Shown here: positions 1-64,000 of the stretch, piece after piece | How the letters are laid out: each line of letters opens with the position of its first letter | Numbering within the stretch: the stretch's first letter is position 1 | Source of the DNA: Candidatus Latescibacterota bacterium | GTDB lineage: Bacteria > Latescibacterota > UBA2968 > UBA8231 | Reading direction: 5' to 3' | Assembly: GCA_965208105.1 (NCBI GenBank) | Contig: OZ242318.1 | Coordinates: forward strand, 512,001-576,000 | DNA length: 64,000 bases | The notes under the pieces: generated by a model | Seen by the model: only the letters and a program-made list of their open reading frames with translations | What the model was told of the DNA's origin: nothing | The model's database searches: none | Made by a program: the position numbers and the translations under genes

Positions 1-406
1 GTTTTCTCGACTATCGTAGGAAAAGAAATAATACCCGGCATGAACCCCTCTCACAGCGTCAGGGGACGTGCAAGGCGGGGGAGACCTTGCCTCGCCAATA
101 TACTCAGGTGGGCGACATATCTGCTACCGAAAACCTGGACTCATCAGCGGGAAATCCTCATTTTGCAAAAGTCCAGTAGTTCATGCAAATTCACCGCTGC
201 TTGCGGTGGAAAGATTACCTCTACTTCTTTGATACCTCTTCATCTTTCCATATATTGGATATTAATAGTTAGTTTTGTGGCCCAAAGCAACGCTGGTCGA
301 AACGGCAAAGGGCAACCGACCAGGGCAGAGCACCATAGGGTCATTTCCAAGCTGATGTGGCCCTGTCTCTCCTAGTTCTATATCCCAGGAAAGGAGTGAG
401 TTTAAA

Positions 407-1552
407 TTGGAGCGGTCGCACTACGCCGAAGAAAAACCCGGGAGAAGACGACCCGCGCGTTTGGCTTCCCCGCAAGCAAAACAGGGAAAAAACAGGGAGG
501 AAGGGACGCTCTATCGCGACCTCTTTGAAGAATCCCACGAGGCCCTCATCATCACCGAGCGAGACGGGAAAATCGTCGATGCCAATAACGCTGCCAGCGC
601 TCTGTTTGGCTACGCACGCGCCGAGCTGGTGGGCATGAATATCCGCTTCGTCTACTTGAACGCGGAAGACCGAGAGCGCTTTCAGGAAAAGGTCGAGAAG
701 CAGGGATTTGTGCGCGATTTTGAACTGGCTTTTCACACCAGCAATGGACGTCGACTCGACTGCTTGGTGACGACCACCGTGCGGCGAGCTACAGACGGTA
801 CCGTAGCAGGCTATCAGGGCATCATCTTCGACATTTCCGAGCGCAAGCGCATGGAAAAAAAACTGCACAAGTATCAGCGAAAGCTCCAGTCGTTAACGGT
901 AGAACTTTCCAGAAACGCAGAGCATGAACGGCGGTGTCTTGCCGATAACCTCCACGATGGCCTCGGGCAGGACTTGGTGCTGGCGCAGTTAAAGCTCGAA
1001 ACCCTGCGGCATGCCAACGATAGTGATCACAAGGCTCTGATCGCCGATCTGCAGGCTGTGCTCGACCGGATGAGTCTCTACCTCCGCTCCGTGACCTTTG
1101 ATCTCACCCCCCCCATGCTCCACGACCTAGGGCTCATACCGGCCCTGGAGTGGCTCAGTGAACATATCGAGCAGGACTACGGATTGAAGGTGGAACTAAA
1201 AACCAATGGCGACTGCGAAGTCCCTGATCAAAATACACGTGACCTGACGTTCAGATGCATTCGCGAGTTGTTACACAATGCCGCACGGCACGCCAATACG
1301 GATCTGGCCACAGTGTCGTTGTGTCCTGGCTCGACGCATTTGCAGGTGCTGGTAGAGGACACCGGACAGGGCTTTGACCTTGTGCAGTTGGACCCTGAGA
1401 AGGATAATTCTCATTTCGGCCTGTTCAGCATTCGCGAGCACCTGACCTATATCGGTGGCCATTTCGCCATCGAGTCGAGCTTGGGACAAGGCACGAGTTG
1501 TCTGCTGACAATTCCGTTTTCCCTCTCCGGCCAAGAGGATAATTCCCAATGA
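407..1552 (+). CDS. PAS-domain sensor histidine kinase (NarX/UhpB-type, HisKA_3)
   Basis: PAS/PAC segment (IVDANNAASALFGYARAELVG...DISERKRME), H-box ERRCLADNLHDGLGQ, N-box ELLHNAARHA, G-boxes EDTGQGF and ESSLGQGT; no TM helices; stop overlaps next ATG; TTG start uncertain. Confidence 0.92.
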   Translation: MERSHYAEEKPGRRRPARLASPQAKQGKNREEGTLYRDLFEESHEALIITERDGKIVDANNAASALFGYARAELVGMNIRFVYLNAEDRERFQEKVEKQGFVRDFELAFHTSNGRRLDCLVTTTVRRATDGTVAGYQGIIFDISERKRMEKKLHKYQRKLQSLTVELSRNAEHERRCLADNLHDGLGQDLVLAQLKLETLRHANDSDHKALIADLQAVLDRMSLYLRSVTFDLTPPMLHDLGLIPALEWLSEHIEQDYGLKVELKTNGDCEVPDQNTRDLTFRCIRELLHNAARHANTDLATVSLCPGSTHLQVLVEDTGQGFDLVQLDPEKDNSHFGLFSIREHLTYIGGHFAIESSLGQGTSCLLTIPFSLSGQEDNSQ

Positions 1553-2196
1553 CTTCGCGTGTTCTTCTGGTGGACGATCACCAGATAGTGCGTCAGGGGC
1601 TGCGCTTGCTGCTCGAAAGAGAAAGCGATATCGAGATGGTCACCGAGGCCGGAGACGGCCAGACGGCCATCAACTTGGTCCTGGCCTCTCCACCTGACCT
1701 TGTGGTCATGGATATCGGCATGCCCGGCTTGAACGGCGTCGAGGCCACGCGCCAGATTCGAGCCAAGAACCCCCAGGTGCAAGTAATAGCCCTGTCGATA
1801 CACGCCGACAAGCGCTTTGTGGCCGCCATGCTGCAGGCGGGGGCCTCGGGCTTTTTGCTAAAAACGGAGGCCGCCCGCGATCTGGTGGAAGCGATCCGGA
1901 CGGTAATGGCCGGCCACAAGTACCTGAGCCCGCGATTGATTGATCCCCTCGTTGACGATTACGTGGAGCACCTCGTCGACCAAGGCGACCCATCCCTCCT
2001 GACCGCACGCGAGCGCGAGGTGTTGCAGCTCATCGCCGAAGGAAAGACAACGGCGCAAATAGCCAATCAACTCATGGTAAGCGAGAAAACCGCCGCCACT
2101 CATCGCCAGCATATCATGGAAAAGCTCAACCTGCATAATGTGGCCGAGTTGACCAAATACGCGATCAAAGAAGGGCTCACTGGACTGGATGAGTGA
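1549..2196 (+). CDS. NarL/FixJ-family response regulator (REC + LuxR HTH)
   Basis: VLLVDDH, MDIGMPGLNG, LTAREREVLQLIAEGKTTAQIA..., HIMEKLNLHNVAELTKYA. Confidence 0.96.
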   Translation: MTSRVLLVDDHQIVRQGLRLLLERESDIEMVTEAGDGQTAINLVLASPPDLVVMDIGMPGLNGVEATRQIRAKNPQVQVIALSIHADKRFVAAMLQAGASGFLLKTEAARDLVEAIRTVMAGHKYLSPRLIDPLVDDYVEHLVDQGDPSLLTAREREVLQLIAEGKTTAQIANQLMVSEKTAATHRQHIMEKLNLHNVAELTKYAIKEGLTGLDE

Positions 2197-2407
2197 TCCT
2201 TTGGGCTGGGTGGCCGCTTCGCTTCGTCCAACCAGGTGTCCTTGAACTATTACCTCCTCGACCTCGCCGGCAAGATACGGTAAATCCGTCGGCGCAAAAG
2301 ACGGTCCTTGCTCTTGGAAGGATGGGCAGGTGTGATCGCGCAATTGAAAACATGCCCCATTGGCTTCCTGCTCTTAGCTATTGACGCTCTTTGAGGAGGC
2401 CTGAGAA

Positions 2408-3751
2408 ATGTTCAAAAATGCACACTGGCTATGGAGGATCGGAGCACTTTGTATCTCCAGCGTCCAGGCTGAAGAGGCTGCCAAGCTCGACTTGGACTAC
2501 TGCCTTGAAGCGGCCATGGAGCACAACCGCGAGTTGATTCAGGCGCGCGGAAAAATCCGCCAAGAAGAGAGCAATGGAGTCATGGTCCACTCCCGCTTCA
2601 TGCCCAGTCTGGACCTGAGATCCAACTACAATGCCAGCCGCACGGAAGCGCAGGGAAAGACCGAAGATCATGTCGCCAGCCATCTGCGTTTTTCCCAACG
2701 CCTCTTCGAATTTGGCCCCGAATTAGCCCATGACGTGCAGCAGCGCGAGAACCTGCGCAAAGCTATCTATGCCTACCAAGACCAGGTCTACCGGGTGCTT
2801 TCCCAGGTGTGGCAAACCTTTCATTTAATCCTGCTGCAGGAGCGTCAGATCGCCACTCGCCACCGGTCTCGCCAGGACTTTCAAGAGGATTACGAGCGCA
2901 AGCAAGCCCGTTTCGAGCGCCGCCTCGCCGGCGAAGAAGAGGTGCTCAGCGCCTATCTCAACGTCCTCAACGAGGAGTTGGCCATCAACAATCTGGAGCG
3001 CGAGCAGTTCAACGACGAGATGACCCTGCTGCGCCTCATCGGCCAGCCCATCGGCCTCCACCTGCGGCTTTCGAGCGCGCATGTGAATTTCACCCTGGAG
3101 CCGGAGCAGGCCGTGAAGCTAGCTCTCGAAAACAGCGTGCCAATCGCTTTGGCCGCTTGGCGCCTTGAGGAGCAGCAGCGCATTCTGCGCGAGATCGACT
3201 GGGAGTACAGCCCGGATCTGTCCTTTGGCACCGGCGTGGAGGACGGTCGGCGCAATGCCAAGGTGAGCCTCGACAGAGACGGCGGGACCTGGGGAATGGA
3301 TCTGTCTTCGGAACTCCAACTCCGCGAGGAGCAGCCGGAGGACCCGGCATTCAGCGACGAGACCCGCTGGTTCGCACAAGTCGAGGCGCGCATCCCCATC
3401 TTTGAAGGAGGCTTGCGTCTGGGTCTGGAGCGCCGTGAGAAAGCGCGCTTGCACCAGATCGAAGTCGAGTTGGGCGACCTACGCGCCAGCGCCGAGCTGC
3501 AGGTGCGCCAGGCCTACCAGTCCATGCTCGAGGCCGAGGGCCGCCAGCGCATCCAACAGGAACGAGTGCGCATTGCCCGCCGCCGCCTGGAGATCAACCA
3601 GATTCTCATGGACAAAGGCCAAGCCGACGAGAGCAAACTGGAGCAGCTCCGCAGCCAGTTCTTCCAGGCTCAGGACGTGCTTTTTCAGAACCAGGTAACT
3701 TACATCATCCAGCAGGCCACCTTGCGCCGCTTCATGGGATATTTTAAGTGA
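2408..3751 (+). CDS. TolC-family outer-membrane efflux protein
   Basis: Signal peptide, LDYCLEAAMEHNREL start, two-repeat OEP pattern, IPIFEGG, LQVRQAY; RBS GAGGAGG. Confidence 0.85.
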   Translation: MFKNAHWLWRIGALCISSVQAEEAAKLDLDYCLEAAMEHNRELIQARGKIRQEESNGVMVHSRFMPSLDLRSNYNASRTEAQGKTEDHVASHLRFSQRLFEFGPELAHDVQQRENLRKAIYAYQDQVYRVLSQVWQTFHLILLQERQIATRHRSRQDFQEDYERKQARFERRLAGEEEVLSAYLNVLNEELAINNLEREQFNDEMTLLRLIGQPIGLHLRLSSAHVNFTLEPEQAVKLALENSVPIALAAWRLEEQQRILREIDWEYSPDLSFGTGVEDGRRNAKVSLDRDGGTWGMDLSSELQLREEQPEDPAFSDETRWFAQVEARIPIFEGGLRLGLERREKARLHQIEVELGDLRASAELQVRQAYQSMLEAEGRQRIQQERVRIARRRLEINQILMDKGQADESKLEQLRSQFFQAQDVLFQNQVTYIIQQATLRRFMGYFK

Positions 3752-5262
3752 AATCCTGGTTCCTCTTTATTTTTTCCGGCCTTACCGTCTTCGCTCCGGC
3801 CCATGCCGCTGAACAGGGCCTGACAAAAGAGCAGCAACTCAGCAAGCTCCGTCTCCAGGAGCGTCTCCTATCGCTCGAGGAGCGCCGAACCCGCCTCCAG
3901 ACTCACAGAGAGGAACTGGACGCCACCCGCGAACTCTTCGACCAAGGCTTCATCGCTCCGCAGAAATTCAAGCAGACCCAAAACCATTACGAACGGGCGC
4001 GCTTGGACCACGAGCGGGCCGAGATCCTGCTCGAAGAGGCCAAACTAGACTTGCTGAAGACGGCCACCCACATCATTGTGGCCGAGGCGCGCAAGTACAA
4101 AACCGAAGACGGCAAGATCATGGTGGACATTACTCTGGAGAACGCCTCGGATATCCGCGATGCTCTGTTAGTAGACGCAGCCCTTACCGAGGAGGAGGTG
4201 CGCATTCTGCTCAAGGTAGAGAATATCTTCGTCTCCCTGCGTAACGGCCCCATCGTCGGCGAGCCCTACGAGATCCGCGTTCCCGCCCTCGCCGTGGGCG
4301 AGCGCCGCCAACTCACCTACCGCCTCCTCAGTGATAAAAACGCCGTCATCGTCGGCCTCAGCTACTTGGACATCAAGGACGAAAAGCCCGTCATCCTCAA
4401 AAAGGGAAGCCAGCAGGAACTGCCCAGCATCAACTCGGCCCAGTTCTCGCAGGAAGGCGAATTGAACCAGAAGGTCCACTTTGGGCTCACCCTGCAGCGC
4501 CTGGCCGAGGAGGAGCGCAATTTTGCCTTGGCCGTGGTAGGCTTGCCGCAGCGCATCAACTACGCCTTTGTCAATCGGGGTGCCAAAGTGAACCAGGTCA
4601 AATTCGACGAAAACATTTCGGAGGTCGACCTGGCCCTGGAACTGGAAATTCCCGAGAAGCTGAACGGCCGCTTCATCGGGATCACCCGGACTTTCTTCGC
4701 TCTCGTCATTCAGCCTGGAGAGTACGCCCGCATCAACGCCCTCAAGGCCCGTTACGGCGATGCTCCCCTGCCCGAAAAGGAGGTCAAAGAACTCAAGGCC
4801 AACTACGTCAAGCTGGAGTTGGTTCCCGTGGGCATCGGCAAGCTCGAAGTTCTGATCTCCAACCGCTACCAGGAAATCCAGGCAGGAGAAGGCCTGCAGA
4901 TCCAGGTCGAGTTTCTCAACCGCGGCACCGCGGCTGTACAGAACATCAAGGCCGAACTCGACCTGCCCTACGAGTGGGACAGCAGGGTGGAGCCCGCGCT
5001 CGTCAAGCTGCTCCAGCCAGGCGAAAGCACTCCGGTGCAGATCTGGGCGCGGCCTCCAGAGCACATCGCCGTGGGCGACTACGAAGTGGGATTGGAGGCT
5101 CAGGGCCAGGTGGGCACCGAGAATATCGAGTCTTTGGAGAAGAACATTACCATCCGCATCAGCGCCCGCTCGAATATTACCGGCAATGCCATCCTCATCG
5201 GCGTCCTCGTCCTGCTGGTTCTGGGCATTGGCGTGGCCAGTATAAAAATCAGCCGCAAATAG
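3748..5262 (+). CDS. Periplasmic coiled-coil + Ig-like/NEW3-domain protein with C-terminal membrane anchor (paralog 1)
   Basis: Signal peptide (APAHA), coiled coil with ELFDQGFIA turn, NEW3-like segment (VEFLNRGT...LPYEW...LQPGE...PPEHIAVGDY), C-terminal TM followed by SRK; GTG overlaps TolC stop. Confidence 0.75.
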   Translation: MKSWFLFIFSGLTVFAPAHAAEQGLTKEQQLSKLRLQERLLSLEERRTRLQTHREELDATRELFDQGFIAPQKFKQTQNHYERARLDHERAEILLEEAKLDLLKTATHIIVAEARKYKTEDGKIMVDITLENASDIRDALLVDAALTEEEVRILLKVENIFVSLRNGPIVGEPYEIRVPALAVGERRQLTYRLLSDKNAVIVGLSYLDIKDEKPVILKKGSQQELPSINSAQFSQEGELNQKVHFGLTLQRLAEEERNFALAVVGLPQRINYAFVNRGAKVNQVKFDENISEVDLALELEIPEKLNGRFIGITRTFFALVIQPGEYARINALKARYGDAPLPEKEVKELKANYVKLELVPVGIGKLEVLISNRYQEIQAGEGLQIQVEFLNRGTAAVQNIKAELDLPYEWDSRVEPALVKLLQPGESTPVQIWARPPEHIAVGDYEVGLEAQGQVGTENIESLEKNITIRISARSNITGNAILIGVLVLLVLGIGVASIKISRK

Positions 5263-5264
5263 AT

Positions 5265-6797
5265 ATGGCTTTCTTCTACCTTGCCATTGCCGCCGCTCTC
5301 CTGCTCTTCACTCCGCCGGCTACGGCCGCCAAGGATCTACGCACCAAGGAGCAGCGCCTTTACGATATTCAGCTACGCAACGCCCAGTGGCAGATAGACA
5401 AGGCGCGGCTCGACATGGAAATCAAGCGGAGCGATTACGATGAGATCCAGGAACTCTTCGACCAGAAGATCAGTACCCTGGAGGCACTCAACGAGGCGCG
5501 ACGCCACTACCAGCAAGCCAAGCTCAAATACGATCAGGCCGTGATCAACCTCGAGTCGAGACGCCTCTCCTTTCTCAGGGACGCCACCCACATCTCGATT
5601 GTCGAGGCCAAGAAGTACCGCACCCCTGAGGGTTACCGCCAGGTGGAGATCACCTTGGAGAATGCCTCTAACCTCAACCAGGCCGCCTCGCTCAATCCCG
5701 ACAAGAGCCTGGACGAGGTGAAGGCTCTGCTCGAAATCCAGAATGTCCGGATATCCGTGCGCCAGAACAATGACCTGATCATCGGCGACCCCTACGAGAT
5801 TCTCGTACCCTCCTTCAGACTAGGCGAGCGCAAAAACCTGGTCTTTCGTTTGCTCAATGACTTGGACGATGTGAATATATCTTTGATCCTGCGCGACAAC
5901 CAGCGGGAAGACTTCAGGATTGTGCTGCGTAAGGAGTCTCCCCAGGATATCCCCACCATTAATTCCGTGCAGTTTTCCCAAGAGGGCAACCTCAACTCCC
6001 GGGTCCACTACGACCTCATCTTGGAGCGTCTGGCCGAAGACGAGAAGACCTTTCACTTGAACGTCATCAACCTACCGCGCGAGATCGACTTCGCCTTTCT
6101 CGACAAGGCCACCAACGCCAGCCTCACCCAGGTGAAGTTCAGCGAAGAGGTCACCCGTCAGCAACTCGAACTCGAGATCCAGATCCCCGAAAAACTCAGC
6201 CGGCACTACGTTGACCAGACTATCGAGTTCTACGTCTTTGCCACCGACCAGGAAGGCTTCCAGCAGGTCAGCCAGTTGAACCGCAAGTACGGCGTCAAAC
6301 GCATGGAATTGGAGGACATCAACTCCATCAAGGGGAACAAGGAGCGCTTTGAATTGATTCCCCGGGGACAAGGCGCCCTGGAGACGATCATCGCCAACCG
6401 CTACCAGGAGATCAGGGTGGGCGAAGAGGTCACCGTGCGACTCGACCTGCTCAATACGGGGACCCTTGAGGTCGAGGCGGCGCACTTGATTTTGACCCCC
6501 CCGTTGGGGTGGAGCCGTGAGGTCGCGCCCGATACCATCGCCCGCATCATCCCCGGCGAGAAAGAGCCCGTCAATATCATTCTCTCCCCCCCAGCCGAAA
6601 TAGATGTAGGCGAGTACGGCGTCCGGGTGGAGGCGGCTGGCTACGTGGGCAGCGAGAAGGTCGAGGCCGAGGAAAAGGACATCACCATCCGGGTCGAGGC
6701 GCGCGCGCGTATCGTGCGCAATGCCCTCATCGTCGTCGCGGTAATCGCCTTGGTGGTGAGCGTGGCTGTCTGGAGCATCAAGGTCAGCCGCCGATAA
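5265..6797 (+). CDS. Periplasmic coiled-coil + Ig-like/NEW3-domain protein with C-terminal membrane anchor (paralog 2)
   Basis: Real start MAFFYLAIAA at 5265 inside the 4974 ORF; collinear with paralog 1 (ATHISIVEAKKY, INSVQFSQEG, NRYQEI, EKDITIR, TM + SRR). Confidence 0.78.
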   Translation: MAFFYLAIAAALLLFTPPATAAKDLRTKEQRLYDIQLRNAQWQIDKARLDMEIKRSDYDEIQELFDQKISTLEALNEARRHYQQAKLKYDQAVINLESRRLSFLRDATHISIVEAKKYRTPEGYRQVEITLENASNLNQAASLNPDKSLDEVKALLEIQNVRISVRQNNDLIIGDPYEILVPSFRLGERKNLVFRLLNDLDDVNISLILRDNQREDFRIVLRKESPQDIPTINSVQFSQEGNLNSRVHYDLILERLAEDEKTFHLNVINLPREIDFAFLDKATNASLTQVKFSEEVTRQQLELEIQIPEKLSRHYVDQTIEFYVFATDQEGFQQVSQLNRKYGVKRMELEDINSIKGNKERFELIPRGQGALETIIANRYQEIRVGEEVTVRLDLLNTGTLEVEAAHLILTPPLGWSREVAPDTIARIIPGEKEPVNIILSPPAEIDVGEYGVRVEAAGYVGSEKVEAEEKDITIRVEARARIVRNALIVVAVIALVVSVAVWSIKVSRR

Positions 6798-6820
6798 AGA
6801 GAAAACCTGCGAAACTCCAA

Positions 6821-6877
6821 GCGGCCGAATTGACCAAGTACGCGATCAAAGAAGGACCCGCTGGACCAGAGAAATAA
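6821..6877 (+). pseudogene. Remnant 3' end of a NarL-type response regulator gene
   Basis: Reads AAELTKYAIKEGPAGPEK*, matching VAELTKYAIKEGLTGLDE* at 2140-2196 in both DNA and protein. Confidence 0.85.
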
Positions 6878-6899
6878 CCCCTGGGTCCGGTGCCTCTCC

Positions 6900-6975
6900 G
6901 CCGCAAAATCAGCTTTTCTGAAGGCAAAAATCAGGTGTTTGCCCGATTGAAAAGCACCGTCTCCGTCTCTAATTT
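6900..6975 (+). promoter_or_regulatory. Repeated promoter/operator box, copy 1 (upstream of ABC ATPase)
   Basis: GCCGCAAAATCAGCTTTTCTGAAGGCAAAAATCAGGTGTTTGCCCGATT with imperfect palindrome AATCAGG-N6-CCCGATT, then -10-like TAATTT at 6970. Confidence 0.75.
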
Positions 6976-7019
6976 AATTTGAACGACTCAACAACTTCTT
7001 ACCCTGAGGGAGGTATATC

Positions 7020-7742
7020 ATGCTTGAAATCATCTCCATGTCCAAGCACTACGGCGAGGTGCAGGCGGTCGACGAGCTCAACCTCACCATCCGCCCCGGT
7101 GAAATCTTTACTATGCTGGGGGCAAATGGCGCCGGCAAGACCACTACTCTTATGGTATCCCTTGGCTTTACCGAGCCGACGGCAGGCACGGTGAAGATCT
7201 GCGGCGTCGACGTGACCAGGGATCCCTTGGAGGCCAAAAAACACGTGGCTTACGTGTCAGAAAACGTCATGCTCTACGGCAATTTCACCGCCCGTCAAAA
7301 CCTGGATTTCTTCGCCAAGTTAGGGGGGCGCAAGGACGCCACCGACGAAGAGTACGAGCGCATCATGGAGCGGGTGGGTCTGCAGGCGGACGCCTTCAAC
7401 CGGAGGGTAAAAGGCTTTTCCAAAGGCATGCGCCAGAAGCTGGGCATCGCCATTGCGATCGTCAAAAACGCCGAGGTCATTTTGCTGGACGAGCCCACTT
7501 CAGGGCTGGATCCCCAGTCAGGGACCGAGTTTTTGCAGCTTTTGACCGAACTCAGGCACGAAGATAAAACCATCTGGATGACCACGCACGATGTCTTCCG
7601 CGCCAAGGCCATCGCCGACCGGGTGGGGATCATGGTGAAGGGCAAGCTGGTAAAGACCTTTACGCGCGAGGAGTTGGAACGCGAGGATCTGGAGAAGATC
7701 TACGTGGAGTATGTCAGCCAGGAGGTGGGACAGGCCGCCTGA
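7020..7742 (+). CDS. ABC transporter ATP-binding protein
   Basis: Walker A GANGAGKT, signature FSKGMRQK, Walker B ILLDEPTSGLD, H-loop TTHD; RBS GGAGG. Confidence 0.95.
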   Translation: MLEIISMSKHYGEVQAVDELNLTIRPGEIFTMLGANGAGKTTTLMVSLGFTEPTAGTVKICGVDVTRDPLEAKKHVAYVSENVMLYGNFTARQNLDFFAKLGGRKDATDEEYERIMERVGLQADAFNRRVKGFSKGMRQKLGIAIAIVKNAEVILLDEPTSGLDPQSGTEFLQLLTELRHEDKTIWMTTHDVFRAKAIADRVGIMVKGKLVKTFTREELEREDLEKIYVEYVSQEVGQAA

Positions 7743-7753
7743 GCACAACTCAG

Positions 7754-7926
7754 AAGTACTTACTTGTGATCGCCAAAAAAGAGATTGTCCACAATATCCT
7801 GAGTTTCAGGTCTGTGGCGATCCATGGGTTGCCAGTGGCAGTTTCGCGATCGAGTCAACGCCGGGGCAAGGCACGCGCTGCCTGCTGGCGGTTCCATTTT
7901 TATATCCAAGCCGGAGGGGACCCTCC
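7754..7926 (+). pseudogene. Deletion scar: ABC permease N-terminal fragment joined to histidine-kinase C-terminal fragment
   Basis: 7754-7813 reads KYLLVIAKKEIVHNILSFRS (permease-like start); from 7837, in another frame, GSFAIESTPGQGTRCLLAVPF parallels GHFAIESSLGQGTSCLLTIPF of the 407-1552 kinase. Confidence 0.75.
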
Positions 7927-8358
7927 ATGAATACGCAGGTGTTATTAGTAGAGGACCACGAGGCCGTGCGCCAGGAGCTGCGCTTGTTGCTTGAGCAACA
8001 AAGCGGAATTGAGGTAGTCGCCGAGGCCGGCGACGGCCGCACGGCCGTCGCCTTGGCCTCCACCTGTCTACCCGACATTGCGGTCATGGACGTTGGCCTG
8101 CCCCACCTGAATGGCATTGAGGCGACGCGACAGATACGCGTCAAGGCGCCGGGCGTGAACGTGGTGGCGCTGTCGGTGCACGCGGACCGGCGTCTTGTAG
8201 ACGGCATGTTTCAAGCAGGGGCTTCGGCGTATGTGTTGAAAACGGCGGCTACCCGCGAGTTGGTGGAAGCGATCCGGCAGGTACAGGCCGGCCGCAAGTT
8301 CGTAAGTCCCGAATTGATCGCCCTCTTCGGCGAGGACTATGGCGCGTCTTCCTTCTGA
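7927..8358 (+). pseudogene. Response regulator truncated to the REC domain (LuxR HTH lost)
   Basis: MNTQVLLVEDH...MDVGLPHLNGIEATRQIR...YVLK is paralogous to 1549-2196; it stops where the paralog begins its HTH, and LLTA is visible in a shifted frame; could still be a functional single-domain receiver. Confidence 0.75.
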
Positions 8359-8416
8359 CGGCGCATTACAGAGAAAGATTCACCGAACTGGTGTTGTGAA
8401 TCTCTCAGACACTCAG

Positions 8417-8493
8417 GCCGCAAAATCAGCTTCTCTGAAGGCAAAAATCGGGTGTTTACCCGATACCGACCAACCTGTCCTGTTGCTTAATTT
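8417..8493 (+). promoter_or_regulatory. Repeated promoter/operator box, copy 2 (upstream of S41/RiPP operon)
   Basis: GCCGCAAAATCAGCTTCTCTGAAGGCAAAAATCGGGTGTTTACCCGAT, then TAATTT at 8488. Confidence 0.75.
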
Positions 8494-8589
8494 ATCCTTA
8501 AGAGTTGCGTCGATTTTTAACAAGTTGGACAAGCAGCACTGGACGCCGAGGTAGTCGACCTACCGCCGCAAGCCTGGAGGAGAGATCGA

Positions 8590-10584
8590 ATGAAAAACAT
8601 GAACATTAATAATGTATGCCTCTTCCTCGTGGGTATAATAGTATGGCCAACCTGTGGGACGGCAAGTTGGCACCTGAAGGCGTCCGGATATGAAGTTTCC
8701 AAGGTAAGGTATTCGATTTTCGGCGAAGGGTTGAAACAACACCGAGGATACTACTTTCCCGAATACCTGCCCGCAGACCGCGCGTTACATGTCGGATTCA
8801 AGCCCATCCGCTTCCAGAAATTTTCCGCCCTGGCCGAAGCTCTCGGCGCGAAAAGCGAAAAAATCCACGCTTGGAAAACCGAATTTGAGTCTCCTGTCAG
8901 GTGCTTGGACCAGATCACCTTCTTGTATCGCCGCATATATGCCAGGAACGTCAGTGAATACACAATTTATCTCCAATCCCCTCAGACTGAACAGTGGTAC
9001 AGAAAAAGGATAATAATCCCTTTTAAGGGGTACCAGATCCCTTCATACGACGCGATTTCGCAATGGGAACCGTTGGTAGACGACGGCTCCGAAGAGGTAT
9101 CCCAGTTTTTGAGCGAGGTTAACCATTTCGATAAAATTGGCCAATTGGCGATCGTGGTTACTCCCTCGGATACGGACTTCGATTTTGTCATCGGAGACTT
9201 GCAAATAGTGGACCGGGAAATCGGCTATGCCGATTTCCATCATCCTTTTTTCGACCCGATTTTGAGCGAGGATTCCGCCCAGTACATCGAAAGAGATTCC
9301 TTTTACAATGCCTCAGGTATTCCCGCCCTGCTCCTTCCCATCAGTTGTTATGCCATGCACAGGAATTACGGGTCGGTTTTCCATTTCGACCCAGGGAATC
9401 GGGAAGTGGATGCCGGAGACATCAGGGACCTGAAAGTCAACGTTATCAAGCGAATTTTAGAGCTGTACTCATTCTATGAAGAACGCGGATTGGATAGGAA
9501 AAGCGCCCTGAACAGGTTTGCCTTCATCGAGAATTACGGGCTGGACAGAGAAGCTTTCGAGGACAGCGTCCGCGCTTTATTGGCAGATTTTCATGATGCC
9601 CATCTATCCGTAGCAAACAACGCCCATCTATCCATAGCAAACAAGAAGAACAGATGCGCTTTCAATCATCCATTGGCGCTGTACAATATCGGCGGCAAAG
9701 TCTACGTGGCGGCGGTGTTCGACTCCCTACTCGCGGACGATATAGAAGTGGGTATGAAGGTGCTCAAATTTGATGGAGTACCTGTGATTGAAGCGATAGA
9801 CAGGGAAAGCGAGCATTACCGGGGCAGCAGCAAAATAAGAAGAAGGAAAGCGACGAGAAACCTGCTCGCATGCAGGCGAGACGAAAGGGCAACATTGAAA
9901 CTTGCATCTGTTGATGGGGCAGTTAAAGACGTCCTGATTGAAGACAGGAAAGTGCGGATTCCGTCGAATCTCGTGCCGCGACACGGAGAATTCAGGGTAG
10001 AAAGTGGGATAGTGTATTTTCGTATCCGCCAATGGACCTATGACGTGTGGATCCGGTTTTTGAACCATGCGGATGAACTCGAAAGCGCGAAGGGCCTGAT
10101 CATCGATTTGAGGTCCAACGGTGGAGGTGACGGCGGCACGGTGCTAAGGATGGTATCGGCGTTCATAGACGAGAACGCGCTATGTGGGAGCGAGTACTGT
10201 CCCGCCGACGGCAGAATCGAGAGCATGGTGATAAGACCCAACGACAAATTCCATTTCGATCTGCCCGTCGTCATCCTGGCCAATGAGGCGACTGCCTGCG
10301 CAAGCGAGAACTTCATCGATATAATGAGATCTACCAATCGGGCCATCATGGTGGCGGATAGTCACACACAGGGCCTTTTTTCGTCCAGGATCGACTTGAT
10401 ATTCCCGGACGGGATGAGGATTCATACCAATAGCTTATCCAAACCGTTGAGACCCGATGGTTCTTCATACGAGGTAAAGGGGCTCGAGCCAGACATCTGG
10501 GTACACTTGAACACAATTGATGATCTGGCACATCGGGAAGACAAGATACTGCGAACCGCAAATCATCTGCTGGAAGCGCAGTAG
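8590..10584 (+). CDS. S41-family (C-terminal processing/tricorn-like) peptidase with PDZ-like domain; nucleophile position appears to be Cys
   Basis: Hydrophobic N-terminus, ADFHDAH, PDZ-like IEVGMKVLKFDGVPV, GLIIDLRSNGGG, VILANEATACASENF, YEVKGLEPDIWV; RBS GGAGGAG; AT-richer than flanks. Confidence 0.85.
   Translation: MKNMNINNVCLFLVGIIVWPTCGTASWHLKASGYEVSKVRYSIFGEGLKQHRGYYFPEYLPADRALHVGFKPIRFQKFSALAEALGAKSEKIHAWKTEFESPVRCLDQITFLYRRIYARNVSEYTIYLQSPQTEQWYRKRIIIPFKGYQIPSYDAISQWEPLVDDGSEEVSQFLSEVNHFDKIGQLAIVVTPSDTDFDFVIGDLQIVDREIGYADFHHPFFDPILSEDSAQYIERDSFYNASGIPALLLPISCYAMHRNYGSVFHFDPGNREVDAGDIRDLKVNVIKRILELYSFYEERGLDRKSALNRFAFIENYGLDREAFEDSVRALLADFHDAHLSVANNAHLSIANKKNRCAFNHPLALYNIGGKVYVAAVFDSLLADDIEVGMKVLKFDGVPVIEAIDRESEHYRGSSKIRRRKATRNLLACRRDERATLKLASVDGAVKDVLIEDRKVRIPSNLVPRHGEFRVESGIVYFRIRQWTYDVWIRFLNHADELESAKGLIIDLRSNGGGDGGTVLRMVSAFIDENALCGSEYCPADGRIESMVIRPNDKFHFDLPVVILANEATACASENFIDIMRSTNRAIMVADSHTQGLFSSRIDLIFPDGMRIHTNSLSKPLRPDGSSYEVKGLEPDIWVHLNTIDDLAHREDKILRTANHLLEAQ
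9598..9645 (+). repeat. 24-bp in-frame tandem duplication in the S41 gene
   Basis: gcccatctatccgtagcaaacaac / gcccatctatccatagcaaacaag (AHLSVANN / AHLSIANK). Confidence 0.85.
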
Positions 10585-10597
10585 AATCCATAGGCTT

Positions 10598-10900
10598 TGG
10601 AAGGCGACAAACTGTAAGAAAGGAGAACATGCCATGAAAGAGCTCATTAAGCCCAACTTGACTGAGGAAGAGTGCGAGAATAACGAGGTCGCGGCATATT
10701 GCGACCTTTATTCCTGCGCGCCCGTGAGTTGCAACCTTTGGTCGTGTCAACCCGTTTCGGGTGATGACGAGTCCGGGGACATTCTGTTCTAATTGCCAAT
10801 TGTTCAGCGGAGGCCATAACAGCGAAGGACCATTCGCCTGGAACACGTCTCTTGACCGTTTGACCCCATAACTACTTTTCGATCAGTTTGTCGCCTTCCA
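10598..10900. repeat. Perfect 17-bp inverted repeat enclosing the precursor gene
   Basis: TGGAAGGCGACAAACTG (10598-10614) is the exact reverse complement of CAGTTTGTCGCCTTCCA (10884-10900). Confidence 0.92.
10634..10792 (+). CDS. Putative RiPP precursor peptide (52 aa, Cys-rich, repeated core, acidic C-terminal follower)
   Basis: RBS AAGGAG then MKELIKPNLTEEECENNEVAAYCDLYSCAPVSCNLWSCQPVSGDDESGDILF; directly upstream of the rSAM/SPASM gene. Confidence 0.85.
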   Translation: MKELIKPNLTEEECENNEVAAYCDLYSCAPVSCNLWSCQPVSGDDESGDILF

Positions 10901-10978
10901 CGTCTTTCAGAAGCCGTCTTAGACCCTCGGTGAGGATCACTAGGAACTTTAAGGAGGCTTCTTAAAAAGGAAAATGAG

Positions 10979-12460
10979 ATGTTTAAGTTGAGCTATTATA
11001 CCTTCATCATCCCCGTAACCGAGAAGGGGATGTACCTCGCCTATAATTCATTTACCAATGCATTGCTGGAATTGGAGTGGCATGAAGGCAAGAAGATGCT
11101 GGAGTGGAAAAAGAAGGATGCCATTCCCTCTTCGGAACTCGACAGCGAAGAAAAGCGCTTTGTAAACGCTTTGCTCAACAATCACTTTCTGGTAGACGAG
11201 GGGGTTGATGAGAAAGAGCGCTTGCATCGCCGCATTTCTACCCAGAAAGAAAGGTTCTGGAGAGAACCAGCGACCATGGCGCTCACCATATTGCCGACTA
11301 TCTCGTGCAATATGGGTTGTTCCTATTGTTTTGAGGGATACAAGCCGTTCGGCAAGGTTATGAACAATGAGGTCATGGACGATATAGCCGAATTCGTGGT
11401 AAGAGAAATCAAGCAAAGCACTGTCGTCAGTTCCTTCAAAAAAATGTTCATCCAGTGGTACGGGGGGGAGCCCCTGCTGCAACCACATGTCGTCGATAGA
11501 CTTTCGGAAAAATTGTACCGAATCGCCGACGACAACCAAATCCCCTATACTTCGATGATCATTACGAACGGAACCTATCTAACGCCCGCTATATGGGATC
11601 TGTTAAAGGAAGCGAGAATTGACCGGATACAAGTGACCATTGATGGCCACAAGGACTCCCACAACAGGCAACGCCCCCTCACCTTGCCGATCATCGGCCA
11701 GGAAATAGAGGCGGGTAGCTATGACACCATACTGGAAAACCTGAAGTATTTTCCGGACAAGATGGCTCTTAATATCCGGATAAATTCGGATAAGAATATA
11801 ATCAATTCCCTGGGCGACCTCCTGGACGACCTGGAGGAAATTGGCCTGTGGCCTCAGCAGGCTAGCCATGTGAGCCTGACCCTCGCCCATAAGGAAACTC
11901 CTTATGAAGAGTCGGGAGTAGTAGACATCGAGTCTCAGTACTTGAGCCTCAAGCAGCAAACCAAGGCGCAGAAGATATTCCAGGACATGAAGCTCAATCA
12001 CTACAACAATTGGGCCTCCAAAAATAACAGGGTTTTGGCCAGGAAGCGTCTGGCCTACCCTGAACCGGCAACTTTTGTATGTGGGACTGCCTCGCTGCCT
12101 TACAGTTTTTCCATAAGTTACGACGGGCATATTCACCAGTGCATGGAGCAAGTCAACGATCCTAAAGCTAAGTCACATTACATTGGCGATACCTACAATA
12201 TCCACGATCCCCTGCGGAAAATTTTCCTGAACTGGGATAAATTCCTTCACCATCCAATGTGCACTGATTGCAGGGTACTGCCCATATGCGACATGGTTTG
12301 TCCTCACAAGGACCCGCCCGAAGCGTGCTGTGATTGGAAGGTAGACCTCAAATCGCGGTTGAAGGAGCAGTATATCGCGTCCATTGATACGCCCCACCTA
12401 ATTGAGTCTTTCGACGCAGTAGAACAACAGCGGCAGAAAGATTTCACCCTCGTGATATAG
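10979..12460 (+). CDS. Radical SAM/SPASM peptide maturase with N-terminal RRE-like region
   Basis: CNMGCSYC, WYGGEPLL, IITNGT, QVTIDG, SPASM cysteines FVCG...DGHIHQC...CTDCRVLPICDMVC...CC. Confidence 0.93.
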   Translation: MFKLSYYTFIIPVTEKGMYLAYNSFTNALLELEWHEGKKMLEWKKKDAIPSSELDSEEKRFVNALLNNHFLVDEGVDEKERLHRRISTQKERFWREPATMALTILPTISCNMGCSYCFEGYKPFGKVMNNEVMDDIAEFVVREIKQSTVVSSFKKMFIQWYGGEPLLQPHVVDRLSEKLYRIADDNQIPYTSMIITNGTYLTPAIWDLLKEARIDRIQVTIDGHKDSHNRQRPLTLPIIGQEIEAGSYDTILENLKYFPDKMALNIRINSDKNIINSLGDLLDDLEEIGLWPQQASHVSLTLAHKETPYEESGVVDIESQYLSLKQQTKAQKIFQDMKLNHYNNWASKNNRVLARKRLAYPEPATFVCGTASLPYSFSISYDGHIHQCMEQVNDPKAKSHYIGDTYNIHDPLRKIFLNWDKFLHHPMCTDCRVLPICDMVCPHKDPPEACCDWKVDLKSRLKEQYIASIDTPHLIESFDAVEQQRQKDFTLVI

Positions 12461-12474
12461 GGCCCCTAATACCC

Positions 12475-14370
12475 ATGCGAATAGCAATCATAGACAGCGG
12501 AATAGATGCGGGACACAAGCGTCTCAAGAATTGCGTGTGCAGCGGCGTTTCGCTGCGGTGCGGCGAAGAAAAACCCACCCTTAGCTACGAATACGGCGAC
12601 TGCCTGGGCCACGGGACCGCCTGTGCGAGCCTCGTGCACAAGGTGGACCCGCAGGCGGAAATAGTGGCGGTGAAGATATTTCACCGCGAGCTATCCGCCA
12701 AAGAGGAGCTACTTTGTGAAGGTATCAGATGGTGTTTGGGCAACGACATCGACGTCATCAACCTGTCCCTCGGAATCCTGACGGATAGCCCCTCGCAAGC
12801 GCTGATCGGCCTGCTCGAAGAGGCCTTTGTGAAAAACGTCGTCGTCGTCTCGGCGGCGCACAACGACTTGAGGCTGGAATGCTACCCGGCGCATTTCCAC
12901 ACCGTGTTCGGCGTGACCTGGGGAAAGGTGGACCATCACTGCTTGTATGGTTATCTGCCCGACTCGGCCATCGAATTCATCGCCAAGGGGACGATACAGC
13001 GGGTCGCATGGAAAGACGGGGGCTATTCCCTATTGAGCGGAACGAGTATGGCCTGTGCCCATTTCACCGGCATCACCGCGGGCGTACTAAGGCAGAGCCC
13101 CTCTATGTCGGTCGGGGAACTCAGGAGCCACCTTATCGGGAAGGCGGACGCGAATATTCGGGCGCTGCAACCTGGCAGCAAAATTCAGGGAGCCTTCCCG
13201 AGGATCATCAGCGGCGATCTGGACGAGGCGGGACGGAGGCTGTTCCGCTGGGAGGAAAAGATGGATTGGCTGGGGGACCTGGCCCTTTTTCCCGCCAGCG
13301 AAAAGGAGATGAGCGGCTTTGTCGAATTTCCCGGCTATTGTACGCAAAAGATAGCGAAGTACATTGACTACCCAAGAAACATGAAGAGGCAGGCCCCAAA
13401 CGGCAGCGGCAAAAGCGATGCTATCAAAACATACGACAAGATGCTGGACGCGGCGGCTTGCGAAGACTTCGACACGATGGTTCTGGGATATTTTTTTGAT
13501 CAACTCTTTGAGGCGAATATCCGCTTCGGCAACGACTTGCTGGCCGTGTGCATGGAGGCCCAAAAGAACCTCTACGTGTACGACCCCAGGTTGAAAGCTC
13601 ATATCGATAGCCTGAACGGAAGTGCCAAGCCTTTGTTTCGGCTGTATATGCCGGAGGTCAATGGCCGGTTGCACGACCGTGTCATGCAGTTTCGCCATCT
13701 GCCCAGGGTACGGGTGCCCGTCATGGCAGTGATGGGCACGAGCAACCGCCAGGGGAAGTTCACCGCGCAACTCCGGCTCAAAGACATCCTCAACAGAGAG
13801 GAATACAAAGTCTGCCACCTATCCACTGAGCCCCAGGGTGAGTTGTTCGGGGCGGATTTCAGTTTTCCCTATGGCTATAACGGGACAGTTTCCATCCACC
13901 GCAAAAAGTGGTCGATGTTCCTCCGCACCCTGCTCAAAGCCGTCCAGGAATACAACAGACCCCATATCATCCTGACCGGGACACAAGGCATGACGATTCC
14001 CCGGGCACCCAACCAAGCCCCGCTGGGAAATGAATGCGACAGCCTGGAATTCATGTACGGTGTCCATCCTGATGCTTTAGTTTGCGCCATAAATCCCCAG
14101 GATTCCATCGAACTGGTCGTCGACGCGTGCCAGGCGGCCCGGATATTCTGCGGGGCGGAACCCTTGTTTTTCATCATGACTCCCTGGATGAGAGACTACA
14201 CGCGCGCCGGCAACGGCCGCATGGTACGCCATCACCGATACCTGCATAAGGAAGAGATGGCGGAGAAAATGAACCATTTCCAGGAGGTATTGCACAAGCC
14301 GGTCATCGATATCATGGATTTGAACAATGACAAGCTAATCTTGGACGCCATCCAGGATTTCTTTTCGTGA
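12475..14370 (+). CDS. S8 subtilase fused to TIGR04066/DUF1611-like P-loop domain (peptide maturation protein)
   Basis: Triad motifs IAIIDSGID, GHGTACA, SGTSMA and oxyanion AAHN; no signal or propeptide; C-terminal VMAVMGTSNRQGKFTAQL...STEPQGELFG. Confidence 0.8.
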   Translation: MRIAIIDSGIDAGHKRLKNCVCSGVSLRCGEEKPTLSYEYGDCLGHGTACASLVHKVDPQAEIVAVKIFHRELSAKEELLCEGIRWCLGNDIDVINLSLGILTDSPSQALIGLLEEAFVKNVVVVSAAHNDLRLECYPAHFHTVFGVTWGKVDHHCLYGYLPDSAIEFIAKGTIQRVAWKDGGYSLLSGTSMACAHFTGITAGVLRQSPSMSVGELRSHLIGKADANIRALQPGSKIQGAFPRIISGDLDEAGRRLFRWEEKMDWLGDLALFPASEKEMSGFVEFPGYCTQKIAKYIDYPRNMKRQAPNGSGKSDAIKTYDKMLDAAACEDFDTMVLGYFFDQLFEANIRFGNDLLAVCMEAQKNLYVYDPRLKAHIDSLNGSAKPLFRLYMPEVNGRLHDRVMQFRHLPRVRVPVMAVMGTSNRQGKFTAQLRLKDILNREEYKVCHLSTEPQGELFGADFSFPYGYNGTVSIHRKKWSMFLRTLLKAVQEYNRPHIILTGTQGMTIPRAPNQAPLGNECDSLEFMYGVHPDALVCAINPQDSIELVVDACQAARIFCGAEPLFFIMTPWMRDYTRAGNGRMVRHHRYLHKEEMAEKMNHFQEVLHKPVIDIMDLNNDKLILDAIQDFFS

Positions 14371-14390
14371 ACGGGCGTGAGGACGGCACC

Positions 14391-14684
14391 ATGAGAGAAG
14401 CTATCGAGCAGCGATTGTACGAACTGATAGGGACGTTTGGAGACCAACCGATCAACTGCTCTGTTGAGAGCGAAGTGCGAAGGATGCTCCATATCATCTT
14501 GAGCGAGTCCATACAAGCGATGGAATTCGTCATCGCCATTGAGAACGAATTCGAGATCGAGTTCGACGACGAAGACATCTCCATCCAATTCTTCCTCGAC
14601 CCGGATCATATCATCCAATCCGTGCTGAGAGGTCTGGCGCGGAAGGAGGCGGATGGCCTAACATCATCAAGTGCTGTCACCTGA
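14391..14684 (+). CDS. Acyl-carrier-protein-like protein
   Basis: Small and acidic; LSESIQAMEFVIAIENEFEIEFDDEDI matches ACP helix II/III with the Ser retained (ESI for DSL). Confidence 0.8.
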   Translation: MREAIEQRLYELIGTFGDQPINCSVESEVRRMLHIILSESIQAMEFVIAIENEFEIEFDDEDISIQFFLDPDHIIQSVLRGLARKEADGLTSSSAVT

Positions 14685-14695
14685 GGAGGTCTGCC

Positions 14696-16096
14696 ATGTT
14701 CAAGACCATTCTGTTCAAGGAAATCAAGGGCCAATTAGGCACGGTGACATTCGCCGTCTGGATGGGCGTCTCGTGCTTTCTGGTCTGGATGGCCCTGGAG
14801 AGCGGTTATTCGAGATACGAGCACAAGCATCAGCAATACCTCGATATGGACAGGGTGGTCAAAGACGGCCTCAGCAAAGAATACGACGTCAACAAGGCGG
14901 AAGAGGAGCTCTTCCGGGTTTTGCGGCAGCCGTCGGTGTTGAGCGCAGTTGTCTACGGGCTGGAAGGCAAGATGCCGATCTATATGAGTGTCAATCCCAA
15001 CGGCGTACGCTCCGGTTCGGGGTCAGGCACGGAAGAATCCGTATTGAGCCTGTTCGGGGAGCTGGATTTTCTCCTGGTCATCGAGCTGATTCTCGGGCTG
15101 ATGGCCGTGGTGCAGGCGGCCAGTCTGGTGTCTTCGGAGAGGGAAAACGGCACTCTGAAGCTGATATTGGCCAACCCGGTTTCCCGCAGCACCGTCTTGC
15201 TGGGCAAGTGTATGGGCGGATACGCTGTCGTCGCCTTCGTCTTTGTGTTTTCCTCCTTTATCGGGTTTTTGCTTCTCTCGATCAGGGGGTTTCCACTTTT
15301 CGAGTCGGACGTGCTCGCGCCGATACTCCTGATCTTGGCCGGGAGCCTGGTCTATTTGCTGTGCATCTTTCTGGTGGGGATGGTCGGTTCTATCCTGTTC
15401 CTGAACACTCAAACGGCCTTGATATTGAGCGTGTCGATCTGGGCCGCGCTGTCTTTTCTCGTTCCCAAAAGCGCCCGGATCGCGGCCGAGTTGATCCGCC
15501 CGGTAGAGGACGAGCGGACGGTTTACTTGCGTCAGAAGCACGCCCGTGAAGACCTGATCAGGGCCCAGCATGAGGAAATGAGCGAGAATTACCGCCAGGA
15601 GTTGACTCCAGAATGGCTGATGGCCAACTTCGCGACCTTGGCAGAGGAAGGCGCGGCAGTTTGGAAGAAATACAGCGACCGGATCTCCAAAGACCTGACC
15701 ACCATCGCCGAGGACCACCACCGGGAGAAGAAAGCGCAGGAATCTCTGGGTAAGGTGCTGTCCCGGGTATCCCCCGCGGGCAGTTTCCGGCTGCTCTTGG
15801 CGAATTTGTCCGGTACGGGCGACCAGGTGAAGTGGGAATTACTGCAAGTGGCCTGGAACTACCAGAAAACGGTCAATGACAAGGTCTTCGCCAAAAAACC
15901 CTTGATCGCTGTCCAGAATATGAGTTTCCCCCATGATATGGGTACAGAGGATCCGCCGCCCCCACCTCTGGTCATGGCGCCGCCCCTCGGCAGTGTCTTG
16001 ACCGAATCCGCGCTAGACACAGCCTTATTATGCGTCTATGCCGTCATGTTGTTCATGCTGGCCTATATGCTGTTCCTGCGGCGCTCTATCGTGTAA
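14696..16096 (+). CDS. ABC-2-type transporter permease, paralog 1
   Basis: MFKTILFKEIK start, VSSERENGTLKLILANPVSRSTVLLGK motif, multiple TMs, large extracytoplasmic loops; RBS GAGGAGG. Confidence 0.9.
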   Translation: MFKTILFKEIKGQLGTVTFAVWMGVSCFLVWMALESGYSRYEHKHQQYLDMDRVVKDGLSKEYDVNKAEEELFRVLRQPSVLSAVVYGLEGKMPIYMSVNPNGVRSGSGSGTEESVLSLFGELDFLLVIELILGLMAVVQAASLVSSERENGTLKLILANPVSRSTVLLGKCMGGYAVVAFVFVFSSFIGFLLLSIRGFPLFESDVLAPILLILAGSLVYLLCIFLVGMVGSILFLNTQTALILSVSIWAALSFLVPKSARIAAELIRPVEDERTVYLRQKHAREDLIRAQHEEMSENYRQELTPEWLMANFATLAEEGAAVWKKYSDRISKDLTTIAEDHHREKKAQESLGKVLSRVSPAGSFRLLLANLSGTGDQVKWELLQVAWNYQKTVNDKVFAKKPLIAVQNMSFPHDMGTEDPPPPPLVMAPPLGSVLTESALDTALLCVYAVMLFMLAYMLFLRRSIV

Positions 16097-16112
16097 TAGA
16101 GGAGTCATCCCC

Positions 16113-17516
16113 ATGTTCAAGACTATTCTGTTCAAGGAAATCAAGGGCCATTTAGGCACGGTGACATTCGCCGTCTGGATGGGCGTCTCGTGCCTGGTGG
16201 TATGGATGGCTCTGGAGAGCGGCTATTCGAGATACGAGCACAAGCATCAGCAATACCTCGATCAGGAACGAGAGGCGAAAAAAAGCCTCAGTAAAGAATA
16301 CTTTGCGTTCTGGCCGGAAGAGGAAATATTCCGGGTGCTGCGCCAGCCGTCGGTGTTGAGCACCATCGTCTATGGGCTTGAAGGTGAGCTGCCGGTTTAT
16401 CTGAGCGTCAACCCCAACGGCGTCCGGTCCGGTTCGAAGGGGATGGGTGGAGCTATGTCGCGCCTGTTGGGAGAGCTGGATTTTCTCCTGGTCATCGAGA
16501 TGGTGTTCGGGCTGATGGCCGTCGTGCTGGCGGCCACTCTGGTGTCGTCGGAGGGAGAAAACGGGACGCTCAAGCTGATATTGGCCAACCCGGTCTCCCG
16601 CAGCACGGTCTTGTTGGGGAAGGGGCTGGGCGCCTTCGCCATCATCGCCTTTGTCTTTGTGTTTTCCACTTTTATCGGGCTTTTGTTCCTGTCGGTGAAG
16701 GGGTTTCCCCTCCTCGAACGGGAGGTGCTCGCGTCACTGCTCGTGATTGTGGCGGGAAGTCTGGTTTATTTGCTGTGCGTTTTCCTGGTGGGGATGATCT
16801 GCTCCATCCTGTTTTTGAACACCCGGGTGGCCTTGGTGCTGAGCGTCTTGCTGTGGGCGGTGCTGTCTTTTCTGCTGCCCAAAAGCGCCGGGACTGCGGC
16901 GGAGTTGATGCGCCCGGCAGAAGACGGTTGGACCGTTTACTTGCGTCAGAAATCCGCCCGTGAAGCCCATCTCAAGGCCCACCACGAGGAAGTGAACAAG
17001 CATTACCCCCATCTGGGTCCAGCCCCGGACTCGAGGGATCTGGACTACCCAGGGATTACGGAGACTGCCGTAGCGGCTTGGGGGAAGTACAGCGACCGGA
17101 TCGCCAAAGAAGTGACCACCATCGCCGAGGATCACAATCGCAACAAGCAAGCCCAGGAAGCCCTGGGGAAGGTGCTGTCCCGGCTATCCCCCGCAAGCAG
17201 TCTCCGCCTGCTGTTGGCCAATGTGGCCGGCACGGGCGACCAGGTGAAGCGCAACTTCCTGCAAGCGGCCTGGAACTATCAGAATACGGTTGACGACAAA
17301 GTCTTCTCAAAAAGAATCCATATCACTATCAGGAAGAATCAGGGTTGGCCCTGGGACATGGGTGCAGAGCGACCGCCGCCCCTGCCCCCGCTCCTGCCGC
17401 CGTCTCTCGAGAGTGTCTTGGTGGAGTCGGCGTTAGAAATCGCTTTATTGTTCGTCTATTCCGTCTTCCTGTTCATGCTGGCCTATATGCTTTTCATTCG
17501 TCGATCCATCGCGTAG
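16113..17516 (+). CDS. ABC-2-type transporter permease, paralog 2
   Basis: Near-identical N-terminus and motifs to paralog 1; start at 16113 after AGGAG. Confidence 0.9.
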   Translation: MFKTILFKEIKGHLGTVTFAVWMGVSCLVVWMALESGYSRYEHKHQQYLDQEREAKKSLSKEYFAFWPEEEIFRVLRQPSVLSTIVYGLEGELPVYLSVNPNGVRSGSKGMGGAMSRLLGELDFLLVIEMVFGLMAVVLAATLVSSEGENGTLKLILANPVSRSTVLLGKGLGAFAIIAFVFVFSTFIGLLFLSVKGFPLLEREVLASLLVIVAGSLVYLLCVFLVGMICSILFLNTRVALVLSVLLWAVLSFLLPKSAGTAAELMRPAEDGWTVYLRQKSAREAHLKAHHEEVNKHYPHLGPAPDSRDLDYPGITETAVAAWGKYSDRIAKEVTTIAEDHNRNKQAQEALGKVLSRLSPASSLRLLLANVAGTGDQVKRNFLQAAWNYQNTVDDKVFSKRIHITIRKNQGWPWDMGAERPPPLPPLLPPSLESVLVESALEIALLFVYSVFLFMLAYMLFIRRSIA

Positions 17517-17531
17517 TAATGGAGTCTTATC

Positions 17532-18959
17532 ATGTTCAAGACCATTATGTTCACGGAAATCAGGAGTCGCTTGGGCACGGTAACTTTCTCCCTGTGGCTG
17601 GGCGTCTCGTGCTTGGTGGTATGGATGGCTCTCGAGAGCGGCTACTCGAGATACGAGCACAAGCATCAGCAGTACCTCGATCTGAAACGGGCGGCCCAAG
17701 ATGGCCTCAGCAAAGCATACATGCCGGTCGTAGCGGAAGAGGACATATTCCGGGTTCTGCGTGAGCTCTCCGTGTTGAGTGCCATCGTCTACGGGCTGGA
17801 AGGCGAGATGCCGGTCTATATGAGCGTCAATCCCAACGGCGTACAGCCCGGGGCGGGGATAGCGGATAAATCCTTGTTGGACCTGTTGGGAGAGTTGGAT
17901 TTTCTCCTGGTCATCGAGCTGATTCTCGGGTTGATGGCCGTGGTGCAGGCAGCCACTCTGGTGTCGTCGGAAGAGGGAAACGGGACGCTCAAACTGATGT
18001 TGGCCAACCCGGTCTCTCGCAGCACCGTCCTGTTGGGGAAGGGGCTGGGCGCCTTCGCCGTCATCGCCTTCACCCTTTTGTTTTCCACCCTTTTCGGACT
18101 TTTTTTGCTCTCGGTCCGGGGATTTCCGCTCTTCGAGGCAGCGGTGCTCGCGCCGATACTCTTGATCTTGACGGGGAGCCTGGTCTATCTGCTCGTCATC
18201 TTTCTGATCGGGCTGACCTGCTCTATTCTGTTTCTGAATTCCCAGGTAGCTTTGATCCTGAGTGTCTCGCTCTGGGCTGCGCTGTCTTTTCTCGTGCCCC
18301 AAAGCGCCTGGACTACGGCGGAGTTGATCCGCCCGGCAGAGAACGAGCGGACGGTTTATGTGCGGCAGAAATACGCCCGCGAAGCCCATCTCAATGCCTA
18401 CCACGAGGAATTGAACAAGCGTTACCCCCACCTGCAACCTGACGCAGAGGGCAATGCGGACTGGTCGGGGGTCAACCAGACCGAGTTGACGAAGGACGCG
18501 GTGGCGGTTTGGGCGAAATACAGCGACCGGATCGCCAAAGAAGTGACCACCATCGCCGAGAACTACCACCGGAACAAGCAAGCGCAGGAAGCCCTCGGTA
18601 GGGTGCTGTCCCGGGTCTCCCCCACCGGCAGTTTCCGCCTACTCTTGGCCAACCTGGCCGGTACGGGCAACCAGGTGAGGTGGAAATTCTTGCAAGCGGC
18701 CTGGGACTACCAGAATATGGCAAACGATAAAGTCTTCTCAAAAGATCCCATGATCACTATCGGACCCTCGAGTTGGTGGCCCAGTATTATGCGGGGTGCA
18801 GATAACCCTCCTCCCCCACCTCCCCCACCACCGGTCATGGTTCCGTCCCTCGGCAGCGTCTTGACAGAGTCGGCCTTGGACATGGCCATGCTGTTCATTT
18901 ACGCCGTCGTGCTCTTCATGTTGGCGTATTCGCTGTTCATGCGTCGGTCCATTGTATAG
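17532..18959 (+). CDS. ABC-2-type transporter permease, paralog 3
   Basis: Same architecture; SEEGNGTLKLMLANPVSR; poly-Pro linker before the last TM. Confidence 0.9.
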   Translation: MFKTIMFTEIRSRLGTVTFSLWLGVSCLVVWMALESGYSRYEHKHQQYLDLKRAAQDGLSKAYMPVVAEEDIFRVLRELSVLSAIVYGLEGEMPVYMSVNPNGVQPGAGIADKSLLDLLGELDFLLVIELILGLMAVVQAATLVSSEEGNGTLKLMLANPVSRSTVLLGKGLGAFAVIAFTLLFSTLFGLFLLSVRGFPLFEAAVLAPILLILTGSLVYLLVIFLIGLTCSILFLNSQVALILSVSLWAALSFLVPQSAWTTAELIRPAENERTVYVRQKYAREAHLNAYHEELNKRYPHLQPDAEGNADWSGVNQTELTKDAVAVWAKYSDRIAKEVTTIAENYHRNKQAQEALGRVLSRVSPTGSFRLLLANLAGTGNQVRWKFLQAAWDYQNMANDKVFSKDPMITIGPSSWWPSIMRGADNPPPPPPPPPVMVPSLGSVLTESALDMAMLFIYAVVLFMLAYSLFMRRSIV

Positions 18960-18996
18960 TCCGCCGCTCCCATTGCATGAGGATGAGTTGAGAGTT

Positions 18997-20745
18997 ATGA
19001 AACGCGTTCCTGACTCGGAACCTGGGATGATCAGAGCTACACTGAAGAGAATCGGATTATACCGCGCAATTATGGCCAACGGACTGAATATATTGCTTCT
19101 GTGTATTATCGCCGCGGCAGTGGTAACGTTGACCATAGCCAAGCCCATCGTGTTTTCCAGGATAATTGACAAGGGAATCCTCAGTGAGGACTGGAGCGTG
19201 GTCCGCTCGCACTGCGTCTACTTCCTCATTATTGCATTGGGCTTGAGTCTTTTCGGGTTAGCTCACTCTTTAGTCGCGTCGGTAATACACAACAAAATAT
19301 CCTTGATAATCAAACAGGTTCTCCTGGAACGGATCTTTCTCCTGGACGCCGGATTCTTCCACACGAACAAGACCGGAGACGTCATTACCAAGCTGGACAA
19401 CGACGTATCGAGCATCCAGACCTACATCATGTCGGTCCTGAACGCCTCCATGAACAATTTTATCAGCTTTCTAGGGGCGATGATCTATATCGGCTACGTG
19501 CAATGGAGGATGTTGATCGTCGGGTTCCTGGTGACCCCGTTTGTGGGTCTGGCCATTTACGCGTTCCGCAACGTGTTATACTCCAAGGACAAGAAGACCC
19601 GGGAGCGGAAGTCCGACGTAAATGACGCGATAATAAACGCCGTCGACCATCAGCTTTACCTGAGGAAGGTCGGATTGGACTCGAGATCGCTGTCGAAGTG
19701 CAAATGGACCTTGGACCAGTACCGGGTCGCATCCATCTTTTACGACCTATGGCGCGGCGGCAGCGGGTCGCTAAACAACCTCCTCCTTGCCGTCGGCTAT
19801 ATTGTTACCATCGGCTACGGTTCGTGGCTGGTCTTCAAAGGCATGCTCAGCGTCGGCAATCTTTTCGCATTTCTAACCCTGCGCACCATGTTCCTTGCCC
19901 CGCTGACGGTCTTCAAGGAAATCTACAGTGGGTACTTTTCGACTAAATCCGCATTCAAGCGCCTGGACGATTTCTTCTGCCATCGGATCGAGAAGGGTCT
20001 GGAACGCATGGACAACTCGAAACCCGAATCGTTTGGAGAGATCTGTTTGAGCAACGTATCGTTTGCCTATCCAGGGCAACACTGTCTGTTGAACCACATT
20101 GACGTTGAATTCGGCAGGGGCTGGAATATCCTGGCGGGTAGAAACGGTGCGGGGAAATCGTCATTGATCGACCTGCTCATGAAGATTTCGTCTCCAAGGG
20201 AGGGGCGCATCTTGGTCGACGGCGTAGATATTGGCTCGCTCAACAATCAGTCATGGAGGTCCAACATCAGTGCCATGCCTCAAACCACGTACTTGTTCAA
20301 AGGGTCGTTGCGGGAGAACATTCGCCTGTATGACGAGGGCATAACCGACGGTCGAATTCAGGCCGTGCTGAACCGCCTGAGCTTCGATTTCGATCCCGAA
20401 AAGCTACCAGCAGGGCTCGATACGAACATTATGGAGGGAGGGACCAATTTTTCTGGGGGCCAGCGCCAAAAAATCGCGATCGCCAGGACCGCCCTCAAAG
20501 ACACCCCTATCTACATCTTCGATGAACCCCTGTCCAGTCTGGATATGCGTTCGCGCGGCCTGGCCTTGGAGTACTTAAAAAAGGCGCTCAAAGGCAAGAT
20601 CGTCCTAATCGTTTCACACGATGACATGGGCGAATATACGGATCGGGAGTACAGAATGAAAGACGGGGCCATCGTGACCACCGCCGCAAACGGGTTGGAT
20701 CGTGTTCCAGAGGAGGGTTCCAATACTTTGCATATATCAGTCTGA
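18997..20745 (+). CDS. ABC exporter, fused TMD + ATPase (no C39 domain)
   Basis: FFHTNKTGDVITKLDND, GRNGAGKS, FSGGQRQKIAIAR, IYIFDEP; start uncertain (18952/18997/19027). Confidence 0.9.
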   Translation: MKRVPDSEPGMIRATLKRIGLYRAIMANGLNILLLCIIAAAVVTLTIAKPIVFSRIIDKGILSEDWSVVRSHCVYFLIIALGLSLFGLAHSLVASVIHNKISLIIKQVLLERIFLLDAGFFHTNKTGDVITKLDNDVSSIQTYIMSVLNASMNNFISFLGAMIYIGYVQWRMLIVGFLVTPFVGLAIYAFRNVLYSKDKKTRERKSDVNDAIINAVDHQLYLRKVGLDSRSLSKCKWTLDQYRVASIFYDLWRGGSGSLNNLLLAVGYIVTIGYGSWLVFKGMLSVGNLFAFLTLRTMFLAPLTVFKEIYSGYFSTKSAFKRLDDFFCHRIEKGLERMDNSKPESFGEICLSNVSFAYPGQHCLLNHIDVEFGRGWNILAGRNGAGKSSLIDLLMKISSPREGRILVDGVDIGSLNNQSWRSNISAMPQTTYLFKGSLRENIRLYDEGITDGRIQAVLNRLSFDFDPEKLPAGLDTNIMEGGTNFSGGQRQKIAIARTALKDTPIYIFDEPLSSLDMRSRGLALEYLKKALKGKIVLIVSHDDMGEYTDREYRMKDGAIVTTAANGLDRVPEEGSNTLHISV

Positions 20746-20753
20746 TATTCAGA

Positions 20754-21812
20754 ATGAGCTACCAGATGTCGACTAAAGAGTTATACTTACCGCTCAATCC
20801 CAATCCTCCGATTAGAGTCTATCTGCATCATGCCTACCCTCTGTCAATTTTATCAAGTACCGAAGAGTATTTGCCCTGGTTCCGAAGCAACTTTGTTCAA
20901 CTGTATAGCGGGGGTCCCGATCATATCGATTTCCTCGTACCCATGCTTACACACGCAGACCATCCTCAGATCTACTATTCTCCTCTTCTGAACGTGGTTC
21001 GGCTCAATAGAAAAATCGTCGATTTGATAAATGCCGATTCTGAAATCTGGAGATTCATTGTCGACTGTATAACAGAGGGCTTCTACGTCGATATCGAGGT
21101 TGATGAATATCACGTTCCTTTTACTCGCGCATTCCATAATTTTCATACTGGACATTCTCTTCTGATTCATGGCTACAATACTGCTCAGGAAAAATTCAGT
21201 GCCATCGGTTACGATCGAAACGGCAAATACGGCATCCAGCTTGTCGATTTTGCCAGCACACTCAAAGCTTACGGTAGCCGGGAAAGTAAAAATCACATGG
21301 CAATAGTGTCTCATGCTTTAAGACAGAAAACGGGCCGCGATAGCAACATCCAGTGCGAATTCACGCTCGAGTTGGTGGTTGACATGCTCAAGGACTACAT
21401 CCACTCAATCAACACGCTTGACCGGTTGAAGTTGGTTTTGAGATCGAACTATAGATCGAATTCCCTGCGTTTTGGAATTGAGGCCGTCAGAAAATTGCGA
21501 TTTGAACCTAGTGCGGCGAATGCGCCTTTGGATCTGCGTCCTTCTCACTGTCTCTGGGAGCATAAGAAATGTATGGCCGAGAGGGTTCAGTACCTGGTAG
21601 AAAACGGATATTTGGACAAGGTTGGAAATTTGGTATTTGAGTTCGGAAAAATTGCTAAAATGGCGGAATCACTCAGGCTGCTGGCAATCAAGTACAACTT
21701 GCAGAAACAACGAAAAATACTCCATAAAATGGACAACCTGAGAAACAAAATAGTTGAGGGTGAGAAATTCCTCATAAAAAATTTACTGGACCGACTACCG
21801 TCATGCCCATGA
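20754..21812 (+). CDS. Hypothetical protein, BtrH_N/C39-like papain-fold candidate
   Basis: GFYVDIEVDEYHVP...HSLLIHGYN...F..IGYDRNGKY pattern resembles BtrH N-terminal-like proteins; visibly very AT-rich. Confidence 0.55.
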   Translation: MSYQMSTKELYLPLNPNPPIRVYLHHAYPLSILSSTEEYLPWFRSNFVQLYSGGPDHIDFLVPMLTHADHPQIYYSPLLNVVRLNRKIVDLINADSEIWRFIVDCITEGFYVDIEVDEYHVPFTRAFHNFHTGHSLLIHGYNTAQEKFSAIGYDRNGKYGIQLVDFASTLKAYGSRESKNHMAIVSHALRQKTGRDSNIQCEFTLELVVDMLKDYIHSINTLDRLKLVLRSNYRSNSLRFGIEAVRKLRFEPSAANAPLDLRPSHCLWEHKKCMAERVQYLVENGYLDKVGNLVFEFGKIAKMAESLRLLAIKYNLQKQRKILHKMDNLRNKIVEGEKFLIKNLLDRLPSCP

Positions 21813-21913
21813 ATAGCTTTACCAATTTGCAAAAAATTCATAAGACAGTCCGTTCGCGACCCGTAACCTGATGCCGGCGGCGCTTCCGATCCTTTAACCG
21901 GAAAGGCCGCTCC

Positions 21914-21987
21914 GCCGCAACATCAGTTTTCCGAAGGCAAAATCAGGTGTTCGCCCGATTGAGAAGCACCGTTGCCGTCGCTATGTT
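21914..21987 (+). promoter_or_regulatory. Repeated promoter/operator box, copy 3
   Basis: GCCGCAACATCAGTTTTCCGAAGGCAAAATCAGGTGTTCGCCCGATTGAGAAGCACCGT, then TATGTT at 21982; shares the extended 3' part with copy 1. Confidence 0.75.
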
Positions 21988-22062
21988 AGATAGCGAAAGG
22001 TCACTCAGGTCCGCGCAGCATCCCGCCTCAGCGGGGCAGCCTGATTGAAAAGGAGACGGTTC

Positions 22063-22420
22063 GTGCCCTCCAGTGCTTTCATCCTGTCTCGTTTCCAGCC
22101 GAACCACGCCCCAGAGGTCACGGCGTTTCTCAACCTGTCGCAACAGCATCAGTGGATGAGACGAGCCCTCCCCGAACGCCGGTGGAGTACGCCGGTGAGG
22201 TGGACCTGGTCGTGCACGGCCAGGTCCACCTGAACTTTGGCGAGAACATACCCGGTATAGGCCTGGTGCTCTGAATGGGCTTCTCCCTGGAGGGAGCACC
22301 TTGCTGATCACCGACGGCATCGGCAAACAAGCTCTTGAATCAGCCGTGTGGGCAGGTACATCCGCACGTTCGGGCGCCTCGGACGAGGGCGCGGCGAGTA
22401 TTTCTCTACCGGAAGTTTGA
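22063..22420 (+). pseudogene. Decayed 6-bladed beta-propeller (DUF5128/NHL-like) gene
   Basis: RBS AAGGAG; broken frames give VEYAGEVDLVVHGQVHLNFGE..., LLITDGIGKQAL and GRYIRTFGRLGRGRGEY (G..IR.IGR.G.GPGEY-like blade motif). Confidence 0.55.
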
Positions 22421-22561
22421 AGGAGACGATACCGTGCAAGCGAGGTGTCATTGGCCCTAGATTTAGATTGCAGATAATCCGGTGTCACCTGATTTCGGAA
22501 GGGCTGATGAGGCGCGGGAGAATGCTTTTTCTGGGCAAACCTTGCCGAGTTGGAGGACGCG

Positions 22562-22933
22562 ATGCCGATCGTTCAATTGGAACTTGTGATTAGGGGGAAT
22601 TTCGAGCGCATCAGCGGCGACACCCTGCAGGAGCTTGCCGATGAGCTCGGCGAGTATTTTCAGACGGACAGGGGCGCTACCTGGGTCAAGGTCGACTACC
22701 TTCCATTCGAGCAATATGCGGAAAATCGCGCCGAGCTCGGAGGCGAGGTAAAGCCCACCCTGGTCTACGTGCTTAAATACCGGCTGCCGCCACGGGATCG
22801 ACTGGCGCAGGAAGCGAAGGATCTGGCGCGGATCGTTGCAAGGCGCCTGCAACGCCCCGAAGAAAACACCCATATAATTTTCGAACCTGACGGGGTCGGA
22901 AGGGTGGCTTTCGGCGGCGAGCTGGTCACCTGA
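22562..22933 (+). CDS. Tautomerase-superfamily (4-OT-like) protein
   Basis: N-terminal MP (catalytic Pro1), two beta-alpha-beta units, C-terminal GRVAFGG; RBS GGAGG. Confidence 0.7.
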   Translation: MPIVQLELVIRGNFERISGDTLQELADELGEYFQTDRGATWVKVDYLPFEQYAENRAELGGEVKPTLVYVLKYRLPPRDRLAQEAKDLARIVARRLQRPEENTHIIFEPDGVGRVAFGGELVT

Positions 22934-23102
22934 GGGTTCGCGAGGTTCCGCCGGGGGTATGGGAGGTGACGATGTGGAGCAAGGTGAAAACCGCGGTTGC
23001 CCCGAACCCCCAACCCAGACCCCCACCCCACCACGGCTGCAGCATGAGCACCACACCCAGGACCATCCCCAGCCGCGCAATCAGGTCGGCCCAGCGGATC
23101 AT
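22926..23102 (-). CDS. Small membrane protein at the end of the sugar ABC operon
   Basis: MIRWADLIARLGMVLGVVLMLQPWW... with two TMs; ATG overlaps the permease stop. Confidence 0.6.
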   Translation of the reverse strand: MIRWADLIARLGMVLGVVLMLQPWWGGGLGWGFGATAVFTLLHIVTSHTPGGTSRTLR

Positions 23103-23980
23103 CTCTTGACGGTCCCGAAGGTGACGCCGCGCAGCAGGTGTTTGCGCACGAGAACGGTGAACGCGATGATCGGCGCCACGAAGATCAGAATGCCGGCGCT
23201 GATCTGGGGCCAGGGCAATCCCCGCACGTTGCCCTGCAGGCCGGCAAAGTAAACCGGAACGGTTATGGCGTCCTGGTTGTTGAGGGTCATGGCGAATCCG
23301 TACTCGTTCCAGGCCGAGATCAGGCAGAAAACCGCGGTGACCGCCATGCCTCCGGCGGCGCGGGGCAGGACGATGCAGCGGAAGACCTGGAGGCGGGAAT
23401 AGCCATCCACAAGCGCCGCTTCCTCGTAAGCCGGGGGGATCTCGTCGATGAATCCCTTCATCAGCCACACCGCCAGGGAAAGGTTGAACGAAGTGTAGAG
23501 CACAACGAGCCCCAGGTGGGTGTTCTCCAGGTCGAACTGGCGGTACATCACCAGGACGGGAACGACCACGGCAAGAGGAGGGAGAAATCGGGTCGAGAGG
23601 ATGAAAAAGAGCCAGTCCCTGGCTCCCCCCACCCGGAAGCGGCTGAAGCCGTAGGCACAGCAGGTCCCTATCAGGACCGCCGCCAGAGTGCTGAACAGAC
23701 CTACTACAATGCTGTTGCCGAGGTAGTGAAGAAAAGCTCGACTGGTTCCGGCGTAGACTTGGGAGAGTTGTCTGTAGCCGTCGAGATTGGGCTCGAAGTA
23801 GATGCTGGCTGGAGCCAAGTCACTACTGAATGCCGGCGCCAGCTTCGGCCGGATGCTGATGCTGTCGGCCTTGCTCTTGAACGAAGTCAATACCAGCCAG
23901 GCCAGGGGCAGGGTGGAAGCCGCGAGGTAGGACAGGATGAAGAGCCAGCGCAGGAGCTTCACCTCAGACAGCCTCCTCAT
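23099..23980 (-). CDS. Carbohydrate ABC transporter permease (MalG-like)
   Basis: EAA motif IPPAYEEAALVDGYSRLQVF; AWNEY. Confidence 0.93.
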   Translation of the reverse strand: MRRLSEVKLLRWLFILSYLAASTLPLAWLVLTSFKSKADSISIRPKLAPAFSSDLAPASIYFEPNLDGYRQLSQVYAGTSRAFLHYLGNSIVVGLFSTLAAVLIGTCCAYGFSRFRVGGARDWLFFILSTRFLPPLAVVVPVLVMYRQFDLENTHLGLVVLYTSFNLSLAVWLMKGFIDEIPPAYEEAALVDGYSRLQVFRCIVLPRAAGGMAVTAVFCLISAWNEYGFAMTLNNQDAITVPVYFAGLQGNVRGLPWPQISAGILIFVAPIIAFTVLVRKHLLRGVTFGTVKR

Positions 23981-24863
23981 GTTTCTTTTGCAGTGAGCCC
24001 AGGTAGCGGATGAACAGGCTGGCGAGGGCGATCACCAGCACCAGTATCACGTAGGAATAGGATGCTCCCAGGCCCACCCTGCCGTCGCGAAACACGACCT
24101 GGTAGAGGAGGGCGCTCAGGGTCTGGGTAGCCCCGTCGTTGGGTCCGGTCACCGCCGCGACCAGGTCGAACTGCTTGAGGGCGTCGGTAGCCCTGAGCAG
24201 CACGGCCAGGCCCAGGAGTGGGGCGCACATGGGAAGGGTAATCCGGCGAAACACCCTCCACGGCGAAGCGCGGTCGATGGCCGCCGCTTCGTAGATCGAG
24301 GGCGGGATGGCGTTGAGCCCGGCCAGGGAGATGAGCATCATGAACGGGGTCCACATCCACACGTCGATGAGGAGGATGGAAAAGAACTTGAGGTCCGGGT
24401 CGGTGATCCACTGGGGCTGGAACAGGTGCCAGGCTCCCAAGACCTGGTTGAGGATGCCGTAGTTGCCGTTCAGGACCAGTTTCCAGTAGAGACCCATCAC
24501 CGCCTGGGGCAGCATCATGGGCACCAGCAGCACGGTGAGGACGAAAGCCCTGCCCTCGAAGCGCCGGCGCAGTGCCAGTGCCAGGCCGAATCCCAGGACC
24601 AGCTCGATGGTGACCGCCAAAACCACGAAGAGGGCGGTAGTGCGCAGGGCGGCGGCGTACTTGGCCGCCGAGAATACGACTTCGTAGTTGAGGACGCCGA
24701 TGACCTGGTAGGCTCCGCCGACCAGGTCGGCATTGGTGAAACTGAGGAATATGCTGTAAAGCAGGGGAAAGACGTTGAAGGCGATGAGAACCAGGAGGGC
24801 AGGTCCCACGAATCCGTACTTTATCCAGTCGCGGCCCGGGCCCTGTTCTCCCCTGCGCGCCAA
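23964..24863 (-). CDS. Carbohydrate ABC transporter permease (MalF-like)
   Basis: DVWMWTPF, IYEAAAIDRAS, FRRITLP. Confidence 0.93.
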   Translation of the reverse strand: MARRGEQGPGRDWIKYGFVGPALLVLIAFNVFPLLYSIFLSFTNADLVGGAYQVIGVLNYEVVFSAAKYAAALRTTALFVVLAVTIELVLGFGLALALRRRFEGRAFVLTVLLVPMMLPQAVMGLYWKLVLNGNYGILNQVLGAWHLFQPQWITDPDLKFFSILLIDVWMWTPFMMLISLAGLNAIPPSIYEAAAIDRASPWRVFRRITLPMCAPLLGLAVLLRATDALKQFDLVAAVTGPNDGATQTLSALLYQVVFRDGRVGLGASYSYVILVLVIALASLFIRYLGSLQKKHEEAV

Positions 24864-24872
24864 TCCAGCCTC

Positions 24873-26174
24873 CTAGCGGCGCAGGCCCGCCTGCATCATT
24901 ATCAGCTCGTGTTCCTCGGCCATCTGGTCGAGGGCCTCCTGGGGCGTCTTGACCCCGTCCAGGGCCTCCCCCAGGTGGCGCTGGGAGGACGCCAGGAGCT
25001 CGTTGTAGGCCGGCACGTTCCAGAAGTCCTGCAGGTAGTCCAGGGAGTTGGCGAAGGTGGCGTTGTATGGCGAGGCCTCTCTGAATTCTTCGCTGGCCAG
25101 AAGCGCCGTATTGGCTGTGAATGCGCCGGGATAGGTGATCCACTTCTTCTGCACCTCGGTCTGCTGAAACCAGGCGATGAACTGCTTGGCCAGCTCCTGC
25201 TGCCGCGGCGGGATCTTGGTCGAGATGCTGAACCCCTGGCCGCCAAGGCTGATGGCGCGGAGCTCCCCCCGCGCCGGGACCACGAAAAAACCGACCTTGT
25301 CGCCCATGCTGCGGACGATGCCAGGATAGAAGGGAAAGTAATCCAGCACCATGGCCGTGGACCCGTTCATGAACACGTCGTTGTTGTAGAAGTAGTCGGC
25401 GCTGTTGCCCCCCGGCGGGGTGAAGCGGAGCAAATCCTTCATGAAGGTCAGGGCAGCCACCGCCTCGGGGCTGTTGAGGTGCCCCTTCACCGCAAAGGTC
25501 TCGGGGTCCCCCCAGGACCCTCCCCAGGACCAGAGAAAGGGCTGAAAGCCCATGGTTATGCCGTCGTAGCCGCGTCCGGCGAGAATCGAGCACCCGTAGC
25601 GCTTTTGCCCGGGGCGCTGGAAGAACTCGGCGATATCGCGAAACTCCTCCCATGTATCCGGCACTTGCAGGTCGCGGCCGTACTTCTCCCTGAAGGCGGC
25701 CTGCTCGCGCGGATCTTCGAACCAGTCCCTGCGGTAGGCAAAGCCGATGGCGTCGGTCTCGCAGGGCGCCGCGTAGAATCTACCGCTGCCCGCCGGATAT
25801 TCGCAGAGATAGCGCGCCGCGCGTGGATGGATGGTCTCGATGTCCACCGCCTGGGACAGCCAGTCGGTCAGCTCCAGGTAGAGACCCCGCGTCGCACCGC
25901 GGCCGATCCACTGGCTGTCACCCACCACGATGTCGAAGCTGGTCTGCTTGTTTCCGAAGTTGAGGAAGACCTGGTCGTGATAGGAAGGCCAGGGGATCTG
26001 GTGCACCACCACCGAAATCCCGGTCTCCTCCTCGAAGTCGGCAGCCAGCTCCTGCAGCCCTGCCGCCGGATCCCATTGAGCCCACCAGATGGTGATGGAT
26101 CCGGCCTCGCCGTGGCCTGCCCGGGCCAGGAAGGCGACCGCCAGGACCGCCAGGAACATTTTGCGGTTTCTCAT
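24873..26174 (-). CDS. Sugar ABC transporter substrate-binding protein
   Basis: Signal peptide; FEEETGISV, DIVVGDSQW, VPDTWEEF, TPQEALD. Confidence 0.92.
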   Translation of the reverse strand: MRNRKMFLAVLAVAFLARAGHGEAGSITIWWAQWDPAAGLQELAADFEEETGISVVVHQIPWPSYHDQVFLNFGNKQTSFDIVVGDSQWIGRGATRGLYLELTDWLSQAVDIETIHPRAARYLCEYPAGSGRFYAAPCETDAIGFAYRRDWFEDPREQAAFREKYGRDLQVPDTWEEFRDIAEFFQRPGQKRYGCSILAGRGYDGITMGFQPFLWSWGGSWGDPETFAVKGHLNSPEAVAALTFMKDLLRFTPPGGNSADYFYNNDVFMNGSTAMVLDYFPFYPGIVRSMGDKVGFFVVPARGELRAISLGGQGFSISTKIPPRQQELAKQFIAWFQQTEVQKKWITYPGAFTANTALLASEEFREASPYNATFANSLDYLQDFWNVPAYNELLASSQRHLGEALDGVKTPQEALDQMAEEHELIMMQAGLRR

Positions 26175-26259
26175 TATTTCCTCCTCTTCGTGGAACCGTT
26201 AAGGTACCTTCCCCGCCTGGCCTTGGCAACCGGGGAAGCCGGCCAGGGGACCTCCTTCA

Positions 26260-28011
26260 TCACTCCACCAGCTCAAGCCTGACCCAGCGCCTCAGGGAGT
26301 TGATCAGGTACAGTTCCTCCGCCCGGCGCACCTCCTCCACCGACAAAACGCACTCGCGCAGCTCGCCGCGGGAGAGCAGGTCTGCACGGTAGGTACCGGG
26401 CAAAAGCCCGCTGGAGACCGGCGGGGTGCGCTTCTCTCCCCCGATGACGGCGACCAGATTGCCGATACAGCATTCGGTTGCCTCGCCGCGCTCGTTCTGC
26501 ATGACGACATCGCCGCAGCCGGGATGAAGGCGGCGCTGGCCCTCGTAGAGGCGGCGATGGGTGGTCTTGTGAAAGAGCATTGGATCGCTGCTGTCCACCG
26601 CTGCGGCGGAAATGGCCGCCTTGAGGCTGTCCGGCCCCCGCGGCAGGGGAGAACTGCCGACCTCGACCTCGCCGCTGCGGCCAAGGGTCAGCCGCACCCG
26701 GTAGTCGCGCGCCCCGAACCCGGCCGCCTCCTGATTCAGAGCCCGGACTATCGCCTCGGCATCGCACCTGAAACCGAAGTAATCCGCCGAGGCGCGAAGA
26801 CGCTGCAGGTGACGGTCGAGGAGAAAGTAGCCTCGGCCGGCTTCGAACAGCATGGTCTCCAGCAGGGCGAACCGCGGCCGGGGCGCCTTCAGCACCCTGG
26901 CCTTGACCAGGCATTCTGCGTACTCCCCATGAGGAGAGGAATCGCCGGTGATGCCACCTCCTACCCCGAACTCGGCGAGGCCGTAGTGACGGTCGATCAG
27001 CACCGTGCGAATGGCCACGTTGAAGCGCGCCACCGGGCCGGGTGAGACGAAGCCGATACAGCCGGTGTAGATCCCGCGGGGAGAATCCTCCAGAGAGGCG
27101 ATGATCTGCGTGGTCCGGATCTTCGGGGCTCCTGTCACCGAGCCGCAGGGGAAGAGAGCGGTGAGGAGTTGCACAAGTCCTACCCCGGCCCGCAGGCGCG
27201 AGCGCAGGGTCGAGGTCAGCTGCAGCACGGTCTCGTAGCGCTCCACCTCCCACAGCCGGAGCACCTTCACGCTGCCGGCCTCCGACACCCTGCCCATGTC
27301 GTTGCGCAGCAGGTCGACGATCATCACGTTCTCGGCGCGCTCCTTGGCCGCGGTGCGCAGGTCTCGGGAAAGTTGCGCATCCTCGCCTGCCCAGCGCCCG
27401 CGGCGGCGCGTGCCCTTCATGGGCCGCGCCGTCAGCACCCCGTTCCCGAGGCCGAAGAACAGTTCGGGGGAAGCCGAGAGGATCTGGTGCCTGCCCAGGT
27501 CCAGAAAGGCGCAATATGGCGCTCGCTGGGAGAGGCACAGGTCGCGGTAGAGGGCCCGCTCGTCCCCGCGAAAGGAGGCGCGCAGGCGGAAGGTGTAGTT
27601 GACCTGGTACGTGTCCCCTGCCTCGATGTACTGCCCGATCGCCTCCATGGCTTCGGCGTAGGCTCGACGGGAAATCGACGGCTCCCAGGGGGACATGGAA
27701 TAGCTGCCGCACCTCGGCAGCCCCCCGCAGGCAACCCGCTCGCGGTGGGCGAAGAGCCCGAACCAGACAAGGGGCAGCTCGCAGCGCCCGCTGGTTTCGA
27801 GTTTGGCGCCGAGGCCCGGTGCAGCCTCGTAGGCCAGGTACCCGGCGGCGTGCAGCCCATCCTCCACCGCCTCCTCGACGGCAGCCAGGGCCGGCTGCAC
27901 CTCTTCAGGCCGGTGGGCTGCGATCTCCCCGCGCAATCCGTTGAACGCATAGGAAGCCGTGTCCCTCTCGGAGGAATAGGACTCCAGCAGGACCAGGGGT
28001 TCGGAACTCAA
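26260..28011 (-). CDS. pabB: Aminodeoxychorismate synthase component I fused to ADC lyase (class IV aminotransferase) domain
   Basis: GDTYQVNYT, PMKGT, KERAENVMIVDLLRND, FPCGSVTGAPK; C-terminal LDRHLQRL, FHKTT, GLLPGT. Confidence 0.9.
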   Translation of the reverse strand: MSSEPLVLLESYSSERDTASYAFNGLRGEIAAHRPEEVQPALAAVEEAVEDGLHAAGYLAYEAAPGLGAKLETSGRCELPLVWFGLFAHRERVACGGLPRCGSYSMSPWEPSISRRAYAEAMEAIGQYIEAGDTYQVNYTFRLRASFRGDERALYRDLCLSQRAPYCAFLDLGRHQILSASPELFFGLGNGVLTARPMKGTRRRGRWAGEDAQLSRDLRTAAKERAENVMIVDLLRNDMGRVSEAGSVKVLRLWEVERYETVLQLTSTLRSRLRAGVGLVQLLTALFPCGSVTGAPKIRTTQIIASLEDSPRGIYTGCIGFVSPGPVARFNVAIRTVLIDRHYGLAEFGVGGGITGDSSPHGEYAECLVKARVLKAPRPRFALLETMLFEAGRGYFLLDRHLQRLRASADYFGFRCDAEAIVRALNQEAAGFGARDYRVRLTLGRSGEVEVGSSPLPRGPDSLKAAISAAAVDSSDPMLFHKTTHRRLYEGQRRLHPGCGDVVMQNERGEATECCIGNLVAVIGGEKRTPPVSSGLLPGTYRADLLSRGELRECVLSVEEVRRAEELYLINSLRRWVRLELVE

Positions 28012-28074
28012 CTGGCGGGAATCTCCTGGGTAGGACCGGGAAGGGGTTGCGGCCGCGGCCTGGGCCCGCCGGCG

Positions 28075-29358
28075 CTAAAGCAATTCGTCGGCGCAGGCTG
28101 CCACTTTGCGAAAGGCCCCGGCGTACTCGCGAATGACCTGGGGCCGATAGTGCTTGAACCAGGGAATCGAGAAACAGCGCTGGGGCAGACTCTCGGTCAC
28201 GGGCAAGCTTCCCCGCGGCTGCCTCAGCTCCCTGTCAGCCCGGGCGATGCGGGTCGGCCTGCCGTGGCCGTAAACATCCACGTCGTTCAGCACCGGGTGC
28301 AGGTGCATGAGAGGGTTTGCTCCGGGATTCACCAACCATGGTCCCGAGGCGCACTCGGCATTGACCGCGGCGCAGAAGCGCGCCAATGGCAAGTCGCCGA
28401 GCTCTTCGGGCGCATAGAGCCCGTGGGCCGCGTACCAACCTCCCATGGTGCTGCCCGAGCCCGGAGGCGGACGGTGCGCGCGCAGTCCGGGCACCCCCTC
28501 CAGCAAATCCCAGAAATAGTCCATGGCCCGCTGTATCTGTGCCATGCGCTGGTCGTAGTGCCTGAGCTGCACCCGGCCGACGGCTGCCGAGAGCTGATGC
28601 ATGCGGAATTTGCAGCCTCCCAGGGGAATGCCGGCGGAACCACGGAGCTCCGGGCACTCCAACTCGCTGCCGCGCTCGTAGTGCCCGAAGGCCAGGGCGC
28701 GCTGGTGGATTGCGGCGTCCCTGGTGAGAAGCAGCCCTCCTTCGCCGCAGGCAAGGGATTTGCCCGTCATCATGGACATGGCGGCCACGTGACCGATGGT
28801 TCCCACCAGGCGGCCTTTGTAGCGTCCCCCATGGGCGTGCGACGCGTCCTCGATGACCTTGATGCCGTGTTTTGCCGCAATCTCCATGATGGGGTCCATG
28901 TCCGCCGGGTAACCGCAGTAGTGCACCACGACGATGGCCTTGGTGCGCCCGGTGATGCGGCGCTCGATATCACCTGGGTCCAGAGTCAATGTAGCGGGAT
29001 CCATCTCGGCAAAGACCACCGTGCCGCCAAGGGAGAACACCTGGAGAACCGATCCCCAGTAGGTCATGCTCTGGCAGATGACCTCGTCGCCCCGCCGCAC
29101 CCCGCATGCCCACATGGCCGCCTGGATGGCCGCCGTTCCGGAATTGTGGCACAGGGCAAATCCGCCGCCGAACCAATCTTCCAGTTCGCTCTCGAAGCGG
29201 CGGGTCACGTCCATCTTCGACATGGCCCGCCGGCGCAGGACCTCGAGCACGGCGCCCTCGTCCTCGGCGGTGATGATGGGCCAGTCGAAGACATCACCGG
29301 GGTTCGTGCGCAGGGCCCTGTCACCCCCGTTTATCGCCAATCTGCTTGCGTGGACCAC
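28075..29358 (-). CDS. DegT/DnrJ/EryC1/StrS PLP aminotransferase
   Basis: NSGTAA, VVHYCGYPAD, IEDASHAHG, GKSLACGEGG. Confidence 0.92.
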   Translation of the reverse strand: MVHASRLAINGGDRALRTNPGDVFDWPIITAEDEGAVLEVLRRRAMSKMDVTRRFESELEDWFGGGFALCHNSGTAAIQAAMWACGVRRGDEVICQSMTYWGSVLQVFSLGGTVVFAEMDPATLTLDPGDIERRITGRTKAIVVVHYCGYPADMDPIMEIAAKHGIKVIEDASHAHGGRYKGRLVGTIGHVAAMSMMTGKSLACGEGGLLLTRDAAIHQRALAFGHYERGSELECPELRGSAGIPLGGCKFRMHQLSAAVGRVQLRHYDQRMAQIQRAMDYFWDLLEGVPGLRAHRPPPGSGSTMGGWYAAHGLYAPEELGDLPLARFCAAVNAECASGPWLVNPGANPLMHLHPVLNDVDVYGHGRPTRIARADRELRQPRGSLPVTESLPQRCFSIPWFKHYRPQVIREYAGAFRKVAACADELL

Positions 29359-29384
29359 CCTGGTTGCTCCCCCGCTCCCCGCGG

Positions 29385-30347
29385 TCAGGATCCTTCACCA
29401 TCGACGTCGGCGGCACCGACGGCCTCTTTCAACTCCTCCGCCGAGGGCATCTCGAAGTACTCCCATACAGTCCGTACTACGCCGTTGCGCACGAAGGCCA
29501 GTCGCGGATAGCCATGCTTGTAGGTGAGACGCCGAAAGTCGGTCATGGAAATGCTGGCGATGAGGTAGCGGGGCTGCAGCTGACTCTTGAAGTCCGCCAT
29601 GGCCTGGGAGTTCTGCGGAAAACTGCTCAGTGCGACCAGGGACGGCAGATCGCGGCGCGCATTCAGCTTGTTGAGGAAGGGCACCTCCTCCTGGCAGCGA
29701 CCGCATCTGGGGCTGAAAAGAGCGACAAGATAGTCCCCCTCCATCAGGTCGAGGTCCGGTCCCTTCAAGGGAAGACCGACCAGCTTGACCCCCGGCTGCA
29801 AATCAGAATTTTCGAGGCGATAGGCATCCGGAAAGAATCTGATCCCGGCGACCACCAGTGCCAGCAGCGTACCTCCCGCCATCAGTCGGGCGCTCGCCGC
29901 CAAAGCCGGGGAGGGCCGGGAGCGGGTTCCCCACCAGCCGAATACCAGCATTCCCAGCATGATCAGGTCCTCGACCGCCGCTTCTCCCGGGCTGCGGTTG
30001 ACCAGGGTACCAAAGCAGCCGCAGTCTTCGGTGGCGCCGAGGCGCCAGGCATAGGTCATCAGCCCCACAAAAAAAGCCATCAACGCCGTTGCCGCGGGGA
30101 AAACCAGCCGAGGCCTCCAGTTGAGCAGCAACCCCAGTCCCAGGCTGCACTCCAGGGGGCCGAGGAGCAGGGCGAGACGGGTAGCCGCCTTCAGCACCTC
30201 GAGGTCCTTCCCCAGCAACAGCTTGGAAAAGGGCATGGCCTCCCAGTAGAACAACACCGGTTCCCACACCTTGATGAGTCCGGACACCAGCAGGATGAGC
30301 CCCATGACCATTTGCCCGGTCCGCGCTGCCTTCGCAATTCCGCTCAT
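29385..30347 (-). CDS. DoxX/MauE-family membrane protein with thioredoxin-like domain
   Basis: DCGCFG MauE motif; C-terminal FSPRCGRC. Confidence 0.75.
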   Translation of the reverse strand: MSGIAKAARTGQMVMGLILLVSGLIKVWEPVLFYWEAMPFSKLLLGKDLEVLKAATRLALLLGPLECSLGLGLLLNWRPRLVFPAATALMAFFVGLMTYAWRLGATEDCGCFGTLVNRSPGEAAVEDLIMLGMLVFGWWGTRSRPSPALAASARLMAGGTLLALVVAGIRFFPDAYRLENSDLQPGVKLVGLPLKGPDLDLMEGDYLVALFSPRCGRCQEEVPFLNKLNARRDLPSLVALSSFPQNSQAMADFKSQLQPRYLIASISMTDFRRLTYKHGYPRLAFVRNGVVRTVWEYFEMPSAEELKEAVGAADVDGEGS

Positions 30348-33300
30348 GGTCTCCCCTCTCGCCTGGCGAAGTGCCCTATTGTCCTGGTGAAGATGCCCCG
30401 TGTCTCATGCATCAAGGTTCTGACCTCCTCCTCGAGCTCACCGGGTTCCCGCCTTCCGGCGGCGCGTGCGAGAAGCTCCAGATCGCGGCCCCGGGGCAGC
30501 ACGTTCGGGGCCTGCTCGCTGGAAATGCGCATGCACTTCTCAATCCCTCTGAGCCGCTCGTAAGCATCCAGGAGAAAACGCCCTTCCCGATCATCAAGGT
30601 ACTGCATTGCCATTAATTGGGAAAGTATCCGCCTGGTGCTGGTCCTCCTCAGCTCTCTGTGCTTTCGTCCCCAACGCAGCACCCCGAACTGGGCGATGAA
30701 CTCGATGTCGACGATTCCTCCCGTGCCGCGTTTTATGTCCACCTGAAGAGCCCGGCCGCGCGCTGCAGGGGGTTCCATCCTCATTCGCAGATCCACCGTC
30801 TCCTCGGCTAGCAACCGGTCCACGGGCGCGCGAAAAACGAAGCGCTGAATGGCGCGTTGCACCCGCTCGCCCAACTCCGGATCACCGGCCACCCTGCGGG
30901 CGCGGGTAAGAGCCAGTCGCTCCCAGGTCGCGGCCCGCCCTTTCAGATAGCGCCGGTAGGCAGCCAGGGACAGAGCAGCGGGCGCGTTACGTCCTTCGGG
31001 GCGCAGACGCGGGTCGACCTTGTAGAGCCCTCCATCCTGGAGCAACTGGATGATCTTCTGAACCAGCTCGCTGAAAAAGGCGCTGTTCGCCGTTCCCGTG
31101 CGGCCGGTCCTTCCCTCCCCGGCATAGACGAAAAACACATCGAGGTCAGCGCCGAAATCCATCTCGCGGCCGCCGAATTTACCGCCTGCAACGCAAACGC
31201 CTTCGACCTCCTCCCCGCTCCGGTTGCGCGGCTTGCCGTGGCGCTGCACGAGGCGGCGCCGGCACAGCTCGTAGGCCGCCCCCAGAATGTCCTCGGCGAG
31301 ATCCGACAGGCGCAGAAAGGTCTCTTCCTGAGAGGTCAGCCCCAGCAGGTCATCGGTGCCAATGCGCAACAGTTCCTGGTTGCGGTGGCGTTGGATGGCT
31401 CGCTGATCCCGGCGCCATTCGGCTCGTTCACCGGCTCCGACATCGATGTCCGGCGTAACCAGCCCATCCAGGAGGCCGGGGTCGCGCTGAATCAGTTCAG
31501 CCAGAAAGCGGCTGCTGCCGCAAATCGCCAGCAGCAGCCTGCGGAATCCCGCATGGGTATGGAGCAGTTCGAATAGAGGGCCGGGAGCTCCATAGGCGGC
31601 GACCATCTGGGTAAATCGCACCAGCCCCTGATCGGGGTCCGGCTCGGCGGCCAGAGACACAACCAGCTCGGTAAGCAACTCCTCGAGGTGCTGGCGGGCG
31701 GTGCTGGTCAGCATTCCCGCGTTGCTCAACTGCAGCAAATTGCGGTGCGCCGCCGCCCCATCTGCAAAACCCCGTTCCTGAAGGGCTTGCCGCGCCCTGA
31801 GGCTTCCGGGCTCGGCCTCGAGGAGCCAGTTCAGCCCCTGAACGGGGACCTCATCCCCGTAGAAGAAGCCATCGAAGATGGCGCGCACCTGCTTGAGGTG
31901 CACATCCACTGCAGCCGCCAGGTCCTCCGCTCCGGACAAGCCCAGAATCCGGGCAAGGCCATCTTGTTCGGCGCGCCCCTCAGGCAGGGCGTAGGCCGAT
32001 CTCCCCGCCTCGATCTGCAGGAGATTCTCCAGGCGGCGGTAGAACTTGTAGGCTGCTTCCAGGCTGTCAGCTTCGCTGGAAGCGAGGCCTCCGGCCTGGC
32101 GCAGGGAGGAGATCGCTTCCAGGGTGCCCTGGGTGCGCACCTGTGGATTCACACAACCGTTGAGCAACTGCAGACACTGGAGAATGAACTCGATGTCGCG
32201 AATTCCTCCGGCTCGCAGCTTGATGTTGTTGTCCCGCGCCGGGCGCTCCAGGATCCGGGCTTCGATGCGTTCCTTGATCTGGCGGATCTCATGGCGCGGG
32301 CTGATACCGAAGTGGGCAGGGTAGATGAACCTTGCCAGCATATCTCTGAACCGCTTCCACAAGGGTCCCGATCCGGCGGCACAGCGTGCCTTGATGAGCA
32401 TCTGCCGCTCCCAGGTCTCTCCCCGGGTCTCGTAATAGATCCAGTAGCTCCTCAGTGAGCGCACGAGGAGACCGGTCTTGCCCTCCGGCCGCAGCCTCAT
32501 GTCCACCGGGTAGAGGGAGCCTTCCCGGGTGGAAGCACTCAGAATCTGGATGATGCGTTCCCCCAGGCGCTGAAAGAACTCCTTGTTGTCGATCCCGGCA
32601 CCCCGCCGCCCGGGACGGGTCCGTCCATCTCCATCGTAGACGAACATCAAGTCGATGTCCGAACGGAAGTTCAATTCCCTGCCTCCGTGCTTGCCCAGGC
32701 AGACGATGCAGAATTTGGCCACGCGCCCGCGGTCGTCCCGCGGTCTGCCGTAGCGCCCCACCATTTCCGCCATGGCCAGTTCAAGGACCACCTTCAGAAC
32801 CGCGTCGGCCAGATTGGACAGCTCCCGGCCGACCTCCTCGACATCCCCGGCCCCCAGTATCTCAACCGCGCCGAGGCGCAGAAGTTCGCGCCTCTGTGCC
32901 CGTCGCAATGCATTGAGCCGATCCTCCGTCGAGGAGGTCCCTTCCATCTCCCGGCGCAGCCTTCGGCGCAGGGAATTCTGGTCCGGGGACTTGCTCAGGG
33001 ACTCGGTTCCTGCCAGGACCTGGAGGAGGAACTGGGGATTGCGTACAAGGATTTCCGTTAGAAAACGGCTGTGGGACAGCACCTGCAGCAGGCGCTGCTG
33101 CAGGGCGGGATCTGCGGAGAGACAGGCCAGGAGAGAGGGCCCGGAGTCCAAGGCTTCCACCAGCCTCTCAAGGTGATGAAGCCCGCGGTCCGGACGGCTT
33201 GTTTTCACCGCGGCCAGAAGTATCCCGGCGGAAAGGGCAACTGACCCCGCTGCCGAGCCGGCCACGCGGTCCAGGGTCTGCAGGGCTCGTTGCGGATCAT

Positions 33301-33406
33301 CGAACCCCATGCGGGTCAAGGCCTTCAGCGCTGCTGCTCCGCTTCGGGTCAGGGCCTGGTGCGCCAGTTTCTTCAGTTCGCGGTTGCTTCCAGGACGCAT
33401 TGCCAT
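30344..33406 (-). CDS. glnE: Glutamine synthetase adenylyltransferase/deadenylase
   Basis: Two NT domains: GKHGGRELNFRSDIDL...VDMRLRPEG and GKFGGREMDFGADLD...VDPRLRPEG; GGIRDIEF; downstream of glnB. Confidence 0.93.
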   Translation of the reverse strand: MAMRPGSNRELKKLAHQALTRSGAAALKALTRMGFDDPQRALQTLDRVAGSAAGSVALSAGILLAAVKTSRPDRGLHHLERLVEALDSGPSLLACLSADPALQQRLLQVLSHSRFLTEILVRNPQFLLQVLAGTESLSKSPDQNSLRRRLRREMEGTSSTEDRLNALRRAQRRELLRLGAVEILGAGDVEEVGRELSNLADAVLKVVLELAMAEMVGRYGRPRDDRGRVAKFCIVCLGKHGGRELNFRSDIDLMFVYDGDGRTRPGRRGAGIDNKEFFQRLGERIIQILSASTREGSLYPVDMRLRPEGKTGLLVRSLRSYWIYYETRGETWERQMLIKARCAAGSGPLWKRFRDMLARFIYPAHFGISPRHEIRQIKERIEARILERPARDNNIKLRAGGIRDIEFILQCLQLLNGCVNPQVRTQGTLEAISSLRQAGGLASSEADSLEAAYKFYRRLENLLQIEAGRSAYALPEGRAEQDGLARILGLSGAEDLAAAVDVHLKQVRAIFDGFFYGDEVPVQGLNWLLEAEPGSLRARQALQERGFADGAAAHRNLLQLSNAGMLTSTARQHLEELLTELVVSLAAEPDPDQGLVRFTQMVAAYGAPGPLFELLHTHAGFRRLLLAICGSSRFLAELIQRDPGLLDGLVTPDIDVGAGERAEWRRDQRAIQRHRNQELLRIGTDDLLGLTSQEETFLRLSDLAEDILGAAYELCRRRLVQRHGKPRNRSGEEVEGVCVAGGKFGGREMDFGADLDVFFVYAGEGRTGRTGTANSAFFSELVQKIIQLLQDGGLYKVDPRLRPEGRNAPAALSLAAYRRYLKGRAATWERLALTRARRVAGDPELGERVQRAIQRFVFRAPVDRLLAEETVDLRMRMEPPAARGRALQVDIKRGTGGIVDIEFIAQFGVLRWGRKHRELRRTSTRRILSQLMAMQYLDDREGRFLLDAYERLRGIEKCMRISSEQAPNVLPRGRDLELLARAAGRREPGELEEEVRTLMHETRGIFTRTIGHFARREGRP

Positions 33407-33445
33407 CCCGGTCCAATGCCGATTACATTCTGGGGTGCTTGCGCA

Positions 33446-33793
<348 letters not shown>

Positions 33794-34006
33794 TCATATA
33801 TCTCCTCCACCTGAAACCGGGGCTGGAGATCTGCCTGGACTGAACAGCATGCGGCCTGACAAGGAGGCGGATTGTTTTTGCCATCGCGCCTCCATTGAGC
33901 TTTATTACAATCTCGCGCGCCGTGCAATGAGACCATTATAGAATCCGGCGCGTCTCGTCACAAACCACATGAACTCTTCTCGGCAAAGGGCTTTGGGGGA
34001 GAAAAA

Positions 34007-34297
34007 ATGGCATCGAACATCGAAGAGCTGACCATCCACTACGAGGAGGAGGGCCAGGTCCTGCGCAAGGAACTGGCCAAGGAAGTCCTGAGCAAAGGCT
34101 CCTGGACCACCATCATGTTCCTCTACCAGGATCTCAATCGCAGAAGCGGGGAATACGGCCCGTGCAAAATCTCCATCCGCCGCTATCAGAAGCGCGAAGG
34201 AACCTATCTGCCGCGAAGCAAATTCGAGATCTCGAGCGCCAACCAGGCCAGGGCGATAAGCGCCAAGATTGCGGACTGGTTCCCGGGCCAGGAGTGA
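34007..34297 (+). CDS. Conserved hypothetical protein
   Basis: Clean ORF with RBS, divergent from glnB; KEVLSKGSWTTIMFLYQD. Confidence 0.7.
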   Translation: MASNIEELTIHYEEEGQVLRKELAKEVLSKGSWTTIMFLYQDLNRRSGEYGPCKISIRRYQKREGTYLPRSKFEISSANQARAISAKIADWFPGQE

Positions 34298-34410
34298 TCT
34301 TTCGGGGCCATCTCTCCCTCATCGCAATTCTTCCCTTCCCCTTCCCGCGCCGCAGAGCTGCGAAGGTCGGCACGGGGAACCGCTCACTTCCAGCCGGCAA
34401 AGACCAAAGG

Positions 34411-35550
34411 CTAAGTGGCGGAAGCACTCTCAACGTCCACGGGCACCCGATGCCATCCCGTGCGCCCGTCGTAGAGATCCACCCCCTCGTCCTCCATTGG
34501 CTGAGTTCCCCCCTGGTCGTCCATTGCCCGCGCCACAATTTCGTAGCGCCCGCTTGCCGGCAGCGGCCAGCGGTAACTCCAGGTCAGCCATTGATTCGGC
34601 AGCGATTGGGTCATGAGTTGCGCCTCCTCCCAGGACGCCCCGCCGTCGGCGCTCACCTCCACCATTTCCACCCGGCGCTCGCCGGCCATGGCGATTCCGT
34701 GAATCAGGAACTCCTCGCCCAACTCGCCCCGAACGGTCTGCAACTCCACCGTGACACCTCCATTGGCAGGATCCACTACGTCGTCCCATAGAGATGTGGG
34801 GGAGTCGACCCGGGAGTTCACCGTTGCAATGGCGTCGTCGGACCACTTGAATGGCTTGTTCTTGGGAAGGCTCTCCCAATGGCCCAGGTGGACGAAGTCG
34901 ATCAGTTCAATATGAGTGATCCACTTGGGCATTTTCTGCCCGTAGTGCCCGGGGTTGATCAAGCGCACCGGGAACCCGTGCTTGGATGGCAGCACCTTAC
35001 CGTTCATCTCCCACACCAGCAGGACCTCGTCGCGCAGGGCCCTTTCCAGGGGTACCGAAGTATGGTAGCCGTCGACGCTGGTGAACCGCACCCGGATGGC
35101 CTCACCGCGCACGCCGACCATGTCCATCAGGTTGTTGAACGGGGTTCCTCCCCACTCAGCGTTGCCAACCAGGGGCCCCCCTATCCAGTTTCCGATGCAC
35201 TGCATGGTCAGGACCTGGCGCTGCAGCGGCATTGCCACAATCTCTTCATAGGCCATGGCGCGGACGGGATTGTCCACAAGTCCGTCGATTCTCAATCGCC
35301 AGCGCTCGACGTTGACCTTGGGATCGTAGTTCTTGCCGTTGATCGACTGCAGGTAAAACCGTTCGTTCGGCGTGATCGGCGGCAGCGGCAACTCTCCGGC
35401 AGGCGTCCCGGGAGGCACCGCCGGTTCCGGTCCCATGGGGATGCGGCGGAACTTCACTTCGTGGCTCTCGCACCCCAGGCCCGGCACAATGGCGGCTATT
35501 GTCACCAGGCCGCCGGCTTTCAAAAAGTTGCGTCTGTCCTGCTTTTTCAT
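34411..35550 (-). CDS. Tat-exported molybdopterin oxidoreductase (sulfite oxidase family)
   Basis: RRNFLK Tat motif; TMQCIGN, HGFPVRLINPGHYGQKMPKW, VEVSADGGASW. Confidence 0.9.
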   Translation of the reverse strand: MKKQDRRNFLKAGGLVTIAAIVPGLGCESHEVKFRRIPMGPEPAVPPGTPAGELPLPPITPNERFYLQSINGKNYDPKVNVERWRLRIDGLVDNPVRAMAYEEIVAMPLQRQVLTMQCIGNWIGGPLVGNAEWGGTPFNNLMDMVGVRGEAIRVRFTSVDGYHTSVPLERALRDEVLLVWEMNGKVLPSKHGFPVRLINPGHYGQKMPKWITHIELIDFVHLGHWESLPKNKPFKWSDDAIATVNSRVDSPTSLWDDVVDPANGGVTVELQTVRGELGEEFLIHGIAMAGERRVEMVEVSADGGASWEEAQLMTQSLPNQWLTWSYRWPLPASGRYEIVARAMDDQGGTQPMEDEGVDLYDGRTGWHRVPVDVESASAT

Positions 35551-35570
35551 GGTTGAAAACCTTTCTCTTC

Positions 35571-36419
35571 TCACCGATAGCTGTAGGAGACCCCGATGCC
35601 CCAGGATTTACCCGCGCCGATATTCTCCCCGGCAACGAGGCTTTCCCACAAAACTTCCACCCATACCGGACCCCCTGCGTGCAAGGCGACGTTTACCCCG
35701 GCCTTGGTATAATCTCCCTCGGAAACCTGGACCGAAGCTCCCACAACACCGGCGCTTTCTTCCTCGGCGGCAGTCAAGGTGTTCTTGCCATCCAGGTAGG
35801 CCTTGGCGAACACCCTGGGGTGCGGCGTCGCCCCCACCTCGAGGAAATAGGGGACCTGGTTGGAGTATGGCCCGCCGCGCAGGCGCAAACCACTCTCGGC
35901 GCCAATGTATAGAGGCCAGGGATAGAGTGAGCGCGCCGCAAGCATTCTGAACTCCAGGTCCGCTTCACCAGTGCCCAGGGTAGGATCGCGCTTCTGGTCG
36001 TATCCGGTGGGAAGCTTGAAGCTCATCATGGGAGCGAGCACGATCGGGTCGTCCACCAGTTGGTACCTGCCACCCAGGTCGACATCGCCCGTACCCCTGG
36101 TCCTTCGCCACTTCACCACCAGGGTGTCCTGGAAGACCAGCTCGCCCGCGTTCATCTGGGCGACGAGGGTAAGCCTGTCCAGCAGGCCGTATTCCAGATA
36201 GAAGAATCCCTGCCGCGATTCGAACCTGTCCTCGTCCGTTCCCAATGGGTCCCGCTTTCCCATGTCATTGTAGACCTCATCGGAAGAGTAGAAGATCCCC
36301 GAAAACTTGGCGTAGTAGCTGCCCTTTGCCTGACTCCAGGCACCAGCCCAGGCCGGAGAGCCAACTCCCATGGGAAGAGAGAGAAAAATGGCCAGGGTGA
36401 GGAGCCAACGGCAACTCAT
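35571..36419 (-). CDS. Exported hypothetical protein, probable outer-membrane beta-barrel
   Basis: Signal peptide MSCRWLL...AWA, YLEYGLLDRLTL, GTGDVDLGGRY, C-terminal GVSYSY. Confidence 0.65.
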   Translation of the reverse strand: MSCRWLLTLAIFLSLPMGVGSPAWAGAWSQAKGSYYAKFSGIFYSSDEVYNDMGKRDPLGTDEDRFESRQGFFYLEYGLLDRLTLVAQMNAGELVFQDTLVVKWRRTRGTGDVDLGGRYQLVDDPIVLAPMMSFKLPTGYDQKRDPTLGTGEADLEFRMLAARSLYPWPLYIGAESGLRLRGGPYSNQVPYFLEVGATPHPRVFAKAYLDGKNTLTAAEEESAGVVGASVQVSEGDYTKAGVNVALHAGGPVWVEVLWESLVAGENIGAGKSWGIGVSYSYR

Positions 36420-37594
36420 TTTCCCTTCCTTTCCGGCGTGAAAACCCGATCGTAAAGGGCCAGGAGCTTTTGGGCTTCTCCCGCCCAGTTGAATCTGTCT
36501 TCGACCATGATCTGCCCTCGTTCCCCCTTTTCCCGGGCAACGGCGGGATGGTCGAGCAGGAACCCGATGGCCCTGGCGTGAGCCCTTGCATCCGCAGGTT
36601 CGACCAGAATGCCCCAATCCGCCTCGGCGTGAAAGGCGCGGATGGATGGCAGCGCGCTGGCAACCACCGGAATTCCACAGGCAAGGTATTCAAAAAGCTT
36701 GGTGGGGACAAACGGCCGGAGATTCTTGAGGGATACCTGGCCCGGGATCAAGCCCACCCTGCTCTCGCGAATGAGTTCCCCCAACTGTTCGTATGGCACC
36801 GGCTCCGACCGGCACACAACCCGTTCCTCAAGCCCGTACTCCTCCAGCTTCTGCAAGAACAATTTCTCGATGTTGGCAGAGTGAAACTTTCCCTGACTCA
36901 GCAGCCGTACGGCGGGATGGGTCTGCCCCAGGACCCGCATGATCTCGAGCAGAAAGATGCCTCCGCGTTCGGTAGAGAGCGAGCCCACGTGGACGAGTTC
37001 GCAGCCCATGCCGGAAGCCGATCTGCCATTGCCCGCGAACAGTTCCATGCGGGGATAGTTCTTCACGGCGGCGAAGGGACGGCGTTCGAATCGGCTTCCC
37101 TGCTCTTCCACCACCCCTACCACGGCACTGAGGCAGCGGGAAAGCCACTGCTCTCCGGCATCAACCAAAACGGACAACGGACGTCTCAACCCGTCCGGGA
37201 CCCATGGCCGCACATGAGCCACTTGCGGAAAATGCTCGTGGACGTCGTAGATCACCTTCTTGCCCCTCAACCACAAGACCACTCCAAGAAGCAGAAGTTC
37301 CGCATCGTGAAAATGGTATATGTCCGCATTGGCTCTCAAGCTCCTTTTCAATAGCCGAACGATGTTCAACAGCCGCTGGCTCAGGGATCTGGCGCGCGGA
37401 ATTGTCTCGATGCGCACCCCTCCTCTCTCACCCGCCAGCTCGGGGGCGCCCGGTCCGATGATGGTCACTTCGTAGCCTGCCTCGGCCAGGCTCATAGCCT
37501 GCTTGTAGTAGATCCTCGGATCGAGAGGGCTGTGGACATTGGTCAACTTGCAAACCCTAAGTCCCAAAAAGCACCTCCCTGCTCGCGTCACCAC
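36416..37594 (-). CDS. Glycosyltransferase family 4
   Basis: HSPLDPRIY, IYDVHEHF, PTKLFEYLACGIPVVAS; start uncertain. Confidence 0.9.
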   Translation of the reverse strand: MVTRAGRCFLGLRVCKLTNVHSPLDPRIYYKQAMSLAEAGYEVTIIGPGAPELAGERGGVRIETIPRARSLSQRLLNIVRLLKRSLRANADIYHFHDAELLLLGVVLWLRGKKVIYDVHEHFPQVAHVRPWVPDGLRRPLSVLVDAGEQWLSRCLSAVVGVVEEQGSRFERRPFAAVKNYPRMELFAGNGRSASGMGCELVHVGSLSTERGGIFLLEIMRVLGQTHPAVRLLSQGKFHSANIEKLFLQKLEEYGLEERVVCRSEPVPYEQLGELIRESRVGLIPGQVSLKNLRPFVPTKLFEYLACGIPVVASALPSIRAFHAEADWGILVEPADARAHARAIGFLLDHPAVAREKGERGQIMVEDRFNWAGEAQKLLALYDRVFTPERKGK

Positions 37595-38261
37595 AATTGA
37601 GCAACAGATCCAGCACGCTCATATTCGCCTCGAACCCGGGAAAGCACTGTGCATATTCAGGATGCCTGAAAGCGGTGAACCGGCATTCGATCCCAGCCTC
37701 GTGAAAATATCGTTCATCGAGATAATCACGGGAGCCGCCGTCGCCCGAAAGATAGACATCGCAACCGCAAACGGCTGCCATGTCGATCAGCCGCAGATTG
37801 CGCTCAGGTCTGAGGTCCAGCTCCGAACCCATGCAAATCTTCACTTCGATTCCCATTCGGCGCATGAGGTAGCGGATCATCTCCAGGTTGACGTCTACCA
37901 GACGGCGCCAGGTGTGGCGGTAGAAGCACTCGAGAAATTCGGCGTGATCCTCGAAAAAGGAGGCATTGCGGTAGTTCCAGCGCAAGGCCTCCCAGTGTTT
38001 GCGCTGCCAGGTGCTGGCAGGATCGATCTCCACCTCGCAGATGCGCTGCAGACCCCTTCCCCGGGTGAGAACTGGAACCGTCAACCACTGCCAGCCTTCC
38101 AGGGTGCGAATGCGGTTGCGATTGGTCAAGCCGTGGCGCGAGTACTGCACGTCGTCGGCGATCACCCATACGTCGGCCTGCCCGATTTTGTGGAACATGC
38201 CCAACCAGGGGAGGTAGTTGGGCTGGTGCGCCGCCAGCACCCGGCTCACGACAGTACCCAT
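37557..38261 (-). CDS. WbqC-like family protein
   Basis: AAHQPNYLPWLG, DDVQY, NRNRI, YLSGDGG, MSVLDLL. Confidence 0.88.
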   Translation of the reverse strand: MGTVVSRVLAAHQPNYLPWLGMFHKIGQADVWVIADDVQYSRHGLTNRNRIRTLEGWQWLTVPVLTRGRGLQRICEVEIDPASTWQRKHWEALRWNYRNASFFEDHAEFLECFYRHTWRRLVDVNLEMIRYLMRRMGIEVKICMGSELDLRPERNLRLIDMAAVCGCDVYLSGDGGSRDYLDERYFHEAGIECRFTAFRHPEYAQCFPGFEANMSVLDLLLNCGDASREVLFGT

Positions 38262-38875
38262 CGCAGAACATCGAAGGCCTCGGCGTAGTCCACCGAGATC
38301 TGGCCGCCGCGGCTCCGCGCCCAGCTCCAGATGAAATCCTCCTTGCTGTAGGGCCGTTGCTGCTGGGACCTGTAGCACTTGAGGGCTTCGATCTTGGTGC
38401 GCACGTGATCTTCGCGCAGCACGACGAAATGCCGGTAGTCGAAGCTCAGGTTGTTCCAGGGAAGTTCGTATCCCAGGACTGTGACCATCTTGAAGGCCCT
38501 CAGGCCTTCCATGTAGACCGTCTGGTGGTCCTGGTGCAGATCCTGGCTGCTGGGCAGAAAGACCACCGCCGGATCTATCTCCTTTTTGAGGCGCACCAAC
38601 TCCTCGAGAATCTCCTGGCGCACGTGAGGAAGATGGCGGACTGCGTATTTGTAGACCAGGAGATTCTCTGGAGGGATCCCCAGAATACGGGTACCCGCCC
38701 TGACCTCCCGCTCGAGAATGTCAGGGGGAAACTGTTCGGGCACGGACTCCTCGGCGGTGGAGAAAGCCACGTAGAATACTTCCCTGCCCTCTTCGATAAA
38801 ACGCCTTATGGTTCCGCCACAACCGAACTCGCCATCGTCCGTATGGGGCGCAAGGACAAGTATCCTGTGGTTCAT
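38246..38875 (-). CDS. PIG-L family deacetylase
   Basis: APHTDDGEFGCGG, DLHQDH, YRSQ. Confidence 0.9.
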   Translation of the reverse strand: MNHRILVLAPHTDDGEFGCGGTIRRFIEEGREVFYVAFSTAEESVPEQFPPDILEREVRAGTRILGIPPENLLVYKYAVRHLPHVRQEILEELVRLKKEIDPAVVFLPSSQDLHQDHQTVYMEGLRAFKMVTVLGYELPWNNLSFDYRHFVVLREDHVRTKIEALKCYRSQQQRPYSKEDFIWSWARSRGGQISVDYAEAFDVLRWVLS

Positions 38876-39108
38876 CGAAGTTCCTCGAACTGCACTCGAA
38901 GAAAATGGCTGACGCCGCTTTGCGGACCTCCCGCCTCGCTCCTGTATCCCCGGATACGGCTACTCACAGAGCTAAAAAATATGCAGCCTGTCCATTGAGG
39001 CAAAAGAGGCGCCTCCCGCAGGATGGAGCCCGGCGGACTCACAGGGTCTCGTCCTCGGTCGAATCTATTCTCCCGTCCATGGCATCGGGGAGGCCCCGCC
39101 GCCGCAGG

Positions 39109-39984
39109 TCATGGGGATTCATCCAGGAGCCGTCGCAGATAGGCGCAGTAGGGATTCTCGTCTGAATGAGCCGCCACTTCGAGAACTTGATCGCGGGTGA
39201 TGTAGCCTTTTCTGAAGGCGATCTCTTCCAGACAGGCGATCTTGAGGCCCTGGCGGTGCTCGATGGTCTGGACGAAATTGCTGGCCTCCAGCAGGCTTTC
39301 GTGGGTACCTGTATCGAACCAGGCAAATCCTCGGCCCAGCACCTGTGCCCGCAGCTGCCGGCGATCGAGATAGACATTGTTGAGATCGGTGATTTCAAGC
39401 TGACCCCGGGCCGACGGCCTCAGCGACCTGGCAATCTCCACCACCTGCTCGTCGTAGAAATAGAGCCCCGTCTGGGCGTAGCTGGACCTCGGACTGCGCG
39501 GCTTCTCCTCGATGCTGAGGACATCCAAGTCCCCGTCGAACTCCACCACTCCATAACGTTCGGGATCGCGAACCTTGTAGGCAAATACCAGGCCCCCCTG
39601 CCTAAGCTTTCCCGCCTCTTCCATGATCTCCGTGAGCCCGTGCCCGTAGAACAGGTTGTCGCCGAAAATCAAAGCGCAGGGCCCGCCCTTGACGAAGTCG
39701 GCGCCGATGAGAATGGCCTGCGCCACGCCGCCGTCGGCCTTTTCCTGGACGGTGTAGCTGCATTGCAGACCCAGCCGGCTGCCATCGCCGAAAAGCTGCT
39801 CGTACAAGCCGATGTGCTGTGGGGTCGAGATGATCAGGTACTCCCTTATCCCCGCCAGCATGAGGACGGACAGGGGATAGTAGATCATGGGCTTGTCGAA
39901 AACCGGGATAATTTGTTTGGAAAGAGAAATGGTCTGGGGGTACAGACGGGTGCCGAGACCTCCGGCGAGAATTATCCCCTTCAT
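39109..39984 (-). CDS. rfbA: Glucose-1-phosphate thymidylyltransferase
   Basis: MKGIILAGGLGTRLYP, SKQIIPVFDKPMIYYP, EEKP, RGFAWFDTGT. Confidence 0.95.
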   Translation of the reverse strand: MKGIILAGGLGTRLYPQTISLSKQIIPVFDKPMIYYPLSVLMLAGIREYLIISTPQHIGLYEQLFGDGSRLGLQCSYTVQEKADGGVAQAILIGADFVKGGPCALIFGDNLFYGHGLTEIMEEAGKLRQGGLVFAYKVRDPERYGVVEFDGDLDVLSIEEKPRSPRSSYAQTGLYFYDEQVVEIARSLRPSARGQLEITDLNNVYLDRRQLRAQVLGRGFAWFDTGTHESLLEASNFVQTIEHRQGLKIACLEEIAFRKGYITRDQVLEVAAHSDENPYCAYLRRLLDESP

Positions 39985-40051
39985 GAACACTACCTCATTC
40001 TATGGTTTGGGTGGCCCCAAATCCTGGACACCGCCCGTGAAGGCGCACCGA

Positions 40052-40945
40052 TCAGCCGACAGTGCCGAATTTCGGGGTGGTGAAGCGCAGGTGGGTGTGG
40101 CCGCGCGCCAGGATATGCTGATAATTGGCCGCTCCATCCTTGAATGCTCCGTGTCCCCACGGGACCCAGGAGCGGGCGTTGCAATAGTGGTTCACGAATG
40201 CCCTGCGCCAGCGTTCACGGCTTCGGTTCGGATGCGAGCGGTGGAGGAGATGCGAATGAAAAAAGACCACGTCACCCGGGTCCACCACCACTGGCAGCGA
40301 CGACTCGTACCTCTCTGCAACCCTCGACAGGGTGTTGACCCCGTCGTCCAGGTCACTGGCCTTCTCCACCGTATCCAGGTCCTCGAAGACTCCTTCCGCG
40401 TGAATCAGACTGCCGCGCTCGCGGTCCGGATAAACGGGCTCGTGGTTGGATCCCGGCACCACCCACAGGCAACCAGTCTCCTCATCGGCCCTGTCCAGGG
40501 CCAGCCAGGCGCCCACCAGGGAATCGGGATAGGTGGTGATGTAGAAGGAATCCTGGTGCCATCCCTGGCCTCCCATCCCTGGTCCGTTGAAGAATAGCAT
40601 GGTCTGCAAAGCTAGGACGTCAGGCCCCACCAGCGCCTCCACCACGTCCAGGATCCGGGGATGCAGCAAAAATCGCTCGCTCAACGGATCGCGCCGGTGC
40701 AGCATGTGAACCCTCGCAACCCTCCGGCGCAATTCCTCCAGGCTGGCTCCTGGTTCTGGCGGCTCCATCCCTTCCATTCGCACCCGGCCTTCCAGTAAAT
40801 CCATGGCGTGGTCCTTCAGCTCACCCACCTCATCCTGCTCTACCAGAGCGGGAACCACGAGGAATCCATTTCTCTGGTATTCCCTGTACTGGCGCACCGC
40901 CACTTTGTAGCGGTCGATTCTCTCCCCTGCCACCGATTTGTACAT
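40052..40945 (-). CDS. Phytanoyl-CoA dioxygenase (PhyH) family protein
   Basis: WHQD, LWVVPGSN, FHSHLLHRSHPN...RR. Confidence 0.9.
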   Translation of the reverse strand: MYKSVAGERIDRYKVAVRQYREYQRNGFLVVPALVEQDEVGELKDHAMDLLEGRVRMEGMEPPEPGASLEELRRRVARVHMLHRRDPLSERFLLHPRILDVVEALVGPDVLALQTMLFFNGPGMGGQGWHQDSFYITTYPDSLVGAWLALDRADEETGCLWVVPGSNHEPVYPDRERGSLIHAEGVFEDLDTVEKASDLDDGVNTLSRVAERYESSLPVVVDPGDVVFFHSHLLHRSHPNRSRERWRRAFVNHYCNARSWVPWGHGAFKDGAANYQHILARGHTHLRFTTPKFGTVG

Positions 40946-41251
40946 CGGGTGTCCCCTGCCTTGCCTTGCGATTTCGACGGCGGCAATCCGGGCTGGAACC
41001 GGCGCCGGCGCCCAAGACGGTTTTTAATCTAAACAAAATTCTGCAGGGGTGGAGCCCGGACGGGCGCGGTTTGCCGGGATCTGACGTCATCCCATATATT
41101 CTTCACCCGCTGCCTGCGGTCCCTTAGGAACTGCCCCCAGCCCCAATCACCATGTATGGAATCGGGATCGAAACAGCAACCCGCGGCAGCCGCATAGCCT
41201 GACAGATCCCGGCGCTAACCTTTCAGAGGCGAACCTCTCTACAGGGAAATA

Positions 41252-42319
41252 ATGTACTCATACCAGCGGCTCAAATCCTTTGCGCGATCGATTTTTTGCA
41301 AAATCGGCTGCCCTGAAAATGACGCGGAATCGGCCGCTGATTCCCTGCTCGCGGCCGATCTGCGCGGCGTCGATTCTCATGGCGTCGCCCGCCTTTCGGG
41401 CTATGTGCGCCTTTGGGAAATCGGACGGATCAACCCCAGGCCTGAAACTAAACTGGTTCACCAGACACCCAGCACCGCGGTAGTGGACGGAGACAGGGGG
41501 CTGGGCCTGGTGGTCGCACCTCGCGCCATGGAAATCGCCGTGGAAAAGGCCTCCGCCTGCGGCAGCGGCTGGGTTGCGGTGAGAAACGGCACCCATTTCG
41601 GTATTGCCGGCTACCATGCCATGATCGCCCTAAAAAACGACATGGTGGGTCTGGCCATGACCAATGCCACCCCGACTACCGCCCCCACTTTTTCCACCGA
41701 GAGACTGCTGGGAACCAATCCGATTGCCGTGGCAGTCCCCGCCGGCGACGAGCCTCCCTTCGTGGCTGACTTCGCGACCACCACGGCAGCACACGGCAAG
41801 CTTGAAATTCTCCAACGGCAGGGAGAGAGCGCCCCGCTTGGCTGGGTCCAGGACAGCAGGGGGCGTCCGACTGCCGATCCGCATGCTTTGCGGCACGGAG
41901 GCGCCTTGCTTCCGCTGGGCGGAGACCCCGAACACGGGAGCCACAAGGGTTTCTGTCTGGGGTCCACAGTCGACATCCTCTCGGCGGTTCTTTCCGGCGC
42001 CAACTATGGTCCCTGGGCGCCGGCATTCGGAGGCTTCCTGGCCACTGCAGAGGAGGAGGTGGGCGCGGGTCTGGGCCATTTTCTGGGAGCTCTGCGCATC
42101 GATGCCTTCAGGCCCGCGGGCGAGTTCAAAACCCATATGGACGGTTGGATAAGGAGATTCAGGAGTTCGGCCACCGTTCAGGGCCAGGACCGGGTGGTGA
42201 TTCCCGGAGACCCGGAAAGGGAATGCGAAAAGAAAAGAATCAAGGAGGGAATTCCCCTGGACCCGGAGGTGGAGCAGGATTTAAGGGAGTTGGCCGAGAA
42301 GTTCAAGGTCGAACTATAA
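41252..42319 (+). CDS. Ldh_2 family malate/L-lactate dehydrogenase
   Basis: ADLRGVDSHG, HFGIAGY, LGTNPIA, HKGFCL, IPGDPE. Confidence 0.93.
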   Translation: MYSYQRLKSFARSIFCKIGCPENDAESAADSLLAADLRGVDSHGVARLSGYVRLWEIGRINPRPETKLVHQTPSTAVVDGDRGLGLVVAPRAMEIAVEKASACGSGWVAVRNGTHFGIAGYHAMIALKNDMVGLAMTNATPTTAPTFSTERLLGTNPIAVAVPAGDEPPFVADFATTTAAHGKLEILQRQGESAPLGWVQDSRGRPTADPHALRHGGALLPLGGDPEHGSHKGFCLGSTVDILSAVLSGANYGPWAPAFGGFLATAEEEVGAGLGHFLGALRIDAFRPAGEFKTHMDGWIRRFRSSATVQGQDRVVIPGDPERECEKKRIKEGIPLDPEVEQDLRELAEKFKVEL

Positions 42320-42455
42320 AGCACCAGGCGACCCGGGTGGCGGTGGCACGAGCTCCGGACCTGTCAGTCCCCGTGTCCTCCCTCCCCACCGCGACGGCCG
42401 AATCGATCCTCGCAAAGATCACCATACTTTTTGAACTTATTCGTGGGACACAACA

Positions 42456-44018
42456 CTATACCTGGTAGGCGAACACCTTGGCGCGGAACATCCTGATCCG
42501 CATGCAGATGGTATCTCCCACGCTGGAGATGTCGCTCCGTCCGTTCCAGGTCACGACCTTCTCGCTTTCGTCACCGAGGATCCAGTCACATTCCGCAAAA
42601 GTCAGGCCCGGCCTACCCTCTGCATCGGGGTATTTTCGCGACGGCACCGAATTCAGCACCTCCACCTTGATCCACCCTCCGTTCTCGCAGCGATAGTTCA
42701 GGCGCAGCTCGCTCCTGGTGCGCCTGAGGGTCGGAACCGTGAAACGCCCCTCGGTTGCAGCGGCGATGCCGCAGAACCGCAGCGGCTCCCAGCGCGCCCA
42801 GCGCATCTGCAGCGGTTCCCGGTCCATCGGCATGCCCGGATGGAACCCATTGTGCAGACTGGTGCCTCCGACAAACGGCACCGCCCAGAAACCGTCCGGC
42901 AGCTCCACAATCCCTCCCTGGGCATATACCGCGCCTTCGCATCCGCTTCCCGCCGCACCGACGGGTACCGCCGCCCGGCGCTCGGGGCGGTCCCAGATAA
43001 GGCCGTCGCGGCTGAATGCGATCTGGTTGTCCACGTGGCCGCTGATCTGATCGAAGACGTGCACCAGCATGCAGTGAATCCCCATGCTGCCAGGGAAGGG
43101 AAAGTAGAATCCACCGTAGAACGATACCTGGGGCCCGTCGTGGGCATCGGGATGGAGAACCAGCTTGGGCGGCGGCCAATCGCAGAAATCACGGGTGCGG
43201 GTAAAGCCTATGCAGCGCCGAGCCGAGTCCCGCTCCGGAGTACTGTGGGCAAGGGTCTGAAACTCGCCCTGCTCCAATCCATGCACCCGGACATAGGTAA
43301 AGTAGGTGCTGGTCTCCGGCTCGAAGGTGGGATTGCCTCCGGTCCCGTCGGAGGGCATGTTGGCGACGGGGCGCTCGATCGGGGTCCAGTGCATGGCGTC
43401 GGGGGAGGTATAACCGCGGACAAACGCCCGCATCACCATCCGTGGCCCCTTGTAGTCACTTCCCCCGAACTGCATCTCTCCCATGCGCTTCAGACCTTCT
43501 TCGCCCTCCAGCTCCTCCCCCGTGTCCGGGTCGAACATGCCTGCCACTTCCACCATTCCCTTGAAGCGCTCCCGGGGTGGAGCATGGGGGTCCTTCATCA
43601 CGGGGCCGACGCACTGGTCGCAGATCAGGTTGTTCCTGGTCGAACCCCCGAACTCGATCCTGCCGATTTCTGGCAGAGTCCAGTCGTAGCCGTCCTCGCT
43701 TTGAGCGTAGGCGGTGCCACCGGTGTCGCGGTAGAGGATGCGGTAGAGGCCATCCTCCTTCCACGCGTACAGCGGCAGCAGTCCCCCCTGGCGATCGGAT
43801 GTCTCGGCAAAGAGCACCGGTGAGACCTTCGCCTCCTCCACCTGCAGCCGAATTCCGGCCGGAGAATCGAAAAGCCCGAACTGGCCGTGGCGGTCCTTCC
43901 AGCGGTTTCCCGCATAAACGTCGAACCAGTCGATCAGGGGATGCCATTCTCCCGAGTTTTCCCTGGCCTCGCGCCCGAACGGCGCTCCCGGCAGCATAAC
44001 TTTCTCTTTTTCGGTCAC
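42456..44018 (-). CDS. Hypothetical protein, glycoside hydrolase-like beta-propeller
   Basis: Asp-box-like motifs (SEDGYDW, SPDAMHW, SRDGLIW); GTG start after AGGAG. Confidence 0.6.
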   Translation of the reverse strand: MTEKEKVMLPGAPFGREARENSGEWHPLIDWFDVYAGNRWKDRHGQFGLFDSPAGIRLQVEEAKVSPVLFAETSDRQGGLLPLYAWKEDGLYRILYRDTGGTAYAQSEDGYDWTLPEIGRIEFGGSTRNNLICDQCVGPVMKDPHAPPRERFKGMVEVAGMFDPDTGEELEGEEGLKRMGEMQFGGSDYKGPRMVMRAFVRGYTSPDAMHWTPIERPVANMPSDGTGGNPTFEPETSTYFTYVRVHGLEQGEFQTLAHSTPERDSARRCIGFTRTRDFCDWPPPKLVLHPDAHDGPQVSFYGGFYFPFPGSMGIHCMLVHVFDQISGHVDNQIAFSRDGLIWDRPERRAAVPVGAAGSGCEGAVYAQGGIVELPDGFWAVPFVGGTSLHNGFHPGMPMDREPLQMRWARWEPLRFCGIAAATEGRFTVPTLRRTRSELRLNYRCENGGWIKVEVLNSVPSRKYPDAEGRPGLTFAECDWILGDESEKVVTWNGRSDISSVGDTICMRIRMFRAKVFAYQV

Positions 44019-44047
44019 GATTTCTCCTGGTTTCCGGGAAGCCGGTG

Positions 44048-45307
44048 TCAGTTCCGGCGCTGAAGAATGGCGAAGTGGACCTCGGAGTAATCCCGGGAGA
44101 AGCAGCCGGTTCCCTTGACCCCGCGGGTCCAGGTCAGCGCCGGCGCCTCGGGCGCCTCCTGGTGAAAGCTCGAAACCATCTCCAGGGAGGGCTGCCAGCA
44201 GGGCAGCCGATCTCCGCGCCTGGAGATCTGGCTGGCGCTGAAGTTGCGCCCGCCGTCCTCCGAAAACAGGAGCACCACCTCGGCGCCATCCGATCCCCAA
44301 TCGCCCACCTTAGCCGATGTCTGCAGGGCGATGTAGAGGCCGCCGTGGCGATCGAAGGTGAGCGTGCCGTCGGCGGCGATGAACCCCTCCGGCCTGACCT
44401 GGCGCACCTCCTCCAGAAGGAGCCTCCTGTTCCAGCAGCGGCCATCGTGCCACAGGAGCAGGGCGTCGCCGTCCTCCCGGTCCACTACGATGGTGTAGGG
44501 GCGGTCGCTGCTGTCGCATGCCACGTTGGTGACCCTGATGTATCCCTGCTCCACCTCTTCGAGGACCTCGAAAGTATTCTTTCCAGTTGGAATGGGAACC
44601 TGCTCGCCGTCGCTTCTGGTCCAGGTGGATCCGGCGCTTTCGGAGCGCAGATAGCCGACCCGAAGACCGCGCTCGACCGGGTGTCCTTCAATCATGTGAA
44701 AAACCATGTGAATACGGTTGCGGCGGTCGATGCACAGCGAGTTGCCGTACTGGGTGTAGCCGTAGGGCTCCTCGGTGCGCACGAGCTCGGCGGCGGGCAG
44801 CCAGTCTCCCCCCTCTGCGCGGGCGCGCTGGTACATCAGGTGGGAAGCGGGGGCGTGCTCCATCCATTCGACCTTGGAGGCGCAGCCGCGGTAGGCCAGG
44901 TGCAACTGGTCGTCGCGGTCGCAGACGAGGCTGGGATAGGTGGGCCCGTCGCCGACGGGCCTGTAGTGCTGCCACTCCGACTGATCCATCGGGTCGCGGC
45001 TTCGGCGGTGTTGAAAGGGACTGAAGCCATGGGAACCGGTGACCACGTGGAGGTAGCCGGAACTGTCCATGGCGAGGGCGGGACCGCAGTGATTGTCCAC
45101 CCCGCAGCCCACGGTGTCGGTGTCGCTCCAGTCGCCGGTGGCGCGGTCGAGGGTTTTGATCTGGTTGGCGGCGAGATAATCCTGCCAGGTGACGAAGGTC
45201 CTGCCCTCCTGGGTCAGGATCTTGCTGGTCCAGTTGTAGAGGGTCGCCCTGGTGGATCCTCTCGTCGAAAGGAGGGTGTGGGAAACAAGGTCTACGGCCG
45301 TGGACAT
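44048..45307 (-). CDS. BNR-4 repeat (sialidase-like propeller) protein
   Basis: DNHCGPALAMDSSGYLHV, TYPSL, SEDGGRNF. Confidence 0.75.
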   Translation of the reverse strand: MSTAVDLVSHTLLSTRGSTRATLYNWTSKILTQEGRTFVTWQDYLAANQIKTLDRATGDWSDTDTVGCGVDNHCGPALAMDSSGYLHVVTGSHGFSPFQHRRSRDPMDQSEWQHYRPVGDGPTYPSLVCDRDDQLHLAYRGCASKVEWMEHAPASHLMYQRARAEGGDWLPAAELVRTEEPYGYTQYGNSLCIDRRNRIHMVFHMIEGHPVERGLRVGYLRSESAGSTWTRSDGEQVPIPTGKNTFEVLEEVEQGYIRVTNVACDSSDRPYTIVVDREDGDALLLWHDGRCWNRRLLLEEVRQVRPEGFIAADGTLTFDRHGGLYIALQTSAKVGDWGSDGAEVVLLFSEDGGRNFSASQISRRGDRLPCWQPSLEMVSSFHQEAPEAPALTWTRGVKGTGCFSRDYSEVHFAILQRRN

Positions 45308-45573
45308 GGGCTCAACTCCTGGGCAGCGGGGCGGTTGAGTGGTGGCTGCGGACCAGCCCCGCGGCCTGGAACAGGTAAGGTATCAACCCATACCAGGCAA
45401 GCGGGCAATACCGGAAGCAGGGGAATTATACAGGCAGCATTACACCTGGTCAAGGAGATGGGGCCGGTGGTCCGCACATTCAGGGAGAGGTAGCCCCGCA
45501 TCTTGCAGCCGGGTTGGGGCCTGGGTATTTTACCCCTTCCCGCACACCCGATAGAGGACAGAGGAAAGAGGAA

Positions 45574-47373
45574 ATGTCTGATTTTACCACCCGACCGGTC
45601 ATCATGGGCACCCGCGGGCTCGTTGCCTCGGGCCACTACCTGGCCACCGCCGCCGGCTTCCGGATCATGGAGCAGGGTGGCAACGCCATCGACGCGGCGG
45701 CGGCCATGTGCTTCTGCCTCAATCTCCTCGAGCCCCAGAGCAACGGCATCGGTGGAGAGGTCCCGACCCTTGTCTTCTCCGCCGAGGAGAATAAGGCATT
45801 TGCCGTCAGCGGCATGGGCTGGTCGCCCATGGCCTTCACCACGGACTGGTGCCGCGAGCACGGCATCGACCTCATTCCGGGAGACGGCTACCTGCCGGCC
45901 TGCGTCCCAGCGGTGGTGGGAACCTGGGCAGTGGCGGTGGCGCGCTTCGGCACCATGAGCTTCGCCCAGGTCCTGCAGCCGGCCATCGAGCTGGCCCGAA
46001 ACGGGTTTCCGATATACCCGGGCCTGCACCAGACGCTGGCGAATCTGCAGGCCAGGTTCACAGAGCGCTATCCCACCAGCGCCGAGATCTACTGCCCGGG
46101 GGGAAGGGTGCCGCAGGTCGGCGAGATCCTGCGCAACGCCGACCTGGCGGGGGTCCTGGAGCAGATGTGCAGAGCAGAGGAAGGGGCGGGGCACAAGGGC
46201 CGGGTTGCCGGGATCGAGGCGGCCTGCGCCATGTTCTACCGGGGTGAGATCGCCGCCGCCATGGTCGATTTCATCAGCGCCAATCCGGTGGAGGACGCCA
46301 GCGGCTCGGCCCACGCGGGGCTGCTCTCCTGCGATGATTTGGCGGCGTGGGAGGCCCGGGTGGAGGATCCCCTCGTCTTCAACTATCGCGGCCTGGACGT
46401 CTGCAAGTGCCCGTCGTGGACCCAGGGACCGGTGTTCCTGCAGCAGCTGGCCATGCTGCAGGGATTCGATCTGCAAGAAATGGGCCACAACTCCACCGAG
46501 TATCTGCACACCTGCATCGAGTGCGCCAAGCTCGCCTATGCCGACCGCGAGGCCTACTACGGTGACCCGGTCTTCGACGAAGTCCCCCTGGATGTCCTGC
46601 TGTCACCGGAATACGGCGCTGAGCGGCGCCAGCTTATAGGAGCCGAGGCTTCCGGACTGATGCGGCCGGGCGACACCGGGGGCGGGGTGCCCTCCCATGC
46701 ACTGGAGGAGGTGGCCGATGACAACCGCCGCGCCCTGGAGCTGGAGGCGCGCCAGGTGCGCGACCTCGGCATAGGCCATGCCCACATGGGGGACACCACC
46801 CATCTGGACGCCGTGGACCGGCAGGGCAACATGGTGGCGGCGACCCCGAGCGGAGGCTGGATCGGAACTTCCCCCGTGATCGAAGGACTGGGATTCCCGC
46901 TGGGCACGCGGGGACAGATGTTCTACCTCAACCCCCGGCGGCCCAACGCCCTCGAGCCGCGCAAGCGCCCGCGTGCCACCCTGACCCCTTCCCTGGTGTT
47001 GCGGGACGGACAACCCTTCATGGTTTTCGGCACCCCGGGCGGCGATATCCAGGACCAGGTGACCCTGCAGTTTTTCCTGAACTACGTCGAGTTCGGCATG
47101 AACCTCCAGGAGGCCCTGGACGCGCCGACGGCCTACACCGCCCACTTCCCCTCTTCCTTCTATCCGCGCCGGGCATTTCCCGGAAAGGTCGTGGTCGAGG
47201 GGCGAATCGATCCCGGGGTGGTCGCCGGGCTGGCACGCCGCGGCCACCAGGTAGAGGTGGGAGGCGACTGGTCACAGGGCAAGGTCATGGGTATCCGCTG
47301 CGACCGCGACCGCGGGGTCATGGAGGGAGGGGTGTCCCCCAGGGGCAACATTGGCTACGCCCTGGGCTGGTAG
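45574..47373 (+). CDS. ggt: Gamma-glutamyltransferase family protein
   Basis: GGNAIDAA, GDTTHLDAVD (Thr nucleophile), FGTPGGD. Confidence 0.92.
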   Translation: MSDFTTRPVIMGTRGLVASGHYLATAAGFRIMEQGGNAIDAAAAMCFCLNLLEPQSNGIGGEVPTLVFSAEENKAFAVSGMGWSPMAFTTDWCREHGIDLIPGDGYLPACVPAVVGTWAVAVARFGTMSFAQVLQPAIELARNGFPIYPGLHQTLANLQARFTERYPTSAEIYCPGGRVPQVGEILRNADLAGVLEQMCRAEEGAGHKGRVAGIEAACAMFYRGEIAAAMVDFISANPVEDASGSAHAGLLSCDDLAAWEARVEDPLVFNYRGLDVCKCPSWTQGPVFLQQLAMLQGFDLQEMGHNSTEYLHTCIECAKLAYADREAYYGDPVFDEVPLDVLLSPEYGAERRQLIGAEASGLMRPGDTGGGVPSHALEEVADDNRRALELEARQVRDLGIGHAHMGDTTHLDAVDRQGNMVAATPSGGWIGTSPVIEGLGFPLGTRGQMFYLNPRRPNALEPRKRPRATLTPSLVLRDGQPFMVFGTPGGDIQDQVTLQFFLNYVEFGMNLQEALDAPTAYTAHFPSSFYPRRAFPGKVVVEGRIDPGVVAGLARRGHQVEVGGDWSQGKVMGIRCDRDRGVMEGGVSPRGNIGYALGW

Positions 47374-47381
47374 GGCGAGGC

Positions 47382-47410
47382 TTGACAGTACGGGAAGTTG
47401 GATCTAATTT
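47382..47410 (+). promoter_or_regulatory. Sigma70-type promoter for the thrS leader
   Basis: TTGACA-N17-TAATTT. Confidence 0.7.
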
Positions 47411-47447
47411 TTTGAGGATTGTCACTCAACCTGGAGGTATCCTTCCG

Positions 47448-47576
47448 ATGTTCGCTCTCTCTCCGGTCGCGCCGCCCCCGTCCTGGCAGCGCTTGGTTGT
47501 CGCCCCGGCGGAGGCGTCGTCTGCCCCATCCACCTCCCGCCTCGCAACTGCGACGTCATACCCTGGAGACAGCTGA
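47448..47576 (+). CDS. Candidate thrS leader peptide (42 aa)
   Basis: GGAGG RBS; MFALSPVAPPPSWQRLVVAPAEASSAPSTSRLATATSYPGDS*; all three Thr codons are near the 3' end. Confidence 0.4.
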   Translation: MFALSPVAPPPSWQRLVVAPAEASSAPSTSRLATATSYPGDS

Positions 47577-47609
47577 ACTGGACAGACTATCTTTTGCATC
47601 GGTCATTTC

Positions 47610-47649
47610 GAGCCCACTGTCTTGCGGCAGTGGGCTCTTTTTGGTTTTG
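47610..47649 (+). terminator. Intrinsic terminator/attenuator upstream of thrS
   Basis: GAGCCCACTGTC-TTGC-GGCAGTGGGCTC followed by TTTTTGGTTTT. Confidence 0.8.
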
Positions 47650-47668
47650 AACCGCCTGGAGAAACGAA

Positions 47669-49591
47669 ATGATTATCATACTTCCTGAAGGAAAAAGGCT
47701 GGAGCACGAGGGCGGCGGCACGCTGAAGGAAATCCTGCTCGCCGAAGACAGAAAGCTGCTCAAGTCCTTCGTCGGCGCCCTGCGCGGCGGCGAGCGCATC
47801 GATTTTCACGCCCACCTGCCGGCCGATGCCGAGGTGGAACTGATTCCCTGGGACGGCGAGGAGGCGGCATGGATCTTCCGTCACAGCATGGCCCACGTCC
47901 TCGCCCAGGCCGTCCTGCGCCTCTTTCCCGCCGCCAGGCTGGCCATAGGTCCGGCCATCGCCGACGGCTTCTACTACGATTTTGACGTGGACACTCCTTT
48001 CACCCCGGAGGATTTGCGGAGGATCGAAAAGGAGATGAAGCGGGTCGTCAGGGAAAACCACAAGTTCGAGCGCTCTGAAGTAACCCGGGAAGAGGCCCGG
48101 TCCCTGGTCGGCGACGACCCCTACAAAGTCGAGCTCCTCGCCGACATCGAGGAGGGCCAGCCCCTGTCCTTCTACCGCGACGGAGAATTCGTCGACCTCT
48201 GCCGCGGACCGCACATGCTGGGCACCGGCCAGATCAGGAACTTCAAGCTGCTCAGCGTCGCCGGCGCCTACTGGCGCGGAGACGAAAACCGCAAGATGCT
48301 GCAGCGCATATACGGAACAGCCTTCGCCACCCGCGAAGCCCTGGACCGCCATCTGCGCCTCTTGGAAGAAGCGAAGAAGCGCGACCACCGGCGGCTGGGC
48401 CAGGAGCTGGAGCTGTTCATCTTCGACGACGAGATTGGACCTGGCCTTCCCCTGTGGCAGCCGCGGGGGGCGGTGCTGATCGAAGAGCTGGAGCAGCTGG
48501 CCAAGGAGACCGAGCGCAATGCCGGCTACAAGCAGGTGCGCACTCCCCATATCTGCAAGGACGTGGTCTACGAGCGCACCGGCCACCTGCCCTACTACGC
48601 CGAATCCATGTACCCGCCCATGGAAATGGAGGGGGTGAAGTACTACCTGAAGCCGATGAACTGCCCACACCATCACAAGATCTATGCCTCCATGCCGCGC
48701 TCCTACCGCGATCTGCCCCTGCGGCTCTCCGAGTACGGCACCTGTTACCGCTACGAGAAGTCCGGGGAGCTCTTCGGTTTGATGAGGGTGCGCTCCATGC
48801 AGATGAACGACGCCCACATCTACTGCACGCTGGACCAGTTCGAGGAGGAATTTCTAGCCGTATGCCGCATGTACCTGGACTATTTCGAACTCCTGGGGAT
48901 CGACAAATACCTGATGCGCTTCAGCACCCACGACCCGGCAGGCCTCGGCAGGAAGTACGTGGACGAGCCCCGGTTGTGGAGGCGCACCGAGGACATGGTG
49001 CGGCACACTCTCGACAAGGGCGGCATCAACCATGTGGAGGTCGCCGGCGAGGCCGCCTTCTACGGTCCCAAGATCGATGTCGAGGTGTGGAGTGCCATCG
49101 GGCGCGAGTTCTCTCTTTCGACCAACCAGGTGGACTTCGCCGTGCCCAGGCGGGTCGGACTGGTCTATACCAATGACCGCGGCGAGGAGGAAACCCCCTT
49201 GTGCATCCACCGCGCCCTGCTGGGCACACACGAGCGCACCATCGGATTCTTGATCGAGCACTACGGCGGCGCTTTTCCGGTGTGGCTGGCGCCGGTACAG
49301 GCGGTGGTGCTGCCCATCGCCGCCCGCCATCAGGACTACGCCGGCCAGGTGCACCAGCAGTTGCTGGCCGCGAATGTCCGCGCCGAGATCGAGGGAGACA
49401 ATACTCTCAACTACCGCATCCGCCGCGCCCAGATGCTGAAGGTGCCCTACATGATGGTGGTCGGAGACCGCGAAATGGAGAAGGAACAGGTGTCCGTGCG
49501 CCTGCGCTCAGGCCAAAACCTGGAGGCCCGGTCCACCGCCGAGATCATCGCCATGATCGCCGGCAAGATAGCCGCGCGTGAGCAGAATTGA
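47669..49591 (+). CDS. thrS: Threonine--tRNA ligase
   Basis: RHSMAHVLAQA, DLCRGPH, KRDHRRLG, LKPMNCPHH, GEAAFYGPKID, IHRA. Confidence 0.98.
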   Translation: MIIILPEGKRLEHEGGGTLKEILLAEDRKLLKSFVGALRGGERIDFHAHLPADAEVELIPWDGEEAAWIFRHSMAHVLAQAVLRLFPAARLAIGPAIADGFYYDFDVDTPFTPEDLRRIEKEMKRVVRENHKFERSEVTREEARSLVGDDPYKVELLADIEEGQPLSFYRDGEFVDLCRGPHMLGTGQIRNFKLLSVAGAYWRGDENRKMLQRIYGTAFATREALDRHLRLLEEAKKRDHRRLGQELELFIFDDEIGPGLPLWQPRGAVLIEELEQLAKETERNAGYKQVRTPHICKDVVYERTGHLPYYAESMYPPMEMEGVKYYLKPMNCPHHHKIYASMPRSYRDLPLRLSEYGTCYRYEKSGELFGLMRVRSMQMNDAHIYCTLDQFEEEFLAVCRMYLDYFELLGIDKYLMRFSTHDPAGLGRKYVDEPRLWRRTEDMVRHTLDKGGINHVEVAGEAAFYGPKIDVEVWSAIGREFSLSTNQVDFAVPRRVGLVYTNDRGEEETPLCIHRALLGTHERTIGFLIEHYGGAFPVWLAPVQAVVLPIAARHQDYAGQVHQQLLAANVRAEIEGDNTLNYRIRRAQMLKVPYMMVVGDREMEKEQVSVRLRSGQNLEARSTAEIIAMIAGKIAAREQN

Positions 49592-49772
49592 GAGGGCCGC
49601 GCCTTCATCGGGGTACTTCCGCCGGAGCGGCTGAGTCAGCTGGCACTTGCCCTGGGCAGATTAGCTCGAGCTCCATGCCCGCGAATCTACCGGGGACCTC
49701 CCAGGTCTTGTGCGGCTTTCCAGGTATCTCGACGGATCTTAGATTGATGCGAATACCCGCGGTTCCCCAGCC

Positions 49773-50843
49773 ATGAAGAGAGTCCCGTATTTTGCACCGC
49801 CGGACCTGCCTGCGCCGCAGCTGGTGAATCGGATCCTCAGCTTCGCCAGCTGCGCCGCGACCGCATGTGTTCTCGCCCTGGTGCTCATCTCCGGCACCCC
49901 CCTTCCCGGTCTCCCCTCCCCAACCGATGCGCAGGTCCTCACCCGGATCGCCCTCGGCTCGTGCAGCAAGGAAGACCTCGAGCAGCCCCTGTGGGAGGCC
50001 GTCCTCCGCAGCCAGCCGGAGCTGTGGATCTGGCTGGGAGACATCGTCTATGCAGACACCGAGGACATGGAGGTCATGCGCCGCAAATACGAGAGGCTGA
50101 AGCAACGTCCACAGTATCTATTGCTGCTGCGATCCTGTCCGGTGATAGGGGTCTGGGACGATCATGACTACGGCGAGAACAACGCCGGCAAGGACTACCT
50201 AAAAAAGGCGCAAAGCCAGCAGGTCCTGCTCGACTTCCTCGACGAGCCGGAGGACAGTCCCAGGCGGAGCCGGGAGGGAGTTTACGCCTCCTATACCTGG
50301 GGACCCGCGGGCAGGCAGGTAAAAACGATCCTCCTGGACACCCGCTACCACCGCGACCCGCCCGGAGTCGATGGTGACGTCCTGGGACCGGAGCAGTGGT
50401 CCTGGCTTGAGAAGGAACTGCTCAACAGCGATGCCCAGGTACATCTCATCGGATCCAGCATCCAGGTGCTGGCGGAGGAGCACCCCTACGAGAAGTGGGC
50501 GAATTTCCCCCGATCGAGAGAGAGGGTGCTGCAGTTGATCGGGAGCACCCGGGCAAAGGGGGTGATATTCCTCAGCGGAGACCGCCACATCGCCGAGATC
50601 GCCAGGTTGAACCACCCTGCCATTGACTACCCGCTCCACGAGCTTACCTCGAGCGGCATGACCCACAGCTATGCCAGCCTCCGGGACGAGCCCAACCGCC
50701 ATCGCCTGGGGACCTTCTTCAACCAGCTCAACTTCGGCCTCGTCGAAATCGACTGGCTGCCGGAGAAGGTGGCGGTTCACCTGCAGATCCGCGACCGCCA
50801 GGGCGCCGTCGCCCGACAGCAGATCATCGAGTGGGTGCGATGA
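49773..50843 (+). CDS. phoD: Alkaline phosphatase D family protein
   Basis: GSC, WLGDIVYAD, WDDHDY, LDTRY, SGDRH. Confidence 0.88.
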   Translation: MKRVPYFAPPDLPAPQLVNRILSFASCAATACVLALVLISGTPLPGLPSPTDAQVLTRIALGSCSKEDLEQPLWEAVLRSQPELWIWLGDIVYADTEDMEVMRRKYERLKQRPQYLLLLRSCPVIGVWDDHDYGENNAGKDYLKKAQSQQVLLDFLDEPEDSPRRSREGVYASYTWGPAGRQVKTILLDTRYHRDPPGVDGDVLGPEQWSWLEKELLNSDAQVHLIGSSIQVLAEEHPYEKWANFPRSRERVLQLIGSTRAKGVIFLSGDRHIAEIARLNHPAIDYPLHELTSSGMTHSYASLRDEPNRHRLGTFFNQLNFGLVEIDWLPEKVAVHLQIRDRQGAVARQQIIEWVR

Positions 50844-51550
50844 TGGCGGTGTTTCAGCGAATCCGCTCCGTTCTCGGCCTCTGTTGGCATTTCCGCTATT
50901 ACTTCGCGGCAGCCTTCCTGGCGCTGGCCTTCTGGGACACCCTGCTGATCAAGCCCTTCCGGCTCTTCGTGGTCCTCGTGCACGAGGTATGTCACGCCGC
51001 TGCCGCCCTCGCCACCGGAGGAGCGGTGATCGAGATGCGCACCAATCTGGACGAAAGCGGCCACACCCTTACCGAGGGCGGCTTCTTTCCCCTGATCAGC
51101 AGCGCCGGCTACGTGGGCTCCGCGCTGGCAGGGGCGTTGCTGATCTATACCGGGATCAGGCCCGGTTTGCAGCGCCTGGCCCTCGTCCTGGTGGGAGCGG
51201 CGTGCGCCGGCATGACCCTGGTTTACACACCTCGCGGAGGGGTGGATTTCTACCTGGGCATCTTCGGGGGCCTGGCCCTGGTGTTCCTTGCCCTGAAATC
51301 GCGGCGCGGAGCCCGGGCCGGTGCCGTGTGGATGGGGATCATGCTGTGCCTCTACAGCCTCCATGATTTTCGCACCGATCTGTGGCTTCACCCCGAAATG
51401 ACGGACGCCGGAATCCTGGCGCGCTATTGGGGCTGGTTCTGGGCCTGGCCCCTGGGACCCTACCTGGTCGCCGCGGTCTGGGTGGGGTTCTCCCTTTTCT
51501 GCATGTACCGCGCCATGCGCGCACTGGTCCGCCGGCAGGGCTCCCGCTGA
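50840..51550 (+). CDS. Peptidase M50B-like membrane protein
   Basis: VHEVCHA, ISSAGY, TDAGILA. Confidence 0.85.
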   Translation: MMAVFQRIRSVLGLCWHFRYYFAAAFLALAFWDTLLIKPFRLFVVLVHEVCHAAAALATGGAVIEMRTNLDESGHTLTEGGFFPLISSAGYVGSALAGALLIYTGIRPGLQRLALVLVGAACAGMTLVYTPRGGVDFYLGIFGGLALVFLALKSRRGARAGAVWMGIMLCLYSLHDFRTDLWLHPEMTDAGILARYWGWFWAWPLGPYLVAAVWVGFSLFCMYRAMRALVRRQGSR

Positions 51551-51644
51551 GACCGGCACGAGGCTCTTCCTTGACAGAGCAAGGCCGGGAAAGGAGCTTC
51601 CCCTGCTCCCGTGCACGACGGATAGAAAGCCTTGAGCCTGCACC

Positions 51645-53940
51645 TTGAATCTTCCCTCGTCCATCATTAAAACCTCGGCTGTGTTGGCGCTGCTGACCCC
51701 TGTCCTGGCGCGGGCCACTCCCGAGGTCGAGGCCCGGCGCACCCTCGCGCCTCCCGGCATCGACGGCCGCCTCGACGATGCCGTCTGGCTTCAGGCCCCG
51801 CCCATGTCCTCCTTTTTTCAGCGCGAGCCGCTGGAAGGGGCCCCTCCCAGCGAGCGGACCCAGGTCCGCATCCTCTTCGACGACGACCATCTATACCTCG
51901 GCCTGCGCTGCTTCGACAGCCAGCCCCTCCGCCTGGTGGCCAACCACATGCGGCGCGACGCCGACCTTGAGGAGAACGACAACATCCAGATAATCCTCGA
52001 TCCCTTCAACGACCGCCGCGGCGGATTTTTCTTCAGCATCAATCCCCTGGGAGCGCGCCAGGACCTGCTGCTCACCGACGAGGGCCGAACCCGCAACCTG
52101 GCCTGGGACGGGGTCTGGCAGGGCAGCACCTCCATCGACAGCCTGGGCTGGAGCGCCGAAGTGGCCATCCCTTTCGACCAGCTGCGCTACCCTGACACGG
52201 AAGAGGGGGTTTGGGGCATCAACATCGGCCGCGCCATCCGCCGCAAAAACGAGGAGGTCTTCATCGCCCCTCCACCCCAGTCCTTCGGTTTCAGGGGACG
52301 CTACCGGACCTCGCGCCTCGCCGCCCTGAAGGGACTGGGCAAGCTTCGGAGCCGCCCGCCCCTGGTTCTGGTCCCCTACCTGCTGAGCGCCACGCGGAGG
52401 GACATCAGCGCCGGCAACTCCGCCGAGAACAACCTGGACCCGGGGCTGGACATCAAGTACGGTCTCTCCCCCTCCCTGACTCTGGACCTGTCCTACAAGA
52501 CCGACTTCGCCCAGGTGGAAGCCGACCAGGAGCAGGTCAACCTTACCCGGTTCAGCCTCTTCTTTCCCGAAAAGAGGGATTTCTTCCTCGAAGGATCGGG
52601 AATTTTCGAATTCGGCGAGCGGGTCGAGAGGCAGGGCCGCGGAGGCCGGCCGCCAACCATTCTTTTTTACAGCCGCCGCATCGGCATCGAGGAGGGACAT
52701 ATTCTGCCGGTGGTGGCAGGAGGCAAGTTTACCGGCCGTGCGGGACCCTACCAGGTGGGCACCCTGCGCATGACCACCCGGGCCATGACCTTCGTGGAGG
52801 AAGCCGAGGAGGACCGCTTCGTCACCGCGGAAGGCGAACTGCTCGACGCCGCGCAGGTGGAGTCGAGCGAGGACAGCATCGTCGATACCTTGCAGTTTGA
52901 TGTCCCCGACACCCTGCAGGTCGCCCGGACCGACTTCACCGTTCTGCGCCTCAAGCGCGACTTCCTGGGCAGCTCGAACCTCGGCTTCATCGCCGTCGAC
53001 AAGCAGCCCGGGTCCGCGGCCGCCTACAACCGCACCGCCGGCGTGGACTTCAACCTGTCCCTGATGCAGGCCTCCTTCAACCTGCGCGGCTATGCCGCCA
53101 GGACATGGGATCCCGATTTGGATGGCCGCGACGGATCCGGGTTGGTGGAGCTGGACTACCGCCGAGGCCGGTTCGAGACCCGCCTGGGCTACCTGGACGT
53201 AGAAGAAAACTTCTCGCCCGAGGTCGGATTCGTTCCTCGCAGCGGCATACGCCGCTTCAAGGGAAGCTGGCGCTACCGGCCGCGGCCGGCCACCGAGTGG
53301 ATCCGCCTGGTCTCCATGGGACCCCGCATCACCCACCTGAACCGACCAGGACAACTCCCTGCAGAGCCGCGACATGGAACTCTCCGCCTTCGTCAACCTG
53401 GAATCAGGCGACTGGTTCGGAGGCCGGGTGAAGCGGCGCTACGAGCACCTCGACGAGCCCTTCTCCATCCACGACGGCCACGACATTCCCCCGGGCTCCT
53501 ACGAATTCGACACCTACCAGATCAACCTCATCGCCGATCGGAGCCGACGTCTCGCAGGCCGGACTGTCTGTGCCTACGGCGGCTTCTTCAACGGCACGCG
53601 CCTTCGCCTGTCCCTCGAGTCGGTCTGGCGCCCTCTCGCCCGCCTGGGCCTGGAGAGCAGATACGAATTCAACCACATCAGCCTGCCCGACGGCGCCTTC
53701 GACACCCACCTGCTGGGACAGCGGTTCCATTTCTCCTTCTCGCCCGAGATGTTTCTGCGCGGGTTCCTGCAGTGGAACAGCGCCCTGGAGCTGCGGGGGG
53801 GAAACTTCCTCTTCAACTACCGATACCGGCCCGGCAGCGACCTGTTCCTGGTATACAACGAGGTCTGGCACACGGAGGGTGGGCTGCACCAGGCAATCCG
53901 CTCGCTGCAACTGAAGCTATCCTACTATTGGCAGCGCTGA
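51645..53940 (+). pseudogene. CBM9-like + DUF5916 outer-membrane protein, frameshifted at ~53340
   Basis: IDGRLDD..W, TDFAQVEAD, FPEKRDFFLEG; an extra A in ctgAaccgac shifts the frame; continuation 53374-53940 ends LKLSYYWQR. Confidence 0.85.
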
Positions 53941-54010
53941 GGCCGGCAATTGAATCCGGGGTTTCGTATATTTCGACAAATGACGACGGGACCGGAGAAA
54001 GGCAGCAGGT

Positions 54011-55351
54011 ATGATCGACTGGGATGAAGTAAAGGACGAGGTCACCGGCTATCTCCAGGACCTCTTGCGCATCGACACCACCAATCCCCCTGGGAACGAA
54101 ACGGCGGCCGCAGAGTACATCGACGGGGTCCTGAGGCGCGAGGGATTTCAGCCCATGATCACCGAATCGGCCCCGGGCCGGGGCAACGTCACTGCCCGCC
54201 TGGATACCGGTGGCGGGGAACCGCCCCTGCTTTTGCTCGGCCACACCGACGTGGTCGCCGCCGAGCCCGACAAGTGGTCCCGCGATCCCTTCGGTGGCGA
54301 TCTTCACGACGGGTGTATCTGGGGGCGAGGCGCCCTCGACATGAAGAACATGGTGGCCGTCGAGCTGATGGTGATGCTGCTGTTGAAGCGGCAAGCGGTT
54401 GCCCTGAGGCGCCCCCTGCTGTTCGCCGCCACCGCCGACGAAGAGGGCGGCAGAGGCGACCACGGACCCGGATGGCTTCTCGACCATCATCCCGGACAGA
54501 TCGATGCCCCGGTGGTGCTTACCGAAGGCGGAGGGCATGACCTCCAGGTCGGCGGCCGGCGCTACTACACCTGCTGCGTCGGCCAGAAGGGAATCTGCCG
54601 CCTGCGCGTCACCGCCCGGGGGCAGCCAGGACACGGTTCCCGTCCTCACTCTGACAACGCCGTGGTCAAGCTGTGCGCCGCCCTGGGCAGACTCGACGGC
54701 GGCGGCCTTCCTCTGCACCCGTCCAGAACCCTGAGGGCCTATCTCGACGCCATCGCCGCGGGCCAGCCCCGGGAGATTGCCGCCGAACTCAAAGCCGTCC
54801 TCGACCCCGCCAGGTCCGAAAGCGCCCTGGCCGCCCTGCCCCTCGCCGAGGACTTCAAGTCCGAGCTGCGCGCCCTGCTGCGCAACACCGCCTCGGCGAA
54901 CATGCTCAGCGCAGGCACCAAGATCAACGTCATTCCGTCCGAAGCGAAAGCGGCCATCGACGGGAGGCTCGCCCCCGGACAGACCCGGGAGTCGTTCATC
55001 GCCGAACTGGCGGCGCAGCTCGGCGACGAGCTGGAGATCGAGGTGGAGCAGTACAGCCCGCCGCTGGAGGCGGACCCGGAGGGGGAATTCTACGGCGTCA
55101 TCCAGAAGGTGATGGCGCGCCACGATCCCGGGGTTTCGGTGGTGCCTTCGCTGATGACGGGTGGGACCGACGCCAAGCACATCTGGCCGCGGCGGCCCGG
55201 GACGCAAATTTACGGGTTCATGCCCTACCGCCAACTGCCGGGCCTGGAGGAGATGAAGCTGATCCACGGGCACGACGAGCGCAGCTCGGTGGACAACCTG
55301 CTCTTTGCCACCCGGGTGATTTACGACATCGTCCTCGCCTACGCCGCCTGA
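54011..55351 (+). CDS. M20/M25/M40 metallopeptidase
   Basis: IDTTNPPGNE, GHTDVV, GRGALDMK, ADEEGG, GGTDAK, HGHDER. Confidence 0.93.
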   Translation: MIDWDEVKDEVTGYLQDLLRIDTTNPPGNETAAAEYIDGVLRREGFQPMITESAPGRGNVTARLDTGGGEPPLLLLGHTDVVAAEPDKWSRDPFGGDLHDGCIWGRGALDMKNMVAVELMVMLLLKRQAVALRRPLLFAATADEEGGRGDHGPGWLLDHHPGQIDAPVVLTEGGGHDLQVGGRRYYTCCVGQKGICRLRVTARGQPGHGSRPHSDNAVVKLCAALGRLDGGGLPLHPSRTLRAYLDAIAAGQPREIAAELKAVLDPARSESALAALPLAEDFKSELRALLRNTASANMLSAGTKINVIPSEAKAAIDGRLAPGQTRESFIAELAAQLGDELEIEVEQYSPPLEADPEGEFYGVIQKVMARHDPGVSVVPSLMTGGTDAKHIWPRRPGTQIYGFMPYRQLPGLEEMKLIHGHDERSSVDNLLFATRVIYDIVLAYAA

Positions 55352-55476
55352 GGGCGGCATCAGGTACAAACTGGATTCGCCATTGCCTCCACCAGGGAGG
55401 ATATCTCCTTGAACCCGTCCAACCCTTGACAAGCGGTTTAGAAATGCCCCTTGTTCTTCATCAACCTGGAGGGGAT

Positions 55477-55845
55477 ATGGCCATGGAGCAAGTAAAGCAA
55501 CAATTGCAGAAGTGCATCGACAAGTTCCGCAGCGGAGAACTGGCCGAAGAAGACCTGCGCCAGGCACTGGAAAGCGTCGAAGTCCGGACCGGGACCGCAA
55601 CGCCCCAGTTGCTCTATCTCCAGGCTGCCACAACCGCGGTCACCTCCCCTCTTCTGGGCATGTCCCGGTTCGACGCCGACGGCCAGCACGACAGCGTCGA
55701 CGAGAGTGGAGAGTGGGTCTACGAGAACGTCTACGAAGCCATGCAGGACGGATGGCGCATCGTCAAGTTTCCGGAGATGACCCTCATGATGGCGGGAGAG
55801 GAAGAGGCCTACGGGCTCGGCTGTGAATTCATCCTGGAAAAATGA
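55477..55845 (+). CDS. Hypothetical protein
   Basis: RBS GGAGG; AMQDGWRIVKFP...GLGCEFILEK; translationally coupled to the next PhyH gene. Confidence 0.65.
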   Translation: MAMEQVKQQLQKCIDKFRSGELAEEDLRQALESVEVRTGTATPQLLYLQAATTAVTSPLLGMSRFDADGQHDSVDESGEWVYENVYEAMQDGWRIVKFPEMTLMMAGEEEAYGLGCEFILEK

Positions 55846-56705
55846 ACCCTCGGAAAGGAGCGGTCATGCTGGGAGAAAAATACGACTGCGAAGCGACCCT
55901 GACTGACGAGGGGGTGATTGAGTTCTGCAAAAACGGCTTCATGATGCTCGAAGCCGTGGTGCCGAGCGAGGTCAACCTCCGCGTCACCGAATTCCTCGAC
56001 AGCCATCCCCAGATGCAGCCCAACGAAATCCTCCAGGAGATGTGGTTCGTCGACGCCGTCATCAAGAACCCGCAGGCGGCCGGAGCGGTGCGCTCGCTTC
56101 TTGGCAAAGACTTCAGGCTGCCCAGGATGATGAGCAACCACCGGGTCCAGTGCCCTCGCACCTTGACGGGAGACTGGCACCGCGACGGCGGCGCGGTCGA
56201 CTCCAACCGGCTCGACAGCCTGCAGGTGTTCTACTATCCGCAGGATACCCCCGCCGAGCTGGGTCCCACCGAGGTCCTTCCCAGCTCCCACCTGCTGCGG
56301 GTCAAGCGCCGCTACATGACCCAGTACGGCAGCATCCGCCAGGCGCTGCGCACGGTGGCCCCCGCGGGCTCCATCTTCATCACCCACTACTCCATCTGGC
56401 ACCGCGCCATCACCTCCACCGCCAGCGGAATCCGCAACATGCTCAAGTACAACTACCGGCGAACGGCCCCGCCCCGGCGCGACTGGGCCGCCGATCCCAG
56501 CTGCGACTTGACCGAGATGCAGTTCGGCACCGGCCGCAACATGCCCGAGAAATGGCACGACTCGGTCCGCGTCGTGCGGCTCTTCCTCTGGCTCTGCGGC
56601 GGGAAGGAGTTCGACTTCCGAGGTGGGCAGTCCTGGCCCATCACCGCCGGGTCCGGAAACCACATTGACGAGGGCATGCCGCAGGAGCTGAGGCTCAGGG
56701 GCTGA
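55842..56705 (+). CDS. PhyH-family dioxygenase
   Basis: WHRD, GPTEVLPSSH, IWHRA. Confidence 0.85.
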   Translation: MNPRKGAVMLGEKYDCEATLTDEGVIEFCKNGFMMLEAVVPSEVNLRVTEFLDSHPQMQPNEILQEMWFVDAVIKNPQAAGAVRSLLGKDFRLPRMMSNHRVQCPRTLTGDWHRDGGAVDSNRLDSLQVFYYPQDTPAELGPTEVLPSSHLLRVKRRYMTQYGSIRQALRTVAPAGSIFITHYSIWHRAITSTASGIRNMLKYNYRRTAPPRRDWAADPSCDLTEMQFGTGRNMPEKWHDSVRVVRLFLWLCGGKEFDFRGGQSWPITAGSGNHIDEGMPQELRLRG

Positions 56706-56750
56706 TCAAGCACTGCGGAAAGGCGATAGAATCCTCCGGAAACCGCACGC

Positions 56751-57563
56751 ATGGAACTCAGTACGGTCCAGATCGCCGAATTCGAAGAACGCGGGGTCCT
56801 GCTGTTTCCCGGCTTGCTGGACGCCGAAGAGGCAGGTTTGCTGCAGCAGGCGGTTCCGGAGTTGCTGCAGCGCCCCGGTCCCGAAGCGGTGCGGGAAAAG
56901 AAAGACGCCGCCAACGCCAGACTCGTCTTCGGCGTGCACAAGTTCTCGGAGCCGTTCCGCAGGCTGGTGCACCTGCCCCGGATTCTGAATCCGGTGCGGC
57001 AGCTTCTGGCCGAAGAGGTCTACCTGCATCAGAGCCGCCTGAATCCCAAGCCAGGTTTCGGAGGCGGCGGAGGCTGGGACTGGCACCAGGACTATCCCCC
57101 GTGGAACACCATCGACGGCATCCCCGAACCGCGAATGATCATGGCATCGGTGTTCGTCGACGACTGTACGCCGGTCACCTCTCCGCTGCTGGTGATCCCC
57201 GGGTCTCAGCACCACGGTCTTCTCGAAGCCGAGCTCCACGAGGACGCCAGGGGCCGGGGCTATGACCTGCACACCATTGACAGGGAAGTGCTGGAGAAGA
57301 TTGCCGCCGAACACGGGATCGAGGCCCTCATTGGTCCCGCCGGTTCGGTGGCATTCGTCCACGTCAACGTGTTGCACGGATCCGCCAACAACGTCTCTCC
57401 CTGGCGGCGGGCGATTACCTACCTGATCTACAACGCGGTCTCCAATCCCTGCGGCAAAACCAGGCGCGCGTGGTTCCAGTGCAGCCAGGACTTCTCTCCC
57501 CTGGCGCCGGGCGCTGACGGCAGCCTGAAAACATTGGCCGATCACCCTCGAGACCGAAATTAA
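56751..57563 (+). CDS. PhyH-family dioxygenase (ectoine hydroxylase-like)
   Basis: YLHQSRLNPKPGF, WHQDY, LHGSANNVSPWRR. Confidence 0.88.
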   Translation: MELSTVQIAEFEERGVLLFPGLLDAEEAGLLQQAVPELLQRPGPEAVREKKDAANARLVFGVHKFSEPFRRLVHLPRILNPVRQLLAEEVYLHQSRLNPKPGFGGGGGWDWHQDYPPWNTIDGIPEPRMIMASVFVDDCTPVTSPLLVIPGSQHHGLLEAELHEDARGRGYDLHTIDREVLEKIAAEHGIEALIGPAGSVAFVHVNVLHGSANNVSPWRRAITYLIYNAVSNPCGKTRRAWFQCSQDFSPLAPGADGSLKTLADHPRDRN

Positions 57564-57585
57564 CCCGGAAACCTTCCCCTGAGTC

Positions 57586-57705
57586 CTGTGCCGGAAGGAG
57601 GCGGAGGGTGCCTACCTGGACCTAGGCCAGTCCTGGCCCATCACCCACCTGCAGACCAACTACATTGCCGGTGGCATAGGCGCGGGGTCGGAGCACCAGG
57701 GTTGA
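57586..57705 (+). pseudogene. Remnant C-terminus of a PhyH paralog
   Basis: LCRKEAEGAYLDLGQSWPITHLQTNYIAGG resembles LCGGKEFDFRGGQSWPITAGSGNHIDEG of 55842-56705; 18 nt identical (56628-56645 vs 57628-57645). Confidence 0.55.
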
Positions 57706-57864
57706 GATGCCTGCGCCCGCTCCTACCGGGCTGCGGCCGGCCCTGGCGTTCGAATACGGCGTTGCGCTCCCTCCCCGAATCCCCTCGATTCGCCTCGGCC
57801 GCACGTCTTGCCTCCGGCCGCCATGCCTCGGCCTCGCCTGCAGAGCAACTATATCAACGGGCTT

Positions 57865-58872
57865 CTAGGCGCAAAGTGGATGGGCCATCTCCGGGCGGCG
57901 GAAGGGAACCTCGGTCTGGCCTCCCTGGTTGACCGTCGCCATGTGCGCCCGGGTATGGAGCCAGAGCCGCCGCCACTCGGACGGGTCGAGCAGTTCGCTG
58001 GCAGGTTCGCGGCGGCTGCGGGCGACGAACCCGGGGAAGCCGGTGCGCCCCGTGGGCTGGTCGGTGGGATTGTAGCGCAGGTCGAAGCTCCATCGCACCT
58101 CGTCGCTGAGGTTGGGATAGGAGCCGTGGATGGTCTGCTTGTGCATGAAGATCGCGTCGCCGCGCTGCACCGGCAAAGGGATGGCGCTCCCGGCGTCGAA
58201 GAGTTTTTCGGGGACCTGGGTGCCGCCGGCGAACTCGGGCCTGTTCCCCATGTAGCCGGGACAATGGGGCAAAAGTCCTTTTTTGTGCGAGCCCGGCACT
58301 ACCATCAGTGGACCCTTGTCGATGGGGGTGTCCTGGAGGGAGAACCACACGGTCAGCATGCGGGTGGCGTCGGCTTCCTCGGTGACGACGCCGTGGTCCT
58401 GGTGCCAGTGAGTGGCGCCGAGGACGGGGTTGCCATACTGGTTTTTGGGCAGAAGGCGCTCGGGAGGCTTGATGCGCACGTGCTGCACCGGGTTGGAGTA
58501 GATTTCCGGTCCGATGAGGGACTCCACCGCGTCCAGCAGGCCAGGATCGGTGAGGGCGCGGAAGACTGCCGGCCCAGTCCAGAACGGGGTGTCCGTCCGC
58601 ACGTCCTGAAAGGGCAGGGAGAAGTCGAAGTACTGGCTGTGGATCTGGCCGGTCTCCATGCAGATGCGGATGTAGCGGTCGCCGAATTCCAGCTCTGCGT
58701 AGGGCGAGGCGATCTCGCCCCGGGAATAGAGCTCGCCGGCCAGGCGGTCGAGGACGGTGGCATACTCGGCGATGACCGGATCGAGGGTTCCGACCGGGTC
58801 GACGACGTCCTTTACCACTACGTAACCTTCCCCGTCGAAGTGGTCCAGTTGGCCGGGGCTGAGGGTAGGCAT
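57865..58872 (-). CDS. PhyH-family dioxygenase
   Basis: HWHQD, VVPGSH, IHGSYPN...RWSFDLRY. Confidence 0.9.
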   Translation of the reverse strand: MPTLSPGQLDHFDGEGYVVVKDVVDPVGTLDPVIAEYATVLDRLAGELYSRGEIASPYAELEFGDRYIRICMETGQIHSQYFDFSLPFQDVRTDTPFWTGPAVFRALTDPGLLDAVESLIGPEIYSNPVQHVRIKPPERLLPKNQYGNPVLGATHWHQDHGVVTEEADATRMLTVWFSLQDTPIDKGPLMVVPGSHKKGLLPHCPGYMGNRPEFAGGTQVPEKLFDAGSAIPLPVQRGDAIFMHKQTIHGSYPNLSDEVRWSFDLRYNPTDQPTGRTGFPGFVARSRREPASELLDPSEWRRLWLHTRAHMATVNQGGQTEVPFRRPEMAHPLCA

Positions 58873-59090
58873 GGCATTTCCTCCTGTGGTCAGGGGAGGA
58901 TAACGGTGGTATTGGGTGGTACGGCGGGAGCCGGGGATGGTCGCCGAAGGCCAGGGAAGAGGAGGAAGGCGGGGGACACCATCAGGCGGTCCTGTTTACT
59001 GAATAAATTCGGCATGTTTTCACGATCTGACAAGTGGAATGACAAGGGGACGGCACCAAGGCAGCCCGTTGAAAAAGTCCATCCGGGACA

Positions 59091-60203
59091 CTAGTCGACC
59101 GCGAAGGAATGAATGGTCGCAGCTTCCATGGCATCCCAGTCGACCTCGAGGCCCAGACCGGGGCCTCGAGGCGCGTAGACGTATCCATCGGGTTGGGGGC
59201 GAATCACGTCCTTCATCCCGTACTCATAGGGCTCGAAGGGCACCGGCTGCTCGAAGTAGGAACAGTTGTGGTGGGCGAGCATGAGGTGGAGATTGGCCGC
59301 CGACGCCAGGCTGTATCCCCATGACATGATCTCGCACTTCATGCCGGCGGCCTCGGTGAGGGCGATGGCTTTGTCGGTCTGGGTTATTCCCCCCATTACG
59401 GCGGCGTCGGTCCGCGCTCTTCCCCACGCCCCGGTGCGGACGGCCGAGGCGAAGGAATGGAGGTCCTGAAACCAGTTGCCCGAGGGCAGAATGGGAATGT
59501 CGACCCGGCTGGTCAGCTCCCGGTAACCTTCCAGGTCGGAATCGTGCAGGGGGGCCTCGAACCAGGTGAATCCCATGGCTTCGAGCTCGCGGGCGACGCG
59601 AAGAGCTCCCTCGCGGTCGTAGTTGTTCTCGGCGTCGAGCATGAAGGCCACTTCGTTGCCGGGGTGGTTCTTGCGGACGGCGCGGGCGAGCTCCAGGTCC
59701 AGCTCGGGAATGCACCAGGTATGGAACTTGATCGCCCGGAAGCCCTGGGCGATGAATTTTCCGGCCTCTTCGAGGTAGGAATCCACGTCCTCGAAGAGCG
59801 GGGTGCTGGCGTAGGCCGGTATTCGATCCCGCACACCCCCCAGCATCCGGTAGAGGGGCAGTCCCGCCTCCCTGGCGGCCAGATCCCACAGAGCGATGTC
59901 GACGGCGGCGAGGGACTGGGGCGGCAGCGGAAATACCCGGGGCCTCATCTGGTGCCAGATGGACTCCCGCGAGAGAGGATCCTGTCCCAGCAGGATGGGG
60001 GCCAGGTGGCGGATGGCTTCGGCGGTGTAGCGCTCGAAGTCGAAGGAGGTGGCGTTCCAGACCCCGGAGACCCCCTCCACCCCCTCGTCGGTGCCGATCC
60101 TCACCACCGTGTTGGTTGAGTACTGGTCGGGCAGATCCTCAGACCAGGTGAAGCGGTCCAGCGGCGGGGCCACGGCCCTCACTTCGACCCTGGTGATTTT
60201 CAT
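59091..60203 (-). CDS. Mandelate racemase/muconate lactonizing enzyme family protein
   Basis: VDIALWDL, LYRMLGG, MLDA, WFEAP, PGLGLEVD. Confidence 0.9.
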   Translation of the reverse strand: MKITRVEVRAVAPPLDRFTWSEDLPDQYSTNTVVRIGTDEGVEGVSGVWNATSFDFERYTAEAIRHLAPILLGQDPLSRESIWHQMRPRVFPLPPQSLAAVDIALWDLAAREAGLPLYRMLGGVRDRIPAYASTPLFEDVDSYLEEAGKFIAQGFRAIKFHTWCIPELDLELARAVRKNHPGNEVAFMLDAENNYDREGALRVARELEAMGFTWFEAPLHDSDLEGYRELTSRVDIPILPSGNWFQDLHSFASAVRTGAWGRARTDAAVMGGITQTDKAIALTEAAGMKCEIMSWGYSLASAANLHLMLAHHNCSYFEQPVPFEPYEYGMKDVIRPQPDGYVYAPRGPGLGLEVDWDAMEAATIHSFAVD

Positions 60204-60353
60204 GGCAAATCCTACTCTCCTGGAAGGCTTCTGTCCGGGGCCAATGGCCCTGTAGCGTTTTGAACGGAGTGCCCTTTTGTTATACTACCATACCAAACGC
60301 GATAAAATGCGGATCCACAACGGACGAAGCAAGCACCCCTGCAGGAGACGGCG

Positions 60354-61202
60354 ATGATCAATTTTCCTCGTTCCACCTTTACCTGGGAAGCCCACCCCTT
60401 CAAGCCGCACCCTCATTACAGATGGCCGGGAGGATTCGTCGGCGAGCCAGGCCAAATCTACCACGTGCGCTTCATCCTGGAAGCCCGCTGCGCCTTGCGC
60501 GACGGCGGCGGGGCCGAGCTTGCCGAGCTATTTCTGGGCGCAGCCTGCCGTAGCGAATACACCATCGCCAGCGAAAATCTGTTCCAGATCCCCAGCGGCG
60601 AGTGGCGCATGGCCTTCAGCCGCTCCTCCTCCCCGGCCATCGCCGAGCGCCCGAGCACCGAGACCGAGCCGGTGAGAGCGCGCCCACTCGCCGAGGCCTA
60701 CGGCGATTTCTCCATCGACGTGCGCTCCCATCCGGCATGGGAGGCACTGGAGGATGGAGAGGCCATCGCCGCCTCGACCTTTGCAGGGGATGCTCAAAAC
60801 GCCCGCTCCGTGTACCGTGACGAGGCGACCGGCATCGAAGTGGAACTCGAATACCCCATCAAAGTCATGAACCTCCATCGCCCCGGCGGCCAGTACCAGG
60901 TCTGTACCGGACCGCTGCTTCTTCCCGACCTGGCGACCTGGGACGGGAAAGACCTGCACCGGGTCTTCGTCGCCCACGCCGCCTTCTCGGGCAGCGACCG
61001 GGTGGAGTTCATTCTGCGGCGCCCGGTGCGTGCGTCCCCCGAGGAGCGCGCCTGGCTCGACCTGCCCCGGGGCCGAGACCGGCTGGAGCTGCACGACCCT
61101 TCCAACCCGCCCTCCGGCTACCCGCCCCCGCGGCATCAACCCCTGATCTACAACGAGACCTGGGATCTGGCCGCGCACAACGTGGTTCTGCGGGCGGATT
61201 GA
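60354..61202 (+). CDS. Hypothetical protein
   Basis: RBS AGGAG, coding-like codon usage; no family recognised. Confidence 0.7.
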   Translation: MINFPRSTFTWEAHPFKPHPHYRWPGGFVGEPGQIYHVRFILEARCALRDGGGAELAELFLGAACRSEYTIASENLFQIPSGEWRMAFSRSSSPAIAERPSTETEPVRARPLAEAYGDFSIDVRSHPAWEALEDGEAIAASTFAGDAQNARSVYRDEATGIEVELEYPIKVMNLHRPGGQYQVCTGPLLLPDLATWDGKDLHRVFVAHAAFSGSDRVEFILRRPVRASPEERAWLDLPRGRDRLELHDPSNPPSGYPPPRHQPLIYNETWDLAAHNVVLRAD

Positions 61203-61412
61203 GCCCGGAGACGGTGGAGATGCAGGCCAGGTGTGCCCTCCGAACCCCCCATTGTTCTGCGGGCAGGAGTGATCGTGGACCCTTTTGCAAAGAGGCCAGG
61301 GGCACGCAAGAGTGAAGATCGCCCGGCAGGGTCCGGGAAGCGGTGGACATCCCGGCGGAATAGCTGCTGTATCAAGCAGCGGCCTTACGACAATGTTTAA
61401 AGGAGAAGAGCA

Positions 61413-61763
61413 ATGGCCAAGAAGTTGGAATGGCGCTACCACCGCCCAGGCTGAACCAGCTGCAAGCACGCACAAGAGTTCCTTGTGCTCAAAGGCATTG
61501 GCGACGGAGTGGTGCAGAATGCGGCGAAAGACCCGATCGAGGGTTCTGAGACCCTCGCCCTGCTGGAGGACGCCACCGAGCTGTTGGTCGCCAGGGGCAA
61601 GCGGGTCCTGCGCTTCGACCTGGGTAACCGGCGTCCCCCGGACGAGGAGCTGCTCGGGCTTCTGTTGGGACGCTCGGGCAAGCTGCGGGCTCCGGCGCTG
61701 CGCTACCGCACCCGCCTGATCGTGGGCTACAACCAGGAACTGCTGGCGCAGGGGCTGGGATAG
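61413..61763 (+). CDS. ArsC/Spx-like thioredoxin-fold selenoprotein (UxxC)
   Basis: RBS AAGGAG; MAKKLEWRYHRPG-TGA(61452)-TSCKHAQEF is in frame with the 61485 ORF, which has GKLRAPALR...IVGYN. Confidence 0.85.
61455..61489 (+). promoter_or_regulatory. Candidate bacterial SECIS hairpin
   Basis: GCACAAG-AGTTC-CTTGTGC stem at 61470-61488, 15 nt after the UGA, with G in the apical loop. Confidence 0.7.
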
Positions 61764-62057
61764 ACAGGGGAAGGGTTCGATCCAAGTGGGTTGGAGCTTC
61801 TGTTTCAGGTAGTCGGCTGCAGACCGGAGCGCCAAGGCAATTTGGCCCCAGAGCTTCCTCGGAGCGGAGGCCTCCACCGTGCCTTGTCCTGAGGTGAGCT
61901 GTGCGAGGCAAGCTGCCGCGCCCGGCAGCAAACCTGGCCATAGCATTCTCTTCTCTATCCTCGGCGTGACCAAGTTTGGCAGAGTATCTTAATATATGGC
62001 GACATTTTCTACCTGTGCGCGGCTCTCCCAGGCATCGTCATCGAGAAGGATGGAACA

Positions 62058-63581
62058 GTGACCGATTTTCGCGTCGACGCCAGGCTGGTCCAGCGCGCCG
62101 TGGTGACCCTGGCCGCGGTAGGAGCCTACCGCCTGGTCCAGCAGGTCGTCACCGTCCCCGGCTTCGACCATTCGGTGATGGCCGAGTTCTTCGGGGGCTC
62201 TCAGGGTCCTCCGGGCCTGCCGGGTGTGGCATTGGATTTAATTCTCCCAAACTACATCGCCGCCTCGGTCATGGTCCTCCTCCTCAGTGCAGTAGTACCC
62301 TTCCTCAAGCGCCTGCGCGAGGGAGGGGCCGAGGAACAAAAGCGCCTGCAACGCATCATCATAGTCCTCACCCTTTTCCAGACCGCGGCTTCAGCCCTGC
62401 AAACCGCTTACTACCTCGAGGAGATCCACGGGCCTGTGTTCGCTCCCTTGGAGGGTATCCACGGACCACTGCCCACTCTGCCGGCTATCCCCGATCCGGG
62501 GTGGGGGTTTCGCGCCGGGGTGGTGCTGACCCTTGCCGCCGCGGCCATGCTGGTCCTCTGGCTTGCCCACCTGGTCACGGCACGGGGCCTCGGCAACGGG
62601 GTCGTCCTGCTGCTGGCCTCCGACATCCTGGCGCAGTGGCCTGCTGCCGTGCAGGCCCAGTGGGACGCCTTGAGGAACGTCCCCGATCCCCTGCACCAGG
62701 GACTCAGAGCTCCCCTCTTCATCCTCGCCGTGCTCGTACTGGCGGTGATCCTGGTGATGGCGCAGCGCAGGGTAGAGCTGGAACGGATCTCGGGCACAGG
62801 CACCCACAGTGGACCGGCTCCGGCCCTTCCTCTCAGGATCAATCCGGTCGGTGTTCTGCCCCTCATGTTGGCCCAGGGATGGCTCCATTTCGGCATATTT
62901 TCCTTGAGCCCCGGTCCCTTGCTCAACCACACTCCTGTCTCCGGTATCGCATTCTGCCTGCTCGTCGCACTGCTCGCCTACCTCTACGCCGCCGTCACCT
63001 TCCATCCCCGCGACGCGGTCGAGCGCCTGCAACGCTACGGCTTCCGGCTCAGGGAAGCCGCCTCCCCGGAGGACGCCGCCCGCCGTCTGCGCGCCACCCT
63101 GAACCGGGTCATGGTTCCGGGCATCGTGGGGATCTGCGTCCTGGGATTGGCGCCCTGGATCGCAGCGAACTGGATGGACATTCCGCCAGCGGGCACCCTG
63201 TTTGGCCTGGAATGGCTGGTGCTTGCCGCCGTGGGTCTGCACCTCGTGGAGCAGGCCAGAAGCAGACAGGCCGGCGCCGGGGCCGACCAGGTGGTGGTAT
63301 TGGCGGCCGAGACCAGGTTCGAGCTCGACCTCGCCGCAGATATCCTGCGCCGGCAGGGCATCCCCAGCCGGCCCCTGGACAACCGGGTCATCAGCGCCAC
63401 AGGCACCTTCGCCTTCTGGGAGGTGAGCCGTCCGCGCTGGCCGAGCTGGACCATTTACCGACACCTCGGCGGCGGCGACGCGGTCCTCCTGGTCGACCGG
63501 GCTGATGCCGAGAGAGCCAGGAACGCGCTGGGCGAAAACGGCCTCCTGGAAATGGCGACTGCGGCGAATAGGCGGAGGTGA
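62058..63581 (+). CDS. Divergent SecY-like membrane protein fused to a DUF2007-like C-terminal domain
   Basis: SecY-like blocks PNYIAASVMVLLL..VVPFLKRL, LWLAHLVTARGLGNG, LPLRINPVGVLP, YAAVTFHPRD; tail LAADILRRQGIP...LLVDRADAERA. Confidence 0.75.
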   Translation: MTDFRVDARLVQRAVVTLAAVGAYRLVQQVVTVPGFDHSVMAEFFGGSQGPPGLPGVALDLILPNYIAASVMVLLLSAVVPFLKRLREGGAEEQKRLQRIIIVLTLFQTAASALQTAYYLEEIHGPVFAPLEGIHGPLPTLPAIPDPGWGFRAGVVLTLAAAAMLVLWLAHLVTARGLGNGVVLLLASDILAQWPAAVQAQWDALRNVPDPLHQGLRAPLFILAVLVLAVILVMAQRRVELERISGTGTHSGPAPALPLRINPVGVLPLMLAQGWLHFGIFSLSPGPLLNHTPVSGIAFCLLVALLAYLYAAVTFHPRDAVERLQRYGFRLREAASPEDAARRLRATLNRVMVPGIVGICVLGLAPWIAANWMDIPPAGTLFGLEWLVLAAVGLHLVEQARSRQAGAGADQVVVLAAETRFELDLAADILRRQGIPSRPLDNRVISATGTFAFWEVSRPRWPSWTIYRHLGGGDAVLLVDRADAERARNALGENGLLEMATAANRRR

Positions 63582-63669
63582 CCACGGACGCCGGGATGGC
63601 GCCGCCGGACCTGGAAATTTAACACCCTGGGCACATGGCTTCCCCCAACCCGCCATCGAAAGGAGCACC

Positions 63670-64000
63670 ATGTCCTTCAAGTTCGTCTTTCTTTCCCCCG
63701 GCAGCGAACGCAACCGCTTCCTGGCTTCTGCCATGGCGGCGGTCCCGGGGATGGAGATCGTCCATTGCGAAAACCGCTCGGAAGACCTCGAAGCTCTCCC
63801 CGGTGCCCAGGCCTGCTTCGGCACCCTGGACCCTGAGCTTCTGGCCTCGGCCCACCGGCTCCGATGGCTGGCCGCCCCGGCAGCCGGTCCGCCAAAGGGC
63901 TACTACTTTCCCGAGCTCATCGCCAGCGACGTGGTGGTGACCAATTTCCGCGGCATCTTCAACGACCACATTTCCGCCCATATCATGGCCTTCGTGCTCG
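63670..64000 (+). CDS. D-2-hydroxyacid dehydrogenase family protein (runs off the window end)
   Basis: RBS AAGGAG; RLRWLAAPAAG...VVVTNFRGIFNDHISAH. Confidence 0.85.
   Translation, partial: MSFKFVFLSPGSERNRFLASAMAAVPGMEIVHCENRSEDLEALPGAQACFGTLDPELLASAHRLRWLAAPAAGPPKGYYFPELIASDVVVTNFRGIFNDHISAHIMAFVL

Follow-up and report, generated by a model that had tools for sequence, protein, structure and literature searches.

A RiPP gene cluster of a Latescibacterota bacterium as a probable divergent branch of the orphan FlmA / 'DD(I/V)LF' family

Introduction

A run of closely spaced genes around a 52-aa Cys-rich peptide in the genome of a Candidatus Latescibacterota bacterium raises the question of whether it encodes a RiPP system, whether such a system is new, and what its enzymes may do to the peptide. 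The window analysed here is a stretch of 64,000 nucleotides (contig OZ242318.1, positions 512,001 to 576,000). The original prediction had proposed an undescribed RiPP system. The nearest named families are, however, FlmA (NCBIfam model NF052472) and FlmE/OhkG (NF052473) of the orphan 'DD(I/V)LF' RiPP family, which was flagged in 2025 from the flm cluster of Flagellimonas meridianipacifica and the ohk cluster of Ohtaekwangia koreensis (PMC12703449). The identification as a RiPP cluster was right, and its placement in the FlmA / 'DD(I/V)LF' family is very probable. As an outline of the whole, a divergent, non-Bacteroidota branch of this family is the explanation that we moderately favour. The analysis shows which genes are present, what families they are related to, which residues are conserved and what folds the products have; each chemical step of the pathway proposed below is inferred.

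Gene content and layout

All ten genes of the co-oriented, tightly packed run that had been described (8590-21812) were found on the + strand and lie no more than a few bases from where they had been placed, with intergenic gaps of -58 to 186 bp (Table 1). The whole set recurs syntenically in loci L003 and L008 (the latter in a Gemmatimonadetes MAG), and because the radical SAM (rSAM) enzymes there are only 45-46% identical to that of the window, the set reflects more than chance. One Gemmatimonadetes MAG and one unclassified MAG are the nearest relatives. The unit was also found to reach upstream to about position 407, taking in seven further genes, among them a TolC-like outer-membrane efflux protein (OEP) in agreement with the TolC-containing host that had been predicted. 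The expected lack of PKS, NRPS and PPTase genes was likewise borne out among the window genes scanned.

Table 1. Genes of the cluster and its upstream extension, with window coordinates
Feature	Position	Strand	Model matches and remarks
PAS/HisKA_3 sensor kinase	407-1552	+	Pfam
LuxR-type response regulator	1549-2196	+	Pfam
TolC-like outer-membrane efflux protein (OEP)	2408-3751	+	PF02321, 106 bits
NEW3/NPCBM_assoc-domain protein, first	3748-5262	+	PF10633 (pair scores 50 and 49 bits)
NEW3/NPCBM_assoc-domain protein, second	~5262-6797	+	PF10633 (pair scores 50 and 49 bits)
ABC ATPase, nucleotide-binding subunit only	7020-7742	+	PF00005, 108.6 bits
Response-regulator receiver without DNA-binding domain	7711-8358	+	PF00072 only
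S41-like peptidase, 664 aa	8590-10584	+	PF03572, 72 bits
Precursor peptide, 52 aa	10634-10792	+	NF052472 (FlmA); aaggag ribosome-binding site upstream
Radical SAM/SPASM peptide maturase, 493 aa	10979-12460	+	NF052473, PF04055
S8 subtilase + DUF1611/DgcN-like fusion	12475-14370	+	PF00082, 75 bits; PF07755, 30 bits; QhpE-like, 125 bits; TIGR04066, 44 bits
ACP-like small acidic protein, 105 aa	14367-14684	+	weak ACP model matches, best E 1e-6
ABC-2-type permease, first of three	14696-16096	+	PF12679 (87-100 bits across the three)
ABC-2-type permease, second of three	16038-17516	+	PF12679 (87-100 bits across the three)
ABC-2-type permease, third of three	17532-18959	+	PF12679 (87-100 bits across the three)
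Half-transporter ABC exporter (transmembrane domain + ATPase, no peptidase domain)	18952-20745	+	PF00664 + PF00005
BtrH_N-like protein, 352 aa, CcbD/AziU3/CtaG fold	20754-21812	+	PF14399, 28.6 bits

Precursor peptide and family assignment

The precursor consists of an MKELIKP leader motif, an acidic spacer, a four-Cys core and an acidic follower ending in GDILF. Its match to NF052472 (28.3 bits, E 1.5e-6) lies under the cut-off of 30 bits and is the only one in the genome. When the window precursor is aligned with 11 relatives (A8), all 12 sequences share K2, L4, P7, the first Cys and L51 at the C-terminus. The repeated core had been correctly recognised: it is built of two 10-residue repeats with a Cys at every fifth residue, CDLYSCAPVS and CNLWSCQPVS being identical at 7 of 10 positions, and the orthologous precursors of L003 and L008 have two-fold repeated cores as well. 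The rSAM enzyme matches FlmE/OhkG with 378 bits (E 6e-113) over model positions 1-471 of 481, under the cut-off of 500 bits. Precursors of the FlmA family adjoin an rSAM gene in four of the five Bacteroidota genomes searched.

A link to the clostridial CLI_3235/CcpM-type clusters had also been drawn, and the shared module stands. Its four parts, the rSAM enzyme, TIGR04066 protein, ACP-related protein and S8 protease, occur at the clostridial locus in almost the order of the window, a Paenibacillus cluster with the same parts is described in PMC10731318, and the P-loop domain of the window is, as claimed, homologous to TIGR04066 (44 bits, E 1e-11). Membership, however, fails. In the HMM check that had been suggested, TIGR04068 reached 79 bits against a cut-off of 500 and TIGR04066 remained far under its cut-off of 200, whereas TIGR04065 and TIGR04069 had no match to window proteins in the profile search; TIGR04069 matched one of four relatives of the ACP-like protein (E 0.039). 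Moreover, the rSAM enzyme is closer to FlmE (378 bits) than to CcpM (79 bits), and the precursor carries FlmA motifs at both its termini instead. A CLI_3235/CcpM system that moved into a diderm host is a highly improbable reading of the locus.

Radical SAM enzyme and cross-linking

The rSAM enzyme has its CxxxCxxC motif at C110/C114/C117 and seven conserved C-terminal Cys residues in a SPASM pattern, and none of the 18 homologues departs from these motif and SPASM Cys residues. All the next-best models after FlmE are maturases of Cys-rich peptides, including the ranthipeptide maturase PapB (109 bits, cut-off 340) and the SCIFF thioether maturase (51 bits, cut-off 425), and QhpD scores 47 bits, far under its cut-off. 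The precursor would be bound through its conserved MKELIKP leader, and this FlmE/OhkG-like enzyme would probably cross-link the four core Cys residues, most likely through S-C thioethers. The argument for thioethers is one of family resemblance, because the FlmA family is an orphan family with no known product.

No acceptor residue can be named, since the Ser that stands five positions past every Cys of the window precursor is not conserved in L003. SPASM enzymes carry out many chemistries, the window and L003 cores have no conserved acceptor in common, and Tyr and Trp occupy equivalent repeat positions of the window core, so that C-C or C-O cross-links, epimerisation or another Cys modification, with disulfides forming after export, may be considered in place of thioethers. 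However, those aromatic positions are Gly in L003, Cys residues are the only core residues conserved across the 12 precursors and every one of the nearest named rSAM families has Cys-rich peptides as substrates, and we regard a non-thioether product as unlikely.

Leader and follower proteases

In the fusion protein, the S8 domain occupies residues 1 to ~230 with the triad D7/H46/S191, which is invariant in five of five sequences (alignment A3), and neither a signal peptide nor a prodomain was found in the S8 domain of these five. Its best NCBIfam model is the leader protease QhpE (cut-off 165 bits, which the window domain does not reach). The cytoplasmic S8 domain would quite likely remove the leader.

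The S41-like gene is present in all six loci inspected, and its product has an N-terminal hydrophobic, signal-like segment, hydrophobic N-terminal segments being found in six of six sequences. C570, D336 and H338 are invariant in the same number of sequences (alignment A5). The two proteases of the original prediction are both there as genes, S8 and S41-like, but in the latter the nucleophile position is Cys570 instead of Ser and no catalytic Lys is present at the TxGK position (A5 and profile alignment to solved Ctp chains). We propose that the S41-like protein is a periplasmic tail (follower) peptidase, and the chances are about even that this signal-peptide-bearing enzyme would recognise the free C-terminal ...DILF tail and remove the acidic follower in the periplasm. 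With both members of the Ser-Lys dyad missing and a resemblance to non-catalytic IRBP modules in profile alignment, it might only bind the tail.

DUF1611 module, ACP-like protein and BtrH-like protein

The remainder of the fusion (~256-631) is a complete two-domain DUF1611/DgcN-like module. With its predicted structure (model m98fe195feaa8), VIA-align matched residues 256/266-629 to 2g0t (Z 23.5), 2obn (Z 21.6) and 7xrj, DgcN (Z 20.1); these matches span ~300 residues and one of them, DgcN, is deposited as an N-acetyltransferase. The P-loop of the module reads GTSNRQGKFT and is degenerate in the L005 fusion (alignment A3). The fusion adjoins the rSAM gene in 8 of 11 loci, the remaining three having S8 only. 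An ACP-like gene follows it directly in five of the eight fusion loci and was not found directly downstream in two of them (L007 and L013).

In the window, the ACP-like gene and the fusion gene share 4 bp at the stop of the latter. Residues 46-70 of its product align to positions 35-59 of the 78 in the ACP model, placing the conserved Ser48 at the phosphopantetheine site. S46 and S48 are invariant in four of four sequences, all of which match generic ACP models. With Pfam PP-binding the window protein scores 17.7 bits (cut-off 20.8). The cluster encodes no loading enzyme for an ACP, and the genome's sole match to the ACPS-family PPTases lies ~3.5 Mb from the window.

The BtrH-like protein falls just under the PF14399 cut-off of 29.7 bits and has a conserved H134 and a WEHKK motif (E269, H270, K271), with no conserved Cys in the family of 56 sequences. 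Its predicted model (pLDDT 91) was matched by Foldseek to AziU3 (1.4e-9), CtaG (1.8e-6) and CcbD (1.6e-4); VIA-align gave the same top three with Z 18.1, 17.3 and 15.9 (next best 8.9). Two of these three are carrier-protein-dependent amide-forming enzymes according to PDB titles and PMC12865890. The two candidate acyltransferases that had been proposed are reasonable by fold (DgcN-like and CcbD/CtaG/AziU3-like), but the second does not have the catalytic Cys of its family. The BtrH-like gene was not found in five of five Bacteroidota genomes with FlmA-type clusters (with a positive control run), and because two of them have the ACP-like gene, the carrier protein cannot in general have the BtrH-like protein as its partner. 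It is an addition seen only in the window clade.

Acylation of the peptide we infer tentatively. The DgcN-like module and the translationally coupled ACP-like protein would modify the peptide, acyl transfer to the freed N-terminus being the most likely form of a step that is itself doubtful; removal of the leader by S8 is possibly coupled to this transfer from the carrier protein. In the window clade, the Cys-less CcbD/CtaG/AziU3-fold protein would add or tailor a further step. There is also some chance, again well short of even, that none of the three proteins acylates the peptide. The small acidic protein, under the PP-binding cut-off and with no loading enzyme in the cluster, would then serve as an adaptor or chaperone and not as a carrier. 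The P-loop module, which in its fold is also similar to dethiobiotin synthetase and MinD-type NTPases (Z 13.7-14.5), would control or assist S8 as a nucleotide-dependent partner, or activate a carboxylate. The BtrH-like protein, a Cys-less relative whose best Foldseek match is AziU3, which is not known to be a transacylase, would catalyse a reaction other than acylation or do no more than bind peptide. Against this, Ser48 stands invariant at the ACP serine position and its counterpart is visible in the L012 homologue too, the closest full-length folds of the P-loop module are DUF1611 proteins including DgcN, and a homologous BtrH-like domain lies after the carrier domains at the end of a KS-C-A-PCP megasynthase (P0083).

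Export, immunity and regulation

The half-transporter has type I secretion and bacteriocin exporters as its best NCBIfam models, and homologues are found in L003, L008, L010 and L012. It is a probable exporter of the modified peptide, and we consider this export step likely. The separate ABC ATPase is likely the partner of the three ABC-2 permeases, two of which also carry DUF3526 (PF12040). In L004 an ABC ATPase directly precedes two ABC-2 permeases, one also with DUF3526. Together they probably form an immunity or efflux pump, and the OEP and the two NEW3 proteins are probable envelope export or immunity parts, with co-orientation as their only link to the cluster. The pump, NEW3 proteins and OEP would serve self-protection or outer-membrane passage.

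The two-component pair at the upstream end probably regulates the cluster; HisKA_3 kinase and LuxR-type regulators occupy the same position in L003 and L008. The receiver-only protein is 43% identical to the LuxR-type regulator of L003 over residues 3-126 of the latter, and the 71-aa ORF after it (8339-8554) has no match to the HTH part of that regulator. PDZ-kind domains bind free C-terminal tails, and PDZ domains are present in the L003 and L008 kinases. Together with the conservation of these sensors and regulators beside all three clusters and the Cys-rich core, this may suggest that the product is not an antibiotic but a peptide that acts as a signal or binds metal and is perceived by the two-component system next to it. 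However, the clusters come with dedicated efflux or immunity-like pumps of several components (ABC-2 type in the window and in L004, MacB/FtsX type in L003, L005, L008 and L010), as is typical of toxic products, and one CLI_3235-family peptide is reported as antibacterial in PMC10731318. Such a role in signalling or metal binding is quite improbable.

Comparison with known systems

The S41-like protein shares the S41 fold and the DLRxNGGG and TAxAxE motifs with Ctp, Prc/Tsp and CPAF, and is unlike them in its Cys for Ser, its missing Lys, the lack of a detected PDZ domain and a 450-aa N-terminal part outside known families. The DUF1611 module has the two-domain fold and GTxxxxGKxT loop of DgcN, and in contrast to DgcN forms one protein with a protease and has a carrier-like protein paired with it. 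The BtrH-like protein has the full-length bipartite fold of AziU3 and of the papain-like, carrier-protein-dependent enzymes CtaG, CcbD and BtrH (273-291 residues aligned), its conserved His aligns with that of the BtrH_N core, and its operon encodes a carrier-like protein. Those papain-like enzymes have a Cys-His-Asp catalytic triad according to PMC12865890, whereas the window family lacks a conserved counterpart of that Cys and has its own WEHKK motif.

The maturation of quinohemoprotein amine dehydrogenase involves the rSAM enzyme QhpD, the subtilase QhpE and an exporter. The window resembles this system and the PapB ranthipeptides in applying an rSAM/SPASM enzyme to a Cys-bearing peptide, and resembles Qhp in a prodomain-less cytoplasmic S8 leader protease with export afterwards; it differs in falling under the QhpE, QhpD and PapB cut-offs and in having no dehydrogenase context, the peptide being a free product with a follower. 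With the clostridial and Paenibacillus CLI_3235-CcpM clusters it shares the rSAM enzyme, DUF1611-like P-loop protein, small ACP-related protein and S8 protease with a Cys-rich precursor. However, S8 and DUF1611-like proteins are separate genes there and fused in the window, the precursor family is different, and the S41-like and BtrH-like genes of the window are absent from the 4-kb CcpM stretch.

The Bacteroidota clusters of the FlmA family share with the window the precursor and its rSAM enzyme as well as S8(-DUF1611) and the S41-like gene, and in some cases the ACP-like gene. The window agrees with them in the N-terminal MKELIKP, first Cys, acidic follower and C-terminal (D/E)ILF of its precursor, in the full-length alignment of its rSAM enzyme to FlmE/OhkG, and in its S41-like, S8(-DUF1611) and ABC exporter neighbours; the ACP-like gene and an ABC-2 pump recur in some of the relatives. 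It is unlike them in missing both HMM cut-offs, in its non-Bacteroidota host, in a genome where no peptide arginase was found and a core without Arg, and in that the scan of the cluster genes found neither a JmjC hydroxylase nor a GT2 or NusG-like gene; further differences are its core of two 10-residue repeats with a Cys at every fifth residue and the BtrH-like gene added in its clade. The cluster is not a wholly new system but a relative of the named FlmA/FlmE families with unusual helper enzymes.

Gene content and assignment of the cluster

The cluster is real and biologically coherent, but no new class is represented by it. Rather, it is a non-Bacteroidota variant of the named orphan family FlmA/FlmE; this variant is divergent, has no arginase and carries a clade-specific BtrH-like gene. 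The gene list of the original prediction was found to be correct, as ORF and family scans confirmed all ten genes at 8590-21812; these are co-oriented on the forward strand, with intergenic distances of -58 to 186 bp in the ORF list. Its description as a new RiPP system has to be given up: the nearest named families are FlmA for the precursor and FlmE for the radical SAM enzyme (rSAM), both with sub-threshold scores.

Genes of the cluster and one neighbouring gene, in window coordinates
Feature	Position	Strand	Evidence
S41-like protein, 664 aa, C-terminal Peptidase_S41 domain	8590-10584	+	Pfam 72 bits
Precursor ORF, 52 aa, aaggag ribosome-binding site in front, sequence MKELIKPNLTEEECENNEVAAYCDLYSCAPVSCNLWSCQPVSGDDESGDILF	10634-10792	+	
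Radical SAM enzyme, 493 aa	10979-12460	+	
Fusion protein, N-terminal Peptidase_S8 and C-terminal DUF1611 P-loop domain, 631 aa	12475-14370	+	
Acidic ACP-like protein, 105 aa, 4-bp overlap with preceding stop codon	14367-14684	+	weak ACP matches
Three ABC-2 permeases	14696-18959	+	
ABC half-transporter	18952-20745	+	
BtrH-like protein, 352 aa	20754-21812	+	slightly below BtrH_N cut-off
BPD_transp_1 permease, among the few cluster-adjacent genes scanned in 22000-64000	23099-23980	minus	

The window precursor scored 28.3 bits (E 1.5e-6) against the FlmA model NF052472, below the curated cut-off of 30 bits, and 25.3 bits in the genome-wide scan, and 'FlmA family RiPP peptide' is its nearest NCBIfam name, at sub-threshold level. 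The peptide ends in GDILF, keeping four of the five positions of the C-terminal DD(I/V)LF motif, and its relatives end in GDILF in L003 (an unclassified MAG locus) and in DEILF in L008 (a Gemmatimonadetes MAG locus). The leader motif MK(E/V)L(I/V)KP is also shared; the window peptide opens with MKELIKP, and one precursor of L004, a Bacteroidales MAG locus, has the identical first eight residues (MKELIKPN). Alignment of the window peptide with 11 relatives has shown K2, L4, P7, the first Cys (C23) and the penultimate Leu to be invariant in all 12. The repeated core that had been proposed is real and comprises two 10-residue units, CDLYSCAPVS and CNLWSCQPVS, which match at seven of ten positions and place a Cys at every fifth residue. 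Two-fold repeated cores are seen again in the precursors of L003 (MKVLIKP...MCDLGPCLPLQCTLGACNPLSGDTSDGDILF) and L008 (MKVLIKP...YCDNICGANSKSCSVNTCISNSKDDEVDEILF). In four of the five Bacteroidota genomes searched, a FlmA-type precursor adjoins the rSAM gene.

The rSAM scored 378 bits against the FlmE/OhkG model NF052473, below its 500-bit cut-off, with model positions 1-471 of 481 aligned; this was the best of the 57 models matching the enzyme, and the next reached 196 bits. The CxxxCxxC motif (C110, C114 and C117) is invariant in 18/18 homologues, and so is a SPASM pattern consisting of C368, G383-x4-C388, C428-x2-C431-x5-C437-x3-C441 and C450; Pfam PF13186 was not reported for the rSAM at E 0.01 or better. 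About 100 residues lie N-terminal to the radical SAM core, where a peptide-binding domain would usually be located. The best models after FlmE are all for maturases of Cys-rich peptides (TIGR04463, Clo7bot, CefB 'Cys-every-fifth', geopeptide, PapB and CcpM). The scores against maturases of thioether-type systems are far below the cut-offs, at 108.8 of 340 bits for the PapB ranthipeptide maturase, 51 of 425 bits for the SCIFF maturase and 46.7 of 453 bits for QhpD; the link to thioether-type chemistry is one of family resemblance.

The names FlmA and FlmE/OhkG trace to PMC12703449, the accessible part of which describes orphan precursors with a conserved C-terminal DD(I/V)LF in flm and ohk clusters of Bacteroidota. 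According to the same part of the paper, the peptide arginases alone have been characterised from these clusters; the authors name as unknown the core, the cleavage sites, what the tail does and what the final products are, and they announce a follow-up. Supplementary Tables S2-S5 of that paper (gene predictions, 57 precursors) may already list similar clusters. The clusters that define the FlmA family there combine a peptide arginase with Arg residues in the core, whereas the window core has no Arg. The arginase domain PF12640 was not found in the 94%-complete window genome, the control genomes giving no match either, and it is present in the loci L004, L005 and L010. In the open literature searched, no paper reports a product for the FlmA or CcpM family, and the terms OhkG, DDILF/DDVLF and DgcN with DUF1611 returned nothing relevant.

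Conserved gene set, regulation and origin

The nearest rSAMs are metagenomic with 79-84% identity, followed by sequences at 53% and at 44-45%; among species representatives the nearest are those of L003 (46%) and L008 (45%), then Bacteroidota (27-37%). For 11 of the 80 fetched loci, gene order was compared manually on the basis of ORF lists and family scans. L003 and L008 were found to be syntenic with the window, sharing the kinase and LuxR regulators, S41-like gene, precursor, rSAM, S8-DUF1611 fusion, ACP-like gene, ABC exporter and BtrH-like gene, and they additionally carry MacB-type permeases and glycosyltransferases. Extra genes at 11478-12113 and 16766-18016 of L008 and at 20373-21443 of L003 encode a pentapeptide-repeat protein, located between rSAM and S8 fusion, and glycosyltransferases of GT1/GT28- or GT4-type. 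The Bacteroidota loci have NusG-like and AraC regulators, arginases, JmjC hydroxylases and GT2 enzymes as additions.

An S41-like gene is present in all six loci checked for one. The full-length S8-DUF1611 fusion adjoins the rSAM in eight of the 11 loci inspected, the other three having S8 without DUF1611. The ACP-like gene stands directly 3' of the fusion in five of eight loci; a different gene occupies this place in two (L007 and L013), small ORFs having been checked in all of the eight but L005. The window, L003 and L008 each have the BtrH-like gene, and the genomes of the latter two give one match each, within the cluster. This gene was not found in any of the five Bacteroidota genomes searched. 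ORFs of 285 aa and 356 aa in L010 and of 401 aa in L004 were considered as candidates and are not relatives of DUF1611 or BtrH-like proteins. In L004, two 307-aa ORFs (6783-7706 and 15940-16863) flank the precursors, rSAM, S8-DUF1611 gene, ACP-like gene and a second rSAM. Of these two ORFs, the one scanned (6783-7706) is an IS1595-type transposase, and the other shows the same overlapping minus-strand ORF pattern. The layout resembles a composite transposon.

Upstream of 8590, further co-oriented genes encode a PAS/HisKA_3 kinase, a LuxR-type regulator and a TolC-like OEP, followed by two NEW3-domain proteins, an ABC ATPase and a receiver-only regulator; the ATPase is likely to be the partner of the ABC-2 permeases. 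The regulator directly 5' of the S41-like gene (7711-8358) has a receiver domain alone, whereas its L003 and L008 counterparts have a LuxR HTH, and the 71-aa ORF that follows it (8339-8554) gave no match to the missing HTH part. The sensor kinases of L003 (2964-5636) and L008 (3176-5923) carry a PDZ domain, and the window kinase has PAS instead. Since PDZ domains bind free C-terminal tails, these two kinases could be sensors of the product or of the DILF tail once it is released. Promoter-like sites (13 vs 11.6 expected from shuffles) and terminator-like sites (24 vs 17.4) within 6700-22600 are not clearly above expectation, and shuffled sequences fold as well as the 186-bp spacer 3' of the precursor gene does (z -0.2).

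At 8-22 kb the G+C content lies at 0.48-0.57, compared with 0.60-0.67 from 22 kb to the end of the window. The rSAM query found no relative in the single genome of the same genus or in the 24 genomes of the same family, and rSAM and precursor are each single-copy in the genome. These features taken together would fit a horizontally acquired island at 8000-22000. One of 16 same-class genomes has an rSAM match, which is 41% identical; this sole same-class relative (L084, G035:C2:640549-641592) covers residues 125-472, is interrupted by an internal TAA stop and is probably a decayed copy.

The S8-DUF1611 fusion and the ACP-like protein

The S8 domain begins straight at the catalytic domain, and D7, H46 and S191 are invariant in 5/5 sequences. 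The model scoring highest for it is that of the leader protease QhpE, at 125 bits against a cut-off of 165. The DUF1611 module passes PF07755 with 30 bits (cut-off 25), and in the predicted structure (pLDDT 72) residues 256-629 superpose with VIA-align on whole DUF1611 proteins over about 300 residues, the partners being 2g0t (Z 23.5), 2obn (Z 21.6) and 7xrj (Z 20.1), the last deposited as the N-acetyltransferase DgcN. With Foldseek, subtilisins alone were among the matches listed for the whole fusion model, the DUF1611 part being seen with VIA-align. By sequence, the C-terminal 372 residues gave only chance-level matches in the PDB. The P-loop GTSNRQGKFT is retained in four of five fusions and is degenerate in L005.

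The ACP-like protein scored 17.7 bits against PF00550, below the gathering cut-off of 20.8, and its residues 46-70 align to positions 35-59 of the 78-position ACP model. By these model coordinates, and with Ser36 taken as the serine of E. coli ACP, S48 would fall at the phosphopantetheine serine position. Both S46 and S48 are invariant in 4/4 ACP-like sequences, all four of which match generic ACP models weakly. One ACPS-type PPTase match is present in the genome, outside the cluster. A complex prediction for the DUF1611 module with the ACP-like protein scored 0.00 and gives no verdict either way.

The BtrH-like protein

The predicted model of the BtrH-like protein (pLDDT 91) has only CcbD, AziU3 and CtaG as strong structural neighbours: VIA-align gave Z 18.1 over 291 residues for CcbD, 17.3 for AziU3 and 15.9 over 273 residues for CtaG, the next being 8.9, and Foldseek gave E 1.8e-6 for CtaG and 1.6e-4 for CcbD. 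Like the papain-like ligases CtaG, CcbD and BtrH, the protein is predicted to have a bipartite papain-like and helical fold. CtaG, BtrH and AsbE are described, in the accessible part of PMC12865890, as papain-like ligases using carrier-protein-bound donors and a Cys-His-Asp triad. The triad Cys has no conserved counterpart in the window family, in which H134 is conserved: Cys is absent from the invariant and near-invariant columns of the 56- and 14-sequence alignments, the equivalent triad position being a presumed one. The conserved residues are Q49, H134, Y215, E269-H270-K271, R277 and E337. A word-based search found one relative and a profile search 3720 matches. Searched against PDB sequences, the alignment profile gave a weak AziU3 match alone (E 0.5), too little for placing the catalytic residues from sequence.

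A 2689-aa KS-C-A-PCP megasynthase (P0083) ends in a full BtrH-like domain (residues 2337-2660) and has a second BtrH_N match near residue 2000. This terminal domain suggests that the Cys-less family can serve for release or transfer after carrier domains. The L003 BtrH-like protein is fused to an extra 390-aa domain, of which P0072 and P0073 are free-standing relatives.

The S41-like protein

The S41-like protein scored 72.1 bits against PF03572 (cut-off 24), and a hydrophobic signal-like N-terminal segment is present in 6/6 homologues. Cys570, the middle residue of a TACASE motif, is invariant in the six (window, L003, L004, L005, L008 and L010) and lies opposite the middle residue of SA(S/A)ASE when a solved Ctp chain is aligned. 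The 25-residue Ser-to-Lys spacing in Ctp, Prc and D1 protease would make this middle residue the nucleophile position. The Ser-Lys dyad itself is absent: at the TxG(K) position, 25-26 residues further on, the homologues have L, T, S or A. They all share D336-x-H338. The S41-like proteins of FlmA-type clusters may either be enzymes of Cys type built on the S41 scaffold or serve to bind the tail.

Proposed maturation pathway

Every step of the pathway proposed here is one that we infer. The precursor would dock on the rSAM through the leader motif, and the rSAM would link the four core Cys residues to carbon atoms of the repeated core, the acceptor not being nameable. Thioethers are probably the cross-links formed, because the near rSAM families all act on Cys-rich peptides and only Cys is conserved in the core. 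The S8 domain would then cut off the leader within the cell, and the DgcN-like module may acylate the freed N-terminus from the carrier-like protein. This cut-and-cap acylation is put forward as a tentative and rather doubtful step, on account of the S8 domain being fused to the DgcN-like module in most of the loci inspected and the carrier-like protein being translationally coupled. The clade-specific BtrH-like enzyme would provide a second, optional tailoring step, and the half-transporter would export the peptide. The S41 family is built to read free C-terminal tails; the S41-like enzyme is the obvious candidate for recognising the invariant (D/E)ILF end, and it would take off the acidic follower outside the cytoplasm, for which the chances appear evenly balanced. 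Producer protection or passage across the outer membrane may fall to the ABC-2 pump and its ATPase, together with the NEW3 proteins and the OEP.

Several findings count against this pathway. The FlmA family has no known product, and the scores stay below the curated cut-offs. The carrier-like protein, too, is sub-threshold with no loading enzyme nearby, two fusion-bearing clusters have no adjacent ACP-like gene, and two ACP-bearing Bacteroidota clusters have no BtrH-like gene. In the BtrH-like family the catalytic Cys is missing. The S41-like protein has neither dyad residue and also resembles non-catalytic IRBP modules, and one regulator has no output domain.

A more far-reaching reading is that capping, a second carrier step and S41 tail processing together form a pathway that joins ribosomal with carrier-protein chemistry and needs neither NRPS nor PKS; taken jointly, this is improbable. 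After S8 cleavage of the cross-linked peptide, the DgcN-like domain would cap or extend the N-terminus with a unit held on the ACP-like protein, and the Cys-less, clade-specific CcbD/CtaG-fold enzyme would carry out the second carrier-dependent step. The DILF tail of the exported peptide would be read by the S41-fold Cys enzyme, with His338 as a possible base, which would clip the tail or would ligate or cyclise the peptide via a thioester intermediate. If true, this would define the chemistry of the rSAM, DUF1611, ACP-like and S8 module in both FlmA-type and CcpM-type systems. Either feature by itself, a carrier protein taking part in RiPP biosynthesis or an S41 enzyme with Cys in place of Ser, would be of interest to enzymology at large.

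Significance and comparison with known systems

The window cluster is stripped down, with one precursor, a simple repeated core and no arginase, hydroxylase or glycosyltransferase genes, and this makes it a clean system in which the chemistry of FlmE-type rSAMs can be studied. It is equally suited to the RiPP-maturation role of the S8, DUF1611 and ACP-like module, in Gram-negative FlmA-type and Gram-positive CcpM-type clusters, and to the question whether the conserved tail is a handle for a periplasmic Cys-type S41-like enzyme.

The original prediction had related the cluster to the clostridial CcpM (CLI_3235) system. What stands of this is a shared module; membership does not, as all four curated models fail and the precursor is of FlmA type. 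The P-loop domain of the fusion reached 44.4 bits (E 1e-11) against TIGR04066, whose cut-off is 200, and the rSAM 78.9 of 500 bits against TIGR04068; TIGR04065 had no match among the window proteins and TIGR04069 none for the window ACP-like protein. The module was seen in a genome with a true TIGR04066 member (492 bits), where an rSAM, the TIGR04066 protein, an 83-aa ACP-related protein and an S8 subtilase are encoded on one strand (L085). This CcpM-type locus has the same four parts as the window, but in the window the S8 and P-loop modules are fused. A Paenibacillus polymyxa cluster with the same parts appears in the accessible part of PMC10731318. For the CcpM system, the open-literature search returned only two genome-mining papers naming its models, one of which does not describe product chemistry in its accessible part. 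The FlmA-type and CcpM-type systems are best seen as sisters sharing a maturation module.

Follow-up and report, generated by a model that had tools for sequence, protein, structure and literature searches.

Here we report that a RiPP precursor gene of an uncultured Latescibacterota bacterium is enclosed, together with its ribosome binding site, by two perfectly complementary 17-nt arms, and that a bracket of this kind stands in the same place around the precursor ORF in all nine loci with the gene order S41 peptidase-precursor-radical SAM maturase. The way in which the arms have changed between sister loci makes us rather confident that the bracket is a selected long-range helix in the sense RNA of the operon. 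The window, that is the whole stretch of DNA that was analysed, comprises 64,000 nucleotides of contig OZ242318.1; the locus that it carries is compared below with related loci, labelled L followed by a number. The features of the window locus are as follows.

8590..10584, forward strand: S41-family peptidase gene, 664 aa (Pfam Peptidase_S41, 72.1 bits), with its stop codon 13 nt before the left arm
10592..10595, forward strand: outer extension of the helix, left side (AGGC), paired with 10902-10905 in the MFE fold
10598..10614, forward strand: left arm of the perfect 17-bp long-range helix, sequence TGGAAGGCGACAAACTG
10618..10625, forward strand: inner extension, left side, which is the Shine-Dalgarno region of the precursor gene, GAAAGGAG; pairs with 10872-10880
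10634..10792, forward strand: RiPP precursor gene, 52 aa, with leader MKELIKPN..., Cys-rich core and C-terminal GDILF
10872..10880, forward strand: inner extension, right side, a pyrimidine-rich, anti-Shine-Dalgarno-like segment of the 3' UTR; pairs with 10618-10625
10884..10900, forward strand: right arm of the 17-bp helix, 91 nt past the precursor stop codon
10902..10905, forward strand: outer extension, right side (GTCT), in the MFE fold
10905..10966, forward strand: separate local hairpin over the Shine-Dalgarno sequence (AAGGAGG) of the radical SAM (rSAM) gene, an inverted repeat present in the MFE fold
10979..12460, forward strand: radical SAM/SPASM peptide maturase gene, 493 aa (best match NF052473 FlmE/OhkG; Pfam Radical_SAM)
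12475..14370, forward strand: S8 subtilase fused to a DUF1611-like domain, 631 aa, same cluster

The left arm is the exact complement of 10884-10900 over all 17 nt, and 269 nt lie between the arms. An earlier, sequence-only reading of this DNA had described this pairing and had carried it further in both directions, and its description holds in every detail. Inward, a 3x3 loop (TAA/GAT) separates the core from the inner extension, which contains one G·U pair (10622·10876) and one bulged A (10874). Outward, the four pairs between AGGC and GTCT, one of them G·U, are found in the MFE fold, separated from the core by a 2x1 loop. The helix thus amounts to about 29 bp (4 + 17 + 8) with small internal loops between its parts. 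Next to the arms stand the bases CTT (left) and CGT (right), so that target-site duplication is absent, again as the same reading had it. The predicted probability that the precursor Shine-Dalgarno sequence is unpaired is 0.16 at this locus. The local hairpin at 10905-10966 is missing in L027, where alignment A2 has a gap.

The repeat is real and is not a product of chance. The longest perfect complement between the two flanks is 17 nt, against a mean of 7.4 and a maximum of 10 in 100 shuffled sequences. Folding of 10585-10980 (396 nt), which had been suggested as a check, returned the whole interrupted helix with an MFE of -140.3 kcal/mol (z = -4.64; none of 100 shuffles was as good), and the mean pair probability of the core is 0.99 when ±300 nt of context are included. 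In the whole genome of 4,846,116 bp there are exactly two copies of the 17-mer, and these are the two arms. By hand count, the genome contains about 11 perfect non-MITE repeats with arms of 17 nt or more and loops between 100 and 1000 nt, the bracket among them. No Rfam family matched the bracket; the sole match, RAGATH-12, lies outside it at 10932-11017 and reaches 20.2 bits (gathering threshold 75).

The enclosed gene codes for an acidic, Cys-rich peptide with a conserved leader. Its score against NF052472 (FlmA_fam_RIPP), 28.3 bits with E = 1.5e-6, falls just below the cut-off of 30, and we therefore call the precursor FlmA-like and not a curated member of that family. Both the C-terminal GDILF and the neighbouring rSAM/SPASM maturase of FlmE/OhkG type are signs of membership in the DD(I/V)LF type of precursors, a family that has been described together with its C-terminal motif and whose mature products are given as still uncharacterised in the accessible part of that account (PMC12703449). 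The best NCBIfam match of the maturase, NF052473 FlmE/OhkG, scores 378 bits, below the cut-off of 500. An ACP-like ORF and ABC-2 permeases lie further downstream of the S8/DUF1611-like gene. The G+C content of the cluster is 49-50% over 9-12 kb, compared with 61.6% genome-wide. A scan for promoters and terminators found no promoter-like or terminator-like site in the intergenic parts. On the forward strand between 10793 and 10978 there are no terminator-like sites (6 in the region in total, compared with 3.9 ± 2.1 in shuffled sequences), which speaks against an intrinsic terminator or attenuator after the precursor gene.

Related loci were collected through the maturase. Relatives of the rSAM protein had identities of 79-85%, 53% and 39-46%, and 15 of them were aligned and used as a query (A1). 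In the search of genome contigs with A1, the best 80 of 276 relatives were kept; a single rSAM protein used as the query on these contigs had given 25 pattern matches and no relatives. Among the 80 of 580 relatives kept from metagenome contigs, all were at most 32% identical. A search of 33 genomes belonging to the order of L030 added two further loci. The loci of P0002-P0006, whose rSAM proteins are 79-84% identical, were left out of the flank comparison.

The gene order S41-precursor-rSAM was found in nine loci: the window locus, L027, L028, L199, L029, L030, L197, L031 and L107. The Pfam S41 domain was confirmed at the same position in the window and in all six related loci scanned; in L197 and L199, the S41 gene was deduced from the end of a long upstream ORF. 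The S8/DUF1611-like fusion is present in four of six related loci scanned. The bracket-bearing organisms are uncultured, and records labelled Latescibacterota and Gemmatimonadota are among them.

All nine loci carry the bracket. The perfect complement measures 17 nt in the window locus, 17 in L027, 11 in L028, 12 in L199, 25 in L029, 18 in L030, 17 in L197, 15 in L031 and 14 in L107. The two shortest cores are parts of longer interrupted helices: the 11 nt of L028 lie within a 27-nt helix, and the 12 nt of L199 are accompanied by a 16-bp segment. Since the 14 nt of L107, an A+T-rich locus, fall inside its own shuffle range (maximum 16), this bracket is weak when taken alone. The total helix length is mostly 20-32 bp, the distance from arm to arm is 182-321 nt, and the core pair probability is 0.93-0.99 in seven loci (±300 nt context). 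The S41 stop codon is followed by the left arm at a distance of 7-31 nt, and neither arm comes closer to the precursor ORF than 16 nt on the side of the AUG or 17 nt on the side of the stop codon. The position of the helix is thus shared, and the sequences of the arms are unrelated between the lineages window/L027, L028/L199/L029, L030/L197/L031 and L107.

A wider scan took in 720 nt of upstream sequence for each rSAM gene and asked for perfect repeats of 13 nt or more that enclose a loop of 80-450 nt; 8 of 143 loci had one, as opposed to none of the 143 in control segments of equal length inside the rSAM gene. Five of the eight belong to the S41-precursor-rSAM set. A tenth case of the bracket is L140, where a Cys-rich ORF of 52 aa (MKVLVK...), preceded by a Shine-Dalgarno sequence of its own, is enclosed by a helix of 17+4 bp and lies just upstream of an rSAM gene of another subfamily (TIGR04463-like, 293 bits). 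L055 (14 nt) was not counted, as it encloses no plausible forward-strand ORF, and L065, whose 13 nt are self-complementary, was left out of the count as well. Around 15 precursor copies in five distant loci that lack the S41 gene (L033, L034 with six copies, L037, L039 with two and L152 with five), the best complement was 6-9 nt, which is the level expected by chance; the peptide family as such can thus do without the bracket. In L036 and L195, what is left of the cluster is truncated and has no precursor.

Sister loci were compared position by position, the left arms of L030 and L031 in fixed register because MAFFT had misaligned them:

Window and L027: 25 positions, 23 unchanged; 1 double compensatory change (G-C to A-T, in the core); one-sided, 1 G-C to G·U
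L030 and L031: 18 positions, 13 unchanged; 2 double compensatory changes; one-sided, 2 to G·U and 1 to A×A (terminal)
L030 and L197: 18 positions, 16 unchanged; 1 double compensatory change (A-T to T-A); one-sided, 1 to C·A
L029 and L028: 14 positions, 11 unchanged; no double compensatory change; 2 Watson-Crick/G·U exchanges and 1 G×G (terminal)

In L027, one position of the arm differs from the window and the right arm holds the compensating change, and the G-C pair 10623-10875 of the inner extension is replaced by G·U. The C·A in the comparison of L030 with L197 looks like an intermediate, since the same position is T-A in L031. L199 has T·G at a position where L029 has C-G. Between L028 and L199, the pairing of the Shine-Dalgarno sequence shows two switches between Watson-Crick and G·U pairs and is kept through both.

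Four double compensatory changes were thus found in all, and one-sided transitions at paired positions produced G·U eight times and A·C once (binomial P(≥8/9) = 0.02), a small count in which several events lie at helix ends and the limits of the helices come from a folding program that accepts G·U. A G·U pair in the sense strand corresponds to a C·A mismatch in the other strand, and between two DNA sites it would be a plain difference; the bias therefore points to pairing of the sense RNA. Other comparisons discriminate less. A cruder test of asymmetry in the ungapped flanks of the cores gave 13 G·U and 10 A·C among 120 positions, duplex energies of sense and antisense strands were mixed with no consistent difference, and the cores themselves are perfectly Watson-Crick over 11-25 bp, as a DNA-level repeat would also be. 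The MFE of the whole region is lower in the sense strand in six of six loci; base composition could cause this asymmetry, and it is given no weight. The covariation proposed as a check of the sequence-only reading was found, with the repeat present in all homologous loci of the same gene order, and the preference of that reading for an RNA structure over a DNA element is borne out by the nine bracketed loci, the compensatory changes and the wobble bias.

The left arm lies 13 nt past the S41 stop codon, a gap too short, or nearly so, for a separate promoter. The arm would therefore be transcribed only together with the S41 gene or from a promoter inside it, and from the 13-nt gap and the common strand of all the genes we infer that both arms stand on one transcript with the S41 gene. 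On such a transcript, the two arms would form the strands of a long-range helix whose loop of about 270 nt holds the precursor cistron and its ribosome binding site. At initiation and termination, ribosomes cover the RNA up to a point just short of the arms, and judging from these positions the stem may persist while the precursor is being translated.

As the most likely mechanism, held at slightly short of even confidence, we suggest that RNase III-type cutting releases and stabilises the precursor cistron and uncouples it from the enzyme genes. With both strands of the stem cut by RNase III, the precursor cistron would be detached from the S41 and rSAM messages. The small mRNA left over would keep its 5' and 3' ends paired, which should slow end-dependent decay; precursor substrate could then exceed the maturation enzymes, their levels being uncoupled. 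RNase III is specific for double strands. Among its targets in Bacillus subtilis are long-range duplexes of 10-36 bp that form within one mRNA, with cut sites up to 505 nt apart (PMC11780869), and in rRNA operons its substrates are the stems on the flanks of 16S and 23S rRNA (PMC6582327). With a 17-bp core and about 29 bp including the extensions, the helix of the window locus falls in this range of mRNA duplexes. RNase III (TIGR02191) scored above the cut-off in all six genomes tested, with 226 bits in the bacterium's own genome and in five of five others. The enzyme is nearly universal in bacteria, and its presence is for this reason permissive and nothing further.

The same helix might also act without being cut, simply by keeping the two ends of the precursor cistron joined. 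Such a clamp could protect the cistron against scanning endonucleases and 3' exonucleases; it could also insulate the cistron from its neighbours, or make sure that ribosomes terminate close to the start codon. The comparative evidence for a selected helix in the sense RNA applies to it equally, and the location of the arms just outside the ribosome-covered zone, because of which the stem could coexist with translation, counts in its favour. We nevertheless regard an uncut clamp as rather unlikely, because a perfect core duplex in a cell that has RNase III is expected to be cut, judging by what is described for B. subtilis (PMC11780869).

According to another explanation, the helix is chiefly a translational lock, in which pairing between 5' and 3' ends keeps the Shine-Dalgarno sequence concealed, to be opened by processing or by translation of the S41 gene. 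The sequence-only reading had placed the pairing over the gene's own Shine-Dalgarno sequence, and for the window this part is upheld. Among the eight loci in which such pairing was scored (L107, with no Shine-Dalgarno-like motif within 20 nt of the AUG, and L140 are without a score), the Shine-Dalgarno sequence pairs with the 3'-UTR segment adjoining the core in four, namely the window locus, L027, L028 and L199, with probabilities of being unpaired of 0.01-0.28. In these four, the stem would set a pyrimidine-rich 3'-UTR segment on the Shine-Dalgarno sequence, and translation of the uncut form should be damped. The retention of this pairing between L028 and L199 through both G·U switches speaks for a lock, and so does a precedent from B. 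subtilis, where anti-Shine-Dalgarno-like sequences hundreds of nucleotides downstream can pair with a ribosome binding site and repress it (PMC12697547). As the conserved core of the phenomenon, however, the occlusion does not stand. In the other four scored loci the Shine-Dalgarno sequence has its partner in the 5' UTR (L029) or in the ORF (L197 and L031) or is free (L030), and 41-103 nt separate the core helix from the AUG in L029-L031 and L197. Moreover, the gene product is a RiPP precursor with its own maturase and not a membrane toxin. A lock as the chief function is thus improbable. Given that only half of the scored loci have the pairing, translational silencing would be a lineage-specific extra: in our fold models, the lock is likely an additional layer in the lineage of the window and not the conserved function.

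At the level of DNA, the arms could be sites of an inversion switch, paired protein-binding sites for looping, or the ends of a mobile cassette. Perfect inverted repeats of 11-25 bp flanking about 300 bp do have the geometry of invertons, perfect Watson-Crick cores fit a DNA repeat, and a need for two sites to stay identical would likewise lead to matched changes in both arms. Against such elements stands the evolution of the arms, whose sequences differ completely between orthologous loci and whose one-sided changes favour G·U over A·C eight to one, a bias unexpected for DNA sites. The precursor has the orientation of its neighbours in ten of ten assemblies. Logan contigs of four sequencing runs contained no inversion joint, in a comparison of low power made on contigs and not on raw reads; the right arm is covered by one X7 contig of about 93% similarity, and X5 gave no cover over the bracket. 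A search of the bacterium's own genome, which is 93.9% complete, gave no match to Resolvase and nine to Phage_integrase, the closest of them 122 kb away; in six related loci, none of 16 flanking ORFs matched a recombinase or transposase family. These results speak against a recombinase encoded nearby, and less against one that would act in trans. Two abundant MITE-like families are present in this genome, whose arms have different sequences and whose loops measure 124-135 nt, and the bracket, a single pair of arms with no target-site duplication, is unlike both, so that a MITE was rejected. The mobile or invertible cassette that the sequence-only reading had kept as its alternative is consequently unlikely, as the arms are not a repeated element, no recombinase is near and no inverted form was seen, and we consider DNA-level explanations as a whole quite improbable. 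That the bracket is a chance or neutral by-product without function, for example of a past template-switch duplication, would agree with the roughly ten other repeats of its kind in the hand count and is most improbable in view of its presence, with different sequences and compensatory changes, in nine of nine orthologous loci and of the control value of 0 in 143.

Returning to RNase III cutting, we tentatively propose, with less assurance than the cutting itself, that the bracket is the mRNA counterpart of an rRNA processing stalk: RNase III would excise the precursor cistron as a long-lived mini-mRNA with paired ends, the device would set the ratio of substrate to enzyme, and it would be reused by radical-SAM RiPP operons in several uncultured phyla. 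Its reuse across such operons is suggested by L140, where a second rSAM subfamily also has the bracket. RiPP operons need far more precursor than modifying enzyme, for which separate promoters and local attenuator hairpins are the known solutions. A helix that encloses the whole precursor cistron would, if our proposal is true, be a different, post-transcriptional solution. In the literature searched, from which subscription journals were outside the coverage, no gene-bracketing helix around a RiPP precursor was described. The signature, two perfectly complementary stretches on either side of a small ORF beside a maturase gene, could help to find unannotated precursors in genome mining, and in heterologous expression of such clusters the bracket ought to be either kept whole or deliberately removed.

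Several known systems resemble the bracket in part. Invertons share with it perfect inverted repeats around a few hundred base pairs. They differ in that the bracket has no invertase nearby, no second orientation seen and no promoter-like site inside, and in that its arm sequences are not conserved and their substitutions are biased to wobble pairs. In type I toxin mRNAs of the hok type, pairing of 5' and 3' ends brings about fold-back inhibition. The bracket is similar in that a small-peptide mRNA of a few hundred nucleotides has paired ends and that the Shine-Dalgarno sequence is hidden in some loci, but its cistron is embedded in an operon and its peptide is not toxin-like; identity with a type I toxin mRNA was rejected on the acidic, Cys-rich peptide with its own maturase and on the occlusion of the Shine-Dalgarno sequence by the 3' UTR in just four of eight scored loci.

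In likely purpose, the bracket comes close to the local hairpins and terminators that follow RiPP precursor genes and set the ratio of precursor to enzyme, as between mccA and mccB of microcin C: both would yield more precursor than enzyme message from one operon (PMC4231749). Hairpins of the mccA type, as that source presents them, are local 3' stem-loops acting on termination, whereas in the bracket the strands of the stem come from either side of the gene and have it between them. The mRNA duplexes cut by RNase III in B. subtilis agree with the bracket in size, cores of 11-25 bp at distances of 182-321 nt being within the range reported for them; in the accessible text of that report, they are not described as conserved brackets of whole genes or as linked to peptide natural products (PMC11780869).

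A further likeness is to the processing stalks of rRNA, which cut a unit out of a polycistronic transcript and in which the position of the helix is kept and its sequence drifts by compensatory changes. In the 16S and 23S stalks, cut by RNase III, as in the bracket of the window locus, the two sides of the unit pair at long range (PMC6582327). The bracket differs from them in its contents, a protein-coding cistron of 150 nt with its ribosome binding site in place of a stable RNA, and in its dimensions, a core of 11-25 bp plus extensions, and its cleavage is so far a proposal. If this proposal is true, the bracket offers a clear instance in nature of an mRNA gene set between the strands of an excision helix, as rRNAs are.

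The G+C content of the cluster core (9000-12000 of the window) is 49-50%, against 61.6% for the genome as a whole and 62-68% from 23 kb of the window onward. The cluster is absent from the sole other genome of the same genus, and its occurrence in the phylum is patchy: of 168 genomes, 4 (the window's own among them) gave matches, two of these with truncated copies only. Taken together, the low G+C content of the core, the absence from the same-genus genome and the patchiness in the phylum suggest, from sequence composition and distribution, that the cluster was horizontally acquired. Decay of the cluster is seen at two places. At L195, in genome G158, the sole remains are the C-terminal 151 residues of the rSAM maturase and the S8 gene, with 84-85% identity; at L036/L008, in genome G030, the rSAM gene lacks approximately the first 124 residues and contains an in-frame TAA, and a precursor gene was looked for there and not found.

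Downstream of the cluster lies a group of paralogous transporter genes, whose products each start with MFKTI(L/M)F; the Pfam scan covered the first of the three.
14696-18959 of the window: ABC-2-type permease genes, three paralogues in tandem with products of 466, about 470 and 475 aa, 3' of the cluster

The window's own genome (G000) also harbors two MITE-like families with dozens of copies apiece (for example C1:136195-136362 and C1:142580-142746), which jointly make up the majority of its perfect inverted repeats.
G000, many sites: first MITE-like family, arms like CTAGTGTCCCGTCGCAGA, loops 124-133 nt
G000, many sites: second MITE-like family, arms CTAGTGCCTGCTTGCG, loops 134-135 nt

Comparison of the precursor gene of the window (10634-10792) with that of the related locus L027 (2657-2815) shows good conservation of the leader, of the C-terminal tail and of both UTRs; the Cys-rich peptide core is strongly diverged, with indels between the two. 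This pattern is consistent with a core peptide that diversifies rapidly.

The surroundings of the bracketing helix vary among related loci. Adjacent to its right arm, the window contains a local hairpin.
10905-10966 of the window: local hairpin directly 3' of the right arm; its pairing covers AAGGAGG, the Shine-Dalgarno sequence of the rSAM gene
This whole stretch is missing from L027, where alignment A2 has a gap, and in place of the window-type hairpin, L028 and L199 share a conserved 12-bp G+C-rich hairpin immediately 3' of their right arm. On the left side, arm and AUG are about 100 nt apart in L030 (2644-2746), against 41-45 nt in the sister loci L031 and L197. The interval in L030 includes a second SD-like motif, ATGAAAGGAGG, similar to the true SD region of L031, and part of the leader region may therefore have been duplicated.

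More distant loci, from a record labeled Rhodothermales, a metagenome contig and a record labeled Pedobacter, respectively, contain precursor genes in several copies.
L034, 37-1853: six tandem precursor copies
L152, 638-1511: five tandem precursor copies
L039, 2459-2869: two tandem precursor copies
Neither an S41 gene directly upstream nor the bracket was found at these three loci, where precursor copy number may represent an alternative route to higher precursor dose.
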